This document shows, one piece after another, positions 1 to 64,000 of a stretch of DNA of 64,000 nt (within the stretch, counting starts at the first letter, position 1; each line of letters starts with the position of its first letter). The notes under the pieces are model-generated. The model saw nothing but the letters and a program-made list of their open reading frames with translations, made no database searches and was not told where the DNA came from. The position numbers and the translations under genes are program-made. The stretch covers positions 1,344,001 through 1,408,000 of the forward strand of contig OY760142.1 in NCBI GenBank assembly GCA_963663225.1. Direction: 5' to 3'. The stretch is from Nitrospirota bacterium. GTDB taxonomy: Bacteria; Nitrospirota; UBA9217.

Positions 1-695
1 ATCTGCTGAAAAGAACGAGCCAAGTCCCTCATCAATTCCTGCAAGTCGCCTGCTCTGTTGCAAACACGCAACAGCTCAAGAGTCGCTTCCCGTTCCTCCT
101 CGGCGCGCTTGCGTTCCGTTATGTTTTCAAAGACGGTTATAAAGCACCTGTTTTTCGCGCTGTAGACCGATATGGACAACCATAATTTGAGTGGTTTGAA
201 GTCTATTTCCAATGTTTCCGGTTTGCCGGTTAAAGCAACGCGGCCGTAAATTTCGAACAGCTCCGGATGGGCCTCGCGGATTCCATGAATAACTTCGGAG
301 ACTTTCTTGCCTTTCACATTTTTAAGGCCGGTCAGTTTTTTGAACGCACTGTTGACATCCAAATAAACGAAATCCACCGGGCGGTCCTGGTCGTCAAAAA
401 TCATTCTGCAATAAGCAAATCCCTCCATCATATTTTCGAACAACAGGCTGAAACGCGCCTCGCTGTCCCGCAGGTCCCGCTCGGTCTGCTGATGTTTTAT
501 AATGTCCCTTGCGATGAGATGATAAAGCAGAATGGCGGTCACAAAAATAAAAAAAAGACCTTTTCCGACGGCAATACGGACAAGAATCGCGGGGTCTTCT
601 ACAAGCAGGCCGAGAATGGTATCAGAAAAGTATATCCATAATGCAGCAAATACCACATAAATGGCAATAATGCGCAATGCGGATCGATGTTCCAT
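1..695 (-). CDS. Membrane-anchored PAS-domain sensor protein, probably a histidine kinase; runs off the window start
   Basis: Hand translation from ATG 695: MEHRSALRIIAIYVVFAALWIYFSD (2 TM), then LFENMMEGFAYCRMIFDDQDRPVDFVYLDVNSAF...ITVFENITERKRAEEERE (PAS/PAC plus coiled coil). Absent from the ORF track because it is truncated. Confidence 0.8.
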   Translation of the reverse strand, partial: MEHRSALRIIAIYVVFAALWIYFSDTILGLLVEDPAILVRIAVGKGLFFIFVTAILLYHLIARDIIKHQQTERDLRDSEARFSLLFENMMEGFAYCRMIFDDQDRPVDFVYLDVNSAFKKLTGLKNVKGKKVSEVIHGIREAHPELFEIYGRVALTGKPETLEIDFKPLKLWLSISVYSAKNRCFITVFENITERKRAEEEREATLELLRVCNRAGDLQELMRDLARSFQQ

Positions 696-1089
696 CCAGC
701 TTTTTTTATTGTGCATAAGGCAGTACCCCCAAAGACGATAACAAAGAAATTATAATGGATGAGTAATAAACCATCCGGCTGTCTGCTGGAACTGTGCTCA
801 CTATACTTTGTGTGCTTGTAAAAAGTGCACAATTATCAGCGCCGGAAAAGCAGTACTGATTAATGCAAGGCTGAACTTGGTTTAAAGAAAGGAACGTCGG
901 CGTTGCTGCAAAACGGTTTTTGTGACGCAGATGTTGGCAATAGCATGCAACTATAGCAAAGTAATTTTAGCATTTGCAAAGCGGGAAAACAACAAAAAAC
1001 GCTGAGCCGCTGCTGTTAATCACACAAAGGAGATCAATTCGCTTCAATGTACAACTTTCGAACGAAGTATTTTAATTTTCGGCAAAAAA

Positions 1090-1106
1090 TGCCGTACCCG
1101 TGCCAA
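1090..1106 (-). promoter_or_regulatory. Possible sigma54 -24/-12 promoter upstream of the PAS sensor
   Basis: Minus strand TTGGCACGGGTACGGCA has GG-N10-GC spacing; the -12 box is imperfect. Confidence 0.3.
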
Positions 1107-1236
1107 AATTTTCACATATTAATGTGCCTTAAACATGCTGGTGCTGGAAACAGTTTGTTTTTGCAGAAAATAAAAAATGGTATGCATAATGCAGACATGT
1201 GATCAGAAGACAATGAGTAAAGGATGGCTCTTAGCT

Positions 1237-1404
1237 ATGGAAAACAATGCTGTGAAAATATGCAACTGCGAGGATAAGCAGGACGTACTGAATATTCTTA
1301 TGGACAGCTCATTATATCTTGAGCTGGCCCTGAACGAACGATACCTTTTACTAAAACGCATTGTTGAATACTATCGTGATACAATCGTGCAGAATGTCGT
1401 GTGA
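1237..1404 (+). CDS. Small hypothetical protein
   Basis: MENNAVKICNCEDKQDVLNILMDSSLYLELALNERYLLLKRIVEYY; occupies its own intergenic space; start codon uncertain. Confidence 0.5.
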   Translation: MENNAVKICNCEDKQDVLNILMDSSLYLELALNERYLLLKRIVEYYRDTIVQNVV

Positions 1405-1437
1405 GTTGCTGCCATGCTCATTCGCGCAAAAAGAAGG

Positions 1438-2691
1438 TTATTCGCTTCCGTTCAGGTATTTAACCCACGCAATTCCTTCCTGTGCTGATTTGCAGGTTGC
1501 GGGATAATCGTTGCATAAGTTGAGAGCAGTTTGAAACGCACGGTCAGCTCCGGCATAATCTTTTAACTGCAAGTACGCATGCCCCTGCCTAGCCATTGCT
1601 GCAGCATAGTATTTTGTCTGGTCGGAATAACGTTCTGCGAAACGGTCAGCTTCTATAATCGCCCTTCTATAGTCCCTGAGATATTTGTCATAAATCTCGA
1701 TCATGCCGAGCTGTGCTTTTGCGCATGCAGTCCGGTCCTGAGGGAAATAATAAGAAACCGCCGAATACGCAACCGCCTGTTTCTTCCAGTGCTTCGATCC
1801 TTTGTCTCCCCAGGTGGCAACAGCATAATCCAGTTGGCCCGCTCCATCCTGCTGCCGTTCGATTTTTTCTCTGTCCGTGTGAAGCAGCCAAACAGGGCTT
1901 GTTTTTGCTTCTGCCCAGGTTGCAGCCGGGGCATGGTAGTTTTGAAAAAACAAGATCAGGAGAGGAACTGCCCAGATGCCGTTGAAAAAAATATGCACCA
2001 GTATCGGGGAGAGAAGACTTTTTCGATACTCATACACCAGGGCGAACGCAATACCCAGCAAAAAAACGGCGAAACTGTTCAGAGCATTGTAATTATGGAG
2101 CACTGAAAAAACTGCGGCCTGAGCGACCGAAGCCAGCCAGAGGGGAAGGCGGGTTTTCAGCGCGTTGTAGAGAAATCCTCTGAAAAAAAACTCCTCGACA
2201 ACGGGGCCTATCGTGACAGCCATAATCAAAATGGCCAGGGCAAGAAAGGAATTAGGCGCATTCTGCAACCACTGCAGCATCGGGTCCATGCTGCGCTGTA
2301 TTTTAAACAAAACTTCCACGAGTTTTACCGCCGGTCCGATAAACAACCCAATCAGTAAAACACAGGTGATACCTATTATTGTTTCCTGGAAAATTACCGA
2401 AGGCTGTAGCGAGTTGATCAGAGGCCAGGCATTCCGTTTTCTGGTGACGGTGAATGCATAGAAGAAAAGTGAGCCAAAGAGGAGCATCTGCGCGAAGAAG
2501 GCGACGGGAGCCGCAAGCCAGGGGCGGTAGTATAATGCTTTGGAGTGGTGGGCCGCCAAACCGACGGTTGCGAAGACCGCCAGAAGCAGCAATCCGAGAA
2601 GGATATCTTTGAGCGGCCAGAGAACAGGTTCCCCCAGTTCCCGGGAAGCCGCAGGGGAGTCCGGCTGATCAGCAGAGGTGTCGTGTGTCAC
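1438..2691 (-). CDS. CPBP/Abi-family intramembrane metalloprotease fused to a C-terminal TPR-like domain
   Basis: Motifs EEFFFRG, FSVLH and HIFFN in a hydrophobic N-half; C-half has TPR-like helices (QGHAYLQLKDYAGADRAFQTAL). Confidence 0.85.
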   Translation of the reverse strand: MTHDTSADQPDSPAASRELGEPVLWPLKDILLGLLLLAVFATVGLAAHHSKALYYRPWLAAPVAFFAQMLLFGSLFFYAFTVTRKRNAWPLINSLQPSVIFQETIIGITCVLLIGLFIGPAVKLVEVLFKIQRSMDPMLQWLQNAPNSFLALAILIMAVTIGPVVEEFFFRGFLYNALKTRLPLWLASVAQAAVFSVLHNYNALNSFAVFLLGIAFALVYEYRKSLLSPILVHIFFNGIWAVPLLILFFQNYHAPAATWAEAKTSPVWLLHTDREKIERQQDGAGQLDYAVATWGDKGSKHWKKQAVAYSAVSYYFPQDRTACAKAQLGMIEIYDKYLRDYRRAIIEADRFAERYSDQTKYYAAAMARQGHAYLQLKDYAGADRAFQTALNLCNDYPATCKSAQEGIAWVKYLNGSE

Positions 2692-3071
2692 GTTCCGTCC
2701 TTTAACTTGTCTTTCAGCAGGTCGCCGAGTGTTGTCAAAGGTTTGTAATCCACCGCGGTCTTTTTTCTGCCTTCAGTGCTTCCGTTGCTGTAAACGTCAG
2801 CGTCGAGGTATTCCTGGTGCTCATTATCATGACAATACAGGCAGAGTAACTCCCAGTTGCTGCCGTCCGGTGGATTGTTATCGTGGTTGTGGTCTTTGTG
2901 ATGAACCGTGAGTTCCCGTAGTTTTTTCCCAGAAAAATCACGACCGCATCTGGCGCAGATCCACGGGAACAGCTTGAGCGCCTGCTCGCGATAGCCCTGT
3001 TCCCGAAGTTCCCGAACGCGCCGGGCTTCGGCAATGATGTCGCTTTTTGTCTGATTGTTGTTGTCCGGCAT
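2688..3071 (-). CDS. YajD-family HNH nuclease
   Basis: YREQALKLFPWICARCGRDF...LTVHHKDHNHDNNPPDGSNWELLCLYCHDNEH. Confidence 0.9.
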   Translation of the reverse strand: MPDNNNQTKSDIIAEARRVRELREQGYREQALKLFPWICARCGRDFSGKKLRELTVHHKDHNHDNNPPDGSNWELLCLYCHDNEHQEYLDADVYSNGSTEGRKKTAVDYKPLTTLGDLLKDKLKDGT

Positions 3072-3132
3072 TCGAAAAAAGTTCCCAGAAACGGATTGCG
3101 AACAAAAAAATAAAAAGGCCTCAGATGATACG

Positions 3133-4152
3133 TCAGTAAGGCCGCATCGTTTCATCGGCGCTGCAAGCACAGGCGGCTGGAATGGCGCAGGCCGTGCGTG
3201 AAAAGAAATCTCCGATTTCTTTTTTTACTTCGTCAGCCCGCTCCCGGCGGTTGACTTTTTCTCTGAAATCAGCCCCCCCGTGCAGCCCCTTCGTATACCA
3301 GCAGAGGTGCTTCCGCATTTCACGGATTGCCGCACTTTCACCAACGAGCCTGATCATGTCATCAAAATGCCTGTGCATAAGCGTTTGGCGCTCCTCATGG
3401 GACGGAGGAGCAGGCAGAGCGCCGGTTTTCAGATATTGCTTCGCTTCCCTGAATATCCAGGGATATCCCTGCGCGGCCCTGCCGATCATGACGCCGTTGC
3501 ATCCGGTCTCATCTAGAAGCTTTTTCGCATCCAGGGCAGTACGAACATCGCCATTGCCGATTACGGGTATGTTTACAGCAGCTTTTACCCGTGCAATCGC
3601 GTTCCAGTCTGCATGACCGGAGAAGCCTTGCGCTTTGGTTCTGCCGTGCACAATGAGCGCGCTGACACCAACAGATTCAGCAATCCGTGCCAGATCCGGC
3701 GCAACCAGGCTGTTTGCGTCCCAACCGAGGCGAATCTTTACCGAAACCGGCACTTTTGAAGCGCCGACAACCGCCGTCATGATCTCCTTCGCCAGTCCAA
3801 TGTCGCGCAGCAGGGCGGCCCCCGCACCGCTTTTTAATATCTTCGGTACCGGACATCCCATATTGACATCAATGCAATCCACACCACCCTGCGAAATAAT
3901 GCGGACAGCTTCTGCCATGGACCGGGGTTTTGAACCGAAAATCTGGAAAACAACCGGCCGTTCGGCGGGATTCGTGTGAAGCATTCCTTTGGTGCGCCTG
4001 TGCTCGCGAATCAGCGCTTCGACGCTCACCATTTCGGAGAACACGAGGCCCGCGCCAAGTTCCTTGCAGATCAGACGGAACGGAAAATCCGTAATTCCGG
4101 CCATAGGCGCAAGAACAAGGGGGTTTTCTTTCAGAATGTCCTTAAGAGACAT
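3133..4152 (-). CDS. dusB: tRNA-dihydrouridine synthase B
   Basis: LAPMAGITD, VNMGCP, VHGRT, GNGDV, MIGR, EMRKH motifs. Confidence 0.95.
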   Translation of the reverse strand: MSLKDILKENPLVLAPMAGITDFPFRLICKELGAGLVFSEMVSVEALIREHRRTKGMLHTNPAERPVVFQIFGSKPRSMAEAVRIISQGGVDCIDVNMGCPVPKILKSGAGAALLRDIGLAKEIMTAVVGASKVPVSVKIRLGWDANSLVAPDLARIAESVGVSALIVHGRTKAQGFSGHADWNAIARVKAAVNIPVIGNGDVRTALDAKKLLDETGCNGVMIGRAAQGYPWIFREAKQYLKTGALPAPPSHEERQTLMHRHFDDMIRLVGESAAIREMRKHLCWYTKGLHGGADFREKVNRRERADEVKKEIGDFFSRTACAIPAACACSADETMRPY

Positions 4153-4227
4153 GCGGCTATTATAACCGATAGAAGCGAAAATGCGAACGCTTTTTGCTTG
4201 GAAGGGTCTCGGTAACTGAAGAAGATG

Positions 4228-4689
4228 CTACTGTCTGAATGTTTGATGGCACTTTACGCAAGCGGCCAGGAGCATGTTTGTGATTCGCTGCATTTCCCGC
4301 TGATTATTGTGCCTCGCCGCGCGGTCCAGAGCTTCCAGCTTGGCGCGAAACTTCAAGTCCATGTCGATGAACTCCGGAATCCGCGCCGGGTTTTTGGGAA
4401 GGGTTACCGTCCTTGTCCGGACCCCTTCAAGGGTCTTATCCATGGTGCCGTGCATGGACAGGATGGCTTTATGCACCTTATCACTGTCGCCGAGAGCAAC
4501 TGCTGACACTATTTTCCCAAAAGCGCTGTCGTGAGTCATCATCTCCTCAATGAGAGGGCTTTGCGCCGAGGATTGCCCGGCTGAGTGCGTCGAATCCTCA
4601 TTCTGGCCTGAAACAACCGGAATGGGAAGGCCTGCGATACAACAGCATACAAGCGCAATCAGTATGGTATTTCGGAATAAGCGATTCAT
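4228..4689 (-). CDS. Periplasmic cytochrome c'-like (class II, helical bundle) monoheme protein
   Basis: Signal peptide, helical body, single C-terminal CVKCH heme motif. Confidence 0.8.
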   Translation of the reverse strand: MNRLFRNTILIALVCCCIAGLPIPVVSGQNEDSTHSAGQSSAQSPLIEEMMTHDSAFGKIVSAVALGDSDKVHKAILSMHGTMDKTLEGVRTRTVTLPKNPARIPEFIDMDLKFRAKLEALDRAARHNNQREMQRITNMLLAACVKCHQTFRQ

Positions 4690-4894
4690 AAGGACACTCC
4701 CTGGCTTGCACCGGACGGCAGGCCAGGAAAAGAAAGCCTGTCTCCGGAGCCGAAAAGTTAGAATGGGTGATTATACCAGAAAAAAGGCGGCAAGACGACA
4801 ACAGAAATGAAAAAATACGAGATGCTCTGATCCGCCTTCAGCTGCCCGCAGGGGATACCCGACTTCAAAGCAGGAATGAAGAGGCAGAAAAACC

Positions 4895-4923
4895 TTGACA
4901 TTGATGGACTTATCTTATATATT
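4895..4923 (+). promoter_or_regulatory. sigma70 promoter of the ffh operon
   Basis: TTGACA-N17-TATATT ending about 33 nt before the ffh ATG. Confidence 0.65.
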
Positions 4924-4955
4924 CTATCTTCTTTATTCTTTACCAGGTGTATTCC

Positions 4956-6281
4956 ATGTTTGATTCCCTGACGGGTAAATTAGAATCTGTCTTTAAAAAA
5001 CTGCGCGGCAGGGGCCTTCTTAAGGAAGCTGACGTCAAAGAATCCCTGCGGGAAGTACGTCTGGCGCTTCTGGAAGCTGATGTAAACTTCAAAGTTGTCA
5101 AGGACTTTATCGGCCGGGTGCAGGAGCGGGCCATTGGTCAGGAGATTCTGTCCAGCCTTACTCCCGGCCAGCAGGTCGTTAAAGTTGTGCACGAAGAGCT
5201 TGCCTCGCTTTTGGGGGGCACGCAGGCAAAGCTCCATTTAGCGCCGAACCCGCCCACGGTCATTATGATGGTGGGATTGCAGGGGTCCGGTAAAACGACT
5301 ACCGCCGGCAAGCTGGCAAAAATGTTTAAAAAAGACGGGCGGCGGGTCCTGCTGGTTCCTGCGGACACGCGCAGACCGGCGGCAATCCAGCAGCTTGTTA
5401 CCCTGTCAAAACAGGTGGGAGTTGATGCATACTCGTCGGATCAGACGGATCCGGTCGTTATCTGCCGCGAATCGGTGAAACATGCGGCATCATCGCTTTA
5501 CGAGGTGGTGATCCTCGATACTGCGGGCCGGCTGCAGATTGATGAGCCGCTTATCGAGGAACTCCGGCAGATCAAGTCCGCAGTAGCTCCGCACGAAGTG
5601 CTGCTCGTAGCAGACGCCATGACCGGCCAGGAGGCCGTGAACATCGCGGAGAAGTTCAACTCGTCCGTGGGCCTCGACGGCGTGGTGCTGACCAAACTTG
5701 ACGGCGATGCCCGGGGCGGCGCGGCGCTTTCAGTCAGGGCCGTGACCGGAAAACCGCTCAAGTTTGTGGGCATGGGCGAAAAACTCGACGCCCTTGAGCC
5801 GTTCCACCCGGACCGCATGGCGTCGCGCATTCTCGGAATGGGCGATGTGTTATCGCTGATTGAGAAGGCGCAGGAGTCTGTAGACCGGGAAGAAGCCCTC
5901 GAACTTGCAAAGAAGCTGAAAAAGAATTCTTTTGACCTGGATGATTTCCGGAACCAGCTTAAGCAGGTCAAAAAACTCGGCGGTCTTGAATCAATCATGG
6001 GGATGGTTCCCGGGTTGAAAAAAGTCAAGCTGCCGGATGCGCAAGTAAACGAAAAGGAATTGGCAAAGGTTGACGCGATCATCTGCTCAATGACGCCGAA
6101 AGAGCGGACGGATTATACGATCATTAACGGCAGCCGGCGTGCCCGCATCGCAAAAGGAAGCGGGACCCAGGTGCAGGATGTGAACCGGCTTCTCAAGCAG
6201 TTTGCCGAAATGCGCAAGATGATGAAGTCCATGTCCGGCGGCAAGATGAGCAGGATGTTCGGAGGCAGGATGCCGTTTTAG
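4956..6281 (+). CDS. ffh: Signal recognition particle protein Ffh
   Basis: [36 protein letters not shown], Met-rich M domain. Confidence 0.98.
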
Positions 6282-6372
6282 CATCCGGGCCGGTTTTTTC
6301 CGCAACGATGGACAGCGGGCATATATATTCCGAGAAACGAAGGAAATTGATCAAGAAGAAAGAGGTGGACAC

Positions 6373-6636
6373 ATGGCAGTAAGAATCAGACTCAAGAGAA
6401 TGGGAACCCACAAGAAGCCGTATTATCGTCTGGTTGTGGCGGATTCCCGGTCGCCGAGAGACGGTCGTTTCATTGAGATGGTCGGCACCTACGACCCGCT
6501 CAAGAAACCCGCGGAGATCAAGGTTGATCAGGAAAAAACGCTCGGCTGGCTCAAGAAAGGCGCTGTCCCGTCCGACACGGTAAAGACCCTGCTTTCGAAA
6601 ATCGGGGTCATGAAGCAGCACGCGGCGGCAAAGTAA
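6373..6636 (+). CDS. rpsP: 30S ribosomal protein S16
   Basis: [11 protein letters not shown]...[18 protein letters not shown]. Confidence 0.98.
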
Positions 6637-6684
6637 CAAGCGACGGATTCAAGGACTGACGTTCCGCACGCAGGCGGCTGTCCG

Positions 6685-7194
6685 GTGCGTATGCTTATAT
6701 CAATCGGCAGAGTGCTAAAACCCTGGGGAGTCAGGGGCGAGGTGAAGGTTGAGACGCTGACGGATTTTCCGGAGCGGTTTAAAGATCTTCACCGCATATA
6801 CCTGGAGTCTCCTTCCGGAAAGAAAATCAGCGCTGAGATATCCGCAGCACGATATGTTGATGGTGTCCCGTTTCTCCTGATTGCCGGTTACGATACGCCG
6901 GAAAAGTCCAGAACGCTCAACGGATGGTACATCCGAATTCCGCGGGAGGAGGCGGTTCCTCTTCCGGAAGGCAGCTACTACTGGTTTGAACTCATTGGGA
7001 TGGAGGTCGTTTCAGAGGGTGGAGAAAAACTCGGAACGATTACCGACATCTTTGAAACAGGGAGCAATGACGTTTATGTGATTAAACGCGGCCGGAAGGA
7101 AAGCTATATTCCGGCCACGCGAGAGGTGGTCAAACAGGTCGACAAAGCATCAAACAGGATGGTTATCCATCTTATGGACGGCCTGATGGAATGA
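6685..7194 (+). CDS. rimM: Ribosome maturation factor RimM
   Basis: IGRVLKPWGVRGEVKV, YYWFELIG, ETGSNDVYV; position in operon. Confidence 0.95.
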   Translation: MRMLISIGRVLKPWGVRGEVKVETLTDFPERFKDLHRIYLESPSGKKISAEISAARYVDGVPFLLIAGYDTPEKSRTLNGWYIRIPREEAVPLPEGSYYWFELIGMEVVSEGGEKLGTITDIFETGSNDVYVIKRGRKESYIPATREVVKQVDKASNRMVIHLMDGLME

Positions 7195-7973
7195 AGCAAA
7201 AACCGGAACCGGGAATGCGCAAACTGAACTTTGAGGTGCTTACGTTGTTTCCGGGGATCCTCGCAGGGCCCCTGCATGAGAGCATTCTGAAGCGGGGCAG
7301 GGAAAAAGGGCTCCTGCAGGTAACGATCCGGAACATCCGCGATTATACGATTGATAAACACAAGACTGCGGATGACAGCCCGTACGGCGGCGGGGCGGGC
7401 ATGGTGCTCAAACCCGAACCGATTTTCAACGCGTTCAATGCGATAAAGGCTGAGCACCCGGATGAGGAATTTCTGACAATTCTTCTTTCCCCCCAGGGCC
7501 GAGTGTTCGACCAGCAGCAGGCGGAGCGGCTCTCTGAAGAAAAACGGAGAATCGTTCTGCTGTGCGGCCACTATGAGGCCGTTGACGAGCGGGTGGTGCA
7601 AACGCTTGTTGATGAGGAATTGTCCGTCGGCGACTACGTGCTGACCGGCGGTGAACTTGCGGCGCTTGTGGTGATCGACGCTGCGGCACGGCTTTTGCCC
7701 GGTGTTTTGGGTGACGAAGAATCGGCCTATCGCGATTCTTTCGGAGACGGCCTGCTTGATCATCCGCACTACACGCGGCCCGCAGAATTTTGCGGCATCA
7801 GGGTGCCTGAGGTTCTTCTCTCCGGAAACCACGCTGAAATCGAGCATTGGCGCCGGAAGGAATCCCTCAAAGCAACGCTGATAAAAAGGCCGGATCTTAT
7901 CGCAACGGCTGATTTGACCGACGAGGACCGCAGAATACTGGCGGATTTGAAGCAGGAATTGAATATCAATTGA
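7191..7973 (+). CDS. trmD: tRNA (guanine37-N1)-methyltransferase
   Basis: DDSPYGGGAGM, LCGHYEAVDER, SVGDYVLTGGE, HYTRP, VLLSGNH. Confidence 0.98.
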   Translation: MKQKPEPGMRKLNFEVLTLFPGILAGPLHESILKRGREKGLLQVTIRNIRDYTIDKHKTADDSPYGGGAGMVLKPEPIFNAFNAIKAEHPDEEFLTILLSPQGRVFDQQQAERLSEEKRRIVLLCGHYEAVDERVVQTLVDEELSVGDYVLTGGELAALVVIDAAARLLPGVLGDEESAYRDSFGDGLLDHPHYTRPAEFCGIRVPEVLLSGNHAEIEHWRRKESLKATLIKRPDLIATADLTDEDRRILADLKQELNIN

Positions 7974-8057
7974 TACAGCATACGGGCAGATGATAAACAA
8001 GCGTTTTCCACCTGCCGGGTATCGTGAATCTTGGTTCTGTTTTTAAGGAGGTTTGCA

Positions 8058-8462
8058 ATGGCGATGAATATCATTCAATCACTGGAGAAGGCGCAGCTAA
8101 AGGAAGGGATTCCGAGCTTCCGCGTGGGCGACACCATCCGCGTTCATGCGAAGGTCGTAGAAGGAGACAAGGAAAGGATCCAGGTCTATGAAGGCGTGGT
8201 AATCGGCCGGCAGGGTGCGGGTGCGCGGGAAGTCATCCGCGTTCGGAAGCTGTCCTACGGCGTCGGCGTCGAACGCCTGTTCCCACTCCATTCACCGATG
8301 ATCGATAAAATTGAGCTGGCAAAGCAGGGGAAAGTCCGCAGGGCAAAGCTTTACTTCCTGCGAGAGCTTCGCGGAAAAGCCGCCCGCATCAAGGAAAAAG
8401 AGAACGTCCTGGCATCGGCAGCAGGTCGAAGCCAGTCGGTAGCGCCTTCGGACCAGAAATAA
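8058..8462 (+). CDS. rplS: 50S ribosomal protein L19
   Basis: [40 protein letters not shown]; AAGGAGG SD. Confidence 0.98.
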
Positions 8463-8613
8463 CAGTGAAGCGATTACGAGCACTGTTCAGGCGAATGTCA
8501 AATGCCAACCTCCTTTGTGCATGAGGAGAACCATTTGACATTTGTTTTTTTTGCCGTTGTTCAGGTATATCAGAATCAAACGTTAAATCCTCCATTGTTG
8601 TTTCGAGGTTCGT

Positions 8614-9306
8614 ATGCCCCGCAGCCGGGCCTGCCTGAAGAATAGCCGTTCGGACGGAACCGCCGGTCTATTCAATGATGAACCAACGATCGATCCCCTG
8701 CACTTTGAACGAACCGCACGGAAAGACGGCTATGGTTGCATTGCCGGATTGGATGAGGCAGGACGGGGGCCCCTTGCCGGTCCTGTTGTGGCGGCTGCGG
8801 TTGTGCTTCCGGACGGCCATTTTATCGCCGGACTCACCGACTCCAAGCAGGTGCGGGAACGCGAGCGCGAAAGACTTTTTGACCTTATCCAGGCCCAGGC
8901 GGTCTGTTTTGGCATCGGCGTCGCGGACGAGCGCACGATAGACGCAGTAAACATCTACCAGGCCACAATTATCGCCATGGAGCGCGCGCTGCAGGCGCTC
9001 ATTCCCTCTCCCGATTATCTGCTGCTCGACGCAATCACGCTTCCGCGCGTCCCGATTCCTCAGAAACCGATCATCAAAGGCGATTGCCTCAGCCACAGCA
9101 TTGCCGCAGCCTCGATCCTTGCCAAGGTAACGCGGGACCGGATGATGCTGGAGCTGCATGCGAAATTTCCCTGCTACCAGTTCCACAAGCATAAAGGCTA
9201 CGGTACCAAAGAACATCTTTCACTTTTGCGTAAATATGGTCCCTGTGAGGCGCATCGCAGAAGCTTTCAGCCGGTGGCAGCTCTGCTTGAGGAGAACAGC
9301 CGATGA
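8614..9306 (+). CDS. rnhB: Ribonuclease HII (start uncertain)
   Basis: GLDEAGRGPLAGPV, DSK, IIKGD, SIAAASILAKVTRD, HKGYGT. Confidence 0.96.
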   Translation: MPRSRACLKNSRSDGTAGLFNDEPTIDPLHFERTARKDGYGCIAGLDEAGRGPLAGPVVAAAVVLPDGHFIAGLTDSKQVRERERERLFDLIQAQAVCFGIGVADERTIDAVNIYQATIIAMERALQALIPSPDYLLLDAITLPRVPIPQKPIIKGDCLSHSIAAASILAKVTRDRMMLELHAKFPCYQFHKHKGYGTKEHLSLLRKYGPCEAHRRSFQPVAALLEENSR

Positions 9307-9677
9307 GTTTTCTGAAAAAGCTCCTCGGCAAAGCCGGTGAAGACCGGGCCGCGAAATTTCTGGCAGGGCAGGGATACCGTATTCTGGAGCGGAACTACCG
9401 GACACGGAACGGAGAAATTGATCTGATAGCGCTGCATCAGGGGACCCTGGCGTTTATTGAAGTGAAAACGAGAGCGAGTGAGACGTTCGGCGCTCCCGAG
9501 CTTGCGGTTACGGCGCAGAAACAGCGCCGCATGGTCAAGGCGGCGCTGGGGTACATTAAATACAAAAACCTTCACCAGGTGCCGTGCAGGTTTGACGTTG
9601 TTGCTATCAGCACGGCGAAGGAACAGGAACTGTCGCTTATACAAAACGCATTCGAAATGGACCGGACCGGGTTGTGA
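9303..9677 (+). CDS. YraN/UPF0102 family protein
   Basis: LGKAGED.A, RNYR..GEIDLI, FIEVKTR, RFDVVAI. Confidence 0.92.
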   Translation: MSFLKKLLGKAGEDRAAKFLAGQGYRILERNYRTRNGEIDLIALHQGTLAFIEVKTRASETFGAPELAVTAQKQRRMVKAALGYIKYKNLHQVPCRFDVVAISTAKEQELSLIQNAFEMDRTGL

Positions 9678-9735
9678 TACGGTTCGGGTGGTCGTCCGTC
9701 GCAGACGGAACAAAGCAACAAGGAGTGCCAGGATC

Positions 9736-10194
9736 ATGATTGAGCTGCTGCAAAAAATACCGCTCTTCGAAATTCTTGCCGGCAACGAGCTTGAGAAAAT
9801 CGAGCGAATCTGCGTCCGGGAATCACATGCCAAAGACACCATCATGTTTTTTGAAGGGGACCCGGGCAACCGGTGCTATATAATCACCAAGGGAGAAGTG
9901 CGGATCAGCAAATATATTCCGAACATCGGGGAAGAGGCGCTGGCCGTGCTGAAAGCGGGGGATTATTTCGGCGAGATGGCCCTGATCGACAATTTCCCGC
10001 GGTCGGCGCACGCCATCGCCAATACGGACATTGAAGTGCTTGCGATCAGCAAGGCGGATCTGGACAGGGTATTGATTGCGGATCGGGAAATAGGGTATAA
10101 ACTGCTCTGGATATTTACCCGGACGCTTTCAAAGCGGCTGCGGGAAACGAACGAAAAAATGGCGGCGTTTCTTGCCATGTCGGGTGGGTTCTGA
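9736..10194 (+). CDS. Stand-alone cyclic-nucleotide-binding domain protein
   Basis: GDYFGEMALIDNFPRSAHA phosphate-binding cassette; no HTH; AGGAG SD before ATG 9736. Confidence 0.9.
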   Translation: MIELLQKIPLFEILAGNELEKIERICVRESHAKDTIMFFEGDPGNRCYIITKGEVRISKYIPNIGEEALAVLKAGDYFGEMALIDNFPRSAHAIANTDIEVLAISKADLDRVLIADREIGYKLLWIFTRTLSKRLRETNEKMAAFLAMSGGF

Positions 10195-10239
10195 ACGCCC
10201 TTCCGGCGAGGATAGCGAACTGCTCGTTGTTGATATATT

Positions 10240-11604
10240 GTGGAGAAAAAAAAATATAAAATAGGAATGATCAGCCTGGGGTGCCCCAAGAACCAGGTCG
10301 ACGCGGAGCAGATGCTCGGCGTGCTCGCCGGGTCCGGTTTTGAAATTACACCCGTGCAGAGCGAGGCCGACGTTATCGTCGTGAATACCTGCGGCTTCAT
10401 CGATTCCGCCAAGGAAGAGTCCATTGACGCCATTCTCGACGCTGCAAAAATGAAAACGCAGGGGTCCTTGAAAAAACTGATCATTGCCGGCTGCCTGGCG
10501 CAGCGCTACCGGGACGAACTTCTGCAGGAGCTTCCCGAAGCCGACGCCGTTATCGGCGCCGCGCAGATCGGCCGCGTCAATGAAATTTGCGAGAGGATGC
10601 TTTCTGAAGACAATCGGGTGCTCGATGTCGGCGCTCCGGCGCTGGTGTATGGTCTGCCGAGAATAAGCACGACACCGCGCCATTACCGCTATCTGAAAAT
10701 CGCGGAAGGCTGCAGCAACCGCTGCTCGTACTGCGCCATTCCCCTCATCCGGGGTGATTTCCAAAGCCGCCCTGCAGCCTCCATTCTGGAAGAAGCGCGC
10801 AAACTCTCTGATGAAGGCGCCCGGGAGCTTGTTTTGCTCGCGCAGGATTCAACCGGTTACCGTGATGATGAAATTGATCTTCCATTGCTGCTGAGAAAAC
10901 TCGCGAGTGTTTCAGGAATCCGGTGGATCAGGTTGATGTACGCATATCCGGGCAGGATCAGTCCCGCTTTGATGGAAGTCATGGCTAGCGAGGAAAAAAT
11001 TTGCAAGTACCTCGACATGCCCGTACAGCATATTGACGACAAAATTCTTGCTGCCATGAACAGGCACGGCACGTCCGACGATATCCGGCGCACGCTTGAA
11101 CAGCTGCGGAAGCACGTGCCGGGGATCGCGCTCAGGACCTCGCTCATCACCGGTTTCCCGGGCGAAACCGAAGCAGCATTCAGGCGGCTTCTTGCATTCG
11201 TACACGAGGCCGAGTTTGAACACCTCGGGGTCTTTCCGTATTCGCCAGAAGAAGACACGTTGGCTTCCACGCTCGAGGCCACGGTTCCGAGGGAAGTGGC
11301 CAATGAGCGGCTTGACCGGATCATGAAAGCGCAGGCGAAGATATCCCTCCGGAAAAACCACGCCCATGTCGGCAAACAACGGCGCGTGCTTGTTGACGGC
11401 ATGGAAGACATGGCGCTCATGGCAAGGCTCCAGACGCAGGCGCCGGAGATCGACGGCTCCGTCTACCTTTCAGAGATCGAGGCGGACCCGGGAGATTTTG
11501 TCGACGTGACGATTACCGATGCCACGGAGTATGATTTGAGGGGAGAGCCGGCAGGCAGTACAGCCGCTCCGCAACGTTCCCGCGATACAAAACGAAAGAG
11601 ATAG
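10240..11604 (+). CDS. rimO: Ribosomal protein S12 methylthiotransferase
   Basis: SLGCPKNQVDAE, NTCGFI, EGCSNRCSYCAIP radical SAM motif, APEIDG TRAM domain. Confidence 0.95.
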   Translation: MEKKKYKIGMISLGCPKNQVDAEQMLGVLAGSGFEITPVQSEADVIVVNTCGFIDSAKEESIDAILDAAKMKTQGSLKKLIIAGCLAQRYRDELLQELPEADAVIGAAQIGRVNEICERMLSEDNRVLDVGAPALVYGLPRISTTPRHYRYLKIAEGCSNRCSYCAIPLIRGDFQSRPAASILEEARKLSDEGARELVLLAQDSTGYRDDEIDLPLLLRKLASVSGIRWIRLMYAYPGRISPALMEVMASEEKICKYLDMPVQHIDDKILAAMNRHGTSDDIRRTLEQLRKHVPGIALRTSLITGFPGETEAAFRRLLAFVHEAEFEHLGVFPYSPEEDTLASTLEATVPREVANERLDRIMKAQAKISLRKNHAHVGKQRRVLVDGMEDMALMARLQTQAPEIDGSVYLSEIEADPGDFVDVTITDATEYDLRGEPAGSTAAPQRSRDTKRKR

Positions 11605-11661
11605 CCTGCATGCGCACTCGGTGCGCAGGCCATATTTACTTTACAAAAAAAAGAGGACGAT

Positions 11662-12870
11662 ATGCCGAATGAAAACCAAACACCGGAGATGACCGATCAC
11701 AACGAGGAAAATTTTGCGGAAATGCTCGAAAAAAGCATGACCAAACGCGGCAGGCTCGAACCCGGCCAGATGGTGGAGGCCATGATCGTCAAAATAACCG
11801 CGGACTGGATATTCCTTGATCTCGGCGGCAAGGGAGAAGGATATCTGGACAAAAAAGAAATGCTTGACGAAAACGGGGCAGTAACGGTCAGGGAAGGTGA
11901 AACTGTTCGCGCGTATTTCCTGTCCTCCGAGAACAACGAAATGCATTTCACGACCAAAATCGGTTCCGGTCCGGCAGGCCAGAAACAAATAGAAGATGCC
12001 TGGCGAAACCGCATCCCGGTCGAAGGCACGTTTGTAAAGGAGATAAAAGGCGGATTCGAGATCAAGATCGCGGGCGGCATGCGCGCATTCTGCCCCTTTT
12101 CCCAGACCGGCATACGGCGGGAAGAAAACCAGGCAGACTACATCGGGAAGTCGTTTCCGTTTACCATAACCGAGTACAACGAAAAAAATGTCGTTCTCTC
12201 CCGCAAGGCCATTCTCGAAGAAGAACGGGAAAACAAAAAGCAGGCGCTGAAATCAGAACTGAAAGAAGGCATGAAGGTGCGGGGCACGGTCACCTCCATC
12301 CAGAAATTCGGGGCCTTTGTGAACATCGGCGGCGTGGAGGGTTTGATTCCCGTCTCGGAGATTGCCTGGGGCAGGACCGAAAAGGTGGGAGACGTGCTTG
12401 CTGTCGGGCAGGAAGTCGACGTCATCATCAAGTCAATTGACTGGGCCAAAGACCGCATCTCGTTCAGCCTGAAAGACGCCCTTCCCGATCCGTGGGAGAG
12501 CGCGGCGGAAAAATATCCTGTCGGCACCTTCCACGCGGGAACCGTTGCCCGCCTCATGCCATTCGGCGCGTTCGTCACCCTTGGGAAGGGTGTGGACGGC
12601 CTTATCCCCATATCAAAACTGGGCGCAGGCAAGAGGCTGAACCATCCCAAGGAAGTTCTGAAGGAAGGGCAGGCGATAGAAGTGAAGGTTGAAGCTGTCG
12701 ATCGGTCGCAGAAAAAGATATCGCTCTCACTTGCCGAAGTCAGCCGGGAAGAAGCCGAGGCCGCAGCGACCCTGAAGAACTACCAGGAAAAAGCAAAGGA
12801 AGTGCCGAAGAATCTGGGGAGCCTCGGGGAACTGCTCAGGGCGAAGATGGAGCAGAAAGAGAAAAAGTAG
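11662..12870 (+). CDS. rpsA: 30S ribosomal protein S1 (short form, about 4 S1 domains; possibly a paralog)
   Basis: Repeated S1 motifs (FGAFVNIGGVEGLIPVSEI, FGAFVTLGKGVDGLIPISKL); C-terminal LGSLGELL. Confidence 0.85.
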   Translation: MPNENQTPEMTDHNEENFAEMLEKSMTKRGRLEPGQMVEAMIVKITADWIFLDLGGKGEGYLDKKEMLDENGAVTVREGETVRAYFLSSENNEMHFTTKIGSGPAGQKQIEDAWRNRIPVEGTFVKEIKGGFEIKIAGGMRAFCPFSQTGIRREENQADYIGKSFPFTITEYNEKNVVLSRKAILEEERENKKQALKSELKEGMKVRGTVTSIQKFGAFVNIGGVEGLIPVSEIAWGRTEKVGDVLAVGQEVDVIIKSIDWAKDRISFSLKDALPDPWESAAEKYPVGTFHAGTVARLMPFGAFVTLGKGVDGLIPISKLGAGKRLNHPKEVLKEGQAIEVKVEAVDRSQKKISLSLAEVSREEAEAAATLKNYQEKAKEVPKNLGSLGELLRAKMEQKEKK

Positions 12871-12927
12871 CCGATAATGCGGTTGAGTGACCGGTCCTGA
12901 AGCAATCCACTTGAATTCTCTAGTTCG

Positions 12928-13365
12928 TCATTTTTCGCTATCAGCCGCATGTACTCTCAACTTGCCGTTGAAATAGGTCTGCTTCACGAGCAGAGCCTTG
13001 CTCCTTGCCCATTGCTCAAGTCCCATTTTTTTGATCAGGCAGAGGTTAAACAGCTTGGTATTGTGCGGCCTGACCGATGCCTGATCCGCATAAGGATGCA
13101 GATGGTCGCAGGGGAAATCGGCGCACTCATAGCAGAATGTGATGCCCTTCCGGGCCGCGCAGCAGAACACATTGCACGGCCTGGTGTCGCCCAGGAAGGA
13201 TATCGTCCCCTCCGCGTTTCGGCACCCCGCACATCGGGCTTTTTCCGCCGGAATACCGAGCTTTTCCGACAAGGCTGCTCTGAGATTCGAATCTTCATTC
13301 GCGAGATACAAGGGGCAATTAAAGCAATCCAAACCGCATGGTGATGTCATGCGCTGATAATCCAT
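12928..13365 (-). CDS. DUF3795-like Cys-rich protein
   Basis: PCGLDCFNC...CAGC...C..FCC...FCYECADFPC. Confidence 0.8.
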   Translation of the reverse strand: MDYQRMTSPCGLDCFNCPLYLANEDSNLRAALSEKLGIPAEKARCAGCRNAEGTISFLGDTRPCNVFCCAARKGITFCYECADFPCDHLHPYADQASVRPHNTKLFNLCLIKKMGLEQWARSKALLVKQTYFNGKLRVHAADSEK

Positions 13366-13426
13366 ACTCTTTTATTCCTTTCAGCAGCTCAGGCTGAGCA
13401 GCGTCCAGCAAAATCAAACCTGCTGA

Positions 13427-13660
13427 TTATTTTGCCGGGCAAGTCGTCACGCAAGCCTCATATCCTTCTTTACAAGCTCTTAACGTTTCAGACTTGAAAC
13501 CAACCTGATTCCCTCCAGAAACACACGACGAATAAGTTATTGTGCATTGTCTTGCGCAAGTAGCCTCGACTTTGCTTATATCCACATCTTTAATGCTATA
13601 AGCACAGCCAGTAAATGATATAAAAACAGTGAAGAAAAGCAGTAATAAAATTTTCATCAA
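13427..13660 (-). CDS. Small Cys-rich lipoprotein
   Basis: Lipobox FTGC; six further Cys; GGGAGG SD; AT-richer than flanks. Confidence 0.7.
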   Translation of the reverse strand: MMKILLLLFFTVFISFTGCAYSIKDVDISKVEATCARQCTITYSSCVSGGNQVGFKSETLRACKEGYEACVTTCPAK

Positions 13661-13731
13661 TAGCCTCCCATGTTTTGGACTGCCTTATGGCCCTTCCTGA
13701 AGATCAGTATGTCAATAACTTCGTTTATCTA

Positions 13732-14862
13732 TCAAAGAACTTCACGCACCACAGTTTTGCGCAATAAGGCCGACAGAAGCCAGCTCGCGATCAAGCCAAC
13801 AAAGAGGGTGAGCAGGAACTTGAGTTCTGCCGGCAAAGGCTTCGTGAGCAGGTAGAACTGAAACCAAGTCACAAAACCGTAATGAAAGATGTAAATGCCG
13901 TACGCGTTCGCTGTAAAGCTGTCCGCCAGGGGCCGGGCAGTCCGAAAGAAAGAATGGGCAAGGCCCAGCGCGCCAAGACTGGTGAAGGCGCAGCAGAGAG
14001 AATAGATTGTAGCAGGGAGTGCTTTTACTACCCATTCCGGCATGTTCGCGAAATACTCCGCCCTCAATCCCAGCAAACCTGCCACATACGCTAAAATTCC
14101 CAAGGCAAGCCAAAGCGGCCACGGTCTTAGATTGTCTCGCGATAAAGACAGTTCTAAGTTTGCGGCGCCGAGCGCAGCGCCAAGCAGAAACCAGCCAAAA
14201 TACAGGAAGAGCCTCCCGGTCTGAAAAACGAACGGGCCCCACAAGCGGGTCCATGCCTCGGGCAGAATGAACAGGGACGGGAGAACGGTTGTCAGCAGGG
14301 TCACAGTCAGTACTATGCCGACCAGGCTCCGGGCCGATAAGGCGGAGAGGGACAACTTTTTCATGAGATTGGGAATCAATCGATAGGCGACGGCGACAAC
14401 CCCTGAGAAAGCAAGCAAGAGCCAGATGAACCAGGCCGGCCCGGGCGTCCAATTGCTGTTGTCAAAGAATCCAGACAGAAAATCCCCCCGGCTAATCGGG
14501 TCGCTTAAAAGCCAGGATGGGTAGAACGCCAGCGGGCTGAGCACCATGGCGGAGATAATGAAAGGAATGCCAAGGCGTTTCGCACGGTCGGAAAGGAATC
14601 GACCAGATCTCTTTCGCTCAAGGGCCGGCATCACGAACAGCCCTGATATGAGAAACATAAGGGGCATGAAGAACATATCGTTGAAGTGCACAAGAAGGTC
14701 GAGCGGCATCCAACGGAGCGTATCAACGACCGGCGCGGTGGATCGCAAGTACTGCGCAGGGTCGTAATGACTGAAAGTGGTGTATGCCAGTGCAGCGTGA
14801 TGTACGACTACCAGTATGGTTACTCCGCTCCGCAGGTAGTCGATCGCCAGGTTTCGTTTCAA
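13732..14862 (-). CDS. Acyltransferase-3 (OpgC/OafA-like) membrane O-acyltransferase
   Basis: IDYLR..VVVHH, FFMPLMFLISG, RAKRLGIP, WFIWLL, YGIYIFH. Confidence 0.9.
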   Translation of the reverse strand: MKRNLAIDYLRSGVTILVVVHHAALAYTTFSHYDPAQYLRSTAPVVDTLRWMPLDLLVHFNDMFFMPLMFLISGLFVMPALERKRSGRFLSDRAKRLGIPFIISAMVLSPLAFYPSWLLSDPISRGDFLSGFFDNSNWTPGPAWFIWLLLAFSGVVAVAYRLIPNLMKKLSLSALSARSLVGIVLTVTLLTTVLPSLFILPEAWTRLWGPFVFQTGRLFLYFGWFLLGAALGAANLELSLSRDNLRPWPLWLALGILAYVAGLLGLRAEYFANMPEWVVKALPATIYSLCCAFTSLGALGLAHSFFRTARPLADSFTANAYGIYIFHYGFVTWFQFYLLTKPLPAELKFLLTLFVGLIASWLLSALLRKTVVREVL

Positions 14863-14881
14863 ACGGTTTCTCCGAAAGGGA

Positions 14882-14938
14882 ATCCAATGCGGCAGTTAAG
14901 CCGCGCGCGTAGCGCGTCGCTGGAATCTTTGGTTATAC
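14882..14938 (-). repeat. Degenerate integron attC-like site
   Basis: Minus strand GTATAAC-caaagattccagcgacgcgctacgcgcgcggcttaactgccgc-ATTGGAT; TAAC overlaps the stop codon of 14933..15436; R' core GTT appears as ATT. Confidence 0.6.
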
Positions 14939-15436
14939 GGTTTTTTGTTTCCTGAACCAACCCCCAAAGGTATGCTGAATCATTGCTCCAACAGCAGAGA
15001 ATGCCTCAATTTCTTCCTTTTCAGGATCATTTTTCTCTAAAAGGTTTATTGAGAGCCAGCTACCCATCGCTTGATGAAAGGGAATCCCAGCCTCGCAATA
15101 GCGGTGTAGTAAACCGCTTAGATTCTCCAATGCCTGATAGCCTTTTGAATGGAATCGGAAGAGTTCTTCTCCAATCTTCGTATAGACAGTTTCACGTTTG
15201 TCCTCTGGAACATAGTCGGCGATAGTAACAAATGCAGTTCCGACAGAGGCAACTGTGACATGAAAATCCCATGATTCAGCAGGCACTGCGCCACTCTTGA
15301 AGTAATCACTAATCAGAGGGATGTTATCAATGGCTGTCACTGTTGAGTTCGTTGCAAAAATGCTTGCTGACTGCACCAAGTTTGTTGCTTGATTCTCAAA
15401 ATAATTGTCTTTGTCGAAGAATCTCCCGAAAACCAT
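14933..15436 (-). CDS. Hypothetical protein (cassette-like)
   Basis: 167-aa ORF, GAGG SD, AT-rich, flanked by attC-like sites. Confidence 0.75.
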   Translation of the reverse strand: MVFGRFFDKDNYFENQATNLVQSASIFATNSTVTAIDNIPLISDYFKSGAVPAESWDFHVTVASVGTAFVTIADYVPEDKRETVYTKIGEELFRFHSKGYQALENLSGLLHRYCEAGIPFHQAMGSWLSINLLEKNDPEKEEIEAFSAVGAMIQHTFGGWFRKQKTV

Positions 15437-15472
15437 TCTTTTACCTCATGCTAGAAATAAGTTTGCCTCATT

Positions 15473-15525
15473 CGATAACGCCGCCGTGATGGACCGTCAG
15501 GTTTCTCTCGAGAGCGTTGTTAGTC
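15473..15525 (-). repeat. Degenerate integron attC-like site
   Basis: Minus strand GACTAAC...cggcggc-GTTATCG (53 bp), 6 nt after the stop of 15532..16071; the matching core GTTAGTC lies at 16106-16112. Confidence 0.55.
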
Positions 15526-15531
15526 TTGATG

Positions 15532-16071
15532 CTATTTCGTCTGGGGCTTGTTATGCTTATTAAGCATTTCAACCGAAGCGTTCTTCATCGTTTCTGCGAG
15601 CTTGGCTGGAATATAAATAGCAATAACATTCATTGATAACATGTCAGGCTGCGAATTGAGCGGATAACGATATTTCAATCCATAGATAAGAACATCGCCG
15701 CTCTTGTTTTGCCAGTCGGTTTGCCAAACGTGAACCTTTGTATTTGGCTTTCTTGATGCATCTTCATAGTCAGACCAGCCACGCACGATTGATGTTGGCA
15801 GACCTGGGTTTAAGAAGTCCTCTTTGAGAGGTGTCCAGCCCATGTCGTTTGTTTTCTTTAAGAGTTGATCGATAACTTCAGGAGCAGGATAGGCGGCTTT
15901 AAGATTGTAAGTCACCTGATCAGTATTGTTGACCTTTGCATAATTAATGTTTGTTGCTCCTGCTAAAACTATTAAAGACTCTGAATAATTCTTCGAGTCA
16001 TGATTTGCTTTGGTCTGACAGCTGGAGATAAGAACAGCCAGAAGCACCAACGAGAACGAAAAATGTTTCAT
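15532..16071 (-). CDS. Hypothetical lipoprotein (cassette-like)
   Basis: MKHFSFSLVLLAVLISSC lipobox; GAGGTG SD. Confidence 0.8.
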   Translation of the reverse strand: MKHFSFSLVLLAVLISSCQTKANHDSKNYSESLIVLAGATNINYAKVNNTDQVTYNLKAAYPAPEVIDQLLKKTNDMGWTPLKEDFLNPGLPTSIVRGWSDYEDASRKPNTKVHVWQTDWQNKSGDVLIYGLKYRYPLNSQPDMLSMNVIAIYIPAKLAETMKNASVEMLNKHNKPQTK

Positions 16072-16333
16072 GAATACACCTCTGCTTTGGCCCATTACTC
16101 CACCGGACTAACAAGCTATTAGCAACTCGAAAATACGGTAGCATATATTCGTAGCTTGGTCAATTAATTTAAGAATTTCTTGCTAATTATTAGAATTTAT
16201 TGGAACCCGAAATAATAACATTTAAAATATGGCATAGCTTTTGAGGAATACTGAGATTGTAGTCTGTTACGAATGTCACATTCCACGAATCGTTTCTTGA
16301 ATTCCCTCGCCCTCCCATGCTACACTGCCTTTT

Positions 16334-16864
16334 ATGATAGCTACATTTTTCCAAAGCCTCAATCGACGTCACGTTCCGCGTAGACTTGGTGAACGATCTG
16401 TATTGGGTTTAGTTGTTGGCATCGGGATCAGTTTTCTGATTTCCTCCATGGGTGTACAAACGGCATATGCTGGTGAAGCGTCAGCAACACGGTTGCAGCA
16501 GCCCAGGATGGTTGTTGTAATGCCGTCTGATTCCTCTTTGCTTGCGAAAACTTTTCGTGTAGTTCTCCTGTGCAACACGCTGGAATCGCGCACGAACGGC
16601 CTGCAAGGGTTCAGAAAGTTGAATAAGAACGAGGCAGCTTTGTTCGTCTTCGACAAACTAGAAGAAGTTACCTTCTGGATGGGAAGCGTTGCTTATCCCA
16701 TAGATATTATTTTCGTCGGCCCAAACAAGAAAATTATCAAAGTGTACCGAAACCGCCAGCCAGGCAGTCAGGACTTGTATTCTTCCATCAGCAAGACAAA
16801 ATGGGTGATTGAAACTGCCGCAGGTTCGGGGATCAAGGCCGGAGACAGAATACGCATAGAATAG
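16334..16864 (+). CDS. DUF192-family protein
   Basis: GLQ..., LFVF, FWM...YPIDIIF, VIETAAG. Confidence 0.8.
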   Translation: MIATFFQSLNRRHVPRRLGERSVLGLVVGIGISFLISSMGVQTAYAGEASATRLQQPRMVVVMPSDSSLLAKTFRVVLLCNTLESRTNGLQGFRKLNKNEAALFVFDKLEEVTFWMGSVAYPIDIIFVGPNKKIIKVYRNRQPGSQDLYSSISKTKWVIETAAGSGIKAGDRIRIE

Positions 16865-16904
16865 TCTTATTCACCGGTAAAATAAAAACTGTACACGAGG
16901 TTTT

Positions 16905-17642
16905 ATGGAGATAGGCTACCGGATCATAAGGCCAGAAGACGTTGGCATACAGCCGCTTCAATTTGCGCAGATATCATTCTGGCGCGTGGCAAACTGGCGG
17001 GTTGCCGTGGGCGCGCAAGCAGTGAAAGAAGCTGTGGAAATGGCAGCAGCCTGCAAAGCGCGCGGCATCAGGACAATATATCATCCCATCGAATATCCAT
17101 TGACCGGCGTACTTGCGCCGCAAACCATGGAAGTGATGCGCGGCCTCGCAGCGTCGTGCGACCTCGGCTTTATCATCCATGATGAAAGGGACGCGGATGG
17201 AAAGAGGCTTTCTTCCGAGGAGCAGACGGTCTATGAACAAAATGTACTCCAGTTAAGCAAACTATTTCCGGTCTCAATCGAGAACGCCATCAACTCAAAT
17301 GATATCTCGTGGTTCTGGGAACGGTTTATTCCTTCTGCTCCTCCGAATGTATCAATCACAATCGATATCGGCCATATGGAATCTGCTGACATGGATTCAA
17401 TCGCCTATATAGAGAGCATGCCGGAACAGCTTGTAACGCGCGTAAAGTACGTGCATCTCCACCACAAGGCGGAGGAGCGTTATGGAATCAAAGACCACTG
17501 GCCGCTGGTGCCCGGGTGCAGGGAAATCGAGGCGCTAAAAGTGCTGCTTAAGCGCAAATCGGATGTAGGAGTCATTCTCGAACTGAACGCGGCCAAGCCT
17601 GGCATGGGCCAAAGCATCGAATTGTTAAAAAACTTGCAGTAA
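16905..17642 (+). CDS. Xylose-isomerase-like TIM-barrel protein
   Basis: SIEN, TIDIGH, VHLHH, DHWP, ILE metal-ligand pattern. Confidence 0.75.
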   Translation: MEIGYRIIRPEDVGIQPLQFAQISFWRVANWRVAVGAQAVKEAVEMAAACKARGIRTIYHPIEYPLTGVLAPQTMEVMRGLAASCDLGFIIHDERDADGKRLSSEEQTVYEQNVLQLSKLFPVSIENAINSNDISWFWERFIPSAPPNVSITIDIGHMESADMDSIAYIESMPEQLVTRVKYVHLHHKAEERYGIKDHWPLVPGCREIEALKVLLKRKSDVGVILELNAAKPGMGQSIELLKNLQ

Positions 17643-17679
17643 GCAGGTCAACCGAGGGCACAAGCCGAAAGTCATATTT

Positions 17680-18606
17680 ATGAAAATTATTCCTCTTGCA
17701 GCAGAATCGCTCGGAACCCGGAGCGCGGCCTTCTTTGTAGAAACTGTTGACCTGAAAGTCCTCATCGACCCCGGAGTCTCGCTCGCACCCTTCCGATTCA
17801 ATCTGCCGCCGCATCCTCTGGAAGTCAAAGCTCTGAACGAAAGCTGGGACCATATTAAAAAATTCGCGGCCCTGGCAGACGTTCTCATCATAACGCATTA
17901 TCATTTTGATCATTTTGACCCGACAGAACCGCTGGTCTTTAACGGTAAAATTCTTCTTATAAAACATCCGGAGGAAAACATCAACACGAGCCAGCGCGCC
18001 CGCGCGAAGGGGCTGATAAGGAACTTCAGGACGCTGCCGCGGCGGGTGGATTTCGCGGATAACAATGTGTTTGAGTTTGGCAAGACCGTGATCCGCTTTT
18101 CCCGCGCGGTGCCTCACGGTCCGAACACCAAGGTTGGCTGGGTTGTGGAAACATCGATCCGCGACGAGAGCGGATCGTTTCTGTACTCATCGGATGTTGA
18201 GGGGGCATGCCTGCCTGAACATCTTGAGTTTATCCGCGCGGAACAGCCAGCGGTACTTTATCTTGACGGGCCGTTGGTGTATCTGCCGGGAGCGGAATAT
18301 ACCCATGACGATCTCCGCGCTTCAATCAGGAACATCAGTAGTATTCTTCAAACACCGCCAGTCAAAACAGTTATTATCGACCATCACCTGCTCAGGGAAG
18401 ACAACTGGGCAAAAGAAATAAAAGAAGTTTTTTCGACAGCACAGAACCTTGGCAAACGAGTCGTGACTTCCGCGGAATTTCTTGAACAGGAGACCACGCT
18501 GTTAGAAGCGCGGAGACAGCAACTCTATGCCCAACACCCAAACATGCCGCAGGAACAGATCAAACGAAGCAGCGATTTTCAGCTCGTAAAAAAATTACGC
18601 ACATAA
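17680..18606 (+). CDS. Metallo-beta-lactamase-fold hydrolase, UPF0282-like
   Basis: AAESLGTRS, IDPGVSLAP.RF.LPPHP.E, THYHFDH, SDV.G, IDHHLLR. Confidence 0.85.
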   Translation: MKIIPLAAESLGTRSAAFFVETVDLKVLIDPGVSLAPFRFNLPPHPLEVKALNESWDHIKKFAALADVLIITHYHFDHFDPTEPLVFNGKILLIKHPEENINTSQRARAKGLIRNFRTLPRRVDFADNNVFEFGKTVIRFSRAVPHGPNTKVGWVVETSIRDESGSFLYSSDVEGACLPEHLEFIRAEQPAVLYLDGPLVYLPGAEYTHDDLRASIRNISSILQTPPVKTVIIDHHLLREDNWAKEIKEVFSTAQNLGKRVVTSAEFLEQETTLLEARRQQLYAQHPNMPQEQIKRSSDFQLVKKLRT

Positions 18607-18754
18607 AATCCAGTCCAGCTTGACATGCGCATACCTGCCGTTATACTCAAAGTAACAGGATTTTCCGCCATACAGACCGGATAATTTTACAAAAACATAA
18701 TCATCGAGGAGTGCGCGGCGTTTCCGTACCCGCAACCGCTGCATTATTACTTTT

Positions 18755-20710
18755 ATGAACAAACTGATACATGCAAAATCCCCGTACCTCCGGCATGCCG
18801 CCCATCAGAAAATAGACTGGTATCCATGGTCTGAAGAGGCATTTGAGCGGGCGCGAGCGGAAGACAAGCCGGTCTTTCTGAGCACAGGCGCGGTCTGGTG
18901 CCATTGGTGCCACGTCATGGCAAAGGAATCGTTCGAAGACGACGAGACCGCGCGGCTTCTGAATGAACTTTTTGTGTGCGTCAAGCTCGACCGCGACGAA
19001 TATCCTGACATTGACCGGCGCTACCAGCAGGCAGTGGCTGCCATGAGCTCGGCAGGAGGCTGGCCGCTTTCCGTTTTCCTGACGCCCGACAAGCAGCCGT
19101 TTTTCGGCGGCACCTATTTCCCGCCCCGAGACATGCAGGGCAGGCCCGGGTTCAAACAGGTGCTCCGCGTGGTCAGCAATTTCTATAAAACCGAAAAAAG
19201 CAATGCGCTGTCCTATGCGGCGCGGCTGATGGACGCGCTCAAGCCTCCGGCGGCAATTCCTGCTTCACTGGATCCGGCGCTGCTTCACGCAGCAGAAGAA
19301 TCCATGCTTGCGGCATTTGACAGCGAGAACGGAGGTTTCGGTTCTGCCCCGAAATTTCCCCTGTGCGGCGCGATTTCATTTCTTCTTCTGCGGTCGGCTC
19401 GAAATCCGGATTCCGCCGCAGGCCGGGCAGTGCGGATGGCGCTTGACGCCATGGCGCGCGGAGGTTTTTATGACCAGCTTGGGGGCGGTTTCCACCGCTA
19501 TTCCACGGACAAGGCGTGGATGGTCCCTCATTTCGAAAAAATGGCGGATGACAATGCCGAACTTCTCAAAAGCTATATCCATGCCTCTGTTTTGTTCGAA
19601 GATGAGCGCCTGCGGACGATTGTCCGCGGAATAATCGCGTATGTCGAGGAGGTGCTTTCCGATCCTCAGGGCGGTTTTTACGCAAGCCAGGACGCGGATG
19701 TGACGCCTGATGATGAAGGGGGATATTTTACCTGGACGCATGATGAGTTCAAAAGCGTCCTGAACACGGAAGAGTACCAGGTGCTGTCTGCCTTCTTCCT
19801 GAACGATCGGGGCATGATGCATCATGATCCCGAGAAAATTGCTTTATCCAGCCTGAAAGAACCTGAAGAGATCGCGGAGGAGCTTGGAAAGTCTCTGGAT
19901 GAAATAAGGAACATCATGACGCTTGGACGGGAAAAACTGCTGTCAGCAAGAATGAAGCGGCAGGCCCCTTTTATTGACAGAACGCTTTATACCTCTTTGA
20001 ACGGCATGCTGATCGGGGCATTTTTTCGCGTAGCCGCCGTGCTCGGAAACGAGGAAATTCTGCAGTTCGCCGTTTTGAGCCTTGAGCGCATTCTGAAAGA
20101 ACGGCTTACGCGGGGTACGCTTCAGCATGCGGAAAATGTTCCCGCACTGCTTGACGACTACGTGTATCTCATCGATGCGCTTGTCTCCGGGTATGAGGCG
20201 ACTGCAAATCGCCGGTACCTTGATCTGGCCGACGACTTCATGGCCGTGTGCAGAGAAAAATTTTACGACCAGTCGGAAGGCGGTTTCTTCGACACCGAGA
20301 ATGATGTTTTAGGCATGCGGCTCAAGCGCATAGAGGATGTCCCTCATCCGTCAGCCAATGCAGCGGCCGTCCTGCTGCTGCTCAAGCTTTCGTTCATGAA
20401 AGAGAAACCATCCTATCGTCGTATGGCAGAGCAAACGCTGGAACTGTTTGGCGGTCCGGCGGCTGCCATGGGCATCCATGCCGGCGCCTATTTCTGCGCG
20501 CTGGAGGCCTGGTTTCATATGATTCATCTTACCATAGAGGCAGCACCCGACAGTCCTCTGGCGCAGAAAGCCGTGGAACTTGCAGCGACCCGTTCAGTGG
20601 CTGTTCTCTACGGTGAAGACCACGGAAGGGTTGTTCTCTGTAAAGAAGGCGTGTGCCTTGAGCCTGTTACCGATCCTGCCCGCCTGAAGGATGTTTTGCC
20701 CCCTCTGTAG
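18755..20710 (+). CDS. YyaL/SSP411-family thioredoxin-domain protein
   Basis: NKL....SPYLRHAAH, WCHWCHVMAKESF, GGWPLSVFLTP, GGGFHRYS, PHFEKM. Confidence 0.92.
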   Translation: MNKLIHAKSPYLRHAAHQKIDWYPWSEEAFERARAEDKPVFLSTGAVWCHWCHVMAKESFEDDETARLLNELFVCVKLDRDEYPDIDRRYQQAVAAMSSAGGWPLSVFLTPDKQPFFGGTYFPPRDMQGRPGFKQVLRVVSNFYKTEKSNALSYAARLMDALKPPAAIPASLDPALLHAAEESMLAAFDSENGGFGSAPKFPLCGAISFLLLRSARNPDSAAGRAVRMALDAMARGGFYDQLGGGFHRYSTDKAWMVPHFEKMADDNAELLKSYIHASVLFEDERLRTIVRGIIAYVEEVLSDPQGGFYASQDADVTPDDEGGYFTWTHDEFKSVLNTEEYQVLSAFFLNDRGMMHHDPEKIALSSLKEPEEIAEELGKSLDEIRNIMTLGREKLLSARMKRQAPFIDRTLYTSLNGMLIGAFFRVAAVLGNEEILQFAVLSLERILKERLTRGTLQHAENVPALLDDYVYLIDALVSGYEATANRRYLDLADDFMAVCREKFYDQSEGGFFDTENDVLGMRLKRIEDVPHPSANAAAVLLLLKLSFMKEKPSYRRMAEQTLELFGGPAAAMGIHAGAYFCALEAWFHMIHLTIEAAPDSPLAQKAVELAATRSVAVLYGEDHGRVVLCKEGVCLEPVTDPARLKDVLPPL

Positions 20711-20835
20711 CGAAATGATCCCAAACACACAAAAAAGCCTTTTAATTCACTTGTTTTTATTGATTCTATTGGTTATAATATATATTCTTTGAAAAACATC
20801 TCATGATTTTATGAGCAGTGGATGGAGGTTGTTGT

Positions 20836-21132
20836 ATGCCTGTTTACGAATATGAATGCGAAAGCTGCGGCGGCCGTTTTGAAGCCATTCAGAAGTTCAG
20901 CGATCCCGCAGTTTCCGAGTGCAGTTTATGTCACGCAAAAAACGTGAAGAAAGTACTTTCGACGCCGGCGTTTGTGCTGAAAGGCACAGGATGGTATATA
21001 ACCGATTATGCCTCGCAAGACCGAAAGAAAGCAGTAGCGGCTGAAAAGTCTGTGGCGGATGCCAAGCCGGGCAGCGGGTGTGCAGCCGGCGCATGCGCGG
21101 GCGGAGCGTGCTCAGCGAAGACTGGATCCTGA
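20836..21132 (+). CDS. FmdB-family zinc-ribbon protein
   Basis: MPVYEYECESC...CSLC...FVLKGTGWYITDY. Confidence 0.92.
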   Translation: MPVYEYECESCGGRFEAIQKFSDPAVSECSLCHAKNVKKVLSTPAFVLKGTGWYITDYASQDRKKAVAAEKSVADAKPGSGCAAGACAGGACSAKTGS

Positions 21133-21920
21133 TGCAACCGTTGCATATTCATGTTCCGTATCTCGTGCTGAATGATTACTTTGACTTCATCCGGGAGCGG
21201 CGCTATGATCTCGAGTTGTATCTGTCGGCGGCGGCCCTTGACGGGATCGGAAAACCCGAGACGGAGGGTCTGCTGGAACGCCTTGACTGGAGTCCTGCAC
21301 TTACCCTCCATGCACCGTTTCTGGACCTGAATCCCGGATCTGCTGATCCGCGGATCCGGTCCGCAACATACGATCGTTTTTGCCAGCTGCTGGATGTTGC
21401 GGCTGTTCTCAAGCCCCGCGCCGCGGTGTTTCATACGGCGTATGACAAATGGCGCTGTAACGGGCAGGAAGATATCTGGCTCGCGAACAGCGTGGATATG
21501 TGGCATCGGGTGATGGATACAGCATCACGGATTGGATTGCGTGTCGCTCTTGAGAATGTTTTCGACGAAAACCCCGATGCGCTCCAGCTCCTCATGGACC
21601 GGATCAACAGCCCGGATTTCGGTTTTTGTTTCGATACCGGACATTTTAATCTCTTTACCACGGTTCCGATGGAACGGTGGTTTCAGTCTCTCGGCAGCCG
21701 GCTGGTTGAAGTGCATCTCCATGACAATGACGGCACTGCAGACTCCCACTGGGCGCTCGGCAAAGGCTCAATCGATTTCGAACAATTTTTCGGTCTGATG
21801 AGCGCACGCGCTCCTTTGCCGGTGTTTACCATTGAGGCACACAGCAAAAATGACGCCGAGACAAGCCGGCAGCGGGTCAGGGCCCTTATCAAGAAGCATT
21901 ACCAACTGCCTGAAGCATAA
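21132..21920 (+). CDS. Sugar-phosphate isomerase/epimerase (AP endonuclease 2 barrel) family protein
   Basis: LHAPFLDLNPGS, LENV, CFDTGH, VHLHDNDG..DSH. Confidence 0.88.
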   Translation: MQPLHIHVPYLVLNDYFDFIRERRYDLELYLSAAALDGIGKPETEGLLERLDWSPALTLHAPFLDLNPGSADPRIRSATYDRFCQLLDVAAVLKPRAAVFHTAYDKWRCNGQEDIWLANSVDMWHRVMDTASRIGLRVALENVFDENPDALQLLMDRINSPDFGFCFDTGHFNLFTTVPMERWFQSLGSRLVEVHLHDNDGTADSHWALGKGSIDFEQFFGLMSARAPLPVFTIEAHSKNDAETSRQRVRALIKKHYQLPEA

Positions 21921-22011
21921 ACAGCACAGCAAGGAATCTCTGGCAGCCCACCGGGCTTGGCCGGGAATTATTGTACTATACAGAACCGCCCCAAACACAA
22001 GACCATACCGT

Positions 22012-23769
22012 ATGAAAAATATTTCTTTTCTCATTCTGGCATTTTTGCTTGCTTCCTGTTCAGCGGGCCCCCGCCTCTGTGAAACTACGGAAACGAAGGC
22101 GCGGTGCATTGACCCTCTGGCCGACATCCGGGCGACGTCCGACGCGTATTACCATTTTATGATCGGAAGCCTGCTGGAGCAGGAAGGGAATTTTGATGCT
22201 GCTCTGAAAGAGTATTCCGAGGCGTACCGGCTGGATCCGAACGCATCAACAGCGGCGCTTTCCATGGCAGCCCTTTACCTGCGCAAAGGACAGCTTGATG
22301 AAGCGGTCCCGTATATGCAAAAGGTGCTGACGGCCGAGCCTGAAAACACAAAAGCCTTGCTGATGGCAGGCGGCATATATACCAGCAAGAAGCAATATGA
22401 TGAGGCGATAGCTGCATACCGCAAAGTACTGTCGATCGATCCAAAACAGGAAGATGCCGCGATTTATCTGGGATCGCTCTACGCCGGCCTGAAACGGTAT
22501 GACGAAGCCATAGCAACATTTAAAACACTCGGCACCGTCAGTCCGGATTCTCTCATGGCGCCGTATTATCTCGGCCGGATCTACACCGAGCGGCAGCGGT
22601 ACAAGGAGGCCCTGGCGGAGTTTAAACGGGTCATCGCGCTCAGGGAAAACTTCGAACCGGCTCATACCGGCATGGCCCTCGTCTATGAACTGATGAACAA
22701 GATTCCCGAAGCGATCAAAGCATACAAATCGAGCCTTGATCTGAACCCCCTGAACCTTGAAGTGCGCCAGCACCTTGCCCAGCTTTATATCCAGCAAAAC
22801 GAACTCGACAACGCCCTGGAACAGCTTACGAAAATCACGGCTCTGGATTCCGGCAATCTGGATGCTTTTGTAAAAATGGGGCTCATCTATGTTGAGCAGA
22901 AAAAGTATGAGCAGGCAGCCGCTGCATTCAAGATTGTTTCCCGGGCGGCCCCGAATGACCTGCGGATCAGACGGTATTTTGCCTCTACTTTGGCGGCGCT
23001 CGGGCGGCCAGAGGAGGCGCTCACGGAATACCGGGCCATCCTTGCAGGCGCGCCCGACGATACAGACACGCTGCTGCAGATAGCAGCGCTGTATTCGCAG
23101 ATGCACCGGACGCCTGAGGCCATTCCGCTTCTGGAAAAAGCCCTCGCCGATCAACCGGGAAAACCGGAGCTGTATCTGTATCTTGCCAACGCATATATGG
23201 ATGTCGAGAAATACCAGCAGTCCGTCGAAACGCTGAAAAAAGGCCTTCACATGGCGCCGGACCGTGACGATCTGATGTTCAGTCTCGCCGTTGCGTACGA
23301 GAAGCAGGGCAAGCGCGAGGACATGATTGCCGCGCTCAGGAAAACACTTGAACTCAAGCCGGACAACGCTGATGCATTAAACTATCTGGGCTACACCTAT
23401 GCTGAAAAAGGCGAGAACCTGGACGAGTCAATCCGCTTAATCAAGCGGGCATTGCTGTATAAGCCCGAGAGCGGCTACATTCTCGACAGCCTGGCCTGGG
23501 CGTATTATCAGAAGGGCATGCTGAAAGAGGCCCTTGCAAAAATGAAAGAGGCAATCGCAAAAGAAAGCGAAGATCCCGTGATGCGCGAGCATTTCGGGGA
23601 TATTTTCTTCAAACTTTCCCAGAAAGATCAGGCGCGGGAGCAGTGGCTCCGGTCGCTGGAAATCGACCCCAAAAACCAGAAACTCCGGGAAAAGTTCAGG
23701 GAATCCGGTTTCGGCAACCCGGATGAACTGCTCAAGAACATAACGCCAAGGAAAAAGAACCTGAAGTGA
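22012..23769 (+). CDS. TPR-repeat lipoprotein
   Basis: LASC lipobox; many TPRs; ALNYLGYTYA...YILDSLAW...EHFGD C-terminal motif. Confidence 0.9.
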   Translation: MKNISFLILAFLLASCSAGPRLCETTETKARCIDPLADIRATSDAYYHFMIGSLLEQEGNFDAALKEYSEAYRLDPNASTAALSMAALYLRKGQLDEAVPYMQKVLTAEPENTKALLMAGGIYTSKKQYDEAIAAYRKVLSIDPKQEDAAIYLGSLYAGLKRYDEAIATFKTLGTVSPDSLMAPYYLGRIYTERQRYKEALAEFKRVIALRENFEPAHTGMALVYELMNKIPEAIKAYKSSLDLNPLNLEVRQHLAQLYIQQNELDNALEQLTKITALDSGNLDAFVKMGLIYVEQKKYEQAAAAFKIVSRAAPNDLRIRRYFASTLAALGRPEEALTEYRAILAGAPDDTDTLLQIAALYSQMHRTPEAIPLLEKALADQPGKPELYLYLANAYMDVEKYQQSVETLKKGLHMAPDRDDLMFSLAVAYEKQGKREDMIAALRKTLELKPDNADALNYLGYTYAEKGENLDESIRLIKRALLYKPESGYILDSLAWAYYQKGMLKEALAKMKEAIAKESEDPVMREHFGDIFFKLSQKDQAREQWLRSLEIDPKNQKLREKFRESGFGNPDELLKNITPRKKNLK

Positions 23770-24545
23770 AGACCCCCTTATTTGCCGTCTTGCTCATTAT
23801 TCCGCTTGTATTCGCGTGCGCGCCTAAAAAACCCGATGTTCCCTTGACAGAAGTTCCGGCAGGACCTTTAGTGCAGGCGCTGGACCAGCGACACCGCTCG
23901 TTTCACGGCATGAAGGCCATTGCCAGCATCGTAATCCAGAAATGGGGGAAAAAGCGCGTTCTGGAAAACGTCGGTATTGTGCTTGACGGACAGTGCAGAT
24001 TCCGCATGGAGGCCTATGGTCCCCTGGGGCAGACAATCACGGCTTTCGTTTGGAACGGGAAAACCATGCTGCTCCGGCGACCGGACAGCGACAGAGTTGA
24101 GCAGCAGGGAGAGGATGGCTTCGCACGGCTCCTCGGTCAGGGGCTGAACGCGCGGGAATTCTGCGCCATACTGTCGGGAAATATTCCGGAATTAGCACGA
24201 CCGTATCGTGCGGTGCAGCTGTGCGGACGGGATGGCGGGTGTGTTCTTGAAATTTCCCGCGACGACAGTGTGCGTCGCGTGCAGGTCGTCTATCCTGCCG
24301 CGACCGGCCTGGCGCCGGAGGCGCAGATTGTTTCCCAGGAGTTGCACCAGTCAGGAGACATCAGCTACCGGGTCAGATTTGACCGGACGATTTCAATCGC
24401 AAACTACCGTCTTCCGACAAAAATCGAGATCGAGGTTCCCGAGCGCCATCTGCAGCTGACGATTGAGTATGACAGCGATCTTGAGGTCGATATTCCGATT
24501 CAAGACGAATTATTTGAGATTCCAAACAACGAGACAGCCAACTGA
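23766..24545 (+). CDS. LolB-like/DUF4292-like lipoprotein
   Basis: FAC lipobox; FRMEAYGPLG; position between the TPR protein and ispE. Confidence 0.65.
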   Translation: MKTPLFAVLLIIPLVFACAPKKPDVPLTEVPAGPLVQALDQRHRSFHGMKAIASIVIQKWGKKRVLENVGIVLDGQCRFRMEAYGPLGQTITAFVWNGKTMLLRRPDSDRVEQQGEDGFARLLGQGLNAREFCAILSGNIPELARPYRAVQLCGRDGGCVLEISRDDSVRRVQVVYPAATGLAPEAQIVSQELHQSGDISYRVRFDRTISIANYRLPTKIEIEVPERHLQLTIEYDSDLEVDIPIQDELFEIPNNETAN

Positions 24546-24646
24546 CGCCTGCTTCCCTGCGGTGCGAACATCTGAAGCATGAGCTTTGCATCCGAATCTG
24601 TTGATGCTCTGGAAAAAAGTTTTCCTGTTTAAAGGAGTGATGCACA

Positions 24647-25519
24647 ATGGACACAGTTACGCTCCAATCTCCGGCAAAGATCAATCTTTGCCTGTCTGTG
24701 CTTGCCAAACGGCCGGACGGTTACCATGAGGTAGAGATGCTCATGCAGATGGTAGGGCTGTATGATGAAATAACGATAACCACTGCAAAGACGGGCATCA
24801 GTATTTCCTGCGATGCCGGAGCCGTTCCGTCGGATGGACGAAACACTGCATGGAAGGCCGCGGCAGAGATGCTCGGCATTTCCGGAAAAAATACGGGCCT
24901 GGCAATTGAGATCAGAAAGAAAATCCCCGTGGCGGCGGGACTTGCGGGAGGAAGCGGCAATGCTGCCGCGGTGCTTGCAGGAGTAAATACGCTGCTGGGC
25001 ATGAATCTCAGCCGTGAACAGCTTGCTGAAATAGGCGCCAGGATCGGCATGGATGTTCCGTTTTTCTTCTTTGGGCCTACCGCTCTCGCCCGCGGGCGGG
25101 GGGAAATTCTGACATCATTGCCGCCGGTGCCCGTATTCTGGGTTCTCCTGGTAAATCCCGGGTTTGAGACCTCAACGGCGTGGGTGTATAAAAACTTAAA
25201 TTTGGTGTTGACAAAGAAAGTTGACTGTAATAAAATCGGAAGGCTTATGGTCCGAGACATCGCTTCTCGGCTGCATAATGACCTTGAAACCGTAACAAAA
25301 GCCGCTTATCCGGTTATTGGCACCATCCAACAGGCGCTTTTAAAACAAGGAGCTTTGGGCGCGCTGATGAGCGGAAGTGGGCCGACCGTCTTTGGTGTAT
25401 TTGAAACCGAGTCCGCCTGCCGGGCTGCCGCACAAAACCTCTCTGGCGAGGGGTGGAAGCTTTACCCGGCCGTGACACTGACAGAATCTCCGTTTGCGGA
25501 GCATCTTGCAGAACGGTAA
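24647..25519 (+). CDS. ispE: 4-diphosphocytidyl-2-C-methyl-D-erythritol kinase
   Basis: PAKINL, KKIPVAAGLAGGSGNAA, MSGSGPTVF. Confidence 0.97.
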   Translation: MDTVTLQSPAKINLCLSVLAKRPDGYHEVEMLMQMVGLYDEITITTAKTGISISCDAGAVPSDGRNTAWKAAAEMLGISGKNTGLAIEIRKKIPVAAGLAGGSGNAAAVLAGVNTLLGMNLSREQLAEIGARIGMDVPFFFFGPTALARGRGEILTSLPPVPVFWVLLVNPGFETSTAWVYKNLNLVLTKKVDCNKIGRLMVRDIASRLHNDLETVTKAAYPVIGTIQQALLKQGALGALMSGSGPTVFGVFETESACRAAAQNLSGEGWKLYPAVTLTESPFAEHLAER

Positions 25520-25583
25520 AAACCGTCTGCCGGATCAAGTTCTGACTGATAAAAACCGCGTTAGAACAGCATGGGGGGAGTAT

Positions 25584-25886
25584 ATGGACGTCACCGAGGT
25601 GAGGGTCTTTCTGGTCAATAGCGAAGAGCGGCTCAAGGCATACGCCACCATCACAATTGATAATGTGTTTCTGATCAGGGATCTCCGCGTCATCAACGGA
25701 AATACCGGCCTGTTTGTTGCCATGCCAAGCAGGAAAATGAAGGATGGAACGTTCAAGGATATCGCCCATCCCCTTAACAGCGAAACGAGACAGATGATCG
25801 AAAAAAAAGTTCTCTCGGAATATGAGCGGGAGCTGGAAAATCCTTCAAGGAAGGAATCAGCGCTGAAAGGATCAAACGAAGAATAG
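25584..25886 (+). CDS. spoVG: SpoVG family protein
   Basis: MDVTEVRV...LKAYATITID...GLFVAMPSRK...FKDIAHP. Confidence 0.96.
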   Translation: MDVTEVRVFLVNSEERLKAYATITIDNVFLIRDLRVINGNTGLFVAMPSRKMKDGTFKDIAHPLNSETRQMIEKKVLSEYERELENPSRKESALKGSNEE

Positions 25887-26005
25887 TAGTGCCGAATAAT
25901 ATCACGAGTTCTGCCGATTCTGCATCGCATCATGGAGAGGATAGGCGTTTGCCTATCCTTTTGATGTTTATCCGGCGGATTATGCCGGACCGGAAGCGCC
26001 GTTGA

Positions 26006-26079
26006 TCGGGGATCGTCTAATGGTAGGACAGAGGCCTTTGAAGCCTTTTATCGGGGTTCGACTCCCTGTCCCCGAACCA
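26006..26079 (+). tRNA. tRNA-Gln(TTG)
   Basis: Acceptor stem TCGGGGA/TCCCCGA, anticodon stem GAGGC-CTTTGAA-GCCTT, GGTTCGACTCC T-loop, encoded CCA; usual position before prs. Confidence 0.97.
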
Positions 26080-26118
26080 GTTTCTGAATATAATAAATAA
26101 AGCAAAGACGAGAGTATA

Positions 26119-27072
26119 ATGGTGACATTGAGAGGTCAGGAAATAAAGGTTTTTTCGGGAAACGCAAACGTTGCGCTGGCGAATGAAATTTGCCACAATC
26201 TGAATATTTCGCTGGGAAACGCGGTTGTGAGCAAATTCAGCGACGGCGAAATTAATGTGCAGATCGTAGATAATGTGCGAGGCATGGACGTTTTTGTTGT
26301 GCAGCCCACATCGAGCCCGGTAAACAGGCATCTTATGGAATTGCTTATCATGATCGATGCGCTCAAGCGCGCCTCGGCTGAGCGGATCACGGCGGTAATT
26401 CCCTACTACGGCTACGGCAGGCAAGACCGCAAAGTGCAGCCCCGCGTGCCGATTACCTCCAAACTGGTGGCGGATCTGATCACAACAGCCGGTGCCAGCC
26501 GGGTCCTGACGATGGACCTTCACGCGGGACAAATCCAGGGTTTTTTCAACATTCCCGTGGACAATCTTTTCGCCGCGTCGGTGATTTTGGAGTATCTGCG
26601 CACGAAAAAATTTACTAACTTGACGGTCGTGTCGCCGGATGCCGGCGGGGTGGAGCGCGCACGCGCTTTAGCGAAACGGCTGAACGCAACCCTTGCGATT
26701 ATCGACAAACGGCGCGACAAGCCGAATGTAGCGCAGGTCATGAACATTATCGGTGAAGTAAAGGGCCATGATTGCCTGCTTCTGGACGACATGGTTGATA
26801 CGGCGGGCACGCTGACTGAAGCGGCAGCTGCGCTGCGGTCAAAAGGCGCCGGCAAGATCATCGCCGCCTGTACTCATGCGGTCCTTTCCGGTCCCGCGAT
26901 CAAGCGTATTAACGATTCGGCGCTGGATGAGTTGATCGCAACGAATACCATTGCGCTCGACAGCAAGCAGCAGGAATGCGCAAAGCTGACGGTGCTGTCA
27001 GCCGCACCGCTTCTGGCAGAATCGATTAAGAGAATTCATGAGGAAACGTCGCTCAGTTCTTTGTTCGTTTGA
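26119..27072 (+). CDS. prs: Ribose-phosphate pyrophosphokinase
   Basis: FSDGE, PYYGYGRQDRK, DLHAGQIQGFF, VSPDAGG, DDMVDTAGT. Confidence 0.98.
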   Translation: MVTLRGQEIKVFSGNANVALANEICHNLNISLGNAVVSKFSDGEINVQIVDNVRGMDVFVVQPTSSPVNRHLMELLIMIDALKRASAERITAVIPYYGYGRQDRKVQPRVPITSKLVADLITTAGASRVLTMDLHAGQIQGFFNIPVDNLFAASVILEYLRTKKFTNLTVVSPDAGGVERARALAKRLNATLAIIDKRRDKPNVAQVMNIIGEVKGHDCLLLDDMVDTAGTLTEAAAALRSKGAGKIIAACTHAVLSGPAIKRINDSALDELIATNTIALDSKQQECAKLTVLSAAPLLAESIKRIHEETSLSSLFV

Positions 27073-27132
27073 AAAAGCACTAACAGTGTACACAGTCCGG
27101 CAGTTGAAACAGCGTTTATTTATGGAGGAGAA

Positions 27133-27870
27133 ATGGAAAAGTTTGCATTAACAGCACAGGTGAGAGAAAAGGCGGGAAAAGGGGTCGCCCGAGGCCTCAG
27201 ACGGAGCCAAATGGTGCCTGCCGTACTCTACAGCCACGGCAAGTCCACGCCGATCGCGATGGTCAATAAAGAGGTCACAAAAATCCTCAACACGGAAGGC
27301 GGAGAACACGCGCTTCTCAATTTGAAGCTGGAAGGGGCCAAGACAGACGGCGAGCGCATGGCCCTGATCAAGGAGTATCAGCTTGATCCGATCAGCGGTT
27401 CGCTTTTGCATGTGGATCTTCTGGAAGTTGCCATGAACGAAAAAGTAAAGATCCAGGTTGCTATTCACATCACTGGTTCCGCCCTCGGGGTAAAAGAAGG
27501 CGGCATCGTGCAGTCTGGCCTCCGGCACGTCGAAATCGAGTGTTTGCCGACCCAGATCCCCGATGCGTTCAATGTTGATATAACAGCCCTGAAGGTGAAT
27601 GAGTCGCTCCACGTTAAGGATATCAAGGTAGCGGATGGCGTAAAGATACTGACCGATGCCGACTCTACCCTCGTGAGCATCCAGCCTCCGATTTCCGATG
27701 CCAAGCTTGAGGCAATGCTGGCCGCGGCCCCGACTGCCGAAACCGGCGAGCCTGAGCTTGTCAAGAAACCGAAGAAAGAGGGAGAAGCGGAAACGCCTGC
27801 AGCTGAAGCGAAAGGTGCTGCGGCACCTGCCAAGGAAGCGGCAGCCAAGGAAGCCGCTCCGAAGAAGTAG
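27133..27870 (+). CDS. rplY: 50S ribosomal protein L25/Ctc
   Basis: GKGVARGLRR..VPAVLY, LHVDL, Ala/Glu/Lys-rich tail. Confidence 0.95.
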   Translation: MEKFALTAQVREKAGKGVARGLRRSQMVPAVLYSHGKSTPIAMVNKEVTKILNTEGGEHALLNLKLEGAKTDGERMALIKEYQLDPISGSLLHVDLLEVAMNEKVKIQVAIHITGSALGVKEGGIVQSGLRHVEIECLPTQIPDAFNVDITALKVNESLHVKDIKVADGVKILTDADSTLVSIQPPISDAKLEAMLAAAPTAETGEPELVKKPKKEGEAETPAAEAKGAAAPAKEAAAKEAAPKK

Positions 27871-27899
27871 GATATCCAGGCATCGTTTCCAGGGATTGC

Positions 27900-28463
27900 A
27901 TGAAAATTATTGTCGGTCTTGGCAACCCGGGCAGAAAATACGACCGCACCCGCCACAATGCGGGTTTTCAGGCAGTCGATGAACTTGCCAAAAAACTGCA
28001 CCTTGACATAATTCAAGAAAAACACCACGCCCTTCTTGCGAAAACCAGGATTGATTCGACCGAAGCAGTCCTGGTCAAGCCGCAGACGTATATGAATGAC
28101 AGCGGAAGGGCCGTGGGAGCGGTTCTCCGTGACACCTATGCTGCAATTTCCGATCTTATCGTAATACACGACGAACTTGATCTTTCCCTGGGATCGGTGC
28201 GGGTAAAACTCGGCGGCGGGCACGGCGGTCATAATGGACTTCGGTCCATTATCGAGCATCTGGGGTCGTCTGATTTTATCCGCGTGCGAATCGGCATCAA
28301 CCGCCCGGCGCCGGGAATGGATCCGGCAGACTATGTTCTTCGTCCGTTTTTGGCGGAAGAGCGCGATAGTGCGACAGAAGCAGTGGAAAAAGCCGCGGAG
28401 GCGGCACGGGTTGTGGCGATAGAGGGCCCGCGCAGGGCCATGAATGTTTTTAATCAACGGTAG
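27900..28463 (+). CDS. pth: Peptidyl-tRNA hydrolase
   Basis: VGLGNPG, TRHNAGF, KPQTYMN.SG, HDELD, GGHNGLRSI. Confidence 0.98.
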   Translation: MKIIVGLGNPGRKYDRTRHNAGFQAVDELAKKLHLDIIQEKHHALLAKTRIDSTEAVLVKPQTYMNDSGRAVGAVLRDTYAAISDLIVIHDELDLSLGSVRVKLGGGHGGHNGLRSIIEHLGSSDFIRVRIGINRPAPGMDPADYVLRPFLAEERDSATEAVEKAAEAARVVAIEGPRRAMNVFNQR

Positions 28464-28482
28464 CCGCACCCTTCAGGGTGCG
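28460..28482 (+). repeat. GTAG-type REP-like palindrome overlapping the pth stop codon
   Basis: GTAG-C-CGCACCCT-TC-AGGGTGCG. Confidence 0.5.
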
Positions 28483-28585
28483 TTCCCTATGTGTGAGAAC
28501 CAACCCGGATTCGGAGAATACTCCGACTGCTCCGGGTTTTTTTTATTACTCATAAATACCCCGAGAGCCGGGAAAAGGAGTCAGT

Positions 28586-29680
28586 ATGGGTTTTAACTGT
28601 GGTATCGTGGGGCTGCCGAACGTCGGCAAATCCACCATTTTTAACGCGCTCACTTCCGCCGGCGCCCAGGCGTCGAATTATCCCTTCACCACGATCGATC
28701 CGAATGTGGGTGTCGTGGATATGCCTGATGAACGGCTCGACAAGCTCGCAGAACTATATAAACCCAAAAAGCTGACCCCTACCACCATGGAATTTGTCGA
28801 TATCGCCGGGCTCGTGAAGGGGGCGGCCCAGGGGGAAGGGCTCGGGAACAAATTTCTGGCGAACATCCGGGAAGTTGATGCAATCGCACACGTAGTCCGC
28901 TGTTTTGATGACCCCAATGTGGTGCATGTTGCCGGAGCGGTGGACCCGCGGGTGGACATAGAAGTGATCGAAGCGGAGCTTATGCTTGCGGATCTTGATG
29001 CCATGGAAAAGCGGCTGTTCAAATCCGAAAAGCTTGCGAAAACGGGTGACAAAAAAATCGCGGAAGAAAATGATTTTATGAAGCGATTGAAAGATACGCT
29101 GAGCAAGGGGGAACCTCTTCGACGGATCACCTGCAACGATGAAGAAACTTCCTGGCTCAAAAGCTACAATCTGCTTTCCGCCAAGCCCGTCCTGTATGTT
29201 GCAAACGTGGCGGAGAACATGATCGGGGAACCGAATCCGCACGTGGATGCCGTGCAGAAAATCGCCGTGCAGGAAAACGCAAAAGTTGTGGTTATTTCCG
29301 GCCAGGTGGAAGGAGAAATTGCCCAACTCCCGAAGGATGAGCGCAGGGAGTATCTTTCGGGCATGGGCCTCAAAGAGTCCGGCTTGGACCGCATGATTCG
29401 CGCCGGATACGAATTGCTCGGCCTGATCACCTATTTTACGGCAGGCGAAAAAGAAGTGCGCGCCTGGACCATCACCAGGGGCACCAAGGCTCCGCAGGCC
29501 GCGGGAAAAATCCATACGGACTTCGAGAAAGGTTTCATCCGGGCTGAAGTTTTTCATTATGATGATCTTATGCGGCTGGGATCTGAGCAGGCCGTAAAGG
29601 CCGCCGGTTTGCTGCGTTCAGAGGGCAAGGAATATGTGGTCGCAGACGGGGACATCATGCTGTTCCGGTTCAATGTGTGA
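28586..29680 (+). CDS. ychF: Redox-regulated ATPase YchF
   Basis: GIVGLPNVGKST, NYPFTTI, DIAGLV..A..GEGLGNKFL, AAGKIHTDFEKGFI. Confidence 0.98.
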   Translation: MGFNCGIVGLPNVGKSTIFNALTSAGAQASNYPFTTIDPNVGVVDMPDERLDKLAELYKPKKLTPTTMEFVDIAGLVKGAAQGEGLGNKFLANIREVDAIAHVVRCFDDPNVVHVAGAVDPRVDIEVIEAELMLADLDAMEKRLFKSEKLAKTGDKKIAEENDFMKRLKDTLSKGEPLRRITCNDEETSWLKSYNLLSAKPVLYVANVAENMIGEPNPHVDAVQKIAVQENAKVVVISGQVEGEIAQLPKDERREYLSGMGLKESGLDRMIRAGYELLGLITYFTAGEKEVRAWTITRGTKAPQAAGKIHTDFEKGFIRAEVFHYDDLMRLGSEQAVKAAGLLRSEGKEYVVADGDIMLFRFNV

Positions 29681-29798
29681 CGCAGACGATGATGTTTTAG
29701 TATTGGATGCAGCGGCGGCCCAGAATCTGCCGTATTGATTTTTTCACGCGGCAATGTTATGTTACCGGACCGTTATTTCAGGCAGCGAGGAGATATTC

Positions 29799-31187
29799 AT
29801 GCCTTTTAACCTTCAGGAAATCATAGAGGCCAACCAAGGCCAGCAGCTTTCTTTTCTCTCGGAATACATGAACCCCCAGATGGCCAAAGTTTTCAAGATT
29901 CTCGGGTTCGACCCTGTTTATGTCCGTGGAAAAGGCGCGCACCTGTGGGACGACAAAGGCAATGACTACCTGGATCTGCAGTCAGGATTCGGCGTATTTG
30001 CCGTCGGCCGCTCTCATCCCAAAATCAAGGACGCAATCCGACAGTACTTGGACATTGACAGCCCAAACCTGATAAAACTGGGGACGCAGCTTCTCGCGGG
30101 CGTGCTGGCCAAAAAGCTGATTACTGAATATGCTCCTCCCGGAATCGACACCGTCTTCTTCTGCAACTCCGGCGCTGAGGCTATTGACGGCGCTCTCAAA
30201 TTTGCCCATGTTTTTACCGGAAGAGAAAAACTTCTCTATTGCGACCACAGTTTTCACGGGTTGACCCTGGGAGCGCTCCGGGTCAACGGTTGCAAAGAAT
30301 TTCGCGCAGACTGCGAAACAATCTTGTCCGGCGGGACCGAAGTTCCCTTTGGAGACACGGATCAGCTGGAGGCGGAACTCTCCAAGGGCGACGTGGCCGC
30401 CCTGGTGGTGGAGCCGGTTATCGGACATGGTGTCTTTTTGCATCCTGATGATTTCCTCCCGCGCGCGCGGGAGCTGTGCACGCGCTACGGCACACTCCTC
30501 ATTATCGATGAAGTCCAGACCGGTCTTGGTCGCACCGGAAAAATGTTCGGGTATGAGCACTGGAACGTGGTGCCGGACATCATGACGCTTTCGAAATCAC
30601 TTTCCGGGGGGTACTGCCCGATTGGCGCGATTCTTTATCCCCGGAAGGTTTACAACAGCGTTTTCAAGTCCCTTGACCGGTGCATGGTTCATTCAACGAC
30701 CTTCAGTCAAAACGACCTTGCAGCAGTCTGCGGTCTGGCTACGCTGGAAGTCATCCGCGAAGAAGGTCTTGTGGAAAACAGCGCCCGCATGGGAGAATAT
30801 CTCATGACCAAGCTTCGTGAGTTGGGAAATAAGTACGAACTCATTCGGGAAGTGCGCGGCAAGGGGCTCATCATTGCCATTGAGTTCGGCGAGCCCCGGT
30901 CATTCGGCCTGAAGACGGGATGGAAAATGATCCATGGCATCAACAAGAATCTTTTCTGCCAATCAATTCTGGTGCCTCTGATGATGGACCATAAGATACT
31001 TACCCAGGTTTCCGGCCACGGCAGGGATATCATAAAATTGCTTCCCTCTCTTGTTTTTGACCAGAACGATGCTGACCGGTTTTTAAACTCATTCGAAGAA
31101 GTTTTGTCGGCTGCACACCGGTTTCCGGGACCGATTTGGGAAGTCGGTTCCCGCCTTGCGAAGGCGATGGTAAAACATAGTGTATAA
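29799..31187 (+). CDS. hpnO: Class-III PLP aminotransferase, HpnO-like (aminobacteriohopanetriol synthesis)
   Basis: SGFGVFAVGR.HP, DEVQTGLGRTG, SKSLSGG; C-terminal LFCQSILVPLMMDHKILTQVSGH resembles HpnO as I recall it. Confidence 0.65.
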   Translation: MPFNLQEIIEANQGQQLSFLSEYMNPQMAKVFKILGFDPVYVRGKGAHLWDDKGNDYLDLQSGFGVFAVGRSHPKIKDAIRQYLDIDSPNLIKLGTQLLAGVLAKKLITEYAPPGIDTVFFCNSGAEAIDGALKFAHVFTGREKLLYCDHSFHGLTLGALRVNGCKEFRADCETILSGGTEVPFGDTDQLEAELSKGDVAALVVEPVIGHGVFLHPDDFLPRARELCTRYGTLLIIDEVQTGLGRTGKMFGYEHWNVVPDIMTLSKSLSGGYCPIGAILYPRKVYNSVFKSLDRCMVHSTTFSQNDLAAVCGLATLEVIREEGLVENSARMGEYLMTKLRELGNKYELIREVRGKGLIIAIEFGEPRSFGLKTGWKMIHGINKNLFCQSILVPLMMDHKILTQVSGHGRDIIKLLPSLVFDQNDADRFLNSFEEVLSAAHRFPGPIWEVGSRLAKAMVKHSV

Positions 31188-31289
31188 AAAACGATGTCTG
31201 TTATCCTGTTTTGAGAATGGTGTGCTGTAGGCAAGGCAATTGTATAAATGGCACGATTCCCGTCATCCCTGTTTAAAAAGGATTATCGT

Positions 31290-32225
31290 TTAGATCGAAA
31301 GATCTGCGGCGAGTTTTTTCCCGATTTTCTGCAGTGACTGCAAACCTCTTATTTCCGTGAACGCAATCGGAAGCATTGCCAGCGGCCGGTTGCCCGCCAG
31401 GTTCTTCAGTTCCTCAACATATCGAGTTTGGACTGTTCTCATGGCCTCTAGAGACGTGGAGTCCGTATCCTCTATTTTCTTGTTGATGATCAGGCCGTGG
31501 ACCGTAAGATTATACCGCGCAAGCGTTTCCATCACCCGTCGGGCCTGGCTTACCACCAACGATTCGGGGTTTGCAACAACAAGAAACGCTGATTTGTTGT
31601 GAACGAACTGCGCAATTTTTTCGGACAATTGGACCCACTCGTCCATGATTCCTGCGATGGGTCTTTTCCCGACAAACTGCCTGCCGATTCTGTCGAGTCC
31701 TTCAAAAACCTTTGCACCGGCCCGCAGGTGTTTTTTGATGATCCGGGGCATGGCGAGTAGATTCAGCGTCTCCCCCGCCGGTGCGGTGTCCCAAACAATT
31801 TTTTCGTATTTCTGCTGTTCCGCGTTGGTGACGATAATATCCAGCAATGTCTCTTCCCGGAGAGAAGGGGCGGATCCGATGTAATCAAGAAGGTGGTGGT
31901 GTGATTCGGTGTCAAGGCTTTCCATATCAATCAAAACAGAAATGATGTCATGAAAGTCCTTGCCGAACTTTGTTTTCCAATGAGCTGCAATTGTCTCTTG
32001 GCTGATTTCAAAGGCATCGAGGTTCTCTGCTACACCGGTGATCGCATCGCCGATAGGTTGCTCGAGGATATCGGACAACGACGGCGTCATGTCCGAGGTT
32101 ATCAGAAGCGTTCGCCGGCCTCTTGTTGCGAATGCTGCAGCGATTGCCGCTGAGCAGGTGGTTTTTCCTACACCGCCCTTGCCTCCGACCAAGAGCAATG
32201 GTTTTTCAAGCTGACTTTGCAACAT
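31290..32225 (-). CDS. ArsA/GET3-family ATPase (single domain)
   Basis: GGKGGVGKTT, WDTAPAGETL, LIINK. Confidence 0.88.
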   Translation of the reverse strand: MLQSQLEKPLLLVGGKGGVGKTTCSAAIAAAFATRGRRTLLITSDMTPSLSDILEQPIGDAITGVAENLDAFEISQETIAAHWKTKFGKDFHDIISVLIDMESLDTESHHHLLDYIGSAPSLREETLLDIIVTNAEQQKYEKIVWDTAPAGETLNLLAMPRIIKKHLRAGAKVFEGLDRIGRQFVGKRPIAGIMDEWVQLSEKIAQFVHNKSAFLVVANPESLVVSQARRVMETLARYNLTVHGLIINKKIEDTDSTSLEAMRTVQTRYVEELKNLAGNRPLAMLPIAFTEIRGLQSLQKIGKKLAADLSI

Positions 32226-32284
32226 GTCCTTCGTCCTTTTATAATGGTAATTAATACAAAAAAATAACTTGCGGGTTTGGAACC

Positions 32285-33412
32285 TCAGGGTTCGACAGTC
32301 ACCAAGCGGTACTGCTTTGTACCGAGTCCCAGCCGCTCCGCCTCGTCAATCTGTATCTGCATAGGACGGGGATTCAGCTTGAACAGCACATCGTCTCCGG
32401 GTTTTGCGTTCATATCGGCAGCTGCAGACTGAGGCAGAGGAGGAGCGGTACGAAGCATATCAAGCGACGCCTGTTCGATGGCCACGATGTCATCCGACAC
32501 CATGATTCCCTGGTCCTGAATCATCGGGACGTCGGCCACCGGCATGCAATCACATTCCGGCTGAACATGCAGAAGGAAATTAACGTACAGAACTTTCTTT
32601 TTTTCCTTGAATGTGGAAAGGACTGCTGCGGCAGCTTCAGCAAGGCTTTTCTGGAATTTTGCATCATCCTGAGGCTGTATAAGAGCGCCTTCCTGGCAAA
32701 CGCGGCTGCACCGCGCGCAGTGCCAGCAGTTTTTTTCGTCGTATGTAAATGCACCATCCTTGAACTCAATCGAATGCAGAGGGCAGATGTTCATGCACTG
32801 CCGGCAGAACGTGCAGCGTTCGGCATGCCATATAAGGGCAATATCTCCGTGGCAATGCATCCCTCCCCTCCCTTTTTTCCAGCCGTGTTCACGGTGGCGT
32901 CCGCTTACGCAACCCATGGCAAGGTTCTTTATTGCTCCTCCGTACCCTGAGTTAATATGTCCTTTTGTATGCGTACAGACCACCATGGCAGGCACATCAA
33001 AAATTGTAGAAGCAACAGCGATGTTTTCAAGAATAGGGCCGGCTTTGACCAGGATGGTGTCTTTGCCGTAAAGGCCATCCGCCAGCACCAGCGGTGCACC
33101 GCAGGAAAGCTGATTCAACCCGTTCTGGTTGGCCACTTCAATGTAATCAAGCCCCATGATTCTTACTGTATCCGTTACAAACGGTTTTGCGCCGGTTTTT
33201 TTAACGGCATCAACAATTTTGCGGATCATGACTGCAGGGACGATTCTGAATGCGCCTTCCGAGCCCCAATGGGTTTTGATTGCGACCCAATCATCCTTTT
33301 CTAAGCGCTCTGCGAAGTTTATTCGGCTGATCAAGGCTTCAAGTTTTCCCGGAACGCTGTGGCTGTAGTCCCATTTATGAGTGCGTGCTGAGGAAAAATA
33401 AACAGTAGACAT
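32285..33412 (-). CDS. DUF362 protein with 4Fe-4S dicluster
   Basis: VAIKTHWG, THTKGH..GYGGAIKNLAMG, two CxxCxxCxxxC motifs, PECDC. Confidence 0.88.
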   Translation of the reverse strand: MSTVYFSSARTHKWDYSHSVPGKLEALISRINFAERLEKDDWVAIKTHWGSEGAFRIVPAVMIRKIVDAVKKTGAKPFVTDTVRIMGLDYIEVANQNGLNQLSCGAPLVLADGLYGKDTILVKAGPILENIAVASTIFDVPAMVVCTHTKGHINSGYGGAIKNLAMGCVSGRHREHGWKKGRGGMHCHGDIALIWHAERCTFCRQCMNICPLHSIEFKDGAFTYDEKNCWHCARCSRVCQEGALIQPQDDAKFQKSLAEAAAAVLSTFKEKKKVLYVNFLLHVQPECDCMPVADVPMIQDQGIMVSDDIVAIEQASLDMLRTAPPLPQSAAADMNAKPGDDVLFKLNPRPMQIQIDEAERLGLGTKQYRLVTVEP

Positions 33413-33637
33413 GACAAACCTCTGACTTAAAAGAATTGCAGCAAGGGCGTGCTGCAATGCATTTTACACTATCAGTGAAAGTTCGTCCATATCGTGTGCA
33501 TGCAATTTTCTGGATAACAGATGGAGGGGCACTACGCGCCTGGAACCGGTTGTCAGAAAAATTTCTGACTGGGCATAGTCATCAAGAATATGAATGAGAA
33601 ACGGGTGTATTAAAGAAAAAATTCCTGGAATGCGTTT

Positions 33638-33997
33638 TCACAGTATCTGTTCATCTTCAGGGCGCCACGCAGGATCCACAATGCATAAAAAGACAAGATC
33701 AATTTTTCCGGAGTTATGGAGGCATTGTCGTGCATCCGGTGGAATGTAGACGGTGGATCCGGGACTGACCGGTGACGTCTCGTCATTGATATGCATGATG
33801 CCTTCGCCTTGCAAAATATAATACACCTCTGATGCACGGAGGCAATGCGACCATGTCGTTTTGCCCGGTTTTACCACTGCATGCGCAAGACTGTACCGGA
33901 TTTTCAGGTCCTCCTTGTCCGGATGCAGGATTTCCCGCAGCCGGCAGTTATCTCCGGCAATAAATTCTTCGCAGCTCATCAATTCACGAATAAACAT
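33638..33997 (-). CDS. Cupin-2 domain protein
   Basis: YSLAHAVVKPG, EVYYILQGEG, VYIPP, FLCIVDPAW. Confidence 0.88.
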   Translation of the reverse strand: MFIRELMSCEEFIAGDNCRLREILHPDKEDLKIRYSLAHAVVKPGKTTWSHCLRASEVYYILQGEGIMHINDETSPVSPGSTVYIPPDARQCLHNSGKIDLVFLCIVDPAWRPEDEQIL

Positions 33998-34309
33998 TCG
34001 CACGCATCTCCTCTGATATTGAATACGATGGTATCCTGGCGGTAACAAGCAAACAAGAGTTGTTTCTGATAATAAAGTAAGTTTTTTTGCATGTCAACAA
34101 GCGGTTTCACTATTCACCATTTGTCTAAAAACGAGTTCTATTTATTCAAACGAAGTGCGAAATTTAAATGCCGCACTGAAAAGCGGAAAAGGCGCCGGAG
34201 CATCAGGTGGTGAAGCTTCGCAGAATGATTGCAAAAATCCGCTCTGCTGAACTGAAGCGTGATTCGATGAAGGGAAGGTCTGATTATACGCGTATAACCC
34301 GAATTAACT

Positions 34310-36964
34310 TTAGCTGTTCAAAAAACACACAGCTTGACTATGTTGCGGGTCGGCAACTGTTTTGGCAAATACACCATTTGTCGCCCGGGGTACATCGATA
34401 AGGCGGAGAATGGATTCGTATTTCGCAGCATCCGGCAGTAAATCAAGGAGAGCATTCGGTGCGGTTTTAAAGAATTCCGCCTGAAATTCTGCGGCAGCAT
34501 CATCTGGATACAACGGTAAATATATGATCTGGGATTCCACCAGATCCTGAAAGAAATGTGTGCCATACGATACTTCAGGCACGTGGCCGGCTTCTTCAAG
34601 GGCTATCTCTACGAGTACGGCTGCGTTGTCAATATCAGCATAACTCACGTTGACGCCAAGACTGATATTACTGCTGCCCCACCGCCCAGGACCCATCATC
34701 ATGATTTTTTCATTCTTGACAAGAGGATGACGGTTGATCTTCCCCACCAAGCGACCCAGGGTCTTTTTCATCTCGTCAGAAGCGAGGTGGTTATATTGTT
34801 TCGGGTCGATATAGAGAATGTATCGGATTTTTTCGACGATGCCGCCGCAGATCATGCGTTGGGAGCGGAACAAAATCTGTTTACGTTCCAGGTTGTCCGG
34901 CAATAAGACATTTGCAGGTGATCCGGGCAGGAAAAGCGGCCGGCACTGAAGGAGGTTCACGTGGACACGGCCGTCTGAATCTATGGATGCAGTAAATTCG
35001 ACATCCACAGGGTGACCGTATGCTTTCTCGAGCTTCGTCAAAATCGTCCCCAGGAGCGGAACAAAATCAGTCTTGCTCAGCAATTTATTAAACGTAAGAA
35101 TCCATTGGTGCGGTTGCCCTTCCACATGCTGGAACAGGGAGTCATACGGGTAATTGTCCCGCATGACTGAAACAAGCAAGTGCAGATTGGGATATGAGTC
35201 ATCGGTCAGCACGTCCATCAGGTAGCGGGTTACAAACTGGTTGGTTTTCAGGTCGAGCACGTCCACCTGATGTTGTGAATATTTGGCTATTTTAAGGCCG
35301 ACTTCAGGCCGCAGTTGGGGGTTGCTGATGGCGATCATGCGGGGATAATCAGAGCTTACCCGGTCAACCGCTCGTGTCCCGAGTCCAAATACGAGCCGGA
35401 TGATGCCCTGGCGGGAGTCGATCCGGTCGTTCCATGCATACAGATTTCGCGAGAAAGCCACCCCGGACAGGGTAGGGAAAAAAAACTGCTGGTGGGGCGT
35501 GCCCGCGACGCGTTGTATCAGGATAGCCATTTGCTCGTCATTTTCGCCGAGCCCCCGTTTGCTGCGATAGGAGAGGGCGTCAGGGTTCAGAGCACTTGCA
35601 TAGACCAGTTTAACGGCGCGCATAAAATCCGCCAGGCGCGTGTCGGGATCACCCTGGTTGGTGCAAAAAACACTCAGATATTTTCCCGCAAAAGCGTTCC
35701 CGAAGCTGTCTTCCAGCAAGCTGCTGGAGCGTACGATGATCGGCGACTGCCCATAGTAATCAAGCATGTCGCGAAACTGATCCTGCATGTCCGCGGAGAA
35801 ACGACCTGCCAGGAAACGTTCCTCCACTTCGGCGAATTCCTCATGGGAAATGACAGTATCCCGCGTCAACTGCAGCCTGAGCCGGAAAAGATTATTGTCG
35901 ACGAGAAACGTGAAGAAGACATCTGAACCAAGGTAGAAGGAATCATGATCCTCCAGCCGTTCAGAGAGGTCTTCCCGTGCTTCGTCCTGGTCCGTCAGCA
36001 GGATGCGCCGTGCCAGCAACATCCCTGCTGCTTTACCTCCGATACGGCCTGCTCCCATAAGACGATTACGCATGGCAAGCAAATCCGCCAGGGTAAAATA
36101 CTTTTCCGCCAGCCGGTTGAAAGCAGGGTGGTGTCCAATGAGCATATGACACAATTCCTGCTTGAGAGCGATCTGCTCCGGGTCCGTTTCATCGAAGCCG
36201 GAAGTGGTCTGGCTGTAGTGCAGGAGTTTTAAATATACACTCTCCCAGGGGGCCAGCAATTGCGTTGTAGCACTCAAGGGCGACTGGCGAGCCGACGTCA
36301 ATACTTTTGCGGCATCCCGACTGTCAGAAAGGGGCGCCCAGGTATCATCGGACACAATATGGGGCAGAAACATCTGCGGTGAATAGCGGTCCCAAACCTT
36401 GATGGGATGGACATGCATGCTGCCCTTGGCGTGATACACATCCAGAAGGATTTGGGTTGTGTCCCGAATGCGAGCGATAGCGCGGTGGGAATGCTGGCCG
36501 CGCGTCAGGGCAAAATAGGCGATCGTGCGCAATTCGAACAAAAAGGGGCAGGTGACTTGAAAGAAATTAGCAACCAGTTCATCGGTTGCCCACTCCACAA
36601 GCAAAGCAGACAGGTTATCAAAAACGTAAAAAACCTGCGGACCGCGCATTTCAATGAGTCTTTGAACTTCCCGCGTAAACGCATCAAAGCCTAGGCTTGC
36701 GTTCAACTCAATGGTTTCCATGCCCGGACGGGGCGTCAGGACCGGGGGGTGGGATGCAAATCGCAGATATACCAGTTGGCGGTGTTCGCCGAGCGCGGTA
36801 TCGGCAAACGGTTCCGCGAAGTACCGGTAATCTTCAAGACTGTCAATCTGCCAGACAATATTATCACCCAGCCGGATGCCTTGCAGAATTTCATCCAAGG
36901 CCTTCAGGCCGCTCCGGACGGTTACCGGGTCCATGAATTTTTCACTCATTGCGGGATTACTCAT
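34310..36964 (-). CDS. Degenerate KaiC/RecA-like domain fused to a PEP-synthase/PPDK nucleotide-binding domain
   Basis: N-terminal SGLKALDEIL..IRLGDNIVW; then IGGKAAG, VRSSSLLED..AFAGKY, GLGTRAV, DVEF, LLQCRP; C-terminal GPGRWGS...SYGTHFFQDL; no pyruvate-binding barrel. Confidence 0.85.
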   Translation of the reverse strand: MSNPAMSEKFMDPVTVRSGLKALDEILQGIRLGDNIVWQIDSLEDYRYFAEPFADTALGEHRQLVYLRFASHPPVLTPRPGMETIELNASLGFDAFTREVQRLIEMRGPQVFYVFDNLSALLVEWATDELVANFFQVTCPFLFELRTIAYFALTRGQHSHRAIARIRDTTQILLDVYHAKGSMHVHPIKVWDRYSPQMFLPHIVSDDTWAPLSDSRDAAKVLTSARQSPLSATTQLLAPWESVYLKLLHYSQTTSGFDETDPEQIALKQELCHMLIGHHPAFNRLAEKYFTLADLLAMRNRLMGAGRIGGKAAGMLLARRILLTDQDEAREDLSERLEDHDSFYLGSDVFFTFLVDNNLFRLRLQLTRDTVISHEEFAEVEERFLAGRFSADMQDQFRDMLDYYGQSPIIVRSSSLLEDSFGNAFAGKYLSVFCTNQGDPDTRLADFMRAVKLVYASALNPDALSYRSKRGLGENDEQMAILIQRVAGTPHQQFFFPTLSGVAFSRNLYAWNDRIDSRQGIIRLVFGLGTRAVDRVSSDYPRMIAISNPQLRPEVGLKIAKYSQHQVDVLDLKTNQFVTRYLMDVLTDDSYPNLHLLVSVMRDNYPYDSLFQHVEGQPHQWILTFNKLLSKTDFVPLLGTILTKLEKAYGHPVDVEFTASIDSDGRVHVNLLQCRPLFLPGSPANVLLPDNLERKQILFRSQRMICGGIVEKIRYILYIDPKQYNHLASDEMKKTLGRLVGKINRHPLVKNEKIMMMGPGRWGSSNISLGVNVSYADIDNAAVLVEIALEEAGHVPEVSYGTHFFQDLVESQIIYLPLYPDDAAAEFQAEFFKTAPNALLDLLPDAAKYESILRLIDVPRATNGVFAKTVADPQHSQAVCFLNS

Positions 36965-37121
36965 TTCCAAAATTTTTTTTGGTCAATATTGTACCATAGT
37001 ACAGCTCACCGTAAAATGCAAGGTGAAACGGAGGATATTTTGCTCTGAATTCAGATAAAATCATGATTTTTCCCAAGAAAGCAACTCTTCCGTACTGTGC
37101 CGAATTCGTCCGAGAATCTTC

Positions 37122-37177
37122 TTGACAGCGGTAAAAAAATGAGCAACAATGCTCCTCGGCATCGGCAATCATTTGCC
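37122..37177 (+). promoter_or_regulatory. sigma70-like promoter plus GGCAA-N4-TTGCC operator-like site
   Basis: TTGACA-N17-AACAAT (37122-37150), then GGCAAtcatTTGCC (37164-37177). Confidence 0.45.
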
Positions 37178-37188
37178 TACCAAAACCT

Positions 37189-38463
37189 ATGACAAACGGC
37201 AATCATTTACCGAAGAAAATATCCTCAGGATCGAGCAGCCTCGACTCCTTGATTAATGAATTCTCCATCGGCGACAATGTCGTCTGGGAGGTGGATGCCG
37301 GGACCTTGTCCGGCACTTTTATCCGGAGATTCATCTCGCAGTCGCTCAAAGATGCCCAGATGGTGATTTACGTCAGCTTCAACCGGTCTCCCCAGACCGT
37401 GTTGAACGAGCTCGGAAAAATTTCTTCATTCGAACACTTTACCCTGATCGACTGCTTCACATCGGGCAAAGGAAAGAACGACAATACATTCCTCAAATTC
37501 TATGAAAAGCCGTGCACCGGTGTCGTGCGAATTGAAGACCCGCGGGACATCAACCGGTTCACGGTGACGCTGAACGCCATCGAGGACAAACTCCCGCAGG
37601 GTGCACGGTACGTCTTTGACAGCCTTACTGGCATGCAGGATCTCTGGGGAGACGAGGATGAGACACACCGGTTTTTCACCTACATGTGCCCTCGGCTCTA
37701 CGATCTCGGCACGGTTGCATATTGGATGCTTGAAAAAGAAGCACACAGCCCCCGGTTCAAGGCAAACCTGCGGCATATTACGCAGGTTGCGTTTGATCTT
37801 TCGAAGCGAAAGAACAGCCTTTTCCTGAAAGCGCTGAAGCTTGAGGGCAGGGAAGACCGGGAAGCGTTTAAACCCCATCAATACGAGGTCAAGGATGATG
37901 TGGTGACGCTGACGGCTCCCCGCAAGGAGCCCACAACCGATATCGGCGGGAAGCTGAAAGAGGAGCGTCTCCGGATCGGAATGAACCAGAAGGAGCTTGC
38001 AGACAAGGTGGGGCTCACACCCAGCTTTGTATCGCAGCTTGAGAACGACCAGGTAAGCCCGTCGCTCAGCACCTACGTGCAGATCTGCAGGGCGCTCGGC
38101 ATTTCTCCCGGCCACTTCCTGAAAGGCGACACCGGCGAAGCTGCCAGCTGGCTGCTGAAAAAAGAAACAATTTTTTCCCGCATTCCCGCGCTTGATGGTC
38201 AGGTAAAAATATATCAGGCACTGGGCAGCAGAAAATATTCCGTGCGCATCGCCGTGCTTCCGCCCTACGCTGAAATACAAGGTCATTTTTTTCATCATGC
38301 AGAAGAAGAGTTGCTCTATGTTATGGAAGGCGCTCTTCTGGTAACGGTTGCCGGACGCCAGGAACGAATTGCACCGGGGGACATGCTTCATCTCAGGGAT
38401 TCATTTCCCACATATTGGAAAAACGAAGGGGGTGGTGAGGCGCGCGTGCTCGTTGTTTGGTAG
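37189..38463 (+). CDS. Degenerate KaiC/RecA-like domain + XRE HTH + cupin transcriptional regulator
   Basis: ISSGSSSLDSLI..SIGDNVVW; IGGKLKEER..GMNQKELADKVGLTPSFVSQLEN..SPS HTH; H.EEELLYVMEG cupin. Confidence 0.88.
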   Translation: MTNGNHLPKKISSGSSSLDSLINEFSIGDNVVWEVDAGTLSGTFIRRFISQSLKDAQMVIYVSFNRSPQTVLNELGKISSFEHFTLIDCFTSGKGKNDNTFLKFYEKPCTGVVRIEDPRDINRFTVTLNAIEDKLPQGARYVFDSLTGMQDLWGDEDETHRFFTYMCPRLYDLGTVAYWMLEKEAHSPRFKANLRHITQVAFDLSKRKNSLFLKALKLEGREDREAFKPHQYEVKDDVVTLTAPRKEPTTDIGGKLKEERLRIGMNQKELADKVGLTPSFVSQLENDQVSPSLSTYVQICRALGISPGHFLKGDTGEAASWLLKKETIFSRIPALDGQVKIYQALGSRKYSVRIAVLPPYAEIQGHFFHHAEEELLYVMEGALLVTVAGRQERIAPGDMLHLRDSFPTYWKNEGGGEARVLVVW

Positions 38464-38714
38464 TGTTTTTGTCAGGATGACTATTTTTTTCTGGCACTCT
38501 TGCAGCGTGCATCAGCACGTAATTTTTGCAATTTGCAATATGAAAACAAGTGATTTTTTTTGTCTTCATGGTTAATTATTGCTGAATTTTTAAAAGGTAA
38601 AATTCATTATTGCTTAAAGGAGGGGGCAATGTCGGAATAGAAAAATGATTGCATCAGATGTCCACATACTATTTGTGCAAGAAATACAATAAAAAAATAA
38701 AAGGAGAAAAGAAC

Positions 38715-39965
38715 ATGGCAGAGCTTAATCCATTTAAAATCGTTCACAAACAGCTTGAAGACTGCGCAAGAATTTTGAAATTTGACAAGGGAACACATGA
38801 AATGTTGAAGCGCCCCATGAGAGAGCTTCATGTTTCCATTCCAGTAAAGATGGACAACGGCGAGACGCAGGTTTTCGACGGATTCAGGGTCCAGTACAAC
38901 GATTCACGCGGGCCGACGAAGGGTGGAATCAGGTTCCATCCCGATGAAACAATCGACACCGTGCGTGCTCTTGCGGCATGGATGACCTGGAAAACGGCGG
39001 TCGTTGATATTCCGCTTGGCGGGGGAAAGGGCGGTATCGTCTGTGATCCAAAAAACCTGTCCCAGGGAGAACTCGAGCGGCTCAGCCGTGGATATGCGCG
39101 GGCGATCGGCCCTGATTTCTGGGGCCCCGAACAGGACGTCCCGGCTCCAGATGTATATACCACACCCCAGATCATGACCTGGATAATGGATGAATACTCC
39201 AAAATGCAGGGGAAAAATCAGTTCGGTCTGATCACGGGCAAACCTATCATGCTGGGCGGATCGCTGGGCAGAGGCGACGCGACAGCGCGCGGCGGCTGGT
39301 ACACCATAAGAGAAGCGGCGCAGATCCTGGGAATTGAGCTTTCAAAAGCCAAGATTGCGGTGCAAGGGTACGGCAATGCCGGCTATTTTGCCGCCGCTCT
39401 CGGAAAATCATTGTTCGGATGCAAGACAATAGCGGTTTCAGACAGCAAGGGCGGAATCATGGATGAAGCGGGGCTCGATCCGGAGGCGGTGAACGAGTAT
39501 AAGAAAAAAACCGGCTCCGTGGTAGGTTTCCCGGGAGCAAAGCCTATTTCCAATGAAGCACTTCTGGAACTGCCGGTTGACATTCTTATACCGTCAGCGC
39601 TGGAAAACGTGATTACGGAGAAAAATGCGGGAAATATCAAAGCGAAAATAAGCGCGGAACTGGCAAATGGACCGACGACTCCGGAAGCGGACGATATCCT
39701 GTACAAAAAAGGTGTTCACGTGATACCGGATTTCCTGTGCAATGCAGGAGGCGTGACCGTGTCTTATTTTGAAATGGTTCAGAACTTCTACCAGCATTAC
39801 TGGACGGAAAAAGAAGTACAAGAAAAGCTTGATCTGAAAATGAAAACGGCATACCATGCGGTCGTGGCTGCTTCGAAGATGTACAAGATCAACATGCGGC
39901 AGGCCGCGTATGTTGTTGCGGTTCAGCGCGTTGTCGAAGCGATGAAACTTCGTGGCTGGGTATAG
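38715..39965 (+). CDS. gdhA: Glutamate dehydrogenase
   Basis: [56 protein letters not shown]; AAGGAG SD. Confidence 0.95.
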
Positions 39966-40004
39966 CATATTCTGATGTAACAAAAAGATTGAAGTTATAG
40001 ATTC

Positions 40005-40047
40005 GCAGGAGCTATTCTGCATGCAGAATAGCTCCTGCAGTTTTTGT
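40005..40047 (+). terminator. Perfect 34-bp palindrome plus T-tract after gdhA
   Basis: GCAGGAGCTATTCTGCA|TGCAGAATAGCTCCTGC followed by agtttttg. Confidence 0.7.
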
Positions 40048-40074
40048 TGAAACTGTCTTCCAGGAGAAACAGAC

Positions 40075-41064
40075 ATGAACAAAGCCCAGCGCGCAATCCT
40101 CACCATACTGAATCAATATCAGACTGTAGTCGGATCTCGTGAGCTGTCAAAACAATTGACGCTGCACGGGGTAGATCTTACCGAGCGAACGGTCCGGTAT
40201 TATTTAAAGATACTTGACAAACGAGGCTATACCAGGGTTTATGGCAAAACAGGGCGGAAGATCACGGAGCAGGGAATGGAAGAACTCAGACATTCTTTCG
40301 TTTCGGGCAGAATCGGATTTGTGATCAGCAGAATTGAAACACTTTCCTATCTGATGACGCTGGATATGGCGTCACTCGAAGGAAGCGTGATCCTTAATTG
40401 CTCTTTTTTCCCCGAAAATAAACTGCGGCGCGCGTTAAATCTGATCAAGCCGATCATCTCCTCGCCGTTTGTGATGAGCGACCGGATGATTCTGGCAGAG
40501 GCCGGGGAAAAAATCGGCGATAACATTGTCCCCAAAGGGATGGTGGGGCTGGGCACAATGTGCAGCGTTACGATCAACGGGATTTTTCTCAAAGCTGGAA
40601 TTCCCCTTACGTCACGTTTTGCAGGAGTCGTTGAGACGGTGGATGGAAAACCGCGCCGGTTTCTGTCTCTAATCAGCTACGCAGGCTCCTCTCTTGATCC
40701 GATTGAAATATTTATTAAAAGCGGGATGACAGCGGTGACCAGCGCTGTTGCCGGACGTTCCGGAAAAATCCTTGCGAGTTTCCGGGAAATACCCGTGGTA
40801 TGTCTCGAAAAGGCAAAAAAACTCGCCCGAGCAATGGAAGATCGCGGGATGCGAGGCATTTTGCTTATTGGCTGCCCGAACAAACCGCTGCTCGAAGTGC
40901 CTGTGGGAATCGACAAGGTGGGCATCGTTATTGTCGGCGGACTGAATCCGGTGGCAGTACTGGAAGAACATGGCATTCCCACAGAAAGCAAGGCCACATC
41001 GACTCTATTTGATTATTCTCGTCTCTCTCCCTTTTCAGAGGCTGTGCAGGATTTCATGCGATAG
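40075..41064 (+). CDS. nrpR: Nitrogen regulatory protein NrpR (HTH plus one NRD domain)
   Basis: LTERTVRYYL..LD..GYT, GRKITEQG.EEL, CSVTINGIFLKAGIP, GSSLDP.EIFI, VGGLNP. Confidence 0.9.
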   Translation: MNKAQRAILTILNQYQTVVGSRELSKQLTLHGVDLTERTVRYYLKILDKRGYTRVYGKTGRKITEQGMEELRHSFVSGRIGFVISRIETLSYLMTLDMASLEGSVILNCSFFPENKLRRALNLIKPIISSPFVMSDRMILAEAGEKIGDNIVPKGMVGLGTMCSVTINGIFLKAGIPLTSRFAGVVETVDGKPRRFLSLISYAGSSLDPIEIFIKSGMTAVTSAVAGRSGKILASFREIPVVCLEKAKKLARAMEDRGMRGILLIGCPNKPLLEVPVGIDKVGIVIVGGLNPVAVLEEHGIPTESKATSTLFDYSRLSPFSEAVQDFMR

Positions 41065-41288
41065 CTTCTTCCATCAATGCCTCCGTAGAAACCATAAGAT
41101 TGCAATAATTTTATGCTACAATTAAATAAAGCGAAAGTATTTAATGCCGGAAATTAAGTATTTCTTAATTAGGCCTGTTCCTGATCAAGAACTACAAACT
41201 GATTGTATGCAACCCTTACCGAACACGTGCCGGAGCGGGAATATGCGGGATTTCCGCGAGGGGAGGCCATGCATCTAGTACTTTTTAC

Positions 41289-41343
41289 TTGACGGAAATC
41301 AGACGTGGGTGTATGTTAAAAACAACGGCAATAGATTGCCGTT
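41289..41343 (+). promoter_or_regulatory. sigma70 promoter of the glutamate synthase operon with a palindromic operator at the predicted start site
   Basis: TTGACG-N17-TATGTT (41289-41317), then AACGGCAAT-AG-ATTGCCGTT (41324-41343). Confidence 0.6.
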
Positions 41344-41344
41344 C

Positions 41345-41372
41345 AAAATCCCCTCACTAGAGGGGATTTTTA
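41345..41372 (+). terminator. Leader hairpin, possible attenuator
   Basis: AAAATCCCCTC-ACTA-GAGGGGATTTT, about 245 nt upstream of the first glt gene. Confidence 0.5.
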
Positions 41373-41616
41373 TCATGGTTGCCATGCTGACGGGCAACCG
41401 GTTGTCAGTTCGAGAATGCGATCCCGCCTGGCAGCAAAAATCTTAACAGCACGTGGCAAACAGCCATAGCCGGAAAAATCCAAGGACAAGGCCACATCAA
41501 AGAATCACCGTTGTCTTTAATCAACAGCAACCGTGCTCGGTTGTCTGGAGGTCAGGATTGGCCGTTTTGTCAGCATTTGAAATTTACCGGTTTAGATTTC
41601 ACTCAGGAGCAATCAT

Positions 41617-42726
41617 ATGTGCCGTTTAAGCGCAATTACAGCGAGCGACTACGTTTCTCCCATGGAAAGCATTATGGCGCTCGAAGCCATGAAGGAAGGG
41701 CACGACGGATCTGGGCTCGGCCTGATGCTTAAGGATTTGGGCGGCGCCTTCGAGGACTGCAAGGGATATCCCATCCTTTCCGCCATCTGCTCAGACAAGG
41801 GCTTACGCAACCTGAACGAGTACACGAAGGTGCACGGCTTCAGGGACATCTTTTCATGGTCTCCATCCATTAAAAACATTCCCGGCATTGAGCGGCGGGG
41901 ACACTACGTCGTCAAAGTGTATGACTACCCGGCCGCATACAAGGAAAAAACGCAGCGCGAGAAGGAAGACATGCTTTTGCAAACGAGGCTCGAACTCAGA
42001 AGCATGGGCGCGTCTGACGGATCGCTTTTTGTCTTTTCCTTCTATCCGGATGTGCTTACCCTCAAGGAAGTGGGTGACCCGCTCCAGGTTGCCGAATTCT
42101 TCAGCCTTGAAAAGTCAGGTTTGGAATCGCGAATTGTCCTGGCCCAGGGCCGGCAGAACACCAACTATGCGATCGACCTCTATGCCTGTCATCCGTTTTT
42201 TATCCAGGGCTACGCCTCCATGACAAACGGCGAGAATACGGCGTTTGTGCCGATTCGCGAGTTTCTCCTGGGCCGCGGCAACACTGGATACATGGGGTAC
42301 AATTCCGATTCAGAGGTGTTGACCCATATCCTGCACTATACGAACAGAACGCTCGGCTACCCGCTTCATTACTACAAGGATGTGATTACGCCGCTGAAAG
42401 ACACCGAGATCACACAGCGCTCCGATGCGGCGGCGCTCCGGCTCATCAAAAAATCGCTTCGGCCGCTCTGCATCGACGGGCCGAACTGCGTCATCGGATT
42501 CACCCCTGATGGCACGGTTTTTATGGTGCAGGATTCAAAAAAACTCAGGCCCGGAGCGGTAGGCTGCAAGCCGGGCAAGTATGCACTCATGTCCGAGGTC
42601 TGCGGCGTCGACAGCGTCATGCCCGACCGGGATAAATCAAATGACATTTTCCCCATGAAATACGACATGGTGATCATCGCGCCTGGTGCGCGGGAGGTTG
42701 CAGTATGGAATCAGCTCCACGGCTAG
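41617..42726 (+). CDS. Split glutamate synthase, class-II glutamine amidotransferase subunit
   Basis: N-terminal MCRL nucleophile, GRQNTN, HPFF, NGE, SDSEV, KLRP. Confidence 0.88.
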   Translation: MCRLSAITASDYVSPMESIMALEAMKEGHDGSGLGLMLKDLGGAFEDCKGYPILSAICSDKGLRNLNEYTKVHGFRDIFSWSPSIKNIPGIERRGHYVVKVYDYPAAYKEKTQREKEDMLLQTRLELRSMGASDGSLFVFSFYPDVLTLKEVGDPLQVAEFFSLEKSGLESRIVLAQGRQNTNYAIDLYACHPFFIQGYASMTNGENTAFVPIREFLLGRGNTGYMGYNSDSEVLTHILHYTNRTLGYPLHYYKDVITPLKDTEITQRSDAAALRLIKKSLRPLCIDGPNCVIGFTPDGTVFMVQDSKKLRPGAVGCKPGKYALMSEVCGVDSVMPDRDKSNDIFPMKYDMVIIAPGAREVAVWNQLHG

Positions 42727-44360
42727 ATCAAAACCATCAGCTCTCACTCAAGGAGCTTCCTTATATTGTCCGGTGGCGGGAGGACCGTTGCACCCGCTGC
42801 GGCCGGTGCACGGCCGTGTGCCCCATGAAATCCATTGAAGCCACTGTTTACACGCAGCGGGTGGTGTCTTCGGCAGGCGCAAGTCCCGATCCTACGGTAA
42901 CGCGCCGGCTGACCCACGTCGTCCGCCAGGTTACGGATATCGAACGCTACTGTATCGGCTGCGGCAGCTGCTCCCTTGTCTGCCCGACAGAAGCCATCTT
43001 TCCGGATTACAATTTCCAGCATAAACTGTATCACTATAAGAACAAAGGCGGGATTCCTTTTATGCGCGGCGGCCGGCGAAACGACCCGTCAAAGTCGACG
43101 CTCGACAAACTGAAATTTACGCGCATTTCAATGCTGACCGACCCTGCCTTGGACGCAGGAAGGCACGAATTCCGCATCAGAACGCTGCTGGGGAGAAACC
43201 TTCCCGCAGAGCAGCTTCCGCTTCACGTCGAAGGAGACAAACTCGTCTTTGCCGGATCCACCTTTATTCCCCCGGTCCGGGAAATATATCCGATTCGCAT
43301 CGGCAGCATGTCCATCGGCGCACTCTCACCGACCATGTGGGAAGGCCTCGCCATGGGCATTGCCTATCTCAATGAAGTTGAGGGAATGCCGGTTGTTATG
43401 TGCACCGGCGAGGGCGGATTGCCGCCGAGCATTCTGAAATCAAGGTACCTCAAGTATTTCATCCTGCAGATCGCCTCGGGCTATTTTGGCTGGGACGAAA
43501 TCATCCGGTCGCTTCCGGACATGATCGAAGACCCCTGCGCCATCGAGATCAAGTACGGGCAGGGAGCGAAGCCCGGCGACGGCGGACTGCTGCAGGCTTA
43601 TAAAGTTCTCGGCCTGATTGCAAAAATCCGCGGCGTTCCACAGTTCGTCGATTTGGCTTCGCCTCCGACGCACCAAACGAAGTACTCCATTGAGGAGGCG
43701 GTCGCAAAGATGATCCAGTCCATGTCCATGGCATGGGGATTCCGCGTGCCGGTCTATCCGAAAATATCAGGAACCAAAACGGCCCGGGCGGTCCTGAATA
43801 ATCTTGCCCGCAATCCGTATGCGGCGGCGCTTTGCATTGACGGTGAGGACGGCGGCACCGGCGCGGCATACAATGTTTCGATGGATAAAATGGGACATCC
43901 CATCGCTTCAAACATCCGCGACTGTTATCTGGATCTGGTAAAATCCGGAAAGCAGAACGAGCTCCCGCTTATTGCGGCAGGCGGCGTGGCCAAACGCGGG
44001 CACCTTGCGGCGAACGCAGCCGCACTTATCATGCTCGGTGCATCCGCCGTTGATGTCGGCAAGTACATCATGCAGGCGGTTGCCGACTGCTTTGGTGATG
44101 AATACAATCGCTGCAATGTCTGCAACCTCGGCAGGTGTCCGCGAGGCATCACCACGCAGGACCCGAAGCTCTATCGCAGGCTCGACCCGGACAAGGTGGC
44201 CGAGCGTGTTGTAGAGGTGTTCAAGGCGGCGGACGTTGAACTGAAAAAGATTTTTGCGCCGCTCGGCAGAAGTACGGAACTTCCCATCGGCATGTCCGAT
44301 GCTCTCGGCGTGAATGACAAGGAAATCGCCGACAGACTGCAAATTTCGTATGTGTGCTAG
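42705..44360 (+). CDS. Split glutamate synthase, FMN-binding subunit with N-terminal ferredoxin
   Basis: Two CxxCxxCxxxCP motifs, MSIGALS, TGEGG, QIASGYFG, EIKYGQGAKPGDGG, GGTGAA, C..C..G.CP.GITTQDP. Confidence 0.92.
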   Translation: MESAPRLDQNHQLSLKELPYIVRWREDRCTRCGRCTAVCPMKSIEATVYTQRVVSSAGASPDPTVTRRLTHVVRQVTDIERYCIGCGSCSLVCPTEAIFPDYNFQHKLYHYKNKGGIPFMRGGRRNDPSKSTLDKLKFTRISMLTDPALDAGRHEFRIRTLLGRNLPAEQLPLHVEGDKLVFAGSTFIPPVREIYPIRIGSMSIGALSPTMWEGLAMGIAYLNEVEGMPVVMCTGEGGLPPSILKSRYLKYFILQIASGYFGWDEIIRSLPDMIEDPCAIEIKYGQGAKPGDGGLLQAYKVLGLIAKIRGVPQFVDLASPPTHQTKYSIEEAVAKMIQSMSMAWGFRVPVYPKISGTKTARAVLNNLARNPYAAALCIDGEDGGTGAAYNVSMDKMGHPIASNIRDCYLDLVKSGKQNELPLIAAGGVAKRGHLAANAAALIMLGASAVDVGKYIMQAVADCFGDEYNRCNVCNLGRCPRGITTQDPKLYRRLDPDKVAERVVEVFKAADVELKKIFAPLGRSTELPIGMSDALGVNDKEIADRLQISYVC

Positions 44361-44390
44361 CAGCCACATAGCTATGTTAAGGTAGAACGC

Positions 44391-46718
44391 ATGATTATTC
44401 AGGGCACGATTAACGGAAAACGGGTAGCAACAAAAGACCTCGAAGAAAAAATTCAGAATGCCGTCAAGACGGGCGCTACCGAACTTACGGTCATTGCCGA
44501 CGGGCAGCACGGCATCGGCGGCCGCATTTGGCCCCGGGGATACAAAGTTTCGGTGACGATCGAAGGCACTGCAGGCCAGCGCGTCGGCAGCATGGGCATG
44601 GACGGAACGGAAATTCTGGTGCAGGGAAGCACGTCCGACGATACCGGCTGGCTCAACTGCGGTTCGACGATCACCGTGCTGGGTGATGTGGCGAACGGTG
44701 CGCACAACGCGGGCGCCCAGGGAATTCTGTACGTACAGGGCGGCGGCGGGGCCCGCTGCGATACCATGACCAAAAAGAACCCCCGGTTCCCGGATCTCCA
44801 GTCATGGTATTTTCGCGGCGTGGGAGACTCTTTTGCCGAGTTCAAGGCAGGCGGCATTGCCGTTGTCTGCGGCGTGGAACCCCGGGACCCGGAAAACATC
44901 CTCGGCTACCGCCCCTGTGTCGGCATGGTCGGTGGGACGATTTATTTTCGCGGTCCGGTCAAGGAATACAGCAAGGCAGACGTAAAGCTTGAAGAACTCA
45001 CTCCACAGGACTGGGAATGGCTCACGACGCACATGAAGCCCTATCTTCAGGCCATTGACCGCATGTCCTTCTACGAAGAGCTGACCAAAGACAGAAGCGA
45101 TTGGAAAAAGTTTATCGCATTCACGGCCGCTGAACGAGCCAGAAACAAGGGCAAGCTCAAAATGAGTTTGGCCGATTTTCGTCAGAATGTGTGGGAGGCG
45201 GAAACGGGCAAAGGCGGCATGTTCAGCGCGTATTTTACGCAAGACCGCTCTACGCTCCCGTATATTACGACAGGTGAGGACCGGCGGTGGAAGCCGGTTT
45301 GGAAAAACGACAAGTATCTCCCTCCGTGCGCCTATTCCTGTCCGTCACGCATTCCTTCTCACAAACGCGCGCAGCTGATCAGACAGGGAAGAACGGCCGA
45401 CGCTCTCGCCCTGGTGCTTCAGTACAGCCCTCTGCCGGCAACCGTGTGCGGGACCGTCTGCCCGAATCTTTGCATGACTGATTGTACGCGGGCACGGGTC
45501 GATGCACCTCTGAACATCCGGGAATACGGGGCGGCGGCATTGAACCTGAAGGCCCCGAAAAAAGAAAAAGCAACAGGACACACCATCGCTGTTATCGGCG
45601 GAGGCCCCGGCGGTCTTTCTGCTGCCTGGCAACTAGGACTCAAGGGCCATACGGTCGATCTGTACGAGGCCTCGGACAAGATCGGCGGCAAGCTTGAGAT
45701 GTGCATCCCGCGCGAGCGCCTTCCGCAGCGTATTTTGAACAAAGAGCTTTCACGGTTCGGAGAGATCGGCGTACAAGTGCATGTAAAGTCTCCGGTGACC
45801 AGAAAGCTGTTTGACAAAGTATATAAAGACCATGAAATAGTTGTTATTGCCGTGGGCGCTCATCAGGCCCGCATCATTCCCTTTCCCGGCTACGAAGACG
45901 TGGTTGCCGGCATTGAATACCTGAAGGAAGTGAATTTCGGCAAACCCCGGAATCTGAAAGGCAAGAAGGTGGTTGTGATCGGCGCGGGAAACGCGGGCAT
46001 GGACATTGCCTGCCAGGCCTGGAACCACGGCGCTGCGATGGTGACCTGCGTTGACATTCAAAAACCCGCGTCCTTCGGCGTCGAGCAGGCTATGGCGAAG
46101 AGCAAGGGAACGCAGATTGTGTACCCGAAAGCCACCCAGAAATATGATGCAAAAGCAAAGAAAATATATTTCCAGGACGGCAGCTCTCTGGATGCCGACC
46201 TGGTCGTCATCTCCATTGGAGAAAAACCGATAATCGATTTTCTGCCGCCGGGAATCCATACAGATGAACGCGGTTACATCGTCGTCAACGATCTGAACCA
46301 GACTTCCGATGTCAAGGTCTTTGCCATCGGCGACGTGACCAGGCCGGGCCTGATAACAAACTCCATTGGACAGGGCAAGGTGGCGGCCGACGTGATCAAT
46401 GCCCAGCTCATGAACTACGATTACGTGGCTGAAGAACGGCGGGCGATTCCGGTGGAGAAAGTCAAGACCCAGTACTACGAGGTCTGCCGTCTGCTCGAAA
46501 AGTTCTCGCCCAAGAAAGAAGCGGACCGCTGCATGAGCTGCGGTTCCTGCCGTGACTGCGGCATGTGCGTTGAGACGTGTTACTACGGCGCCATATCGCG
46601 CAAAACGCTTCCCAATAAATCGTTCGAATATGTCGTGGACGAGTCCAAATGCATCGGCTGCGGCTTCTGCGCAGGCATTTGTCCCTGCGGAGTGTGGGAC
46701 ATGATGGAAAACGTGTAA
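44391..46718 (+). CDS. Split glutamate synthase: GXGXG domain fused to GltD-like FAD/NAD(P) oxidoreductase and C-terminal ferredoxin
   Basis: GXGXG repeats, CVGMVGG, PC...CP, CG.VCP..C, IGGGPGG, IGAGNAGMD, two C-terminal CxxCxxCxxxC motifs. Confidence 0.9.
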   Translation: MIIQGTINGKRVATKDLEEKIQNAVKTGATELTVIADGQHGIGGRIWPRGYKVSVTIEGTAGQRVGSMGMDGTEILVQGSTSDDTGWLNCGSTITVLGDVANGAHNAGAQGILYVQGGGGARCDTMTKKNPRFPDLQSWYFRGVGDSFAEFKAGGIAVVCGVEPRDPENILGYRPCVGMVGGTIYFRGPVKEYSKADVKLEELTPQDWEWLTTHMKPYLQAIDRMSFYEELTKDRSDWKKFIAFTAAERARNKGKLKMSLADFRQNVWEAETGKGGMFSAYFTQDRSTLPYITTGEDRRWKPVWKNDKYLPPCAYSCPSRIPSHKRAQLIRQGRTADALALVLQYSPLPATVCGTVCPNLCMTDCTRARVDAPLNIREYGAAALNLKAPKKEKATGHTIAVIGGGPGGLSAAWQLGLKGHTVDLYEASDKIGGKLEMCIPRERLPQRILNKELSRFGEIGVQVHVKSPVTRKLFDKVYKDHEIVVIAVGAHQARIIPFPGYEDVVAGIEYLKEVNFGKPRNLKGKKVVVIGAGNAGMDIACQAWNHGAAMVTCVDIQKPASFGVEQAMAKSKGTQIVYPKATQKYDAKAKKIYFQDGSSLDADLVVISIGEKPIIDFLPPGIHTDERGYIVVNDLNQTSDVKVFAIGDVTRPGLITNSIGQGKVAADVINAQLMNYDYVAEERRAIPVEKVKTQYYEVCRLLEKFSPKKEADRCMSCGSCRDCGMCVETCYYGAISRKTLPNKSFEYVVDESKCIGCGFCAGICPCGVWDMMENV

Positions 46719-46749
46719 ACACTTCGCCGGCTCCGGTCCATACAAAATG

Positions 46750-46785
46750 AAAGCCCTTCGCGGTATAATCCCGAAGGGCTTTTTT
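46750..46785 (+). terminator. Intrinsic terminator between the glt operon and the convergent kinase
   Basis: AAAGCCCTTCG-loop-CGAAGGGCTTTTTT. Confidence 0.8.
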
Positions 46786-46816
46786 GCTGCCCGTATGATA
46801 GGGGAGCATCCTGATG

Positions 46817-48996
46817 TTAGGGTGAGAACCGCCCGGACGCGGATGATTGTGAAGGATTGTGTGAACAGGAGTCGAGTATCTGCCGTATCTGCACCAGGAG
46901 ATCGCGGGATTCAAACGGTTTTTGAAGGAACCAGGCGACAGTATTGATGTCTTCTTTCTCCGCGACATATTTCATGTAGCCTGATATGGCCAGCATGCGT
47001 ACCTCGGGGTTAATCGCCCGCAAGCGGTGCATGAGCTCTTTCCCGTCGAGCCTCGGCATTACCATGTCCGTAATCACCAACGCCACCTCGTCCGACATTC
47101 TGTTGAACACTTCCAGACCGAGGATGGGGTCGTTGGCCGTCAGGACCTTATATCCATTTGAGGTGAGCGTCTCCTGAATTGCACTCAGGATGTCTTCTTC
47201 GTCGTCGATAACCAGGATGGTTTCCGTTCCTCTCTGCGGCACCAGCAACGGCCGTGATCCGGGTGCGGGGGCTTCGCGAAGAACAGGAAGGAGGACTTTG
47301 AATGTGGCGCCGCTGCCGACGCGGCTTTGCACCACGATATACCCTTTATGCTCCAGTACGGCGCCATAGCACATGGCAAGACCCAGCCCCGTTCCTTTTC
47401 CTCGTTCTTTGGTGGTAAAGAATGGTTCAAATATTTTTTGCACCAGGTGCTCCGGAATGCCGACTCCTGAATCCGTCACACTCATCTGAACATAGTCTCC
47501 CGGCAGGACATAGGGCGGGACATCAGGGGTATTTCCGGGGACCTGCAAAACAGCAGTTGTGAGAACGATTCTGCCTCCCTGGGGCATCGCATCCCGTGCA
47601 TTCACCACGAGATTCATAACGACCTGTTCGAGCTGGTTGAAGTCGCCTTTGACAAGAGGAAGATTTTCCGACAAGGCCAGTTCGAGAGATATGTTTTTAT
47701 CGAGAACCCGTTCCACCAGTTTGGCGGAGTCAGTTATGATGTCATTGATATTGATGGGGAGAATTTCATAATTGCTCCGACGGGCAAATCCCAAGAGCTT
47801 ATTTATCATAGCTCCTGCTTTGCGCGATACATCTTCAATGACCTGGAGGCTCCGGAGAGATTTTGCGTCCAGAGAAGGGAAAAGCCGGACAATTTCCGTA
47901 TGGCCGAGAATTGCGGTCAGAATATTGTTGAAATCATGCGCGATGCCTCCTGCAAGCACGCCGATGGATTCCATCTTCTGAGATTGAAGGAGATGAGACT
48001 GTAGTTTCCTCTTTTCCGTGAGGTCCCGATAAAAAGACTGAATCAGCAAGGTGTCTCCGATTGCCACTGCTTTTGAGCTGATTTCAAGCGGCAGAGCAGT
48101 TCCGTCTTTTTTTATCTGCACGGTTTCAAAGTTAAGCGATTCTCCGGCAAGCAGGCGGGCCATTCTTTCCTGGACGACAGAAGGCGTATTTTCGGCCAAG
48201 AGACGCCACACCGAGGTCCCTATCAATTCTTCCCTGGTGTACCCGTGCATTTCGCAGATTCTATTGTTGACATTAACGATTAAGCCGTGTTTGTCGATAA
48301 CAGAGATTCCGTCGGTTGCATTTTCAAACAGCGCCCGGAGCTGCTGCTCGGAGTTTTGGAGCTCCTGAGTCCGTTCCTGGACCATATTTTCAAGCTGATG
48401 AGAATAGGTTTCAAGCTGTTTTTTTTGCTGTTCGATGTCATATTGGAGAGAGAGCTCCCGGACATATCGCAAATGCATAATGTAGCGTAAATATATCAGT
48501 GCGAGAGAACAGTAGAGAATGAAAAAATTTGCGTTGATAAAAAAAGGCCAGTCTGTAATCGTGTCATACATCAGGATGGGGACCAGATATAAGGAGTAAA
48601 CAATAACGAGAATGAAAATACTTACATTGAGGCCGAGCGGAATAAGTCCAATGCAGAAAATCGCCGATAATATCATGCCCGCAAAGTAGGGGGAACGGTG
48701 GCCGCCAAAGTGGAAGATCATGACACTCACCATGCCCGAAACAATGACTGCTGCGAGAATGGTCAGAAAATGGTGCCGGTTCCTGCTGGCTTCTTTTCTG
48801 TTGAAAAGAAACAGTATGAAAATCAGTGTCCCGCAATAATTCTGTAAAACAGAAAACGGGCAAAGTTTTCCGGAGTTACAAAATAGTCAAGTATGCATAA
48901 ACTGAGTATGACGAGAGAGCCTAATGCTATGGCGTAATTGGACCAGTAATGGAGCAGTTTGACAATGTTGCTGCTGATATATTCGTCTTTGGTCAT
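46817..48996 (-). CDS. Multi-TM hybrid sensor histidine kinase (TM-PAS-HisKA-HATPase-REC) with a frameshift near 48830
   Basis: H-box LAGGIAHDFNN, N-box NLVVNARDAM, EPFFTTK..GKGTGLGL, REC ITDMVMP. An upstream frame from ATG 48996 (MTKDEYISS...LDYFVTPENFARFLFYRIIAG) joins the listed ORF with a 1-nt shift. Confidence 0.88.
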
Positions 48997-49051
48997 ACAG
49001 CATTATATTAGCATACGGTCCCGGCATGCGCAAATTAATTTATGATGGCAG

Positions 49052-50473
49052 CTAGAGCAGGCGCTCCTTCCGTAAAATTCTCCGTGCCGTATCATGGCCC
49101 CCGTAGCAGGTTCCCGGCATGCCGAATGCGATGCTTGTCCAGTGGCCGGTCAGGTACATACCGCGGATATCCGTCGTTCTGTTGAAAACCGGATCGTAGG
49201 TCTGCGAAGGCGTTTTGTCCCATCCGAAAGAAGCCCCGTGATGGTTCAGGGTATATCGGTGCAACGTGTGAGGAGTTGCGGCATCAACATAAGCAATATG
49301 ATTTTTAAGCGGTGGCAAAAAAGCAATTACACGGTCTAAAAAATCATCGGCGATTTGTTTTTTATTCTGTTTCCAGAATTCCGCGGACTGAAAGGGAGCG
49401 CCCACAAAAACGAGAATTGTTTTCTGATCGGGCGCCACACGCAGCATAAACATGCCCGACTCCCTGAAATTGCAGTGTTGCGTCTGTATGAACATTTCAT
49501 CCAAATCATAATGAGGGAGATGCCAGGTATTTGTTCCTGGTGCCGGAAGCTCCGGAAATCCGCTTTTCAGTCCGACATATAAAATGACATTGGACGGCGA
49601 AGGCGTTAAGTGTTCCAACGAAGGGACGAGGTCCTGGCGGCCGTGAGCTTCACGGAGCAGGTTGTTGAATGTCGCGGTGATGTCCACGGCGGACACAACA
49701 TATTTTGCGTTTCGGATGGTATCATCGTCCAGGACAATGCCGGCGGCTGTTTTGTTTTTCACGAGGATTTTTTTTACCAATCTGTTATACGCAAGCGTTC
49801 CGCCGTGCTGCTGAATGATTTCAGCCAGCGCATCAGGCAGATTTTGCATCCCTCCCCTGGGATAATAGCCGCCGTCCAGAACGAATTCACTCAAAATTTT
49901 TGTGGCGCTGAAGGCGTGCATCCGGGAAGGCGGGAGTCCGCCGTTTCCGAAGACCGGCGCGGCAAGGATGCTCTTCAGTTTTTCATCGGAGAAAAAAGCG
50001 TCCAAAAGCTCCCGAAACGTTTTATCCTTCAGTTTTGTAAATTCCGACTGGCGGGATGAGGTAAGAAAATCATAAAACTTACTGAAATTACTTTTTTCAG
50101 AGGGGAAGGATTGATCAACACTGTCCTGCGTTTTCCGTGCATCGCCCCAGAAGGTAACGGTATGGTCGGGCGAGACAATGATATCGGACGGGTCATGTCT
50201 GTCAATGGTGATTTTTCTGTCCACGCCCAGTTCCGTGAAGATTTTGCGCACGTGTCCGCCCTCTCTGTAATTCCCGAATGAATGCGCTGCGGAGTCGAAC
50301 AGAAATCCCCGGCGTTTGAACGACGTGAAATATCCCCCCGGCTTGTTGTGCTGCTCCACGAGAAGGATTTTCAAACCTGCCTTTGCAAGATAGCAACCGC
50401 AGACGAGACCGCTTATGCCCGCGCCGATCACAATGACGTCATATGCGTCGTTCTCCCGATCAAGCGTTGACAT
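49052..50473 (-). CDS. Phytoene-desaturase (CrtI)/retinol-saturase-like FAD oxidoreductase
   Basis: VIVIGAGISGL, EQHNKPGG..SF.R.GF.FD, YPRGG, ATP.T..RYT.N..G..FG, YLTGHW...GMP. Confidence 0.88.
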   Translation of the reverse strand: MSTLDRENDAYDVIVIGAGISGLVCGCYLAKAGLKILLVEQHNKPGGYFTSFKRRGFLFDSAAHSFGNYREGGHVRKIFTELGVDRKITIDRHDPSDIIVSPDHTVTFWGDARKTQDSVDQSFPSEKSNFSKFYDFLTSSRQSEFTKLKDKTFRELLDAFFSDEKLKSILAAPVFGNGGLPPSRMHAFSATKILSEFVLDGGYYPRGGMQNLPDALAEIIQQHGGTLAYNRLVKKILVKNKTAAGIVLDDDTIRNAKYVVSAVDITATFNNLLREAHGRQDLVPSLEHLTPSPSNVILYVGLKSGFPELPAPGTNTWHLPHYDLDEMFIQTQHCNFRESGMFMLRVAPDQKTILVFVGAPFQSAEFWKQNKKQIADDFLDRVIAFLPPLKNHIAYVDAATPHTLHRYTLNHHGASFGWDKTPSQTYDPVFNRTTDIRGMYLTGHWTSIAFGMPGTCYGGHDTARRILRKERLL

Positions 50474-50723
50474 TTGCCAATCCCTGTTTTTGCATTTTTT
50501 TCACCACAGCTATCGCGTCCTGCACCGTAGTGATTGCCGGAACGTCCTCGTCCCGAACCGATATCCCGAATTTCTTCTCTATTGCAACGGTTATCTCGAT
50601 TGTCTTAATGGAATCAACCTCCAGATCCTGCATGATTTTTGTATTCGGTGTGATTTCCTCCACGTCAAATCCGGAAACATCCGATATTATTGCTATGACT
50701 TCTTTCTCAACATTTGTGTCCAT
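50460..50723 (-). CDS. Acyl carrier protein
   Basis: DLEVDSI phosphopantetheine Ser motif, IEKKFGI.V.DED; AAGGAG SD. Confidence 0.93.
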   Translation of the reverse strand: MDTNVEKEVIAIISDVSGFDVEEITPNTKIMQDLEVDSIKTIEITVAIEKKFGISVRDEDVPAITTVQDAIAVVKKMQKQGLANVNA

Positions 50724-50733
50724 GGCTTTCTCC

Positions 50734-51951
50734 TTATATGATGAATTTTTTTATGACCAGCGAGGCGTTATTGCCGCCGAATGCATAGGAATTATTGAGC
50801 GCGATAGTGACGGGCTGCCGTCTTGCATGGTTCGGTACGCAGTCAATATCGCACTCCGGGTCCGGTGTCTCATAGTTCATGGTGGGCGGTATGGTGTCAT
50901 GTTTTACCGTGAGGGCGCAGGCAACCGCTTCAAGGGCCGAGGCAGCGCCCATGGTATGGCCAAGCATTGATTTTATGGAACTAATGGGTATGTTTTTAGA
51001 CCGCGCTCCGAATACTTTCTTGATGGCGGCGCATTCTGCGCGGTCATTTGCAGGCGTTCCGGTGCCGTGGGCGCTGATATAATCAACCGTATCCGGAGTT
51101 ATACAAGCCTCCTGGATGGCTTTTCTCATACACGCGGCAATTCCGTCCACTGCAGCAAGCGTCATATGACTCGCGTCGCAGCTCAAACCATAGCCGAGAA
51201 TTTCCGCATAAATCGGTGCCTTTCTTCTGAGCGCACGTTCGAGGACTTCCAGCACGAGCACCGCAGCCCCTTCGCCGGGGATCATCCCTTTTCTGTTTTT
51301 ATCAAAAGGCCGGCACTGTTCCGGCGCCACGGCCGAAAACTGGTTGAAGCCGGTGTACTCGATGCGGGAAATGCCGTCGGATGCTCCTGCCAGAACGATA
51401 TCGGCTTTCTGCAATTTCAACAGATCATATCCGTATGCAATTGCGTAGTTGCCGGCCGAACATGCGGTTGAGGTCATGAAAAGCGGTCCTGTGCACTGGA
51501 AGCGCTTCGCGATTTCGGCAGGAGCTGTGTGTGGCGGCATTTGAGATAATATGCCCGGGGAGACCGGGCGGCCCTGAATAAGACAGTCATCGACGTCCTC
51601 GATAGCTTGTGCGGCACCTAATGTCGTTCCATGAGAAACAGCAACGACGGCCTGCTTCAAATCATCAGGAGAGAGCGCGGCATCCATCACCGCAAGGTCA
51701 GCCGAAGCCACTGCCATCTGTGTGGCCCTGTTCATCCGACGCACACAGTTGGCATACAGGAACTGATCAGGATTAAAGATTTTTACTTCGCCGCCGTTAT
51801 GAGTGAAATGTTTCGATGTATCAAAAGCCGTCACCGGACTGATACCGGACTTTCCCTGGAGCAGGGCTTCCCAGAACGCATCCTTGCCGATGCCGATGGA
51901 CGATATGGCTCCCAGTCCTGTAATCACAACCCGCTTATTCGTATTTAGCAC
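50734..51951 (-). CDS. Beta-ketoacyl-ACP synthase (active, FabF-like)
   Basis: Full Cys-His-His triad: STACSAG, AHGTGT, KSMLGHTMGAA. Confidence 0.93.
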   Translation of the reverse strand: MLNTNKRVVITGLGAISSIGIGKDAFWEALLQGKSGISPVTAFDTSKHFTHNGGEVKIFNPDQFLYANCVRRMNRATQMAVASADLAVMDAALSPDDLKQAVVAVSHGTTLGAAQAIEDVDDCLIQGRPVSPGILSQMPPHTAPAEIAKRFQCTGPLFMTSTACSAGNYAIAYGYDLLKLQKADIVLAGASDGISRIEYTGFNQFSAVAPEQCRPFDKNRKGMIPGEGAAVLVLEVLERALRRKAPIYAEILGYGLSCDASHMTLAAVDGIAACMRKAIQEACITPDTVDYISAHGTGTPANDRAECAAIKKVFGARSKNIPISSIKSMLGHTMGAASALEAVACALTVKHDTIPPTMNYETPDPECDIDCVPNHARRQPVTIALNNSYAFGGNNASLVIKKFII

Positions 51952-52375
51952 TGAATATCATCTCCGCTTCTGTAATTTTTTTGCCTTCCACGAAAGCTTC
52001 GCCGGATACACAGGCTCCGGTCGGCAGCGTTTTGATGTTCTGAACGCGTATCGTTATCTGATCACCGGGGACCGCAGGATGCAAAAACCGCGCTTTGGCT
52101 GAGCCGAAAAAATACAGCGGTTTTTTGCTTTCGTCCGGACGATTCGCATGCAGCGCGAAAAGAACAATGGCGGTCTGGGCCATGGCTTCCAGGATAAGCG
52201 CCCCCGGCATGACGGCTTTTTCCGGAAAATGACCCTGCATAAACGCTTCGTTCCCGGACACGTTTTTAATTGCGACCGCGTGTTTTCCCGGCTCCGCTTC
52301 CAACACCCGGTCGATCATAATAAATGGATACCGCTGGGGAATCAGTTTTTTTATTTTTTCAAAGTCAATACGCAT
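51935..52375 (-). CDS. 3-hydroxyacyl-ACP dehydratase, FabZ-like
   Basis: RYPFIMIDRV, GHFP...MPGALILEAMAQ. Confidence 0.93.
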   Translation of the reverse strand: MRIDFEKIKKLIPQRYPFIMIDRVLEAEPGKHAVAIKNVSGNEAFMQGHFPEKAVMPGALILEAMAQTAIVLFALHANRPDESKKPLYFFGSAKARFLHPAVPGDQITIRVQNIKTLPTGACVSGEAFVEGKKITEAEMIFSAKYE

Positions 52376-52378
52376 TCG

Positions 52379-53614
52379 TCACCTTGCATAGCGGCTTACG
52401 ATAACCGCAGAGTTCTGGCCGTACGGGTCCACGGCCGTAACGAGCACATTCCGGAGTTCCTTCTTGCGCGCCGTGTTCGGAACAATATCCAGATCGCACA
52501 AGATGTCTTTTTCAATATAATTGATTGTGGGAGGTATGCAGTTTTTTTGGACCGCTCCGACAGCCGCGGCCAGAGACAAGGCGCCCGAAGCCGAGCAGGA
52601 TTCTCCTATCATGGATTTTATGGAGGTTACCGGAACTGCAACAGCCTGGTTTCTGAAGATGTTTATTATGGTTGCAGCTTCCATCCGATCAAGACCGTGC
52701 GTGGAGTTCGCGCAGGCGCAGATGTAGTCAATATCGCAGGGCTGCAACGCCGCATTCTTTAAAGCCAGGGCGATTGCGGTCTGAAGTCCCTGTCCCGCGT
52801 GCGTGAAATCGCCGTTTGCCGAGGGGTCGAAAGCAGCGGCGTATCCCGTAATACGCGCAAGTGGTGTCGTGCCTTTTTGCAGGGCGTACTGCTCCTCTTC
52901 CAGCACGAGAATTGCCGCTCCTTCAGAAAGGATTGCGCCGTTTCTGCGTGCGTCAAAAGGGCAGCAAAGAGGTTGTGAACCGTTTGTGCCAGAAAGCATG
53001 CCGAGATTGAGAAGGCCGAGAAATGTTTCCTCGCACAGTTCCTCCACTCCGCCCGCCAGCACCGTGGCGGCCCTGCCCAGTTTTATAAAGTCCGCCGCGT
53101 ACGCAATCGCGTCCATGCTCGCGCAGAATCCTGTTGATATTGTCGTATTGAAGCCTTTTATTTTGAATCGGATCGACACCTGGCTGGCCGGCGAGTTTAT
53201 AACAGTATTCGGAAAATGCGACGGATTAACGGCACGCGGACCCTCGCGAAGGCCTGTCCGGTCGAATTGAGAGATGCTGTGCAGGCTCCCGTACGTTGTG
53301 CCGATTGCCACGCCCATTGCGCTTGTTGTGTTTTCAGTGATTTCGAGTTTGCCGTCGTCAATGGCCAGTTTTGCAGCGGCACAAATGAGACGGGTGCTCC
53401 TGTCGAGGTCGCGGAGCCCTTTTTTCCCGAGAAAGGAAACGGGATCGAAGTTCGGCGTCTCGCCGGCCATGCTGACGCCGAACGCACTGGTGTCGAACAG
53501 GGTTATCGGAGCAAAGCCCGAGTTGCCCAGGAAAAGGTTTTCCCAGAACAGCTCTTTTCCTATTGCGACAGGAGAGAGAATCCCGATGCCGGTTATTACG
53601 ATATTATTGCCCAT
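52379..53614 (-). CDS. Ketosynthase homolog lacking the catalytic triad (chain-length-factor-like)
   Basis: STGFCAS instead of TACS, CACANST instead of AHGTGT, KSMIGE instead of KS..GH. Confidence 0.85.
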   Translation of the reverse strand: MGNNIVITGIGILSPVAIGKELFWENLFLGNSGFAPITLFDTSAFGVSMAGETPNFDPVSFLGKKGLRDLDRSTRLICAAAKLAIDDGKLEITENTTSAMGVAIGTTYGSLHSISQFDRTGLREGPRAVNPSHFPNTVINSPASQVSIRFKIKGFNTTISTGFCASMDAIAYAADFIKLGRAATVLAGGVEELCEETFLGLLNLGMLSGTNGSQPLCCPFDARRNGAILSEGAAILVLEEEQYALQKGTTPLARITGYAAAFDPSANGDFTHAGQGLQTAIALALKNAALQPCDIDYICACANSTHGLDRMEAATIINIFRNQAVAVPVTSIKSMIGESCSASGALSLAAAVGAVQKNCIPPTINYIEKDILCDLDIVPNTARKKELRNVLVTAVDPYGQNSAVIVSRYAR

Positions 53615-53684
53615 GCTTTGTCACGTCCTATCAACAGGGTGACGCCCTGTTAAAATTTAGCAGCACTGTTTGCACAAACACATT

Positions 53685-54437
53685 TTATATTCCCAATCCG
53701 CCGTCAAGCTGCAAGGTCTGACCGGTGATGTACTGCGCCCTGTCACTGAGCAGAAATACCACCGATTCTGCAACCTCTTCAGCAGTGCCGAACCTCTGAA
53801 GAGGGATGTTTCTTAAAAAAAGCTCCTTCATTTTCGGGGCAAGGGTTGCGGTCATTTCCGTGTCGATAAAGCCGGGCGCCACAGCGTTCACTCTGACATT
53901 ATACGGTGCGACTTCCTGCGCCAAAGACTTGGTAAAACCGATCAGTCCTGCCTTTGCGGCCGCGTAGTTTGTCTGACCAGGGAGCGGATGGATGCCGCCT
54001 ACCGAGGAAATGTTCACGATGGCCCCGCTTTTTTGCTTCAAGAACGTGATGATCGAGGCGCGGGTAATGTTAAAGGCGCCGTTCAGATTGGTATCAATGA
54101 CATCATGCCAGTCTTCCGGGCTCATCATCATCAGAGACTTGTCCCTGGTGATTCCGGCATTGTTCACTAGGAAATCGAGCTTTCCGAATTCTTTTCTGAC
54201 GGATTCGGCAAGCGTCTTGGCGCCATTGAAGTCCCTTGCATCAAGCAGAACGGAAAGGACCTTTCTGCCCATACCGCGGACCTCCCGCGCAAGCGATTCC
54301 GCCGCCGCATGGTTTTTTACATACGTGAAAGCGCAATCCACGCCCCGCGCGGAAAGGGCAAGGACGACAGCGCGTCCAATGCCTCTTGTTCCGCCGGTTA
54401 CGATCGCAGTTTTCTTGAGAAAGAAATTCTTGAGCAA
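53685..54437 (-). CDS. 3-oxoacyl-ACP reductase, FabG-like
   Basis: TGGTRGIG, NNAGITRD, YAAAK, VNAVAPGFIDT. Confidence 0.93.
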   Translation of the reverse strand: MLKNFFLKKTAIVTGGTRGIGRAVVLALSARGVDCAFTYVKNHAAAESLAREVRGMGRKVLSVLLDARDFNGAKTLAESVRKEFGKLDFLVNNAGITRDKSLMMMSPEDWHDVIDTNLNGAFNITRASIITFLKQKSGAIVNISSVGGIHPLPGQTNYAAAKAGLIGFTKSLAQEVAPYNVRVNAVAPGFIDTEMTATLAPKMKELFLRNIPLQRFGTAEEVAESVVFLLSDRAQYITGQTLQLDGGLGI

Positions 54438-54551
54438 GTTTTCACTCTTGAATCACTGCTTACAGGACCTGATGAAATCCCTGTGGTCCGGATATTTATT
54501 CAAACGCACCTGTCCGATCGACTATTGTCGTGAGCTTGAATATATCCGGCA

Positions 54552-55661
54552 TCAGGTATTTTCAGAACCAGGCGCTATCGCAATGTAAAAAATAATGGAG
54601 CCGGATTCGACCCTGGTCATTGACAGCGCGGTGTCGGGTATTTCCGCAAGCCGGAACAGTCTGGCAAAGTCGGGCTCGATACGCTGTTTGAAGCCGTCCC
54701 AGTCCACAAACCAGTGGTAGATTTGGGAGCGATAACGGGCAGCATCCTTGTACGCCATGATAAGCTTCCCGTCGGGCCGCAGAAGCCGGTAGAGCGTGTT
54801 CAGGAGTTTGATAAGAAAATCGTCGGGCAGGTAATCGAAATACCCAACGCTGTAGATAATATCCTGTGGTCCGAATTCTTTTTGAGCTGTTTCAAGATCA
54901 AACATTCTGAGCGCATTATAGGTGAGCAGTTCAACCTGATCCGACAGCAGTCCTGCCGTTGAAAAACGGTCGCGGGAGAAATTGAGGGCCTCCGCATCCA
55001 GATCGACGCAGGTAAACCGGGCGCCAGAGGCCTTGATCTCGGGAGCCAATTCGAAGACTTCCCTGCACGATCCGCAGGCGACATCGAGGACTTTCGGCGA
55101 TATTCTCGCTTTCAACTCATCCCGGAGCAGCTCTCTCAGCCTTTGTATGCGCTCTCTCACACCCACGCCGAGTGCCGAGTCGAGCAGATATTTGTCCAGG
55201 TAATATCCGATGCCGTCAGACAACGGCATGTTTTTGTACGCGAGTTCGAGCGTTTCAAAATCGCCCTGCTGCCCCCGTGGCCAGACGCGGCAACGGTTGA
55301 TGCAATAACTTTTGGAAAGAATGGGGTTGGTTTTTTCGCGGAAGGTGGCTTGTGCGGCCCTGATCGCCTCTGGATCTAGTATCTGCCGTTCGAACTGAGC
55401 GCATGCTTCAAGCATTGCGTCATTTAGCACGGTGATTTCAGCAAGAAGTTCGAAACGGTCGGCATCAGGTTGGTTGCATTTTGATTCGAAAAATCTAAGT
55501 TGCTGCAGATAGTCTGCAACTTTTGAATCAAGCAAATCTGCATATGGTTTTGTTTTTTCGCGAAGAAGCTGCGATGTCGCAGCAAGCTCCCCAGATTGAT
55601 ATGTCAGTGCGTTCTGCACGTTATCCCCCTTGAACGGTATGTTTACGGGTTTATCAGGCAT
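54552..55661 (-). CDS. Class-I SAM-dependent methyltransferase, PhcB-like
   Basis: VLDVACG SAM motif, CVDLD..AL, YSVGYFDYL, LRPDG.L; upstream WPRGQQGDFETLE resembles the KPxGYxGD motif I associate with PhcB-like enzymes. Confidence 0.75.
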   Translation of the reverse strand: MPDKPVNIPFKGDNVQNALTYQSGELAATSQLLREKTKPYADLLDSKVADYLQQLRFFESKCNQPDADRFELLAEITVLNDAMLEACAQFERQILDPEAIRAAQATFREKTNPILSKSYCINRCRVWPRGQQGDFETLELAYKNMPLSDGIGYYLDKYLLDSALGVGVRERIQRLRELLRDELKARISPKVLDVACGSCREVFELAPEIKASGARFTCVDLDAEALNFSRDRFSTAGLLSDQVELLTYNALRMFDLETAQKEFGPQDIIYSVGYFDYLPDDFLIKLLNTLYRLLRPDGKLIMAYKDAARYRSQIYHWFVDWDGFKQRIEPDFARLFRLAEIPDTALSMTRVESGSIIFYIAIAPGSENT

Positions 55662-55680
55662 CCTGCCTTATTACAAACAA

Positions 55681-55709
55681 TCTTTGCGGCTTTTCGCTGA
55701 GGCCGCAGA
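55681..55709 (-). terminator. Stem-loop directly after the small peptide ORF
   Basis: Minus strand TCTGCGGCCTCAGCGAAAAGCCGCAAAGA (TGCGGC/GCCGCA stem); no long U-tract, so likely a stabiliser or leaky terminator. Confidence 0.5.
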
Positions 55710-55716
55710 TGGAAGG

Positions 55717-55815
55717 TTAGCGCGGGCCCCTGGGTGAGGGACGGATAGCGTTCTGCAAACAGCAGCAGGCAAGCTGCTTCTTCCGCTCAGCCGGCAATAC
55801 GAAGTTGCCTATCAT
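55717..55815 (-). CDS. 32-aa peptide MIGNFVLPAERKKQLACCCLQNAIRPSPRGPR (first gene of the KS/methyltransferase operon)
   Basis: Perfect extended SD TAAGGAGGTGATC ending 2 nt before the ATG; sigma70 promoter about 95 nt upstream; hairpin downstream. Confidence 0.75.
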   Translation of the reverse strand: MIGNFVLPAERKKQLACCCLQNAIRPSPRGPR

Positions 55816-55910
55816 TTGATCACCTCCTTATCCTCGAAGTCATCGTGTAGGACCGAATCTCTTTCGTTGCAAAATCTCTTGCGCAAAAAAAAGAGTGCGT
55901 GGTGGGCGGA

Positions 55911-55939
55911 AGGTTAAACCAGCGGTGCAATCGTGTCAA
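55911..55939 (-). promoter_or_regulatory. sigma70 promoter of the peptide-methyltransferase-KS operon
   Basis: Minus strand TTGACA-N17-TAACCT. Confidence 0.65.
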
Positions 55940-56209
55940 ATAAATTAAAAAAAGATGGTCAAACAAAAAATGGGCTGTGTGCATAAATAAAAAAAATTGT
56001 CGTATTATTCGAGACAAACAGAAGCGAGCATCGCAAAAAGTTGCACACCGTTTTTATTTTTTTATCAACTTTAAAAAGATGTCATGAAAAAAATCGCGAA
56101 ATGTCCATAAAGCGGATCGTGCTGCAGGGACATCCGCCGAAGAAAAAAGCTTGTTTGCGTTGTTTTGGGCGCGTTTTATATTTCCAACAAACGACTACAA
56201 AACATATTC

Positions 56210-56238
56210 TTGACTCACTTAAGCCTTTCAGATACACT
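56210..56238 (+). promoter_or_regulatory. sigma70-like promoter upstream of 56332
   Basis: TTGACT-N17-TACACT. Confidence 0.5.
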
Positions 56239-56331
56239 TGCGTATCTTTAAAATCGATGAAAACAGGGTGTATTCGCCCCTTTTCTGCTTTTTTTGCTCC
56301 AAGCAAAGCAGAAGTATACTAAGGAGAAAAT

Positions 56332-56676
56332 ATGGCCCAAATAAAAACAGGGACCAAAATCAAAGCCGTTCTGATTGGCATTCTCGTCTGCATTCTGATT
56401 GTCCTGTACAGTTACTTTGTTGCCGACACGGTGACGACGAGGATCACCGATGCGCAGATGACAAAGGTGGACGGCAGGTTCATGATAGCCACCGAGTACC
56501 GTCCTTTTGTAAATGAAGACGCCTGGTACCGGTTTAAGTTCGATTCCGGTAACATACAGAATGAGGCAATCCGGCTGAAGGGCAAAGAGGTCAGGATCAA
56601 GAAATACGGATGGCGGATAACGGTATTATCGCAGTATGAGAACGTGGTGAAGATCGAAGAGGTCCAGAAAAAGTAA
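56332..56676 (+). CDS. DUF1523-like membrane-anchored protein
   Basis: N-terminal TM; NEDAWYRFKFDSGNIQ...YGWRI..LS.Y.N. Confidence 0.7.
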   Translation: MAQIKTGTKIKAVLIGILVCILIVLYSYFVADTVTTRITDAQMTKVDGRFMIATEYRPFVNEDAWYRFKFDSGNIQNEAIRLKGKEVRIKKYGWRITVLSQYENVVKIEEVQKK

Positions 56677-56690
56677 AAAAGCCCGTAGGG

Positions 56691-56891
56691 CTACCTAGTT
56701 TTTCTGAGAAGCAGGAATGCTCCGAGGGCCGTGCAGACCCCGCCGGCAATAAGAACGATCATGGTCTTATCGGTCGGTGAACCGGTAACAAAACGCGCCA
56801 CGTGGGAAGAAAAAGCACTGTACAGATTATAACCCCAGATTAGAAGGCCGATGCCGGCAACGAGCAGTGCAACACCAATTAGCTTTTCCAT
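56691..56891 (-). CDS. DUF3185-like small membrane protein
   Basis: LIGVALLVAGIGLL.WG...RFVTGSPTDK; GGAGG SD. Confidence 0.8.
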   Translation of the reverse strand: MEKLIGVALLVAGIGLLIWGYNLYSAFSSHVARFVTGSPTDKTMIVLIAGGVCTALGAFLLLRKTR

Positions 56892-57046
56892 AAGCGTCAG
56901 TCCTCCATAACAGCCAATTGCCGCAGAGTGTAAATGCTTAGCCGGTAATTGTCAAACAAAATCAGATCGGCATACTGCCGTCATCCTTTGACTACAGACT
57001 GAGGCACCCGAAAACCAATCGCACGATCCGGAACAGGAGCAGACAC

Positions 57047-57826
57047 ATGGAGCAGGGAAAAAACGATGTTCAGAAACAAATGAGGGAACACTCGAAGCCG
57101 CTGGTGCTGATCGTCGACAGCAACATCATGAGCCAGTTTACGACCAGCATGATCCTGCAGCGGCTGGATTATTTCGTTTATCCGGTGAAGACGGCAGAAG
57201 AGGCGCTGACAGCCATAAGCATTACCTCTCCGCACGTCGTGCTTGCAGAGACCGCCCTTCCCCAGATGAGCGGACTTGCTCTTCTGCAGAGGATTAAAAA
57301 AGACAAAGGAACAAAAAACATTCCGGTTATTATCTACACAAAGGAGCAGGACCAGTCTACACGCCAGGTATACCTGCAGGCGGGATGCGAAGGATATCTG
57401 ACGTACCCGGCTGATCCCAACCACCTGTACGAAACTATCCAGCAGGCGACGGAAGTAACACCCCGCCATTTTGTCCGGCTCAACACCAGTCTGGAAGTAA
57501 CCATTGGCAAACAGGGCGCCGCGGACCCTGCAGCGGCAAGGGAACGGGTGAGCGCACTGTCCGTAGACGGCATGTACGTAAGCACGGTAAAGCCCGTGCC
57601 GTACGGCACAATACTTCCCTTCACCCTGTTTTTGGAGGATTCACCGAACGGAAGCATCGGTCTTGAAGGGAAGGTGCTCTACAGCTACAGCTATGACGGC
57701 AGGGTGGGCGCGGTAAAGCAGCCGGGTATGGGCATTAAATTTACCAACATCCTTCCCGAGGACCGGATGCTCATAAAGAACTTCATCCAGAAAAAACTGA
57801 TGGAAGGAATCGCTGTTGCCATCTGA
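57047..57826 (+). CDS. Atypical receiver domain plus PilZ-like domain protein
   Basis: REC fold (VLIVDS...VVLAETALPQMSG...IPVII); RHFVR PilZ motif; LS.DGMYV; PGMGIKF. Confidence 0.85.
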   Translation: MEQGKNDVQKQMREHSKPLVLIVDSNIMSQFTTSMILQRLDYFVYPVKTAEEALTAISITSPHVVLAETALPQMSGLALLQRIKKDKGTKNIPVIIYTKEQDQSTRQVYLQAGCEGYLTYPADPNHLYETIQQATEVTPRHFVRLNTSLEVTIGKQGAADPAAARERVSALSVDGMYVSTVKPVPYGTILPFTLFLEDSPNGSIGLEGKVLYSYSYDGRVGAVKQPGMGIKFTNILPEDRMLIKNFIQKKLMEGIAVAI

Positions 57827-57865
57827 TGCCCTTTTGTTTAACTCCGCTTTTCCCTCCCTCCCGTC

Positions 57866-58408
57866 TTAAGGAGAACCGACGCCCGAAAAATCACCGCCTC
57901 CAGAACTGTACACGGACAGCCACACCGAAGGATCAAGCTGCATATGCAGGGTAACGGTATTGCCTTGCAACGAATACCACGACTGCAGGACCTCTGGAAT
58001 CCCGAATTCCCACGGCCGGTACAGAGGTTTTAATTCGTAGCCGATGGTTTTGCCGGCGTGATCAGGAATTTGTCGGAGCACCGTATTCCAGACCGTGTGC
58101 GCACTGCAATTAATAAAGGTGTTGGCCTCTTCCAGCGCCTGAGGACCCGGGAGCCCTTTTTTTATTTGATACATATTGTCCAGCGCATACACATCAAAGG
58201 CATAGCCGCTTTTTTCATCTGCCAGAACAGCCATATTTTCAATATCTCCGGACGATCTGCAGCCGTACAGTATCAGGGTGTACGTCGCATTGACCTCCGC
58301 AGGATCGGCTGCCTTTGGACGTAATTGTGTCCCTGCCATGCATGCCTGCATGGCGAGAGCCAGAACAAGGCAAATGCCGAATACGAGCATATGTTTTGTT
58401 TTTTTCAT
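57866..58408 (-). CDS. Hypothetical lipoprotein
   Basis: Basic N-terminus, hydrophobic core, MQAC lipobox. Confidence 0.7.
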   Translation of the reverse strand: MKKTKHMLVFGICLVLALAMQACMAGTQLRPKAADPAEVNATYTLILYGCRSSGDIENMAVLADEKSGYAFDVYALDNMYQIKKGLPGPQALEEANTFINCSAHTVWNTVLRQIPDHAGKTIGYELKPLYRPWEFGIPEVLQSWYSLQGNTVTLHMQLDPSVWLSVYSSGGGDFSGVGSP

Positions 58409-58586
58409 GGTGATCATCTCTTTCTTGTCAGAACAAACACCGTCCTTAACGATATTACTTTCCTGTATTATAATTATATCAGACCCTTCGGGTTGAGTTG
58501 TTTACAAAACAGACATTAAAACAGCAAACCCTGAAAGTATTTAAATACATGATAAAATAAAAAAGAGAAGCTGGAAAGGAGAAAAA

Positions 58587-59540
58587 ATGGAAACACGGAA
58601 ACTCGGCAACTCAGATATTGAAATCACCCGCCTCGGATTCGGGGCATGGGCAATCGGCGGATCAGGCTGGGAATATGGCTGGGGAGCGCAGAACGATGGC
58701 GAGTCGATTGCGGCAATTCACCGGGCTCTTGAAATGGGCGTGAACTGGATAGACACGGCGGCGGTGTACGGCCTGGGCCATTCCGAGGAGATAGTGGCGT
58801 GCGCCCTTGCCGGTTGGAAAAACAAGCAGCCGTATGTCTTCACCAAATGCGGGCTGCGCTGGAAGGAACAGGGGAAAGTGTATCAGTCGCTCAATGCCGG
58901 ATCAATACGCAGGGAATGCGAGGACAGTCTGCGACGGCTGCGGATTGACACGATTGATCTCTATCAAATCCACTGGCCGCCCGCAAACAATGGGCAGGAG
59001 CTAGAAGAGGGATGGACGACGCTGGCCGCTCTCCAACGCGAGGGAAAAGTCCGCTGGATCGGGGTCTCCAACTTCGATTCAGAACAGTTAAAGCGCGCGC
59101 AGGCCATCGCTCCGGTGACCTCGCTTCAGCCGCCGTATTCGCTTATCAAGCGAGGCGTCGAAGCCAAAACCCTGCCGTTCTGCTGTGAGCAGGGGATTGG
59201 CGTGATTGTTTACGCACCCATGGCATCCGGGCTGCTGACCGGCGCAATGACGCGCGAACGCGCCGCGAATCTGCCCGCTGATGACTGGAGAAAGCGGGAC
59301 CCTGAATTCAACGAACCAAAGCTGTCACGGAATCTTGTTCTGGTCGAAAAGCTCCGTGAAATAGGAAAACGACATGGGTGTTCAGCAGGTGAAGTCGCGA
59401 TCGCGTGGACGCTGAACAACCCGAACGTAACAGGAGCGATCGTCGGCGCCCGCAGCGCGGCGCAGGTGGAAGGAGTCATGCGAGCCTCGGAGATAACGCT
59501 CTCGAAAGAGGAAATCGCAGAGCTTGAATCCGCCTCTTGA
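58587..59540 (+). CDS. Aldo/keto reductase
   Basis: GFGAWAIGG, IDTAAVYG.G.SE, IDLYQIHWP, IGVSNF, QPPYS. Confidence 0.95.
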   Translation: METRKLGNSDIEITRLGFGAWAIGGSGWEYGWGAQNDGESIAAIHRALEMGVNWIDTAAVYGLGHSEEIVACALAGWKNKQPYVFTKCGLRWKEQGKVYQSLNAGSIRRECEDSLRRLRIDTIDLYQIHWPPANNGQELEEGWTTLAALQREGKVRWIGVSNFDSEQLKRAQAIAPVTSLQPPYSLIKRGVEAKTLPFCCEQGIGVIVYAPMASGLLTGAMTRERAANLPADDWRKRDPEFNEPKLSRNLVLVEKLREIGKRHGCSAGEVAIAWTLNNPNVTGAIVGARSAAQVEGVMRASEITLSKEEIAELESAS

Positions 59541-59581
59541 TGATGAATAAGTGGATTCTTCAGAGCGGTTTAACTCTGTAG

Positions 59582-59612
59582 AAACTCCGGCTGTAAAGGC
59601 CGGAGTTTTTTT
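59582..59612 (+). terminator. Intrinsic terminator
   Basis: AAACTCCGGC-TGTAAAG-GCCGGAGTTTTTTT. Confidence 0.8.
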
Positions 59613-59789
59613 GTTGTTGAGAGAAAAATTTTGATGTGTTTTTCGAAATGTTCTTTCTTCCAGTTGAATGCAAAAAAATGCATTATCCTGTTGCGTATGG
59701 GTAATGTTTATTTCTTGCCATAAGAAGACGATTTGGTATACTCATACCTGATTTTTCTATTATGCCTTCGGCCCATTAAGGAGAGAAAA

Positions 59790-60833
59790 GTGAGAAAGAA
59801 ATCGCACGTGATAGCGGCAGTATCGGCGTTCTGTTTGATTGTTCTCGGCTGCGCTCCACCATCGGTAGTCATTAATCAACTTGTTCCCGGCAATGCACCC
59901 GAAGCGCCGAAACTCAGAAGAGTGGCGGTATTGCCGTTTGACGGTCCTCGCGGAAAGGAAGTGGCGGCTGAGCTGGAGGCGTCCCTGTCAAATATCACGA
60001 TAGACGGTAAACAGTATTTTGAATTTATTGACCGGATGTCGATAGACAAGGTGCTGAAAGAAATGAACCTTTCCATGACCGGCCTGGTTGACGCCACTAC
60101 TGCCGTTAAAGTAGGCAAAATGACCGGCGCGCAGGGAATTTACACAGGCGTAATAACCACCGCCCGCACGAGCGACAACACGTACAGGGAAAACCGGACC
60201 CGCTGCATACGCACCGTCACGAAATATGACAAAAACGGCAAGGCCTACGAAGTCTGCGGCGAGCAGGAGAGTTATTCGGTTCCCTGCATAAACAGGGAGG
60301 CGGTTTTTTCTTTCACGCCGAAGTTGATCAACGTGGAAACGGGCAGAATTGCGTACGCGAACAATCTCGACGGCAAGGCGCAGTCCGCAGCCTGCAGGGA
60401 TGCCGCGACGCCGCTCGTGGATGCCCAGCAGCTTGCAGACCAGGCGAAGAGGACTGCCCTGGAAAAAATAAGAAAGGACATTGCTCCCTACTATGTTCAA
60501 AAAAAAGTAAGGCTCATGGATTCGGATGAGGGGGCAACTGAACCTGCAGCAGAGAAACTCAAAAACGGACTGGATTATGCTGAGAACAACAGATTCGACA
60601 GGGCGTGCGAACTCTGGGGGGAAGCCCGGGTCATCTCCCCCAAGGCGCCTGCCGTTCTGTATAATCTTGGCGTGTGCCGGGAGTCCATGGGAAACTATGA
60701 GGAGGCTCTTGCATTCTATATGGAAGCCGACCGGCAGCTGGGCAAGCCCGACAAACGCATCACCGAAGCACTGAAGAACACGAAGTCTTCCATTGAGAAA
60801 CAGAAAAGGCTCAAGGAACAGATGGGGCGGTGA
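59790..60833 (+). CDS. CsgG/HfaB-like lipoprotein with C-terminal TPR
   Basis: LGC lipobox; RVAVLPF; IDR..IDKVLKE..LS.TG.VD..TAVKVGK..GA; YNLGV..E..G.YE.A TPR. Confidence 0.82.
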   Translation: MRKKSHVIAAVSAFCLIVLGCAPPSVVINQLVPGNAPEAPKLRRVAVLPFDGPRGKEVAAELEASLSNITIDGKQYFEFIDRMSIDKVLKEMNLSMTGLVDATTAVKVGKMTGAQGIYTGVITTARTSDNTYRENRTRCIRTVTKYDKNGKAYEVCGEQESYSVPCINREAVFSFTPKLINVETGRIAYANNLDGKAQSAACRDAATPLVDAQQLADQAKRTALEKIRKDIAPYYVQKKVRLMDSDEGATEPAAEKLKNGLDYAENNRFDRACELWGEARVISPKAPAVLYNLGVCRESMGNYEEALAFYMEADRQLGKPDKRITEALKNTKSSIEKQKRLKEQMGR

Positions 60834-60842
60834 CAAGGAGTA
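60788..60842 (+). repeat. Direct repeat copy 1 (3' end of the CsgG-like gene plus downstream SD)
   Basis: 51 of 55 nt identical to 61696-61750. Confidence 0.9.
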
Positions 60843-60926
60843 CTTCCTAAATCATATAGGAATGGACTACCGAACTCATATACAAGTTACTACTTGTAGT
60901 ATTTTTCACAACTCGCAGGAAAAATT

Positions 60927-61565
60927 ATGTATATGAAAAAACTTTTAATTCTAATAAGCGCTTTATCTGTATTCTCGTCACTGGGTTGTACTGCAATTGG
61001 CTCAAGGGATTACTATGCCGCTTATACGGCAAAAGGAATGGTCCACTGGAAAGATAACAGGGGTATTATATACTCATCAAAAAAACCGGACTCGATAACA
61101 TATTCAAAGGATAATTTTAAGTTAACAATATATACAAACACTTTAGTAGATTCAACGTATGCACTTGGTCCATGCATGCTCATACCCTTACCTGTAATTC
61201 CAGTATTTGGACTTGGTAAAGCCATTTACAGTGGACCGATCAGCGTAAGCTTTGATGTCGAGCAAATCGGCCCTTATCAGTTAATTAAAGCGAATGTACT
61301 GAAAAATAATGAAAATTTTTTACCAATAAATATTGAAACACCTCTTTCTCGCTCTGCTTTTAACCCATTTACGGAAAAAATACAGTTTCCGCTAGATCTG
61401 AATGAGCGAGGGATTTATTTTTATTTAGAATACAACCTATCCGTAACGTCTGTTGACTCTTTTGAACTTGAATTTACAGTGCAGAACAATTCTGGCGTTG
61501 TATTTCTTGAAGATAAAATATCATTTACCCGAGAGAAAACAAATTACTTTATGTGCGTCATGTGA
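60927..61565 (+). CDS. Hypothetical AT-rich lipoprotein
   Basis: MKKLLILISALSVFSSLGC lipobox; markedly lower GC than the core genes. Confidence 0.8.
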   Translation: MYMKKLLILISALSVFSSLGCTAIGSRDYYAAYTAKGMVHWKDNRGIIYSSKKPDSITYSKDNFKLTIYTNTLVDSTYALGPCMLIPLPVIPVFGLGKAIYSGPISVSFDVEQIGPYQLIKANVLKNNENFLPINIETPLSRSAFNPFTEKIQFPLDLNERGIYFYLEYNLSVTSVDSFELEFTVQNNSGVVFLEDKISFTREKTNYFMCVM

Positions 61566-61570
61566 AGTAG

Positions 61571-61690
61571 GTAGGCTGGGTAGAGTAGAGTGAAACCCGA
61601 CAGATTTGATTATGATATCGGTGCTCAGAATATGGGAATCATTAAGACATAAAAGAGTCGTTGGGTTTCACTTCGTTCTACCCAAACTAC
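61571..61690. repeat. GTAG-REP inverted doublet (REPIN-like)
   Basis: GTAGGCTGGGTAGAGTAGAGTGAAACCCGAC ... GTTGGGTTTCACTTCGTTCTACCCAAACTAC; arms 24/31 identical in inverted orientation; 58-nt spacer. Confidence 0.8.
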
Positions 61691-61695
61691 TAACT

Positions 61696-61750
61696 TTCCA
61701 TCGATAAACAGAAAAGGCTCAAGGAGCAGATGGGGCGGTGATAAGGAGTA
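61696..61750 (+). repeat. Direct repeat copy 2
   Basis: ttccatcgataaacagaaaaggctcaaggagcagatggggcggtgataaggagta. Confidence 0.9.
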
Positions 61751-61758
61751 ACCCTTTT

Positions 61759-62190
61759 ATGCCTGGTTCTAAAACACCTAATAAAGTAAAAAAAACAGAA
61801 AAGCCACGTGAAGACTCGGAATACTACCAACCATATTCCGAGTTCGCAAAAAATCTTCGGACGTGGCTTATTGCTTACGGGATAGGAGCGCCGGCATTAA
61901 TTCTATCCAGCAAGTCCGCATGGGATGCAGTGAAAAGCTCCGGTCACTTTGCCCTGATAGGAGTATTGTTTCTTTTGGGCGTGGCATTGCAGCTTATCGA
62001 AGCGTTGCTGTATAAGCATGCGATGTGGCATCTTTATTTCAGCGAGCTCGATGCAGAGCACAAAAAGTCGGGTTGGTACAAAGTCGCGGAATGGTTGTCA
62101 GAAGCGTATCTGCTTGAGTTATCGTTTGATATGATTTCAGTCCTTCTTTTTATTATTGCTACGCTGTTATTGTTCTTGAGTTTTCTCTAA
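61759..62190 (+). CDS. Hypothetical membrane protein (about 3 TM)
   Basis: Uses the AAGGAG inside repeat copy 2 as its SD; hydrophobic segments. Confidence 0.75.
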   Translation: MPGSKTPNKVKKTEKPREDSEYYQPYSEFAKNLRTWLIAYGIGAPALILSSKSAWDAVKSSGHFALIGVLFLLGVALQLIEALLYKHAMWHLYFSELDAEHKKSGWYKVAEWLSEAYLLELSFDMISVLLFIIATLLLFLSFL

Positions 62191-62476
62191 TGCAGGATTG
62201 CTTCCTGTACTTCTTATTTTAATCAGCTACACCGGATTGTATGTTTCATCCCGAAACTGAAAATACTTCCTGAAAAGCTGTCTCAACATCGTTGACAGAG
62301 AACAATAAAAAGCCTATATTCGTAACATAATCTTGCATAAATTAATCAGAAGTCGATACCGCCTAACTATGCACACATTTTGCAGTGTTGAATAAACCTG
62401 TAGATATGCGCGTTAACATACGGAGTCTGCTCAATGACTGGTTGAACCATATAAATAAAATAGGGAGGTACTAAAG

Positions 62477-63352
62477 TTGAGATATTTCGTATCAATCATT
62501 TTACTCCTCAGCACAGTCGTGAGCCAGGCAGCGGACACTAATCCTCATCAGGCTTCATTTCACGATCGTGTTATTGCAGTCTATAGCTTCCTCCCGAGGA
62601 CCCTTGACAACCCAAGACTTGAAGCCAAATCCAAGGAACTGGATGCCTTCTGGGAAGAAGTCAAACGTCGTGGCCCTGTGGGACTTAGCGACCTTCGTAA
62701 AGAGCTTGCGAGAGATGACTTGCCGGTGTTCTTCAATTACGATGGCGCAAAACTACTCTTATCCTTATCGAAGTCACGTCAGGACCGTGTTTTGGCTCTC
62801 GCAGCAATAAGTAAGACTGAATTGCGCGATGTCCAGTGGGCCGATTACTTCTATACAGTGCATTCGCTGGCCATGGACGGATTGGACAGTTCGGAGGCCG
62901 CTTTAAAGATTCTGGGAGAGGACAAATACCAAGTCCTTGTTCCACAGCATGCCCTCACACTTAATCAAGAACTCTGTTTGCTTTATTTACTAATGCCCAC
63001 GGATGAGTCTTTCTACCTGGAAAAAGCTGAAAAACGTCTATTTGAAGAAAAGAGCATTACGGCCCAGAAGAGTCTTCTCGGTTTGCTAGGATATTCGGTA
63101 ACACTACGCGGTGACGCTGCGATAGCGCGTTTCGCATCAGACTCGAAGCAGCCTGATGAAGCGCGTACTTACGCAACTAAGATTATCTCGGCCACAAAGT
63201 CTATGGGTTGTGGGTCGATAGTAGGTCTTTCTTTCATCTCCTATACGTCTCTCAAAGAGGATCAGCGTAACCTTTTCGGCCGTGTGAGTGACGAAGCCTT
63301 GTATGATATTAGGCGCGTACAATTAAAGCTTCGCTGTAAAGGTGCTAAATAG
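62477..63352 (+). CDS. Hypothetical secreted protein
   Basis: GGGAGG SD, TTG start, signal peptide, 291 aa. Confidence 0.78.
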   Translation: MRYFVSIILLLSTVVSQAADTNPHQASFHDRVIAVYSFLPRTLDNPRLEAKSKELDAFWEEVKRRGPVGLSDLRKELARDDLPVFFNYDGAKLLLSLSKSRQDRVLALAAISKTELRDVQWADYFYTVHSLAMDGLDSSEAALKILGEDKYQVLVPQHALTLNQELCLLYLLMPTDESFYLEKAEKRLFEEKSITAQKSLLGLLGYSVTLRGDAAIARFASDSKQPDEARTYATKIISATKSMGCGSIVGLSFISYTSLKEDQRNLFGRVSDEALYDIRRVQLKLRCKGAK

Positions 63353-63380
63353 AATAAGGTCCAACAAAACAATCCAGTAG

Positions 63381-63553
63381 GTAGGTTGGGCTGAACGTTC
63401 TTTGTGAAGCCCAACGAATACATGATGCTGTGAACTCTTACATATAACCATGCGCTATCGAAGGGCAAATACACCCGGAGCAATATACTTTTCACAATGG
63501 TATCGGAAACGAATAAAAACCTGTTGGGCTTCAGAATATTCAGCCCAACCTAC
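63381..63553. repeat. GTAG-REP inverted doublet (REPIN-like)
   Basis: GTAGGTTGGGCTGAACGTTCTTTGTGAAGCCCAAC ... GTTGGGCTTCAGAATATTCAGCCCAACCTAC; 107-nt spacer. Confidence 0.82.
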
Positions 63554-63848
63554 GTTACTTTTTCCTGTAAGTCGCAATCTGCAACGGATCGTCGAGATGC
63601 ACAGTACTACTGATATCGTGTAAAATGATATGGAAAAAAAAGAGGAAAAATCTGGCAGTTTTTATGTTGAGGTACAAGACAAAAGGAAAATATGTTTTCC
63701 TAGAAGATGCATAGTGTGTGGAAAAAATGTGGATAATTCTATGATTGAATTTCCAAGTAACCCCGTTGGTTTTTTTGGTGGCTTTATATGGCAACTAGGT
63801 TTAAGCAAAAAAATATCCATTCCAGCTCATAGGGCATGCGGTTTAAGA

Positions 63849-64000
63849 TTGAAGAGGAACAATTTATTTAGAAATATATCATTGTTTTCTCTAGCCACAA
63901 TTACGTTAGTTATTGGTATTTATCTTGATTTAAGTCGATGGCAAGTATATGGGTTGCTACTCGTTCTTTTGATTCCACCCGTATATTGGCAGGAGAAAAA
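63849..64000 (+). CDS. Possible AT-rich membrane protein, running off the window end
   Basis: Open hydrophobic frame (M)KRNNLFRNISLFSLATITLVIGIYLDLSRWQVYGLLLVLLIPPVYWQEK; no clear SD. Confidence 0.35.
   Translation, partial: MKRNNLFRNISLFSLATITLVIGIYLDLSRWQVYGLLLVLLIPPVYWQEK

Follow-up and report, generated by a model that had tools for sequence, protein, structure and literature searches.

An anammox Cluster I-type acyl synthase cassette between a methyltransferase and a membrane sensor kinase in a Nitrospirota operon: a possible make-and-sense lipid signal

Introduction

Anammox Cluster I (KustE3603-3608 in Kuenenia) comprises the genes for amxACP, amxFabZ, amxFabF2, amxFabFmut, a phytoene-dehydrogenase homologue and a B12 radical SAM enzyme, and in the available text of the two papers that describe it the cluster is called exclusive to ladderane producers (bioRxiv 10.64898/2026.05.19.726425, PMC10139942). 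According to the same text, the anammox ketosynthase (KS) heterodimer decarboxylates malonyl-ACP, and both the heterodimer and amxFabZ prefer C6/C8 substrates (bioRxiv 10.64898/2026.05.19.726425, PMC10139942). The authors place these genes in membrane-lipid synthesis and not in signalling (bioRxiv 10.64898/2026.05.19.726425, PMC10139942), but in the portion of the second paper available the role of the cluster in ladderane synthesis is unproven (PMC10139942). A different precedent is phcBSRQ of Ralstonia and Cupriavidus where, in the available text of the sources, the methyltransferase PhcB makes 3-OH-MAME/PAME and PhcS senses it (PMC11960443, PMC6989110).

Here we describe an operon in which features of both systems come together. 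It lies in a stretch of DNA of 64,000 nucleotides, analysed as a whole and referred to below as the window. The host is an uncultured-type Nitrospirota bacterium. Genes of the "ladderane" type, thought to be unique to anammox bacteria, appear to have close relatives in a Nitrospirota operon.

Results

Gene calls, which combined the open reading frame (ORF) list with Pfam and NCBIfam profile searches, define a minus-strand run at 46817-55815 that reads small ORF, hairpin, methyltransferase (MT), FabG, KSb, FabZ, KSa, ACP, flavoenzyme and hybrid kinase (Table 1). All of the genes named in the original prediction were found at their minus-strand positions, the FabZ/KSa and ACP/flavoenzyme overlaps that it reported measure 17 nt and 14 nt in the ORF coordinates, and a Pfam scan agreed with it that the run encodes no thioesterase, acyltransferase, ligase, radical SAM or exporter domain. 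Neither an Hpt protein nor a DNA-binding response regulator was found in the operon (Pfam scan, neighbourhood).

Table 1. Features of the operon and its upstream region (window coordinates)
Feature	Position	Strand	Basis or remark
Conserved upstream block, TTGACA at 55934-55939	55893..55960	-	candidate promoter/operator
32-aa upstream ORF MIGNFVLPAERKKQLACCCLQNAIRPSPRGPR	55717..55815	-	strong SD, genus-limited
Hairpin in the gap between small ORF and MT	55685..55708	-	consensus fold, 3 genus sequences
Class I SAM-dependent methyltransferase (MT)	54552..55661	-	Pfam Methyltransf_25/12/11/20
FabG-type 3-oxoacyl-ACP reductase	53685..54437	-	TIGR01830
KSb, triad-less CLF-like KS, amxFabFmut type	52379..53614	-	ketoacyl-synt N + C domains
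FabZ, 3-hydroxyacyl-ACP dehydratase, amxFabZ type	51935..52375	-	PDB matches
KSa, ketosynthase with intact triad, amxFabF2 type	50734..51951	-	Cys163/His295/His332
ACP, dedicated	50460..50723	-	PP-binding domain 1.3e-12 (Pfam), DS motif
CrtI/CrtISO-family FAD flavoenzyme	49052..50473	-	Amino_oxidase 9.4e-31 (Pfam)
Hybrid sensor histidine kinase, frameshifted	46817..48996	-	~6 TM, PAS, HisKA, HATPase, REC

The original prediction did not recognise the likeness of the cassette to anammox Cluster I. KSa, with its triad intact, has 9s5h_B as its best PDB match (454.2 bits), followed by Iga11 (6kxd) at 332 and FabF at 316, while KSb has Phe/Cys/Glu where the Cys/His/His triad is expected and matches 9s5h_C best (364.7 bits, the next ones scoring 245 and 226). 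For both, the score to 9s5h is far above that to any FabF or polyketide synthase (PKS) KS. We take 9s5h to be the structure of bioRxiv 10.64898/2026.05.19.726425, going by chains and residues, as no PDB codes appear in the main text of the preprint. Judged by its residues, KSb is a catalytically dead, chain-length-factor-like partner; it keeps the tunnel residues F and V (HFPNTV), a short-chain hallmark. The five top PDB matches of FabZ are all amxFabZ entries, and Ile occupies the amxFabZ Ile69 position in the window FabZ and in 42/42 cluster FabZs, as against Gly in the housekeeping FabZ of the same genome. The ACP showed no special closeness to amxACP when the two were compared. FabG scores 302.8 bits against TIGR01830 (cut-off 297.75), and the flavoenzyme scores 144.9 bits against crtI_fam (NCBIfam), under the cut-off of 238; we read it as a variable tailoring step, either a desaturase, an isomerase or a saturase. 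Housekeeping fatty-acid synthase (FAS) genes lie elsewhere in the genome (FabF, ACP and FabG at 2.572-2.575 Mb, the second ACP being part of this cluster, and FabZ at 2.348 Mb). These comparisons show KSa, KSb and FabZ to be nearest to amxFabF2, amxFabFmut and amxFabZ, respectively, and the cassette to be, as far as homology can tell, a mini fatty-acid synthase of the anammox 'Cluster I' type, separate from the housekeeping FAS.

The order MT-[FabG]-KS-[FabZ]-KS-ACP-[flavoenzyme]-kinase recurs in Nitrospirota. The cassette stands behind the MT, and between it and the kinase, in 70/80 related loci; in 4/80 the kinase follows the MT directly, and 6/80 end at a contig edge. One MT clade adjoins the kinase and lacks the cassette. 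Among the 36 long loci, defined as related loci whose downstream sequence spans 9 kb or more, both KS genes are present in all 36, FabG in 21 (missing from 15) and the flavoenzyme in 30 (missing from 6), and a kinase on the same strand terminates 33. The synteny of MT, KS pair and kinase in 33/36 long loci is what the original prediction had anticipated. A further 8 MT-kinase pairs were seen among 16 loci of relatives, partly the same loci as before. The module occurs in 19/41 relatives and in 43/63 genomes of the order, and its tailoring genes vary: 6 loci carry an additional MT and 3 carry a B12 radical SAM enzyme. As a matter of gene order, this arrangement is far beyond chance.

Given the relatives of the cassette, one scenario is a specialised membrane-lipid pathway in which an unusual acyl chain is methylated and built into membrane lipids, with the six-TM kinase, like DesK, sensing membrane properties (thickness, fluidity or proton leak, for example) and adjusting expression. 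We regard this as unlikely, though by no means negligible, and as the chief rival to the reading favored below. KSa, KSb and FabZ do have their nearest studied relatives in a presumed ladderane lipid cluster, the run encodes no exporter or release enzyme, and the B12 radical SAM enzyme and the second, CMAS-like MT at some loci are typical lipid-tailoring enzymes. However, Pfam found no acyltransferase or PlsX/Y/C-type gene that would tie the ACP product to glycerolipids, the C6-C8 preference described in the available accounts of the anammox homologues is too short on its own for a bilayer lipid, and the ladderane role of the anammox cluster is itself unproven in the text at hand (PMC10139942). 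The original prediction had named a known membrane-lipid pathway as an outcome that would count against signalling; the cassette does map onto the Cluster I family, but the pathway assigned to that family is presumed and its function unproven.

The KS pair also raises the possibility of a secondary metabolite, that is, a polyene or other reduced polyketide from a highly reducing type II KS/CLF system, serving as pigment, antioxidant or antibiotic, with the kinase a mere regulator or neighbour. Ishigamide and aryl-polyene systems likewise combine a KS/CLF pair with KR and DH but lack ER, Iga11 is the second PDB match of KSa, and the tailoring genes differ between loci. In addition, an Enterobacter plasmid encodes a type I PKS that ends in an MT-like domain, and another such domain lies within a 2521-aa frame of a relative. 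Set against this are the retained short-chain tunnel residues, the failure of Pfam and the neighbourhood to reveal aryl-starter, adenylation, glycosyl-transfer or export genes, and the linkage of the kinase, which holds in nearly all long loci and persists where the cassette is missing. We consider this explanation improbable.

The MT is modelled as a class I SAM fold with a helical N-terminal domain (pLDDT 82.8), and its true start is probably the GTG at 55619, behind AAGGGGGA, where its homologues begin. A fold search returned generic class I MTs only, including the C-methyltransferases SgvM and CurJ, with TM scores of about 0.45-0.5. Homologues number 673, and 10 of the 120 listed carry the automatically assigned JGI/KEGG PhcB name ('EF 3-hydroxypalmitic acid methyl ester biosynthesis protein' in JGI). 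Many relatives bear an N-terminal PilZ domain, which was detected at E <= 0.01 in 9/9 longer MTs scanned (4/9 above the Pfam cut-off). Such PilZ fusions, together with the MT-kinase pairs that have no cassette, are more in keeping with regulation or signalling than with bulk lipid synthesis.

The sensor domain of the kinase, present as a single copy in the genome, is MASE8-like and lies entirely within the membrane, with about six TM segments (five hydropathy peaks, one of them double). An all-membrane sensor without a periplasmic domain would also suit bilayer sensing, as the lipid pathway supposes. Relative to a 97%-identical relative, the kinase gene has a 1-nt deletion at about 48829-48830 that causes a frameshift, leaving an N-terminal fragment (48823-48996) and a main frame (46817-48886); an intact orthologue has 726 aa (L013:10487-12664). 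Independently built contigs of X1 and X3 (two runs, one sample) carry the same deletion and align to the window with 0 gaps across 47916-56400. The frameshift is real and the sensing arm is therefore probably broken or truncated in this strain.

Co-variation was assessed by Mantel tests on 17 complete related loci, whose kinship inflates significance: (i) the sensor half of the kinase co-varied with the flavoenzyme once the backbone was controlled for (r = 0.46, p = 0.0006); (ii) the sensor half did not follow the cytoplasmic half of its own kinase (r = 0.09, p = 0.2) and (iii) the MT co-varied with the cytoplasmic half once the KS genes were controlled for (r = 0.62, p = 0.0002). The first of these fits the earlier designation of the last gene as a cognate sensor, and it is hard to see why a bilayer sensor should co-vary with one tailoring enzyme and not with the core of its own kinase. 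Neighbouring DNA can recombine jointly without a functional tie. The GC content of flavoenzyme and sensor is below that of the rest in 16/17 loci; in the window, low GC is limited to the sensor segment (0.419 vs 0.506) and the flavoenzyme is not low. Codon effects account for part of the low GC in a membrane domain.

CheR tunes chemoreceptors by methylation, and the MT could in the same way be a protein methyltransferase that tunes the kinase, the cassette being an unrelated insertion. We think this very improbable. In its favor, the MT and the cytoplasmic half of the kinase co-vary from opposite ends of the operon, 2/9 PilZ-MTs gave weak CheR SAM-domain matches and a CheR-annotated plasmid protein matches the MT at 27% identity. 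Those domain matches nevertheless fall under the Pfam cut-off, Pfam and the neighbourhood revealed no CheB-like demethylase, and the position of the cassette between MT and kinase in most loci argues for a shared small-molecule pathway.

Upstream of the genes, the block at 55893..55960 is identical to those of two genus relatives at 64/69 and 61/68 positions, the latter being G002, whose small ORF DNA is identical at only 54/99. The block is the probable operon promoter/operator, given this conservation. The promoter proposed at the outset is upheld to that extent, but its TTGACA fits the consensus only weakly, is paired with a poor -10 and did not appear in the output of a consensus promoter scan. 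The hairpin gives a consensus fold of -18.4 kcal/mol, is kept in 3/3 genus sequences with 2 compensatory pairs and has no clear T-run; a terminator scan did not list it.

The original prediction also allowed for an acyl chain joined to the 32-aa Cys-rich peptide, yielding a lipopeptide signal. The small ORF is indeed first in the operon, and its start, stop and strong SD are kept in 3 genus genomes. It is, however, the least conserved segment of the locus, differs from the G004 version in 4 residues over 6 nt changes and lacks the CCC motif in G002; neither G001 nor the more distant loci showed an equivalent, which confines it to the genus, and Pfam found no ligase, condensation or protease/exporter gene in the run. 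Since the peptide is genus-limited and poorly conserved, its link to the acyl chain is unsupported, and a lipopeptide is scarcely credible, having been largely refuted already. On this pattern of conservation, the ORF is a genus-limited leader or uORF outside the core of the module.

Discussion

We favor, tentatively and at somewhat less than an even chance, the possibility that the operon makes a small lipid-like molecule and senses that same molecule. With a class I SAM MT at the 5' end and a six-TM hybrid histidine kinase last, the cassette is framed by the two, and the product is therefore probably a self-made, self-sensed lipid-like signal. A plausible scenario is that the KS/CLF pair would prime itself by decarboxylating malonyl-ACP and build a short chain, roughly C6-C10, both as reported for the anammox homologues. 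Because the run is without an enoyl reductase, the chain would remain 3-hydroxy or unsaturated, and the CrtI-family flavoenzyme may set the double-bond pattern. The MT, which in many lineages appears fused to a PilZ domain of the c-di-GMP type, would then methylate the product; by analogy with PhcB, a methyl ester is the likeliest outcome, and methylation would leave the product neutral and membrane-permeant. Finally, the all-transmembrane sensor would bind the product in the membrane and feed the phosphorelay, and flavoenzyme and sensor half may diversify jointly, as signal and receptor do at pherotype loci. Against this reading, Pfam detected no thioesterase or other release step in the run. 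Also against it are the membrane-lipid assignment of the closest studied relatives of the cassette, the generic fold matches of the MT, C-methyltransferases among them, the missing Hpt protein and DNA-binding response regulator, and the long loci that have no flavoenzyme (6/36) or no FabG (15/36). The self-contained signalling module of the original prediction is thus partly supported, by its synteny and by a co-variation that fits a cognate sensor, but its peptide link is not.

There is precedent for such joint variation. In staphylococcal agrBDC and Bacillus comQXP, two examples of pherotype or specificity loci with peptide signals, variation in the modifying enzyme goes along with variation in the sensor half of the kinase. 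The co-variation of sensor half and flavoenzyme resembles that of these signal/receptor loci: a modifying enzyme and a membrane sensor half co-vary, and the core of the kinase goes with the remainder of the locus. The difference is that the variable enzyme here is a flavoenzyme, putatively acting on an acyl chain, and that the pattern comes from 17 related loci.

DesK/DesR, in which a membrane thermosensor controls a fatty-acid desaturase, likewise has an all-transmembrane kinase sensor next to a lipid-desaturating function (putative here). DesK, however, lacks a PAS domain and is of the non-hybrid type; our operon has no DesR-like regulator, and its sensor co-varies with a tailoring enzyme. 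Iga11/Iga12 (ishigamide) and ApeO/ApeC (aryl polyene) share with it a KS/CLF heterodimer accompanied by KR and DH but not by ER, but KSa scores far lower against Iga11 than against the anammox pair, and relative to both systems the operon has no aryl-starter or export genes and keeps the short-chain tunnel residues.

Like phcBSRQ, the operon holds a SAM methyltransferase gene and then a membrane sensor histidine kinase, which in the cassette-less clade follows the MT directly; some MT homologues bear the KEGG PhcB name, and the product would likewise be lipid-derived and methylated. It differs in that the kinase is a hybrid with PAS and its own receiver, that no phcR/phcQ-like genes follow, that the acyl synthase is part of the module, which would not draw on general FAS, and that many relatives have PilZ-fused MTs.

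The cassette itself compares most closely with Cluster I. Shared features are an active KS with a triad-less partner encoded upstream, both nearest to the 9s5h heterodimer (454 and 365 bits); Glu at the second His of the partner, which retains the F/V tunnel residues; the FabZ Ile69 hallmark; a dedicated ACP and a CrtI-family flavoenzyme, the latter alike at the family level; and, in three loci related to that of the window, a B12 radical SAM gene. The window, in contrast, has no radical SAM gene, includes FabG within the cluster, has the order KSmut-FabZ-KS-ACP with an ACP not specially like amxACP, and belongs to a Nitrospirota host and not to an anammox planctomycete; the cassette here is also enclosed by an MT and a sensor kinase.

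Gene content of the operon

The minus-strand gene run of the original prediction is present as described by ORF listing, Pfam and NCBIfam, and the ORF coordinates show that the overlaps claimed between FabZ and the active ketosynthase (KSa), and between the ACP and the flavoenzyme, are real. It had further been claimed that the run lacks a thioesterase, acyltransferase, ligase, radical SAM enzyme and exporter, and Pfam found none of these in it. KSa has an intact triad (C163/H295/H332), whereas its partner KSb has Phe/Cys/Glu where KSa has Cys163/His295/His332, and the label of a dead KS is therefore right. A housekeeping fatty acid synthesis set is encoded elsewhere in the genome (FabF, ACP and FabG at 2.572-2.575 Mb; FabZ at 2.348 Mb), so the cassette, by which we mean the genes from FabG to the flavoenzyme, is additional to it.

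Positions of the operon genes in the window and the evidence for each
Feature	Position	Strand	Evidence
32-aa ORF	55717-55815	minus	ORF listing
Class I SAM methyltransferase (MT)	54552-55661	minus	ORF listing, Pfam
FabG	53685-54437	minus	NCBIfam TIGR01830, above cut-off
KSb (first KS)	52379-53614	minus	ORF listing, Pfam
FabZ	51935-52375	minus	ORF listing, Pfam
KSa (second KS)	50734-51951	minus	ORF listing, Pfam
ACP	50460-50723	minus	ORF listing, Pfam
CrtI-family flavoenzyme	49052-50473	minus	ORF listing, Pfam, NCBIfam
Hybrid histidine kinase	46817-48996	minus	ORF listing, Pfam

We tentatively favor the possibility that the operon is a make-and-sense module. In this working model a self-priming short-chain synthase would build an acyl chain, the flavoenzyme would set its unsaturation, the MT would neutralise or mark the product, probably as a methyl ester, and the all-membrane sensor of the last gene would detect it. 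Of this model, the gene content, the kinship of the parts, their linkage and their co-variation are observed; chain length, methyl ester, release and sensing are inferred.

The leader region and the small ORF

GTG 55619 is very probably the start codon of the MT, as judged from the presence of AAGGGGGA before it and from the point at which homologues begin; AAGGGGGA is conserved across four genus genomes. The promoter claimed further upstream is a weak consensus match that is absent from the promoter-scan list, but it does fall within a conserved block, 61/68 positions of which are identical in G002 (a genome of the same genus) compared with just 54/99 for the small ORF. The hairpin claimed behind the small ORF is kept, with two compensatory pairs, in 3/3 genus sequences, a small sample (n=3). 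Rfam gave no match at E <= 1 over 46500-57000, and thus no riboswitch for c-di-GMP or any other ligand was detected in the leader; no RNA data containing the stretch are listed. A gene for a DUF1523 membrane protein (56332-56676, plus strand) diverges from the operon, and it also adjoins the MT in two other genomes of the genus, G004 and G001 (69% identity in the latter). At the opposite end, two large genes for glutamate-synthase-like iron-sulfur flavoproteins (42705-46718, plus strand) are oriented convergently with the kinase gene, whose end they face, and are kept beside it in G004.

In the case of the predicted 32-aa CCC peptide, the three closest genomes retain the Shine-Dalgarno sequence, start and stop, but not the peptide sequence itself. 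Relative to G004, four residues are changed across only six nucleotide changes, and the G002 version, MICDSVFSRVWNTLFPYCIRPPIRPSPHCR, is without the CCC run. A Cys-sensing attenuator for the CCC leader was dropped because this Cys run is missing in G002. No equivalent outside the genus was found when a peptide ORF was sought upstream of the MT across 80 related loci, nor was one seen in G001, so that the conservation expected of the small ORF as part of the gene set is confined to the genus; at best, this ORF represents a leader or uORF specific to the genus. Linkage of the acyl chain to this peptide gains no support from a sequence that is poorly conserved and restricted to the genus, and we consider an acyl-peptide to be one of the less likely products.

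A synthase of the anammox Cluster I kind

Among solved structures, KSa is closest to 9s5h_B (454.2 bits, followed by the ishigamide KS Iga11 at 332 and FabF at 316) and KSb to 9s5h_C (364.7 bits, the next two scoring 245 and 226); entry 9s5i has an additional ACP chain. In chain C of 9s5h the triad positions are occupied by Val/Asn/Glu, and a DFPNTV stretch includes Phe and Val. A May 2026 preprint on the anammox heterodimer amxFabF2/amxFabFmut describes the exchanges Cys to Val and His to Asn/Glu/Cys together with the tunnel residues Phe135 and Val139 (bioRxiv 10.64898/2026.05.19.726425). As these are the features of chain C, we infer from the matching residues that 9s5h is this heterodimer, the main text of the preprint giving no PDB codes. 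The HFPNTV of KSb aligns to DFPNTV, with both tunnel residues (F135/V139) and the triad-position Glu kept, and the KSb gene lies upstream of that of KSa. For FabZ, the five best PDB matches are all amxFabZ entries (codes per PMC10139942), although the lead over E. coli FabZ is small (121 vs 112 bits). Ile occupies the position of amxFabZ Ile69 in the window FabZ and in 42/42 cluster FabZs from other loci, where housekeeping FabZ has Gly; this residue is said to limit the substrate tunnel to short chains (PMC10139942; bioRxiv 10.64898/2026.05.19.726425). The cassette ACP, encoded by its own gene, scores 35.5-38.7 bits against amxACP chains but higher, 54 bits, against AcpM, and the Planctomycetota clusters among the Atlas near matches of the flavoenzyme are a lead only.

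Cluster I, as its content is described in two sources, comprises amxACP, amxFabZ, amxFabF2, amxFabFmut, a phytoene-dehydrogenase homologue and a B12 radical SAM enzyme (bioRxiv 10.64898/2026.05.19.726425; PMC10139942). Pfam detected no cobalamin-dependent radical SAM gene in the window. A B12-binding radical SAM gene is found in three related loci (L035, L043 and L072), placed between the ACP and the flavoenzyme; its best 120 homologues carry Nitrospirota, Fibrobacterota, Chitinispirillia and other names, none of them anammox. No anammox-named entry was seen among the 8 PDB matches of a second MT that occurs in some loci. On the evidence of the KS pair and FabZ, we take the Nitrospirota cassette, which in the window is without the radical SAM gene, to be of the same kind as Cluster I. 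The assays reported for the anammox heterodimer include malonyl-ACP decarboxylation and a preference for C6/C8 over C16 probes (bioRxiv 10.64898/2026.05.19.726425), and a short product chain would be predicted for the Nitrospirota synthase as well.

Cluster I is called "encountered exclusively" in, or "unique to", ladderane producers where these sources discuss its distribution (bioRxiv 10.64898/2026.05.19.726425; PMC10139942), and this exclusivity is used there as an argument for its role (bioRxiv 10.64898/2026.05.19.726425; PMC10139942). Synteny with Desulfotalea is on record from an earlier account (Rattray et al. 2009). The argument is weakened by our finding that close KS/CLF and FabZ relatives are widespread in anaerobic Nitrospirota, where they are wired to an MT and a kinase. 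A literature search returned no paper tying Nitrospirota to the module or to the anammox cluster. The main rival to the make-and-sense module is that the operon encodes a specialised membrane-lipid pathway accompanied by a sensor of the state of the bilayer; it is strengthened by what the anammox literature assumes about Cluster I. That a release enzyme is lacking in the operon also speaks for this rival; on balance, we think it rather unlikely but a genuine competitor.

Conservation of the gene set

Homologues of the MT at E <= 0.001 numbered 673 among the candidates scored. By the names of homologues and of related loci, the window's genome falls within Nitrospirota and is of Thermodesulfovibrionia type. 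Matches were present in 19/41 related genomes (same family, 16/24; second family, 2/2; nine other families, 0/15) and in 43/63 genomes of one order. A scan of species-representative genomes yielded 223 relatives, and the best 80 loci were used as the loci set; 78/80 have Nitrospirota-type titles and one of the two exceptions belongs to the same order as the rest. The L046 MAG, labelled 'Betaproteobacteria', is of the same order as the Nitrospirota relatives.

In tblastn searches with the window proteins, the cassette starts behind the MT in 70/80 loci, the kinase lies directly behind the MT in 4/80 and the sequence ends within 540 nt of the MT in 6/80. As the original prediction would have it, the linkage extends to the kinase, which is downstream on the same strand in 33/36 cassette loci with at least 9 kb of downstream sequence; of the three others, L071 ends in the first codons of the kinase, the sequence of L072 stops short and L066 carries different genes. 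KSb and KSa are each present in all 36 of these long loci, the ACP in 34/36, FabZ in 32/36, the flavoenzyme in 30/36 and FabG in 21/36. Six loci have an additional class I MT, placed either ahead of the kinase or between FabZ and KSa. Other, small inserts between cassette genes occur in many MAGs (L065, L070, L071, L072, L074, L077, L091, L097) and, judged by sequence, resemble mobile or toxin-antitoxin genes (PIN-like, nucleotidyltransferase/HEPN-like, DUF433-like and GIY-YIG-like).

MT-kinase pairs without a cassette make up 8/16 loci from relatives' genomes, some of which are shared with the tblastn set. An unrooted MT tree was built by quick search from 76 rows (72/80 loci, the window and 3 copies from relatives), with 8 loci left out owing to stops, X or a length <280 aa, and in it 7 cassette-less MTs form one group (SH-aLRT 98). 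Insertion of the cassette into an ancestral MT-kinase pair is unsupported, the cassette-less MTs being nested inside cassette forms under midpoint rooting. The group looks more like the outcome of one loss, which midpoint rooting fits, although an unrooted tree cannot separate loss from an early split. In one same-genus genome (L022, G001:C19, 14133-16356), tandem MT genes precede the kinase with no KS cassette between; the first is of the cassette type and broken by a stop or frameshift, and the second is of the cassette-less type.

The methyltransferase

The MT consists of a helical N-terminal domain of approximately 170 residues followed by a Rossmann core (model pLDDT 82.8). The original prediction likened it to PhcB, a KEGG name that 10 of the 120 listed homologues bear as an automatic JGI label; NCBIfam gave no PhcB model match on the window, and no Ralstonia or Cupriavidus record was among the plasmid matches in tblastn. 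An MT alignment profile gave weak matches only in the PDB (3ocj, 1.4e-4), and Foldseek of the model returned generic class I MTs (SgvM, 3ocj, Rv2258c, CurJ C-MT and AprA MT2) with TM scores of about 0.4-0.5. As only generic folds are matched, O- and C-methylation are not separable on this basis, and a methyl ester is the outcome that the favored model would predict; an MT acting on a protein seems to us less likely.

The best plasmid match to the MT (30% identity) comes from an Enterobacter type I PKS, in whose last protein it forms the C-terminal domain. In this locus (L107, the Enterobacter ludwigii IncFII plasmid NZ_CP134637.1, 9652-12789), the MT-like domain sits where a thioesterase would be expected, which hints at a possible role of the MT family in releasing the chain. 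One relative also encodes an MT-like domain, within a frame of 2521 aa.

Reading frames run to about 426 aa in the other large MT clade (42/77 are >=400 aa when extended to the first start codon). An N-terminal PilZ domain was found at E <= 0.01 on 9/9 of the longer MTs scanned, with 4/9 above the Pfam cut-off; Pfam found none on the window MT. A REC-PilZ response-regulator gene on the opposite strand (57047-57826, plus) is located 1.4 kb upstream of the operon, a linkage conserved only within the genus (97% in G004). Given the fusion of PilZ to the MT in other lineages, the REC-PilZ protein might be a split form or the kinase's partner.

The sensor kinase and its co-variation with the flavoenzyme

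The intact kinase has five hydropathy peaks, one of double length and hence about six TM helices in all, followed by PAS, HisKA, HATPase and REC domains. Compared with a 97%-identical relative that has an intact gene (726 aa; L013:10487-12664), the window gene carries a 1-nt deletion at ~48829-48830 (GGGAACAC to GGGACAC), and a protein restarted at ATG 48733 would be without its first two and a half helices. Logan contigs from two runs of one sample span 47916-56400 without a gap or difference, indicating that the frameshift is real in that population (the runs are possibly the genome's own source sample), and because of it the sensing arm is probably defective in the window strain. The membrane domain of the kinase is single-copy in the genome and has just 83 homologues at E <= 0.001 in a word-based search; MASE8 is weak on the intact orthologue (E = 0.059), and precomputed Pfam assigns MASE8 (PF20968) to most homologues. 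A second kinase gene follows the first in L033, L034, L036 and L045, with a related N-terminal sensor (~39% identity in L033) and a distant core (25-28% identity).

Co-variation was assessed by partial Mantel tests on pairwise distances in the 17/80 loci from which all six parts were recovered in order; as the loci are related to each other, these tests overstate significance. The membrane (sensor) half of the kinase and the flavoenzyme are the most divergent parts (mean distances 0.57 and 0.49) and the KS genes the least (0.33). Given the backbone, the sensor half correlates with the flavoenzyme (r = 0.46, p = 0.0006; leave-one-out r 0.36-0.55), compared with r = 0.09 (p = 0.2) for the sensor half and its own cytoplasmic half, and r = 0.21 (p = 0.04) for the flavoenzyme and its other neighbour, KSa. 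The MT and the cytoplasmic half of the kinase, encoded at opposite ends of the operon, correlate given the KS genes (r = 0.62, p = 0.0002). The flavoenzyme and sensor have a GC content below that of the other parts in 16/17 loci (mean difference 0.10); in the window this is seen in the sensor only (0.419 vs 0.506), and the low GC of a membrane domain is in part a codon effect. There appears to be a break within the kinase gene, between sensor and core. The agr and comQXP loci are signal/receptor specificity loci in which signal and sensor vary jointly, and the apparent break within the kinase gene, along with the joint behaviour of sensor and flavoenzyme, is the pattern of such loci.

Implications of a possible make-and-sense module

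A broader proposal, which we regard as speculative and would not expect to hold in full, is that Cluster I belongs, as a single branch, to a larger family of short-chain acyl synthases and that the Nitrospirota synthase drives a new class of lipid autoinducer system. A c-di-GMP-gated MT would release a methylated short unsaturated acyl signal, and joint exchange of the flavoenzyme with the receptor's membrane half would give rise to 'pherotypes' as in agr and comQXP. If the signal reading is true, Nitrospirota would have a first proposed system of lipid-type cell-to-cell signalling, and signal/receptor co-diversification would have a non-peptide case. The module could also serve as a second, perhaps more tractable, system in which to identify the product of this unusual synthase. 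The window's genome consists of one 3.26-Mb contig, and four runs from a single sample contain the whole stretch, which suggests that experimental material may be available.

Comparison with known systems

The operon resembles aryl-polyene and other type II polyene PKS clusters in having KS/CLF, KR and DH functions and no ER, but Pfam and the neighbourhood revealed no aryl-starter, acyl- or glycosyl-transfer or export genes, and a polyene-type metabolite is among the less likely products. Outside the window, tblastn located at least 4 KS-like genes, a FabG-like gene and a CrtI-like N-terminus at ~2,982,000-3,004,100 of the genome contig; this second accessory cluster may be aryl-polyene-like or belong to another lipid pathway.

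With Cluster I, the operon shares an active KS, a triad-less partner KS encoded upstream and an Ile69-type FabZ; it differs in that the window has no radical SAM gene. It also encodes an ACP of its own, not specially close to amxACP, and a CrtI-family flavoenzyme that may correspond to the phytoene-dehydrogenase homologue. In the Phc system the signal is a 3-hydroxy fatty acid methyl ester. The likeness to the Phc system (PhcB/PhcS) lies in the pairing of an MT with a membrane sensor kinase, in one operon here and adjacent in the cassette-less clade. In contrast to Phc, there are no phcR/phcQ-type regulators downstream, where a convergent glutamate-synthase-like gene follows the kinase, and the receiver domain is fused to the kinase itself.

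Follow-up and report, generated by a model that had tools for sequence, protein, structure and literature searches.

A short leader reading frame with a RAPP-like motif and an extended Shine-Dalgarno sequence ahead of a lipid operon in Nitrospirota

To our knowledge, annotations seldom include leader open reading frames (ORFs), and how uncultured Nitrospirota regulate their genes is almost wholly uncharted. Several kinds of leader are well described elsewhere. TnaC and SpeFL are short arrest leaders that sense metabolites and ErmCL is a leader that senses drugs; all are cytosolic and between 19 and 34 residues in length. The leaders trpL, hisL and pheL are attenuators of amino-acid biosynthesis, while the STAB-SD of cry3A and the stalled ermC leader act as 5′ stabilisers of mRNA by holding a ribosome. 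A further class is formed by the RAPP-like arrest peptides, among them ApdA, ApdP, ApcA, SecM and CruR. The arrest cores described for this class are RAPP, RGPP, RAPG, the RAGP of SecM and RxPP (where x is G, A, S or P), and their Arg is reported to be irreplaceable (PMC12992588). Such cores block peptide-bond formation with a Pro-tRNA in the A site, and an enrichment of these motifs close to the C-terminus is reported for small ORFs that precede a variety of genes (PMC12992588, PMC10951233). According to the first of these accounts, most of the known members have a signal or membrane segment through which the arrest is released (PMC12992588).

Here we describe a 32-codon leader ORF from the genome of a Nitrospirota bacterium (G000), identified within a 64,000-nucleotide stretch of DNA (the whole of the sequence that was analysed, hereafter ‘the window’). 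Judging from the sequence, we assign a probability of about one half to the reading that this is a translated, cis-acting leader ORF whose RAPP-like pausing motif controls the lipid operon behind it, and that it is not the gene for a product.

The leader reading frame and its Shine-Dalgarno sequence

The leader ORF (32 codons and a stop) occupies positions 55717..55815 of the minus strand, with its ATG at 55815..55813 and its TAA at 55719..55717, as defined by translation and by homologues at the equivalent place in relatives. A first-pass annotation of the window had described a 32-residue peptide, preceded by a Shine-Dalgarno (SD) sequence and a promoter and followed by a stem-loop; our minus-strand translation is identical to that peptide, and every element that it listed is present on this strand. 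The peptide matches no protein family in a family-profile scan, and direct inspection of the 32-residue translation revealed no hydrophobic stretch of the length of a signal or membrane segment. When 15 leader peptides were compared by tblastn against the G000 genome, the sole hit was the locus itself (the next best match had E = 0.11), and the paralogue search that had been proposed earlier therefore yielded nothing in this genome beyond the self-hit.

Taken alone, one short open ORF is not beyond chance: of 26 alternative frames over the ORF span, taken from the 13 relatives whose start is canonical, 10 are likewise open. The leader ORF is more than a chance occurrence because of its conservation among relatives, as described below.

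The ORF is preceded by an extended SD sequence, AAGGAGGTGATC (55818..55829, minus strand), all 12 of whose bases are complementary to the 3′ tail of the organism's own 16S rRNA. The 12-mer stands 2 nt ahead of the ATG, with its GGAGG core 7 nt from that codon. (The 16S gene was confirmed by Rfam model RF00177, positions 1–1533, and the last bases of the gene were read directly.) Within the window AAGGAGGTGATC is a single match, even with one mismatch allowed. Exactly two copies exist on both strands of the 3,255,001-bp genome, this one and a second that lies opposite the 16S rRNA gene, as the complement of its 3′ end; the description of this element as the strongest SD in the window thus holds for the genome as a whole.

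We then scanned 64 genomes of the family for the 12-mer followed by 1–5 nt and an ATG. The pattern was present in 15 of them, at most once in each, and a reversed control gave 0 matches; for any particular gene, such an SD is thus very rare. Four of the 15 (G000, G004, G036 and G022, representing three genera) are the locus upstream of the methyltransferase gene that heads the lipid operon, and the remaining 11 stand before unrelated ordinary genes. Reuse of the 12-mer at the methyltransferase locus in three genera is therefore not due to chance. The SD sequences of the homologous ORFs match the 16S tail over 9–14 nt, or over 12–13 nt with one central mismatch. G004, G036 and G022 have the full 12-mer, and versions of 9–10 nt are found in relatives from other lineages.

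The same perfect 12-nt SD is also found before a homologous 339-residue membrane protein in two other genera (L034 in G018 and L036 in G009, position 1501–1519), and in further genomes before a small cytochrome-c-like protein, an antitoxin-like protein, a DUF1328-like peptide and others.

One further idea, that the SD is hidden by an upstream anti-SD resembling the 16S tail, in the manner of a thermometer or riboregulator, was rejected as a general feature by a shuffle control. When the upstream 60 nt were shuffled, predicted SD accessibility was equal to or below the native value in most shuffles. Of the 14 loci, just 2 had a native accessibility clearly lower than that of the shuffles, with a fraction of 0.03 at each; the corresponding fraction for G000 was 0.72.

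Three sequencing runs (X1, X2 and X7) provided contigs only and are flagged as probably DNA. A 193-nt contig from one of these, the wastewater run X2, covers positions 55648–55840 with 7 differences and so holds a closely similar version of the leader ORF, which indicates that strains of the window's genus are present in that run.

Distribution and conservation among relatives

Homologues of the methyltransferase were collected from 61 related genomes (27 of which gave a match), 55 species-representative loci, 34 metagenome-contig loci and five further genomes, all told yielding 85 distinct upstream regions of at least 120 nt from Nitrospirota (Thermodesulfovibrionia-type MAGs). A look upstream of homologous methyltransferases had been suggested in the first-pass annotation as a way of checking the ORF, and comparable small ORFs are indeed found there: ORFs of 30–39 codons, with an ATG or TTG at a proper distance from an SD, occupy the same place at 13 of the 85 distinct loci. 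Recognisable but decayed remnants are present at 5 further loci. Two of these (L053 and L111) have ATA in place of ATG, one (L115) has no ATG, and in the other two (L113 and L087) the frame is broken; in all five the SD persists with 10–12 nt. No recognisable ORF was detected at 67 of the 85 loci, and the operon therefore works without it. Loss of the start codon or of the frame extends to several lineages in which the head of the operon is intact.

At L138/L139 (G084:C12:128473-129526), the methyltransferase homologue is interrupted (a split match with three in-frame stops) and the leader has no ATG, lesions that suggest a joint decay of the operon head and the leader in G084.

A maximum-likelihood tree of the methyltransferases, built by a quick method, groups 16 rows that bear an ORF or a remnant within a single 29-row clade with a support of 99, and puts a further carrier, G022, in a separate clade. 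The group statistics for this tree counted L046, L047, L053, L087, L102 and L115 as having none, despite the ORF or remnant that they bear, and hence understate the clustering. Rows L046 and L047 are the same genomes as L002 and L003, and the tree left out L080 (a match of fewer than 300 residues) and L048 (a duplicate of L102). The distribution across the tree leads us to conclude that the element is old in one clade, has been repeatedly eroded, and is absent from most other clusters.

Entropies computed on alignments anchored at the peptide motif are circular, being anchored on an amino-acid pattern, and we used a nucleotide-only scan instead. In a comparison with seven other lineage representatives, the best conserved 12-nt window corresponds to codons 25–28, Arg-Pro-Ser-Pro (55732..55743, minus strand), a RAPP-like sequence that is the sole deeply conserved block in the peptide. 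Its best matches are in frame (at an offset of 0, −3 or −6) in 6 of the 7 lineages. By hand count, the mismatches in those six are distributed 6/2/16 over codon positions 1/2/3, and the observed identity was reached by none of 300 shuffles. Variation that is in frame and biased toward third positions implies that these codons are translated and are selected as peptide. Together with the extended SD and the spacing of the start, this block makes up the conserved part of the element, and the ORF, its spacing and its length have been retained across deeply diverged relatives.

Across lineages the block takes the form Arg-x-(Ser/Pro)-Pro and occupies residues 23–28, at a fixed distance from the start. 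It reads RAPP in L107 and L118, RPPP in L080 and L048, RASP in L106, RGSP in L017, RPSP in G002 and RASL in L004. The window and the six in-frame lineages (7 of 8 representatives) all have Arg as the first residue of the core. In L055, L101 and L114, sister lineages of the one with RASL, the Arg has been lost (CTSL), the ORF is kept, and the SD core contains a mismatch. The window's own core, RPSP, is neither an RxPP sequence nor the RAGP of SecM, and is not among the arrest cores that have been tested.

The remainder of the peptide behaves differently from this block. Leader peptides from different lineages can barely be aligned, and no codon periodicity was observed between lineages over codons 2–15 (0.59/0.55/0.57). 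The run of three Cys residues at codons 17–19 (55759..55767, minus strand) occurs only in G000 and in the 95%-identical G004, and is absent from G002 and from all other lineages; a Cys motif conserved among homologous leaders, for which the first-pass annotation had recommended a search, thus reduces to these two genomes. The leader ORFs of G000 and G004 differ at 6 of 99 bases, 4 of the changes being nonsynonymous and 2 synonymous. In G002 the SD, the ATG and the frame are kept, with one 3-nt deletion and a stop that comes 3 nt earlier, and most of the peptide is different. Two indels separate the leader ORFs of close relatives, and both are of 3 nt. On these comparisons, substitutions between the ORFs of close relatives look nearly neutral.

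These observations bear on three explanations that do without a regulatory peptide. The first is that only translation, or 30S binding at the extended SD, matters, such that the element loads ribosomes or stabilises the message and the sequence of the peptide is irrelevant. Precedents exist in the STAB-SD and the stalled ermC leader, with which our locus shares an SD of unusually long 16S complementarity, placed close to the 5′ end of a long mRNA in an organism that has RNase J; it differs from them in the start codon and 32-codon ORF that follow the SD, and stabilisation would here be putative. The SD is the best conserved feature of the element, persisting at 10–12 nt even where the ATG or the frame has gone, and the near-neutral substitutions between close relatives agree with a peptide of no consequence. 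Such an element, however, would not be expected to show in-frame, third-position-biased conservation of codons 25–28, or an ORF length that stays within 30–39 codons. We regard this explanation as unlikely, while giving it real weight.

The second is that the ORF has no current function and is a fortuitous or decaying frame behind a strong SD. The 10 of 26 alternative frames that are open, the decay in several lineages and the patchy distribution would all be explained in this way, but the retention of a rare 12-mer in three genera, a motif that is in frame, and indels of 3 nt would not, and we consider it improbable.

The third is that the ORF encodes a small trans-acting protein that serves the lipid enzymes, for instance as a chaperone or as an accessory subunit, the latter having been offered among the possibilities in the first-pass annotation. 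Translation of a conserved motif from an ORF that always comes first in the operon would fit such a protein. Set against this are the lack of any family match or paralogue, the conservation of only about 4 of its 30–39 residues, and its loss or decay in most clusters, even in some whose methyltransferase is intact. An accessory subunit is in particular hard to reconcile with near-neutral substitutions and with loss of the start or frame in lineages whose operon head is intact, and we judge a trans-acting product quite improbable.

The operon and the sequences around the leader

The first enzyme gene of the operon encodes a SAM-dependent methyltransferase of 369 codons (54552..55661), recognised by its Pfam methyltransferase domains. 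Behind it, on the same (minus) strand, profile scans identified FabG (53685..54437), a ketosynthase (52379..53614), FabZ (51935..52375), FabF (50734..51951), an ACP (50460..50723) and a CrtI-family FAD oxidoreductase (49052..50473). We conclude that this is a type II fatty-acid-synthase-like lipid operon. Clusters that combine such a synthase (FASII) with phytoene-desaturase-like proteins have been proposed, but not shown, to provide an anaerobic route to polyunsaturated lipids (PMC2649909).

Inspection of the methyltransferase ORF revealed a GTG at 55619, 14 codons into the frame, with a strong SD of its own 5 nt upstream. This codon aligns with the N-termini (Met-Gln-Asn/Asp...) and the SDs of other lineages, and a strong SD dedicated to the methyltransferase is present in most lineages. 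The real start may thus be GTG 55619 and not ATG 55661, in which case the spacer behind the leader ORF would measure 97 nt instead of 55 nt and would resemble that of other lineages. The predicted fold places ATG 55661 and the purine-rich bases before it in a stem of 5 bp with a 3-nt loop (approximately 55656–55668, minus strand), which is identical in G004 and has one loop base changed in G002.

Several potential regulatory genes lie nearby. A hybrid histidine kinase with PAS, HisKA, HATPase and receiver domains (46817–48733, minus strand) follows directly after the operon on the same strand, and a receiver-PilZ protein (57047–57826, plus strand) is encoded divergently upstream of it; either could be a regulator of the operon. 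An NrpR-like protein (HTH_12 and NRD1_2 domains), belonging to a regulator family known mostly from archaea, adjoins glutamate-synthase-type genes at 40075–46718 on the plus strand.

A short ORF that opens a biosynthetic operon, has a strong SD and is followed by a hairpin also brings to mind a precursor of a RiPP or of a hybrid lipopeptide modified at Cys, another option of the first-pass annotation. The locus resembles RiPP precursors in that position and departs from them in lacking a maturase, a conserved core and conserved Cys residues. Scans with Pfam and NCBIfam found no maturase-type, protease or exporter domain of RiPP clusters in the 7 operon proteins and 10 neighbours, which bears out, for these 17 proteins, the earlier remark that no classical maturase is present. 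The methyltransferase itself scores 23 bits against the model for daptide methyltransferases, far below the cut-off of 175. With a Cys run private to G000 and G004, and an ORF that is absent or decayed in most homologous clusters, a precursor of this kind is very improbable. Taken together, the private Cys run, the lack of a nearby maturase and the lack of a paralogue make a RiPP precursor, a Cys-sensing attenuator (considered below) and an accessory subunit all unlikely.

Upstream of the leader ORF lies a putative σ70-type promoter, with a −35 hexamer TTGACA (55934..55939, minus strand), in a block that is invariant in three same-genus genomes, and, 17 nt further on, a −10 hexamer TAACCT (55911..55916). 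The hexamers and the spacing are as first annotated, but the −10 element agrees with TATAAT at only 3 of 6 positions and the promoter is absent from the list returned by a consensus scan. G002 has one C-to-T change within the −10 hexamer. By eye, an analogous TTGACA-N17-TAnnnT arrangement can be seen ahead of the methyltransferase in other lineages. From the position of the promoter, the 5′ leader between the presumed transcription start and the SD would extend over approximately 55830..55904.

A segment running from about 40 nt upstream of the −35 element through the −10 region (55917–55975, minus strand) is almost invariant in three same-genus genomes, and is better conserved among them than the leader ORF. 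The corresponding region of other lineages contains two copies of a T-rich repeat of the type TTTGGTTT. The conserved block, or the T-rich repeat, may represent the binding site of a regulator.

Downstream of the ORF, a stem-loop with a 6-bp stem and an 11-nt loop (55685..55707, minus strand) begins 9 nt after the TAA; the stem-loop noted in the first-pass annotation is therefore present, at a distance of 9 nt and not 7. Comparative support for the predicted hairpins amounts to one compensatory change from G:C to A:U and one change to G:U in the stem of this stem-loop, among three genomes. It is not followed by a U tract, and no minus-strand terminator was called there by the scan. Predicted folds for G000 are no more stable than shuffled sequence, either for the 60 nt after the stop (z = −0.28), for the last 45 nt of the ORF (z = −0.10) or for the whole leader (z = −0.52). 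Over all loci folded, z ranges from −1.88 to +0.91 for the post-stop 60 nt and from −1.58 to +1.10 for the last 45 nt of the ORF. An Rfam search of positions 54000–58000 gave no match at or above a family's gathering score; the sole match there with E up to 10 scores 17 bits, far below the 59.5 required, and lies on the opposite strand, within the methyltransferase gene.

These results weigh on the possibility of a classical attenuator that senses the charging of Cys-tRNA. Three consecutive Cys codons in a leader ORF, with a stem-loop behind, are reminiscent of such a device, and the arrangement of a leader ORF behind a promoter and before a stem-loop is shared with trpL, hisL and pheL. Unlike those leaders, the locus has no conserved regulatory codon run, no U-tract terminator and no supported alternative pairings: the Cys run is missing from G002 and every other lineage, no terminator was called, and the operon has no link to cysteine metabolism. 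A classical Cys attenuator is scarcely credible here.

A pausing leader as the proposed reading

We believe that the observations are best accommodated by a pausing leader. Pairing of the SD over 12 nt with the organism's own 16S tail should load ribosomes onto the leader very efficiently. The Arg-x-(Ser/Pro)-Pro block would then serve as a RAPP-like site of pausing or arrest with Pro28 in the A site, and throughout the pause the entire chain of 27 residues should lie inside the tunnel. One or more ribosomes would consequently be parked for long on the 5′ leader, and the parked ribosome might, more tentatively, set the output of the operon. It could do so through refolding of the approximately 55–97 nt between the ORF and the methyltransferase start, including the stem-loop at 55707..55685; on commonly assumed footprint dimensions, the front edge of a ribosome at the leader's stop codon should reach the first bases of the stem. 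As a second option, it could shield the long mRNA from decay that depends on the 5′ end. RNase J, recognised at 620 bits (cut-off 400), is encoded in the genome alongside an RNase E/G, and 5′-end protection would therefore be a meaningful function in this organism. The first-pass annotation had named a Cys-sensing or stalling leader in control of the operon as one of its options, and of this the translated, stalling-type leader is now the best-supported reading, whereas Cys sensing is not upheld, with a run found only in G000 and G004.

As with the RAPP-like arrest peptides, the element is a small ORF directly upstream of the gene that it would regulate, and it carries an Arg-x-x-Pro core, the Arg of which is invariant in that class, a few residues before the C-terminus; some of the relatives described here carry exactly RAPP or RPPP. 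Residues N-terminal to the core are poorly conserved in this family, as they are reported to be in the RAPP-like class (PMC12992588). The locus is unlike that class in the window's RPSP core, in a length of only 32 residues, in the lipid enzymes that it would regulate, in its extreme SD and in that its arrest is deduced from sequence. The window peptide has no signal or membrane segment, so release by a pulling force is not expected. In this respect it is closer to TnaC, SpeFL and ErmCL, likewise short cytosolic leaders that lie wholly in the exit tunnel when stalled and control the operon behind; it differs from them in that no Rho site or hairpin masking the second SD is demonstrable and no sequence similarity exists. 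Since the nascent chain would stay inside the tunnel throughout, a small molecule or the state of translation would be needed to release or enhance the stall, as for TnaC or SpeFL, and a pulling force would not serve.

Several findings run against a pausing leader. The core in the window is RPSP, one lineage has RASL, the Arg has been lost in the CTSL lineages, and the peptide lacks the signal or membrane segment found in most of the known RAPP-like class. Substitutions between close relatives are near neutral, and codons 2–15 show no periodicity. No RNA structure that might connect a paused ribosome with the gene behind it is supported: the hairpins are no better than those of shuffled sequences, the anti-SD model failed its control, no terminator was called, the methyltransferase has its own SD, and the ORF is mostly absent from related loci.

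A more specific version of the proposal is that leaders of this type form a family of cytosolic RAPP-like arrest peptides, of about 32 residues and initiated from a perfect SD, that park ribosomes to switch an anaerobic FASII/CrtI-like operon in Thermodesulfovibrionia-type Nitrospirota. We put this forward as a speculative extension that is more probably wrong than right by a wide measure.

Leader ORFs and RAPP-like arrest peptides are both kinds of element that are already known. New here would be a very short and cytosolic example, starting from a perfect complement of the anti-SD, ahead of lipid genes, in a phylum without genetics. Among the papers listed by our literature search, none describes a leader ORF before such clusters; the RAPP-bearing relatives may already figure among the RAPP- and RGPP-coding upstream ORFs tabulated in the source data of PMC12992588. 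One practical consequence is the removal of a tempting but unsupported annotation of the locus as a ‘lipopeptide RiPP’.

If the pausing-leader reading is true, RAPP-like pausing motifs also serve in very short leaders that are not secreted, and an extreme Shine-Dalgarno sequence forms part of the regulatory device. Were the leader in addition a cytosolic RAPP-like switch as outlined above, RAPP-type peptides would gain a new sensory class, and membrane-lipid genes a new form of regulation. A pausing leader at this position would also help to tell when these bacteria turn on a lipid pathway of the FASII/phytoene-desaturase-like type that is still little understood.
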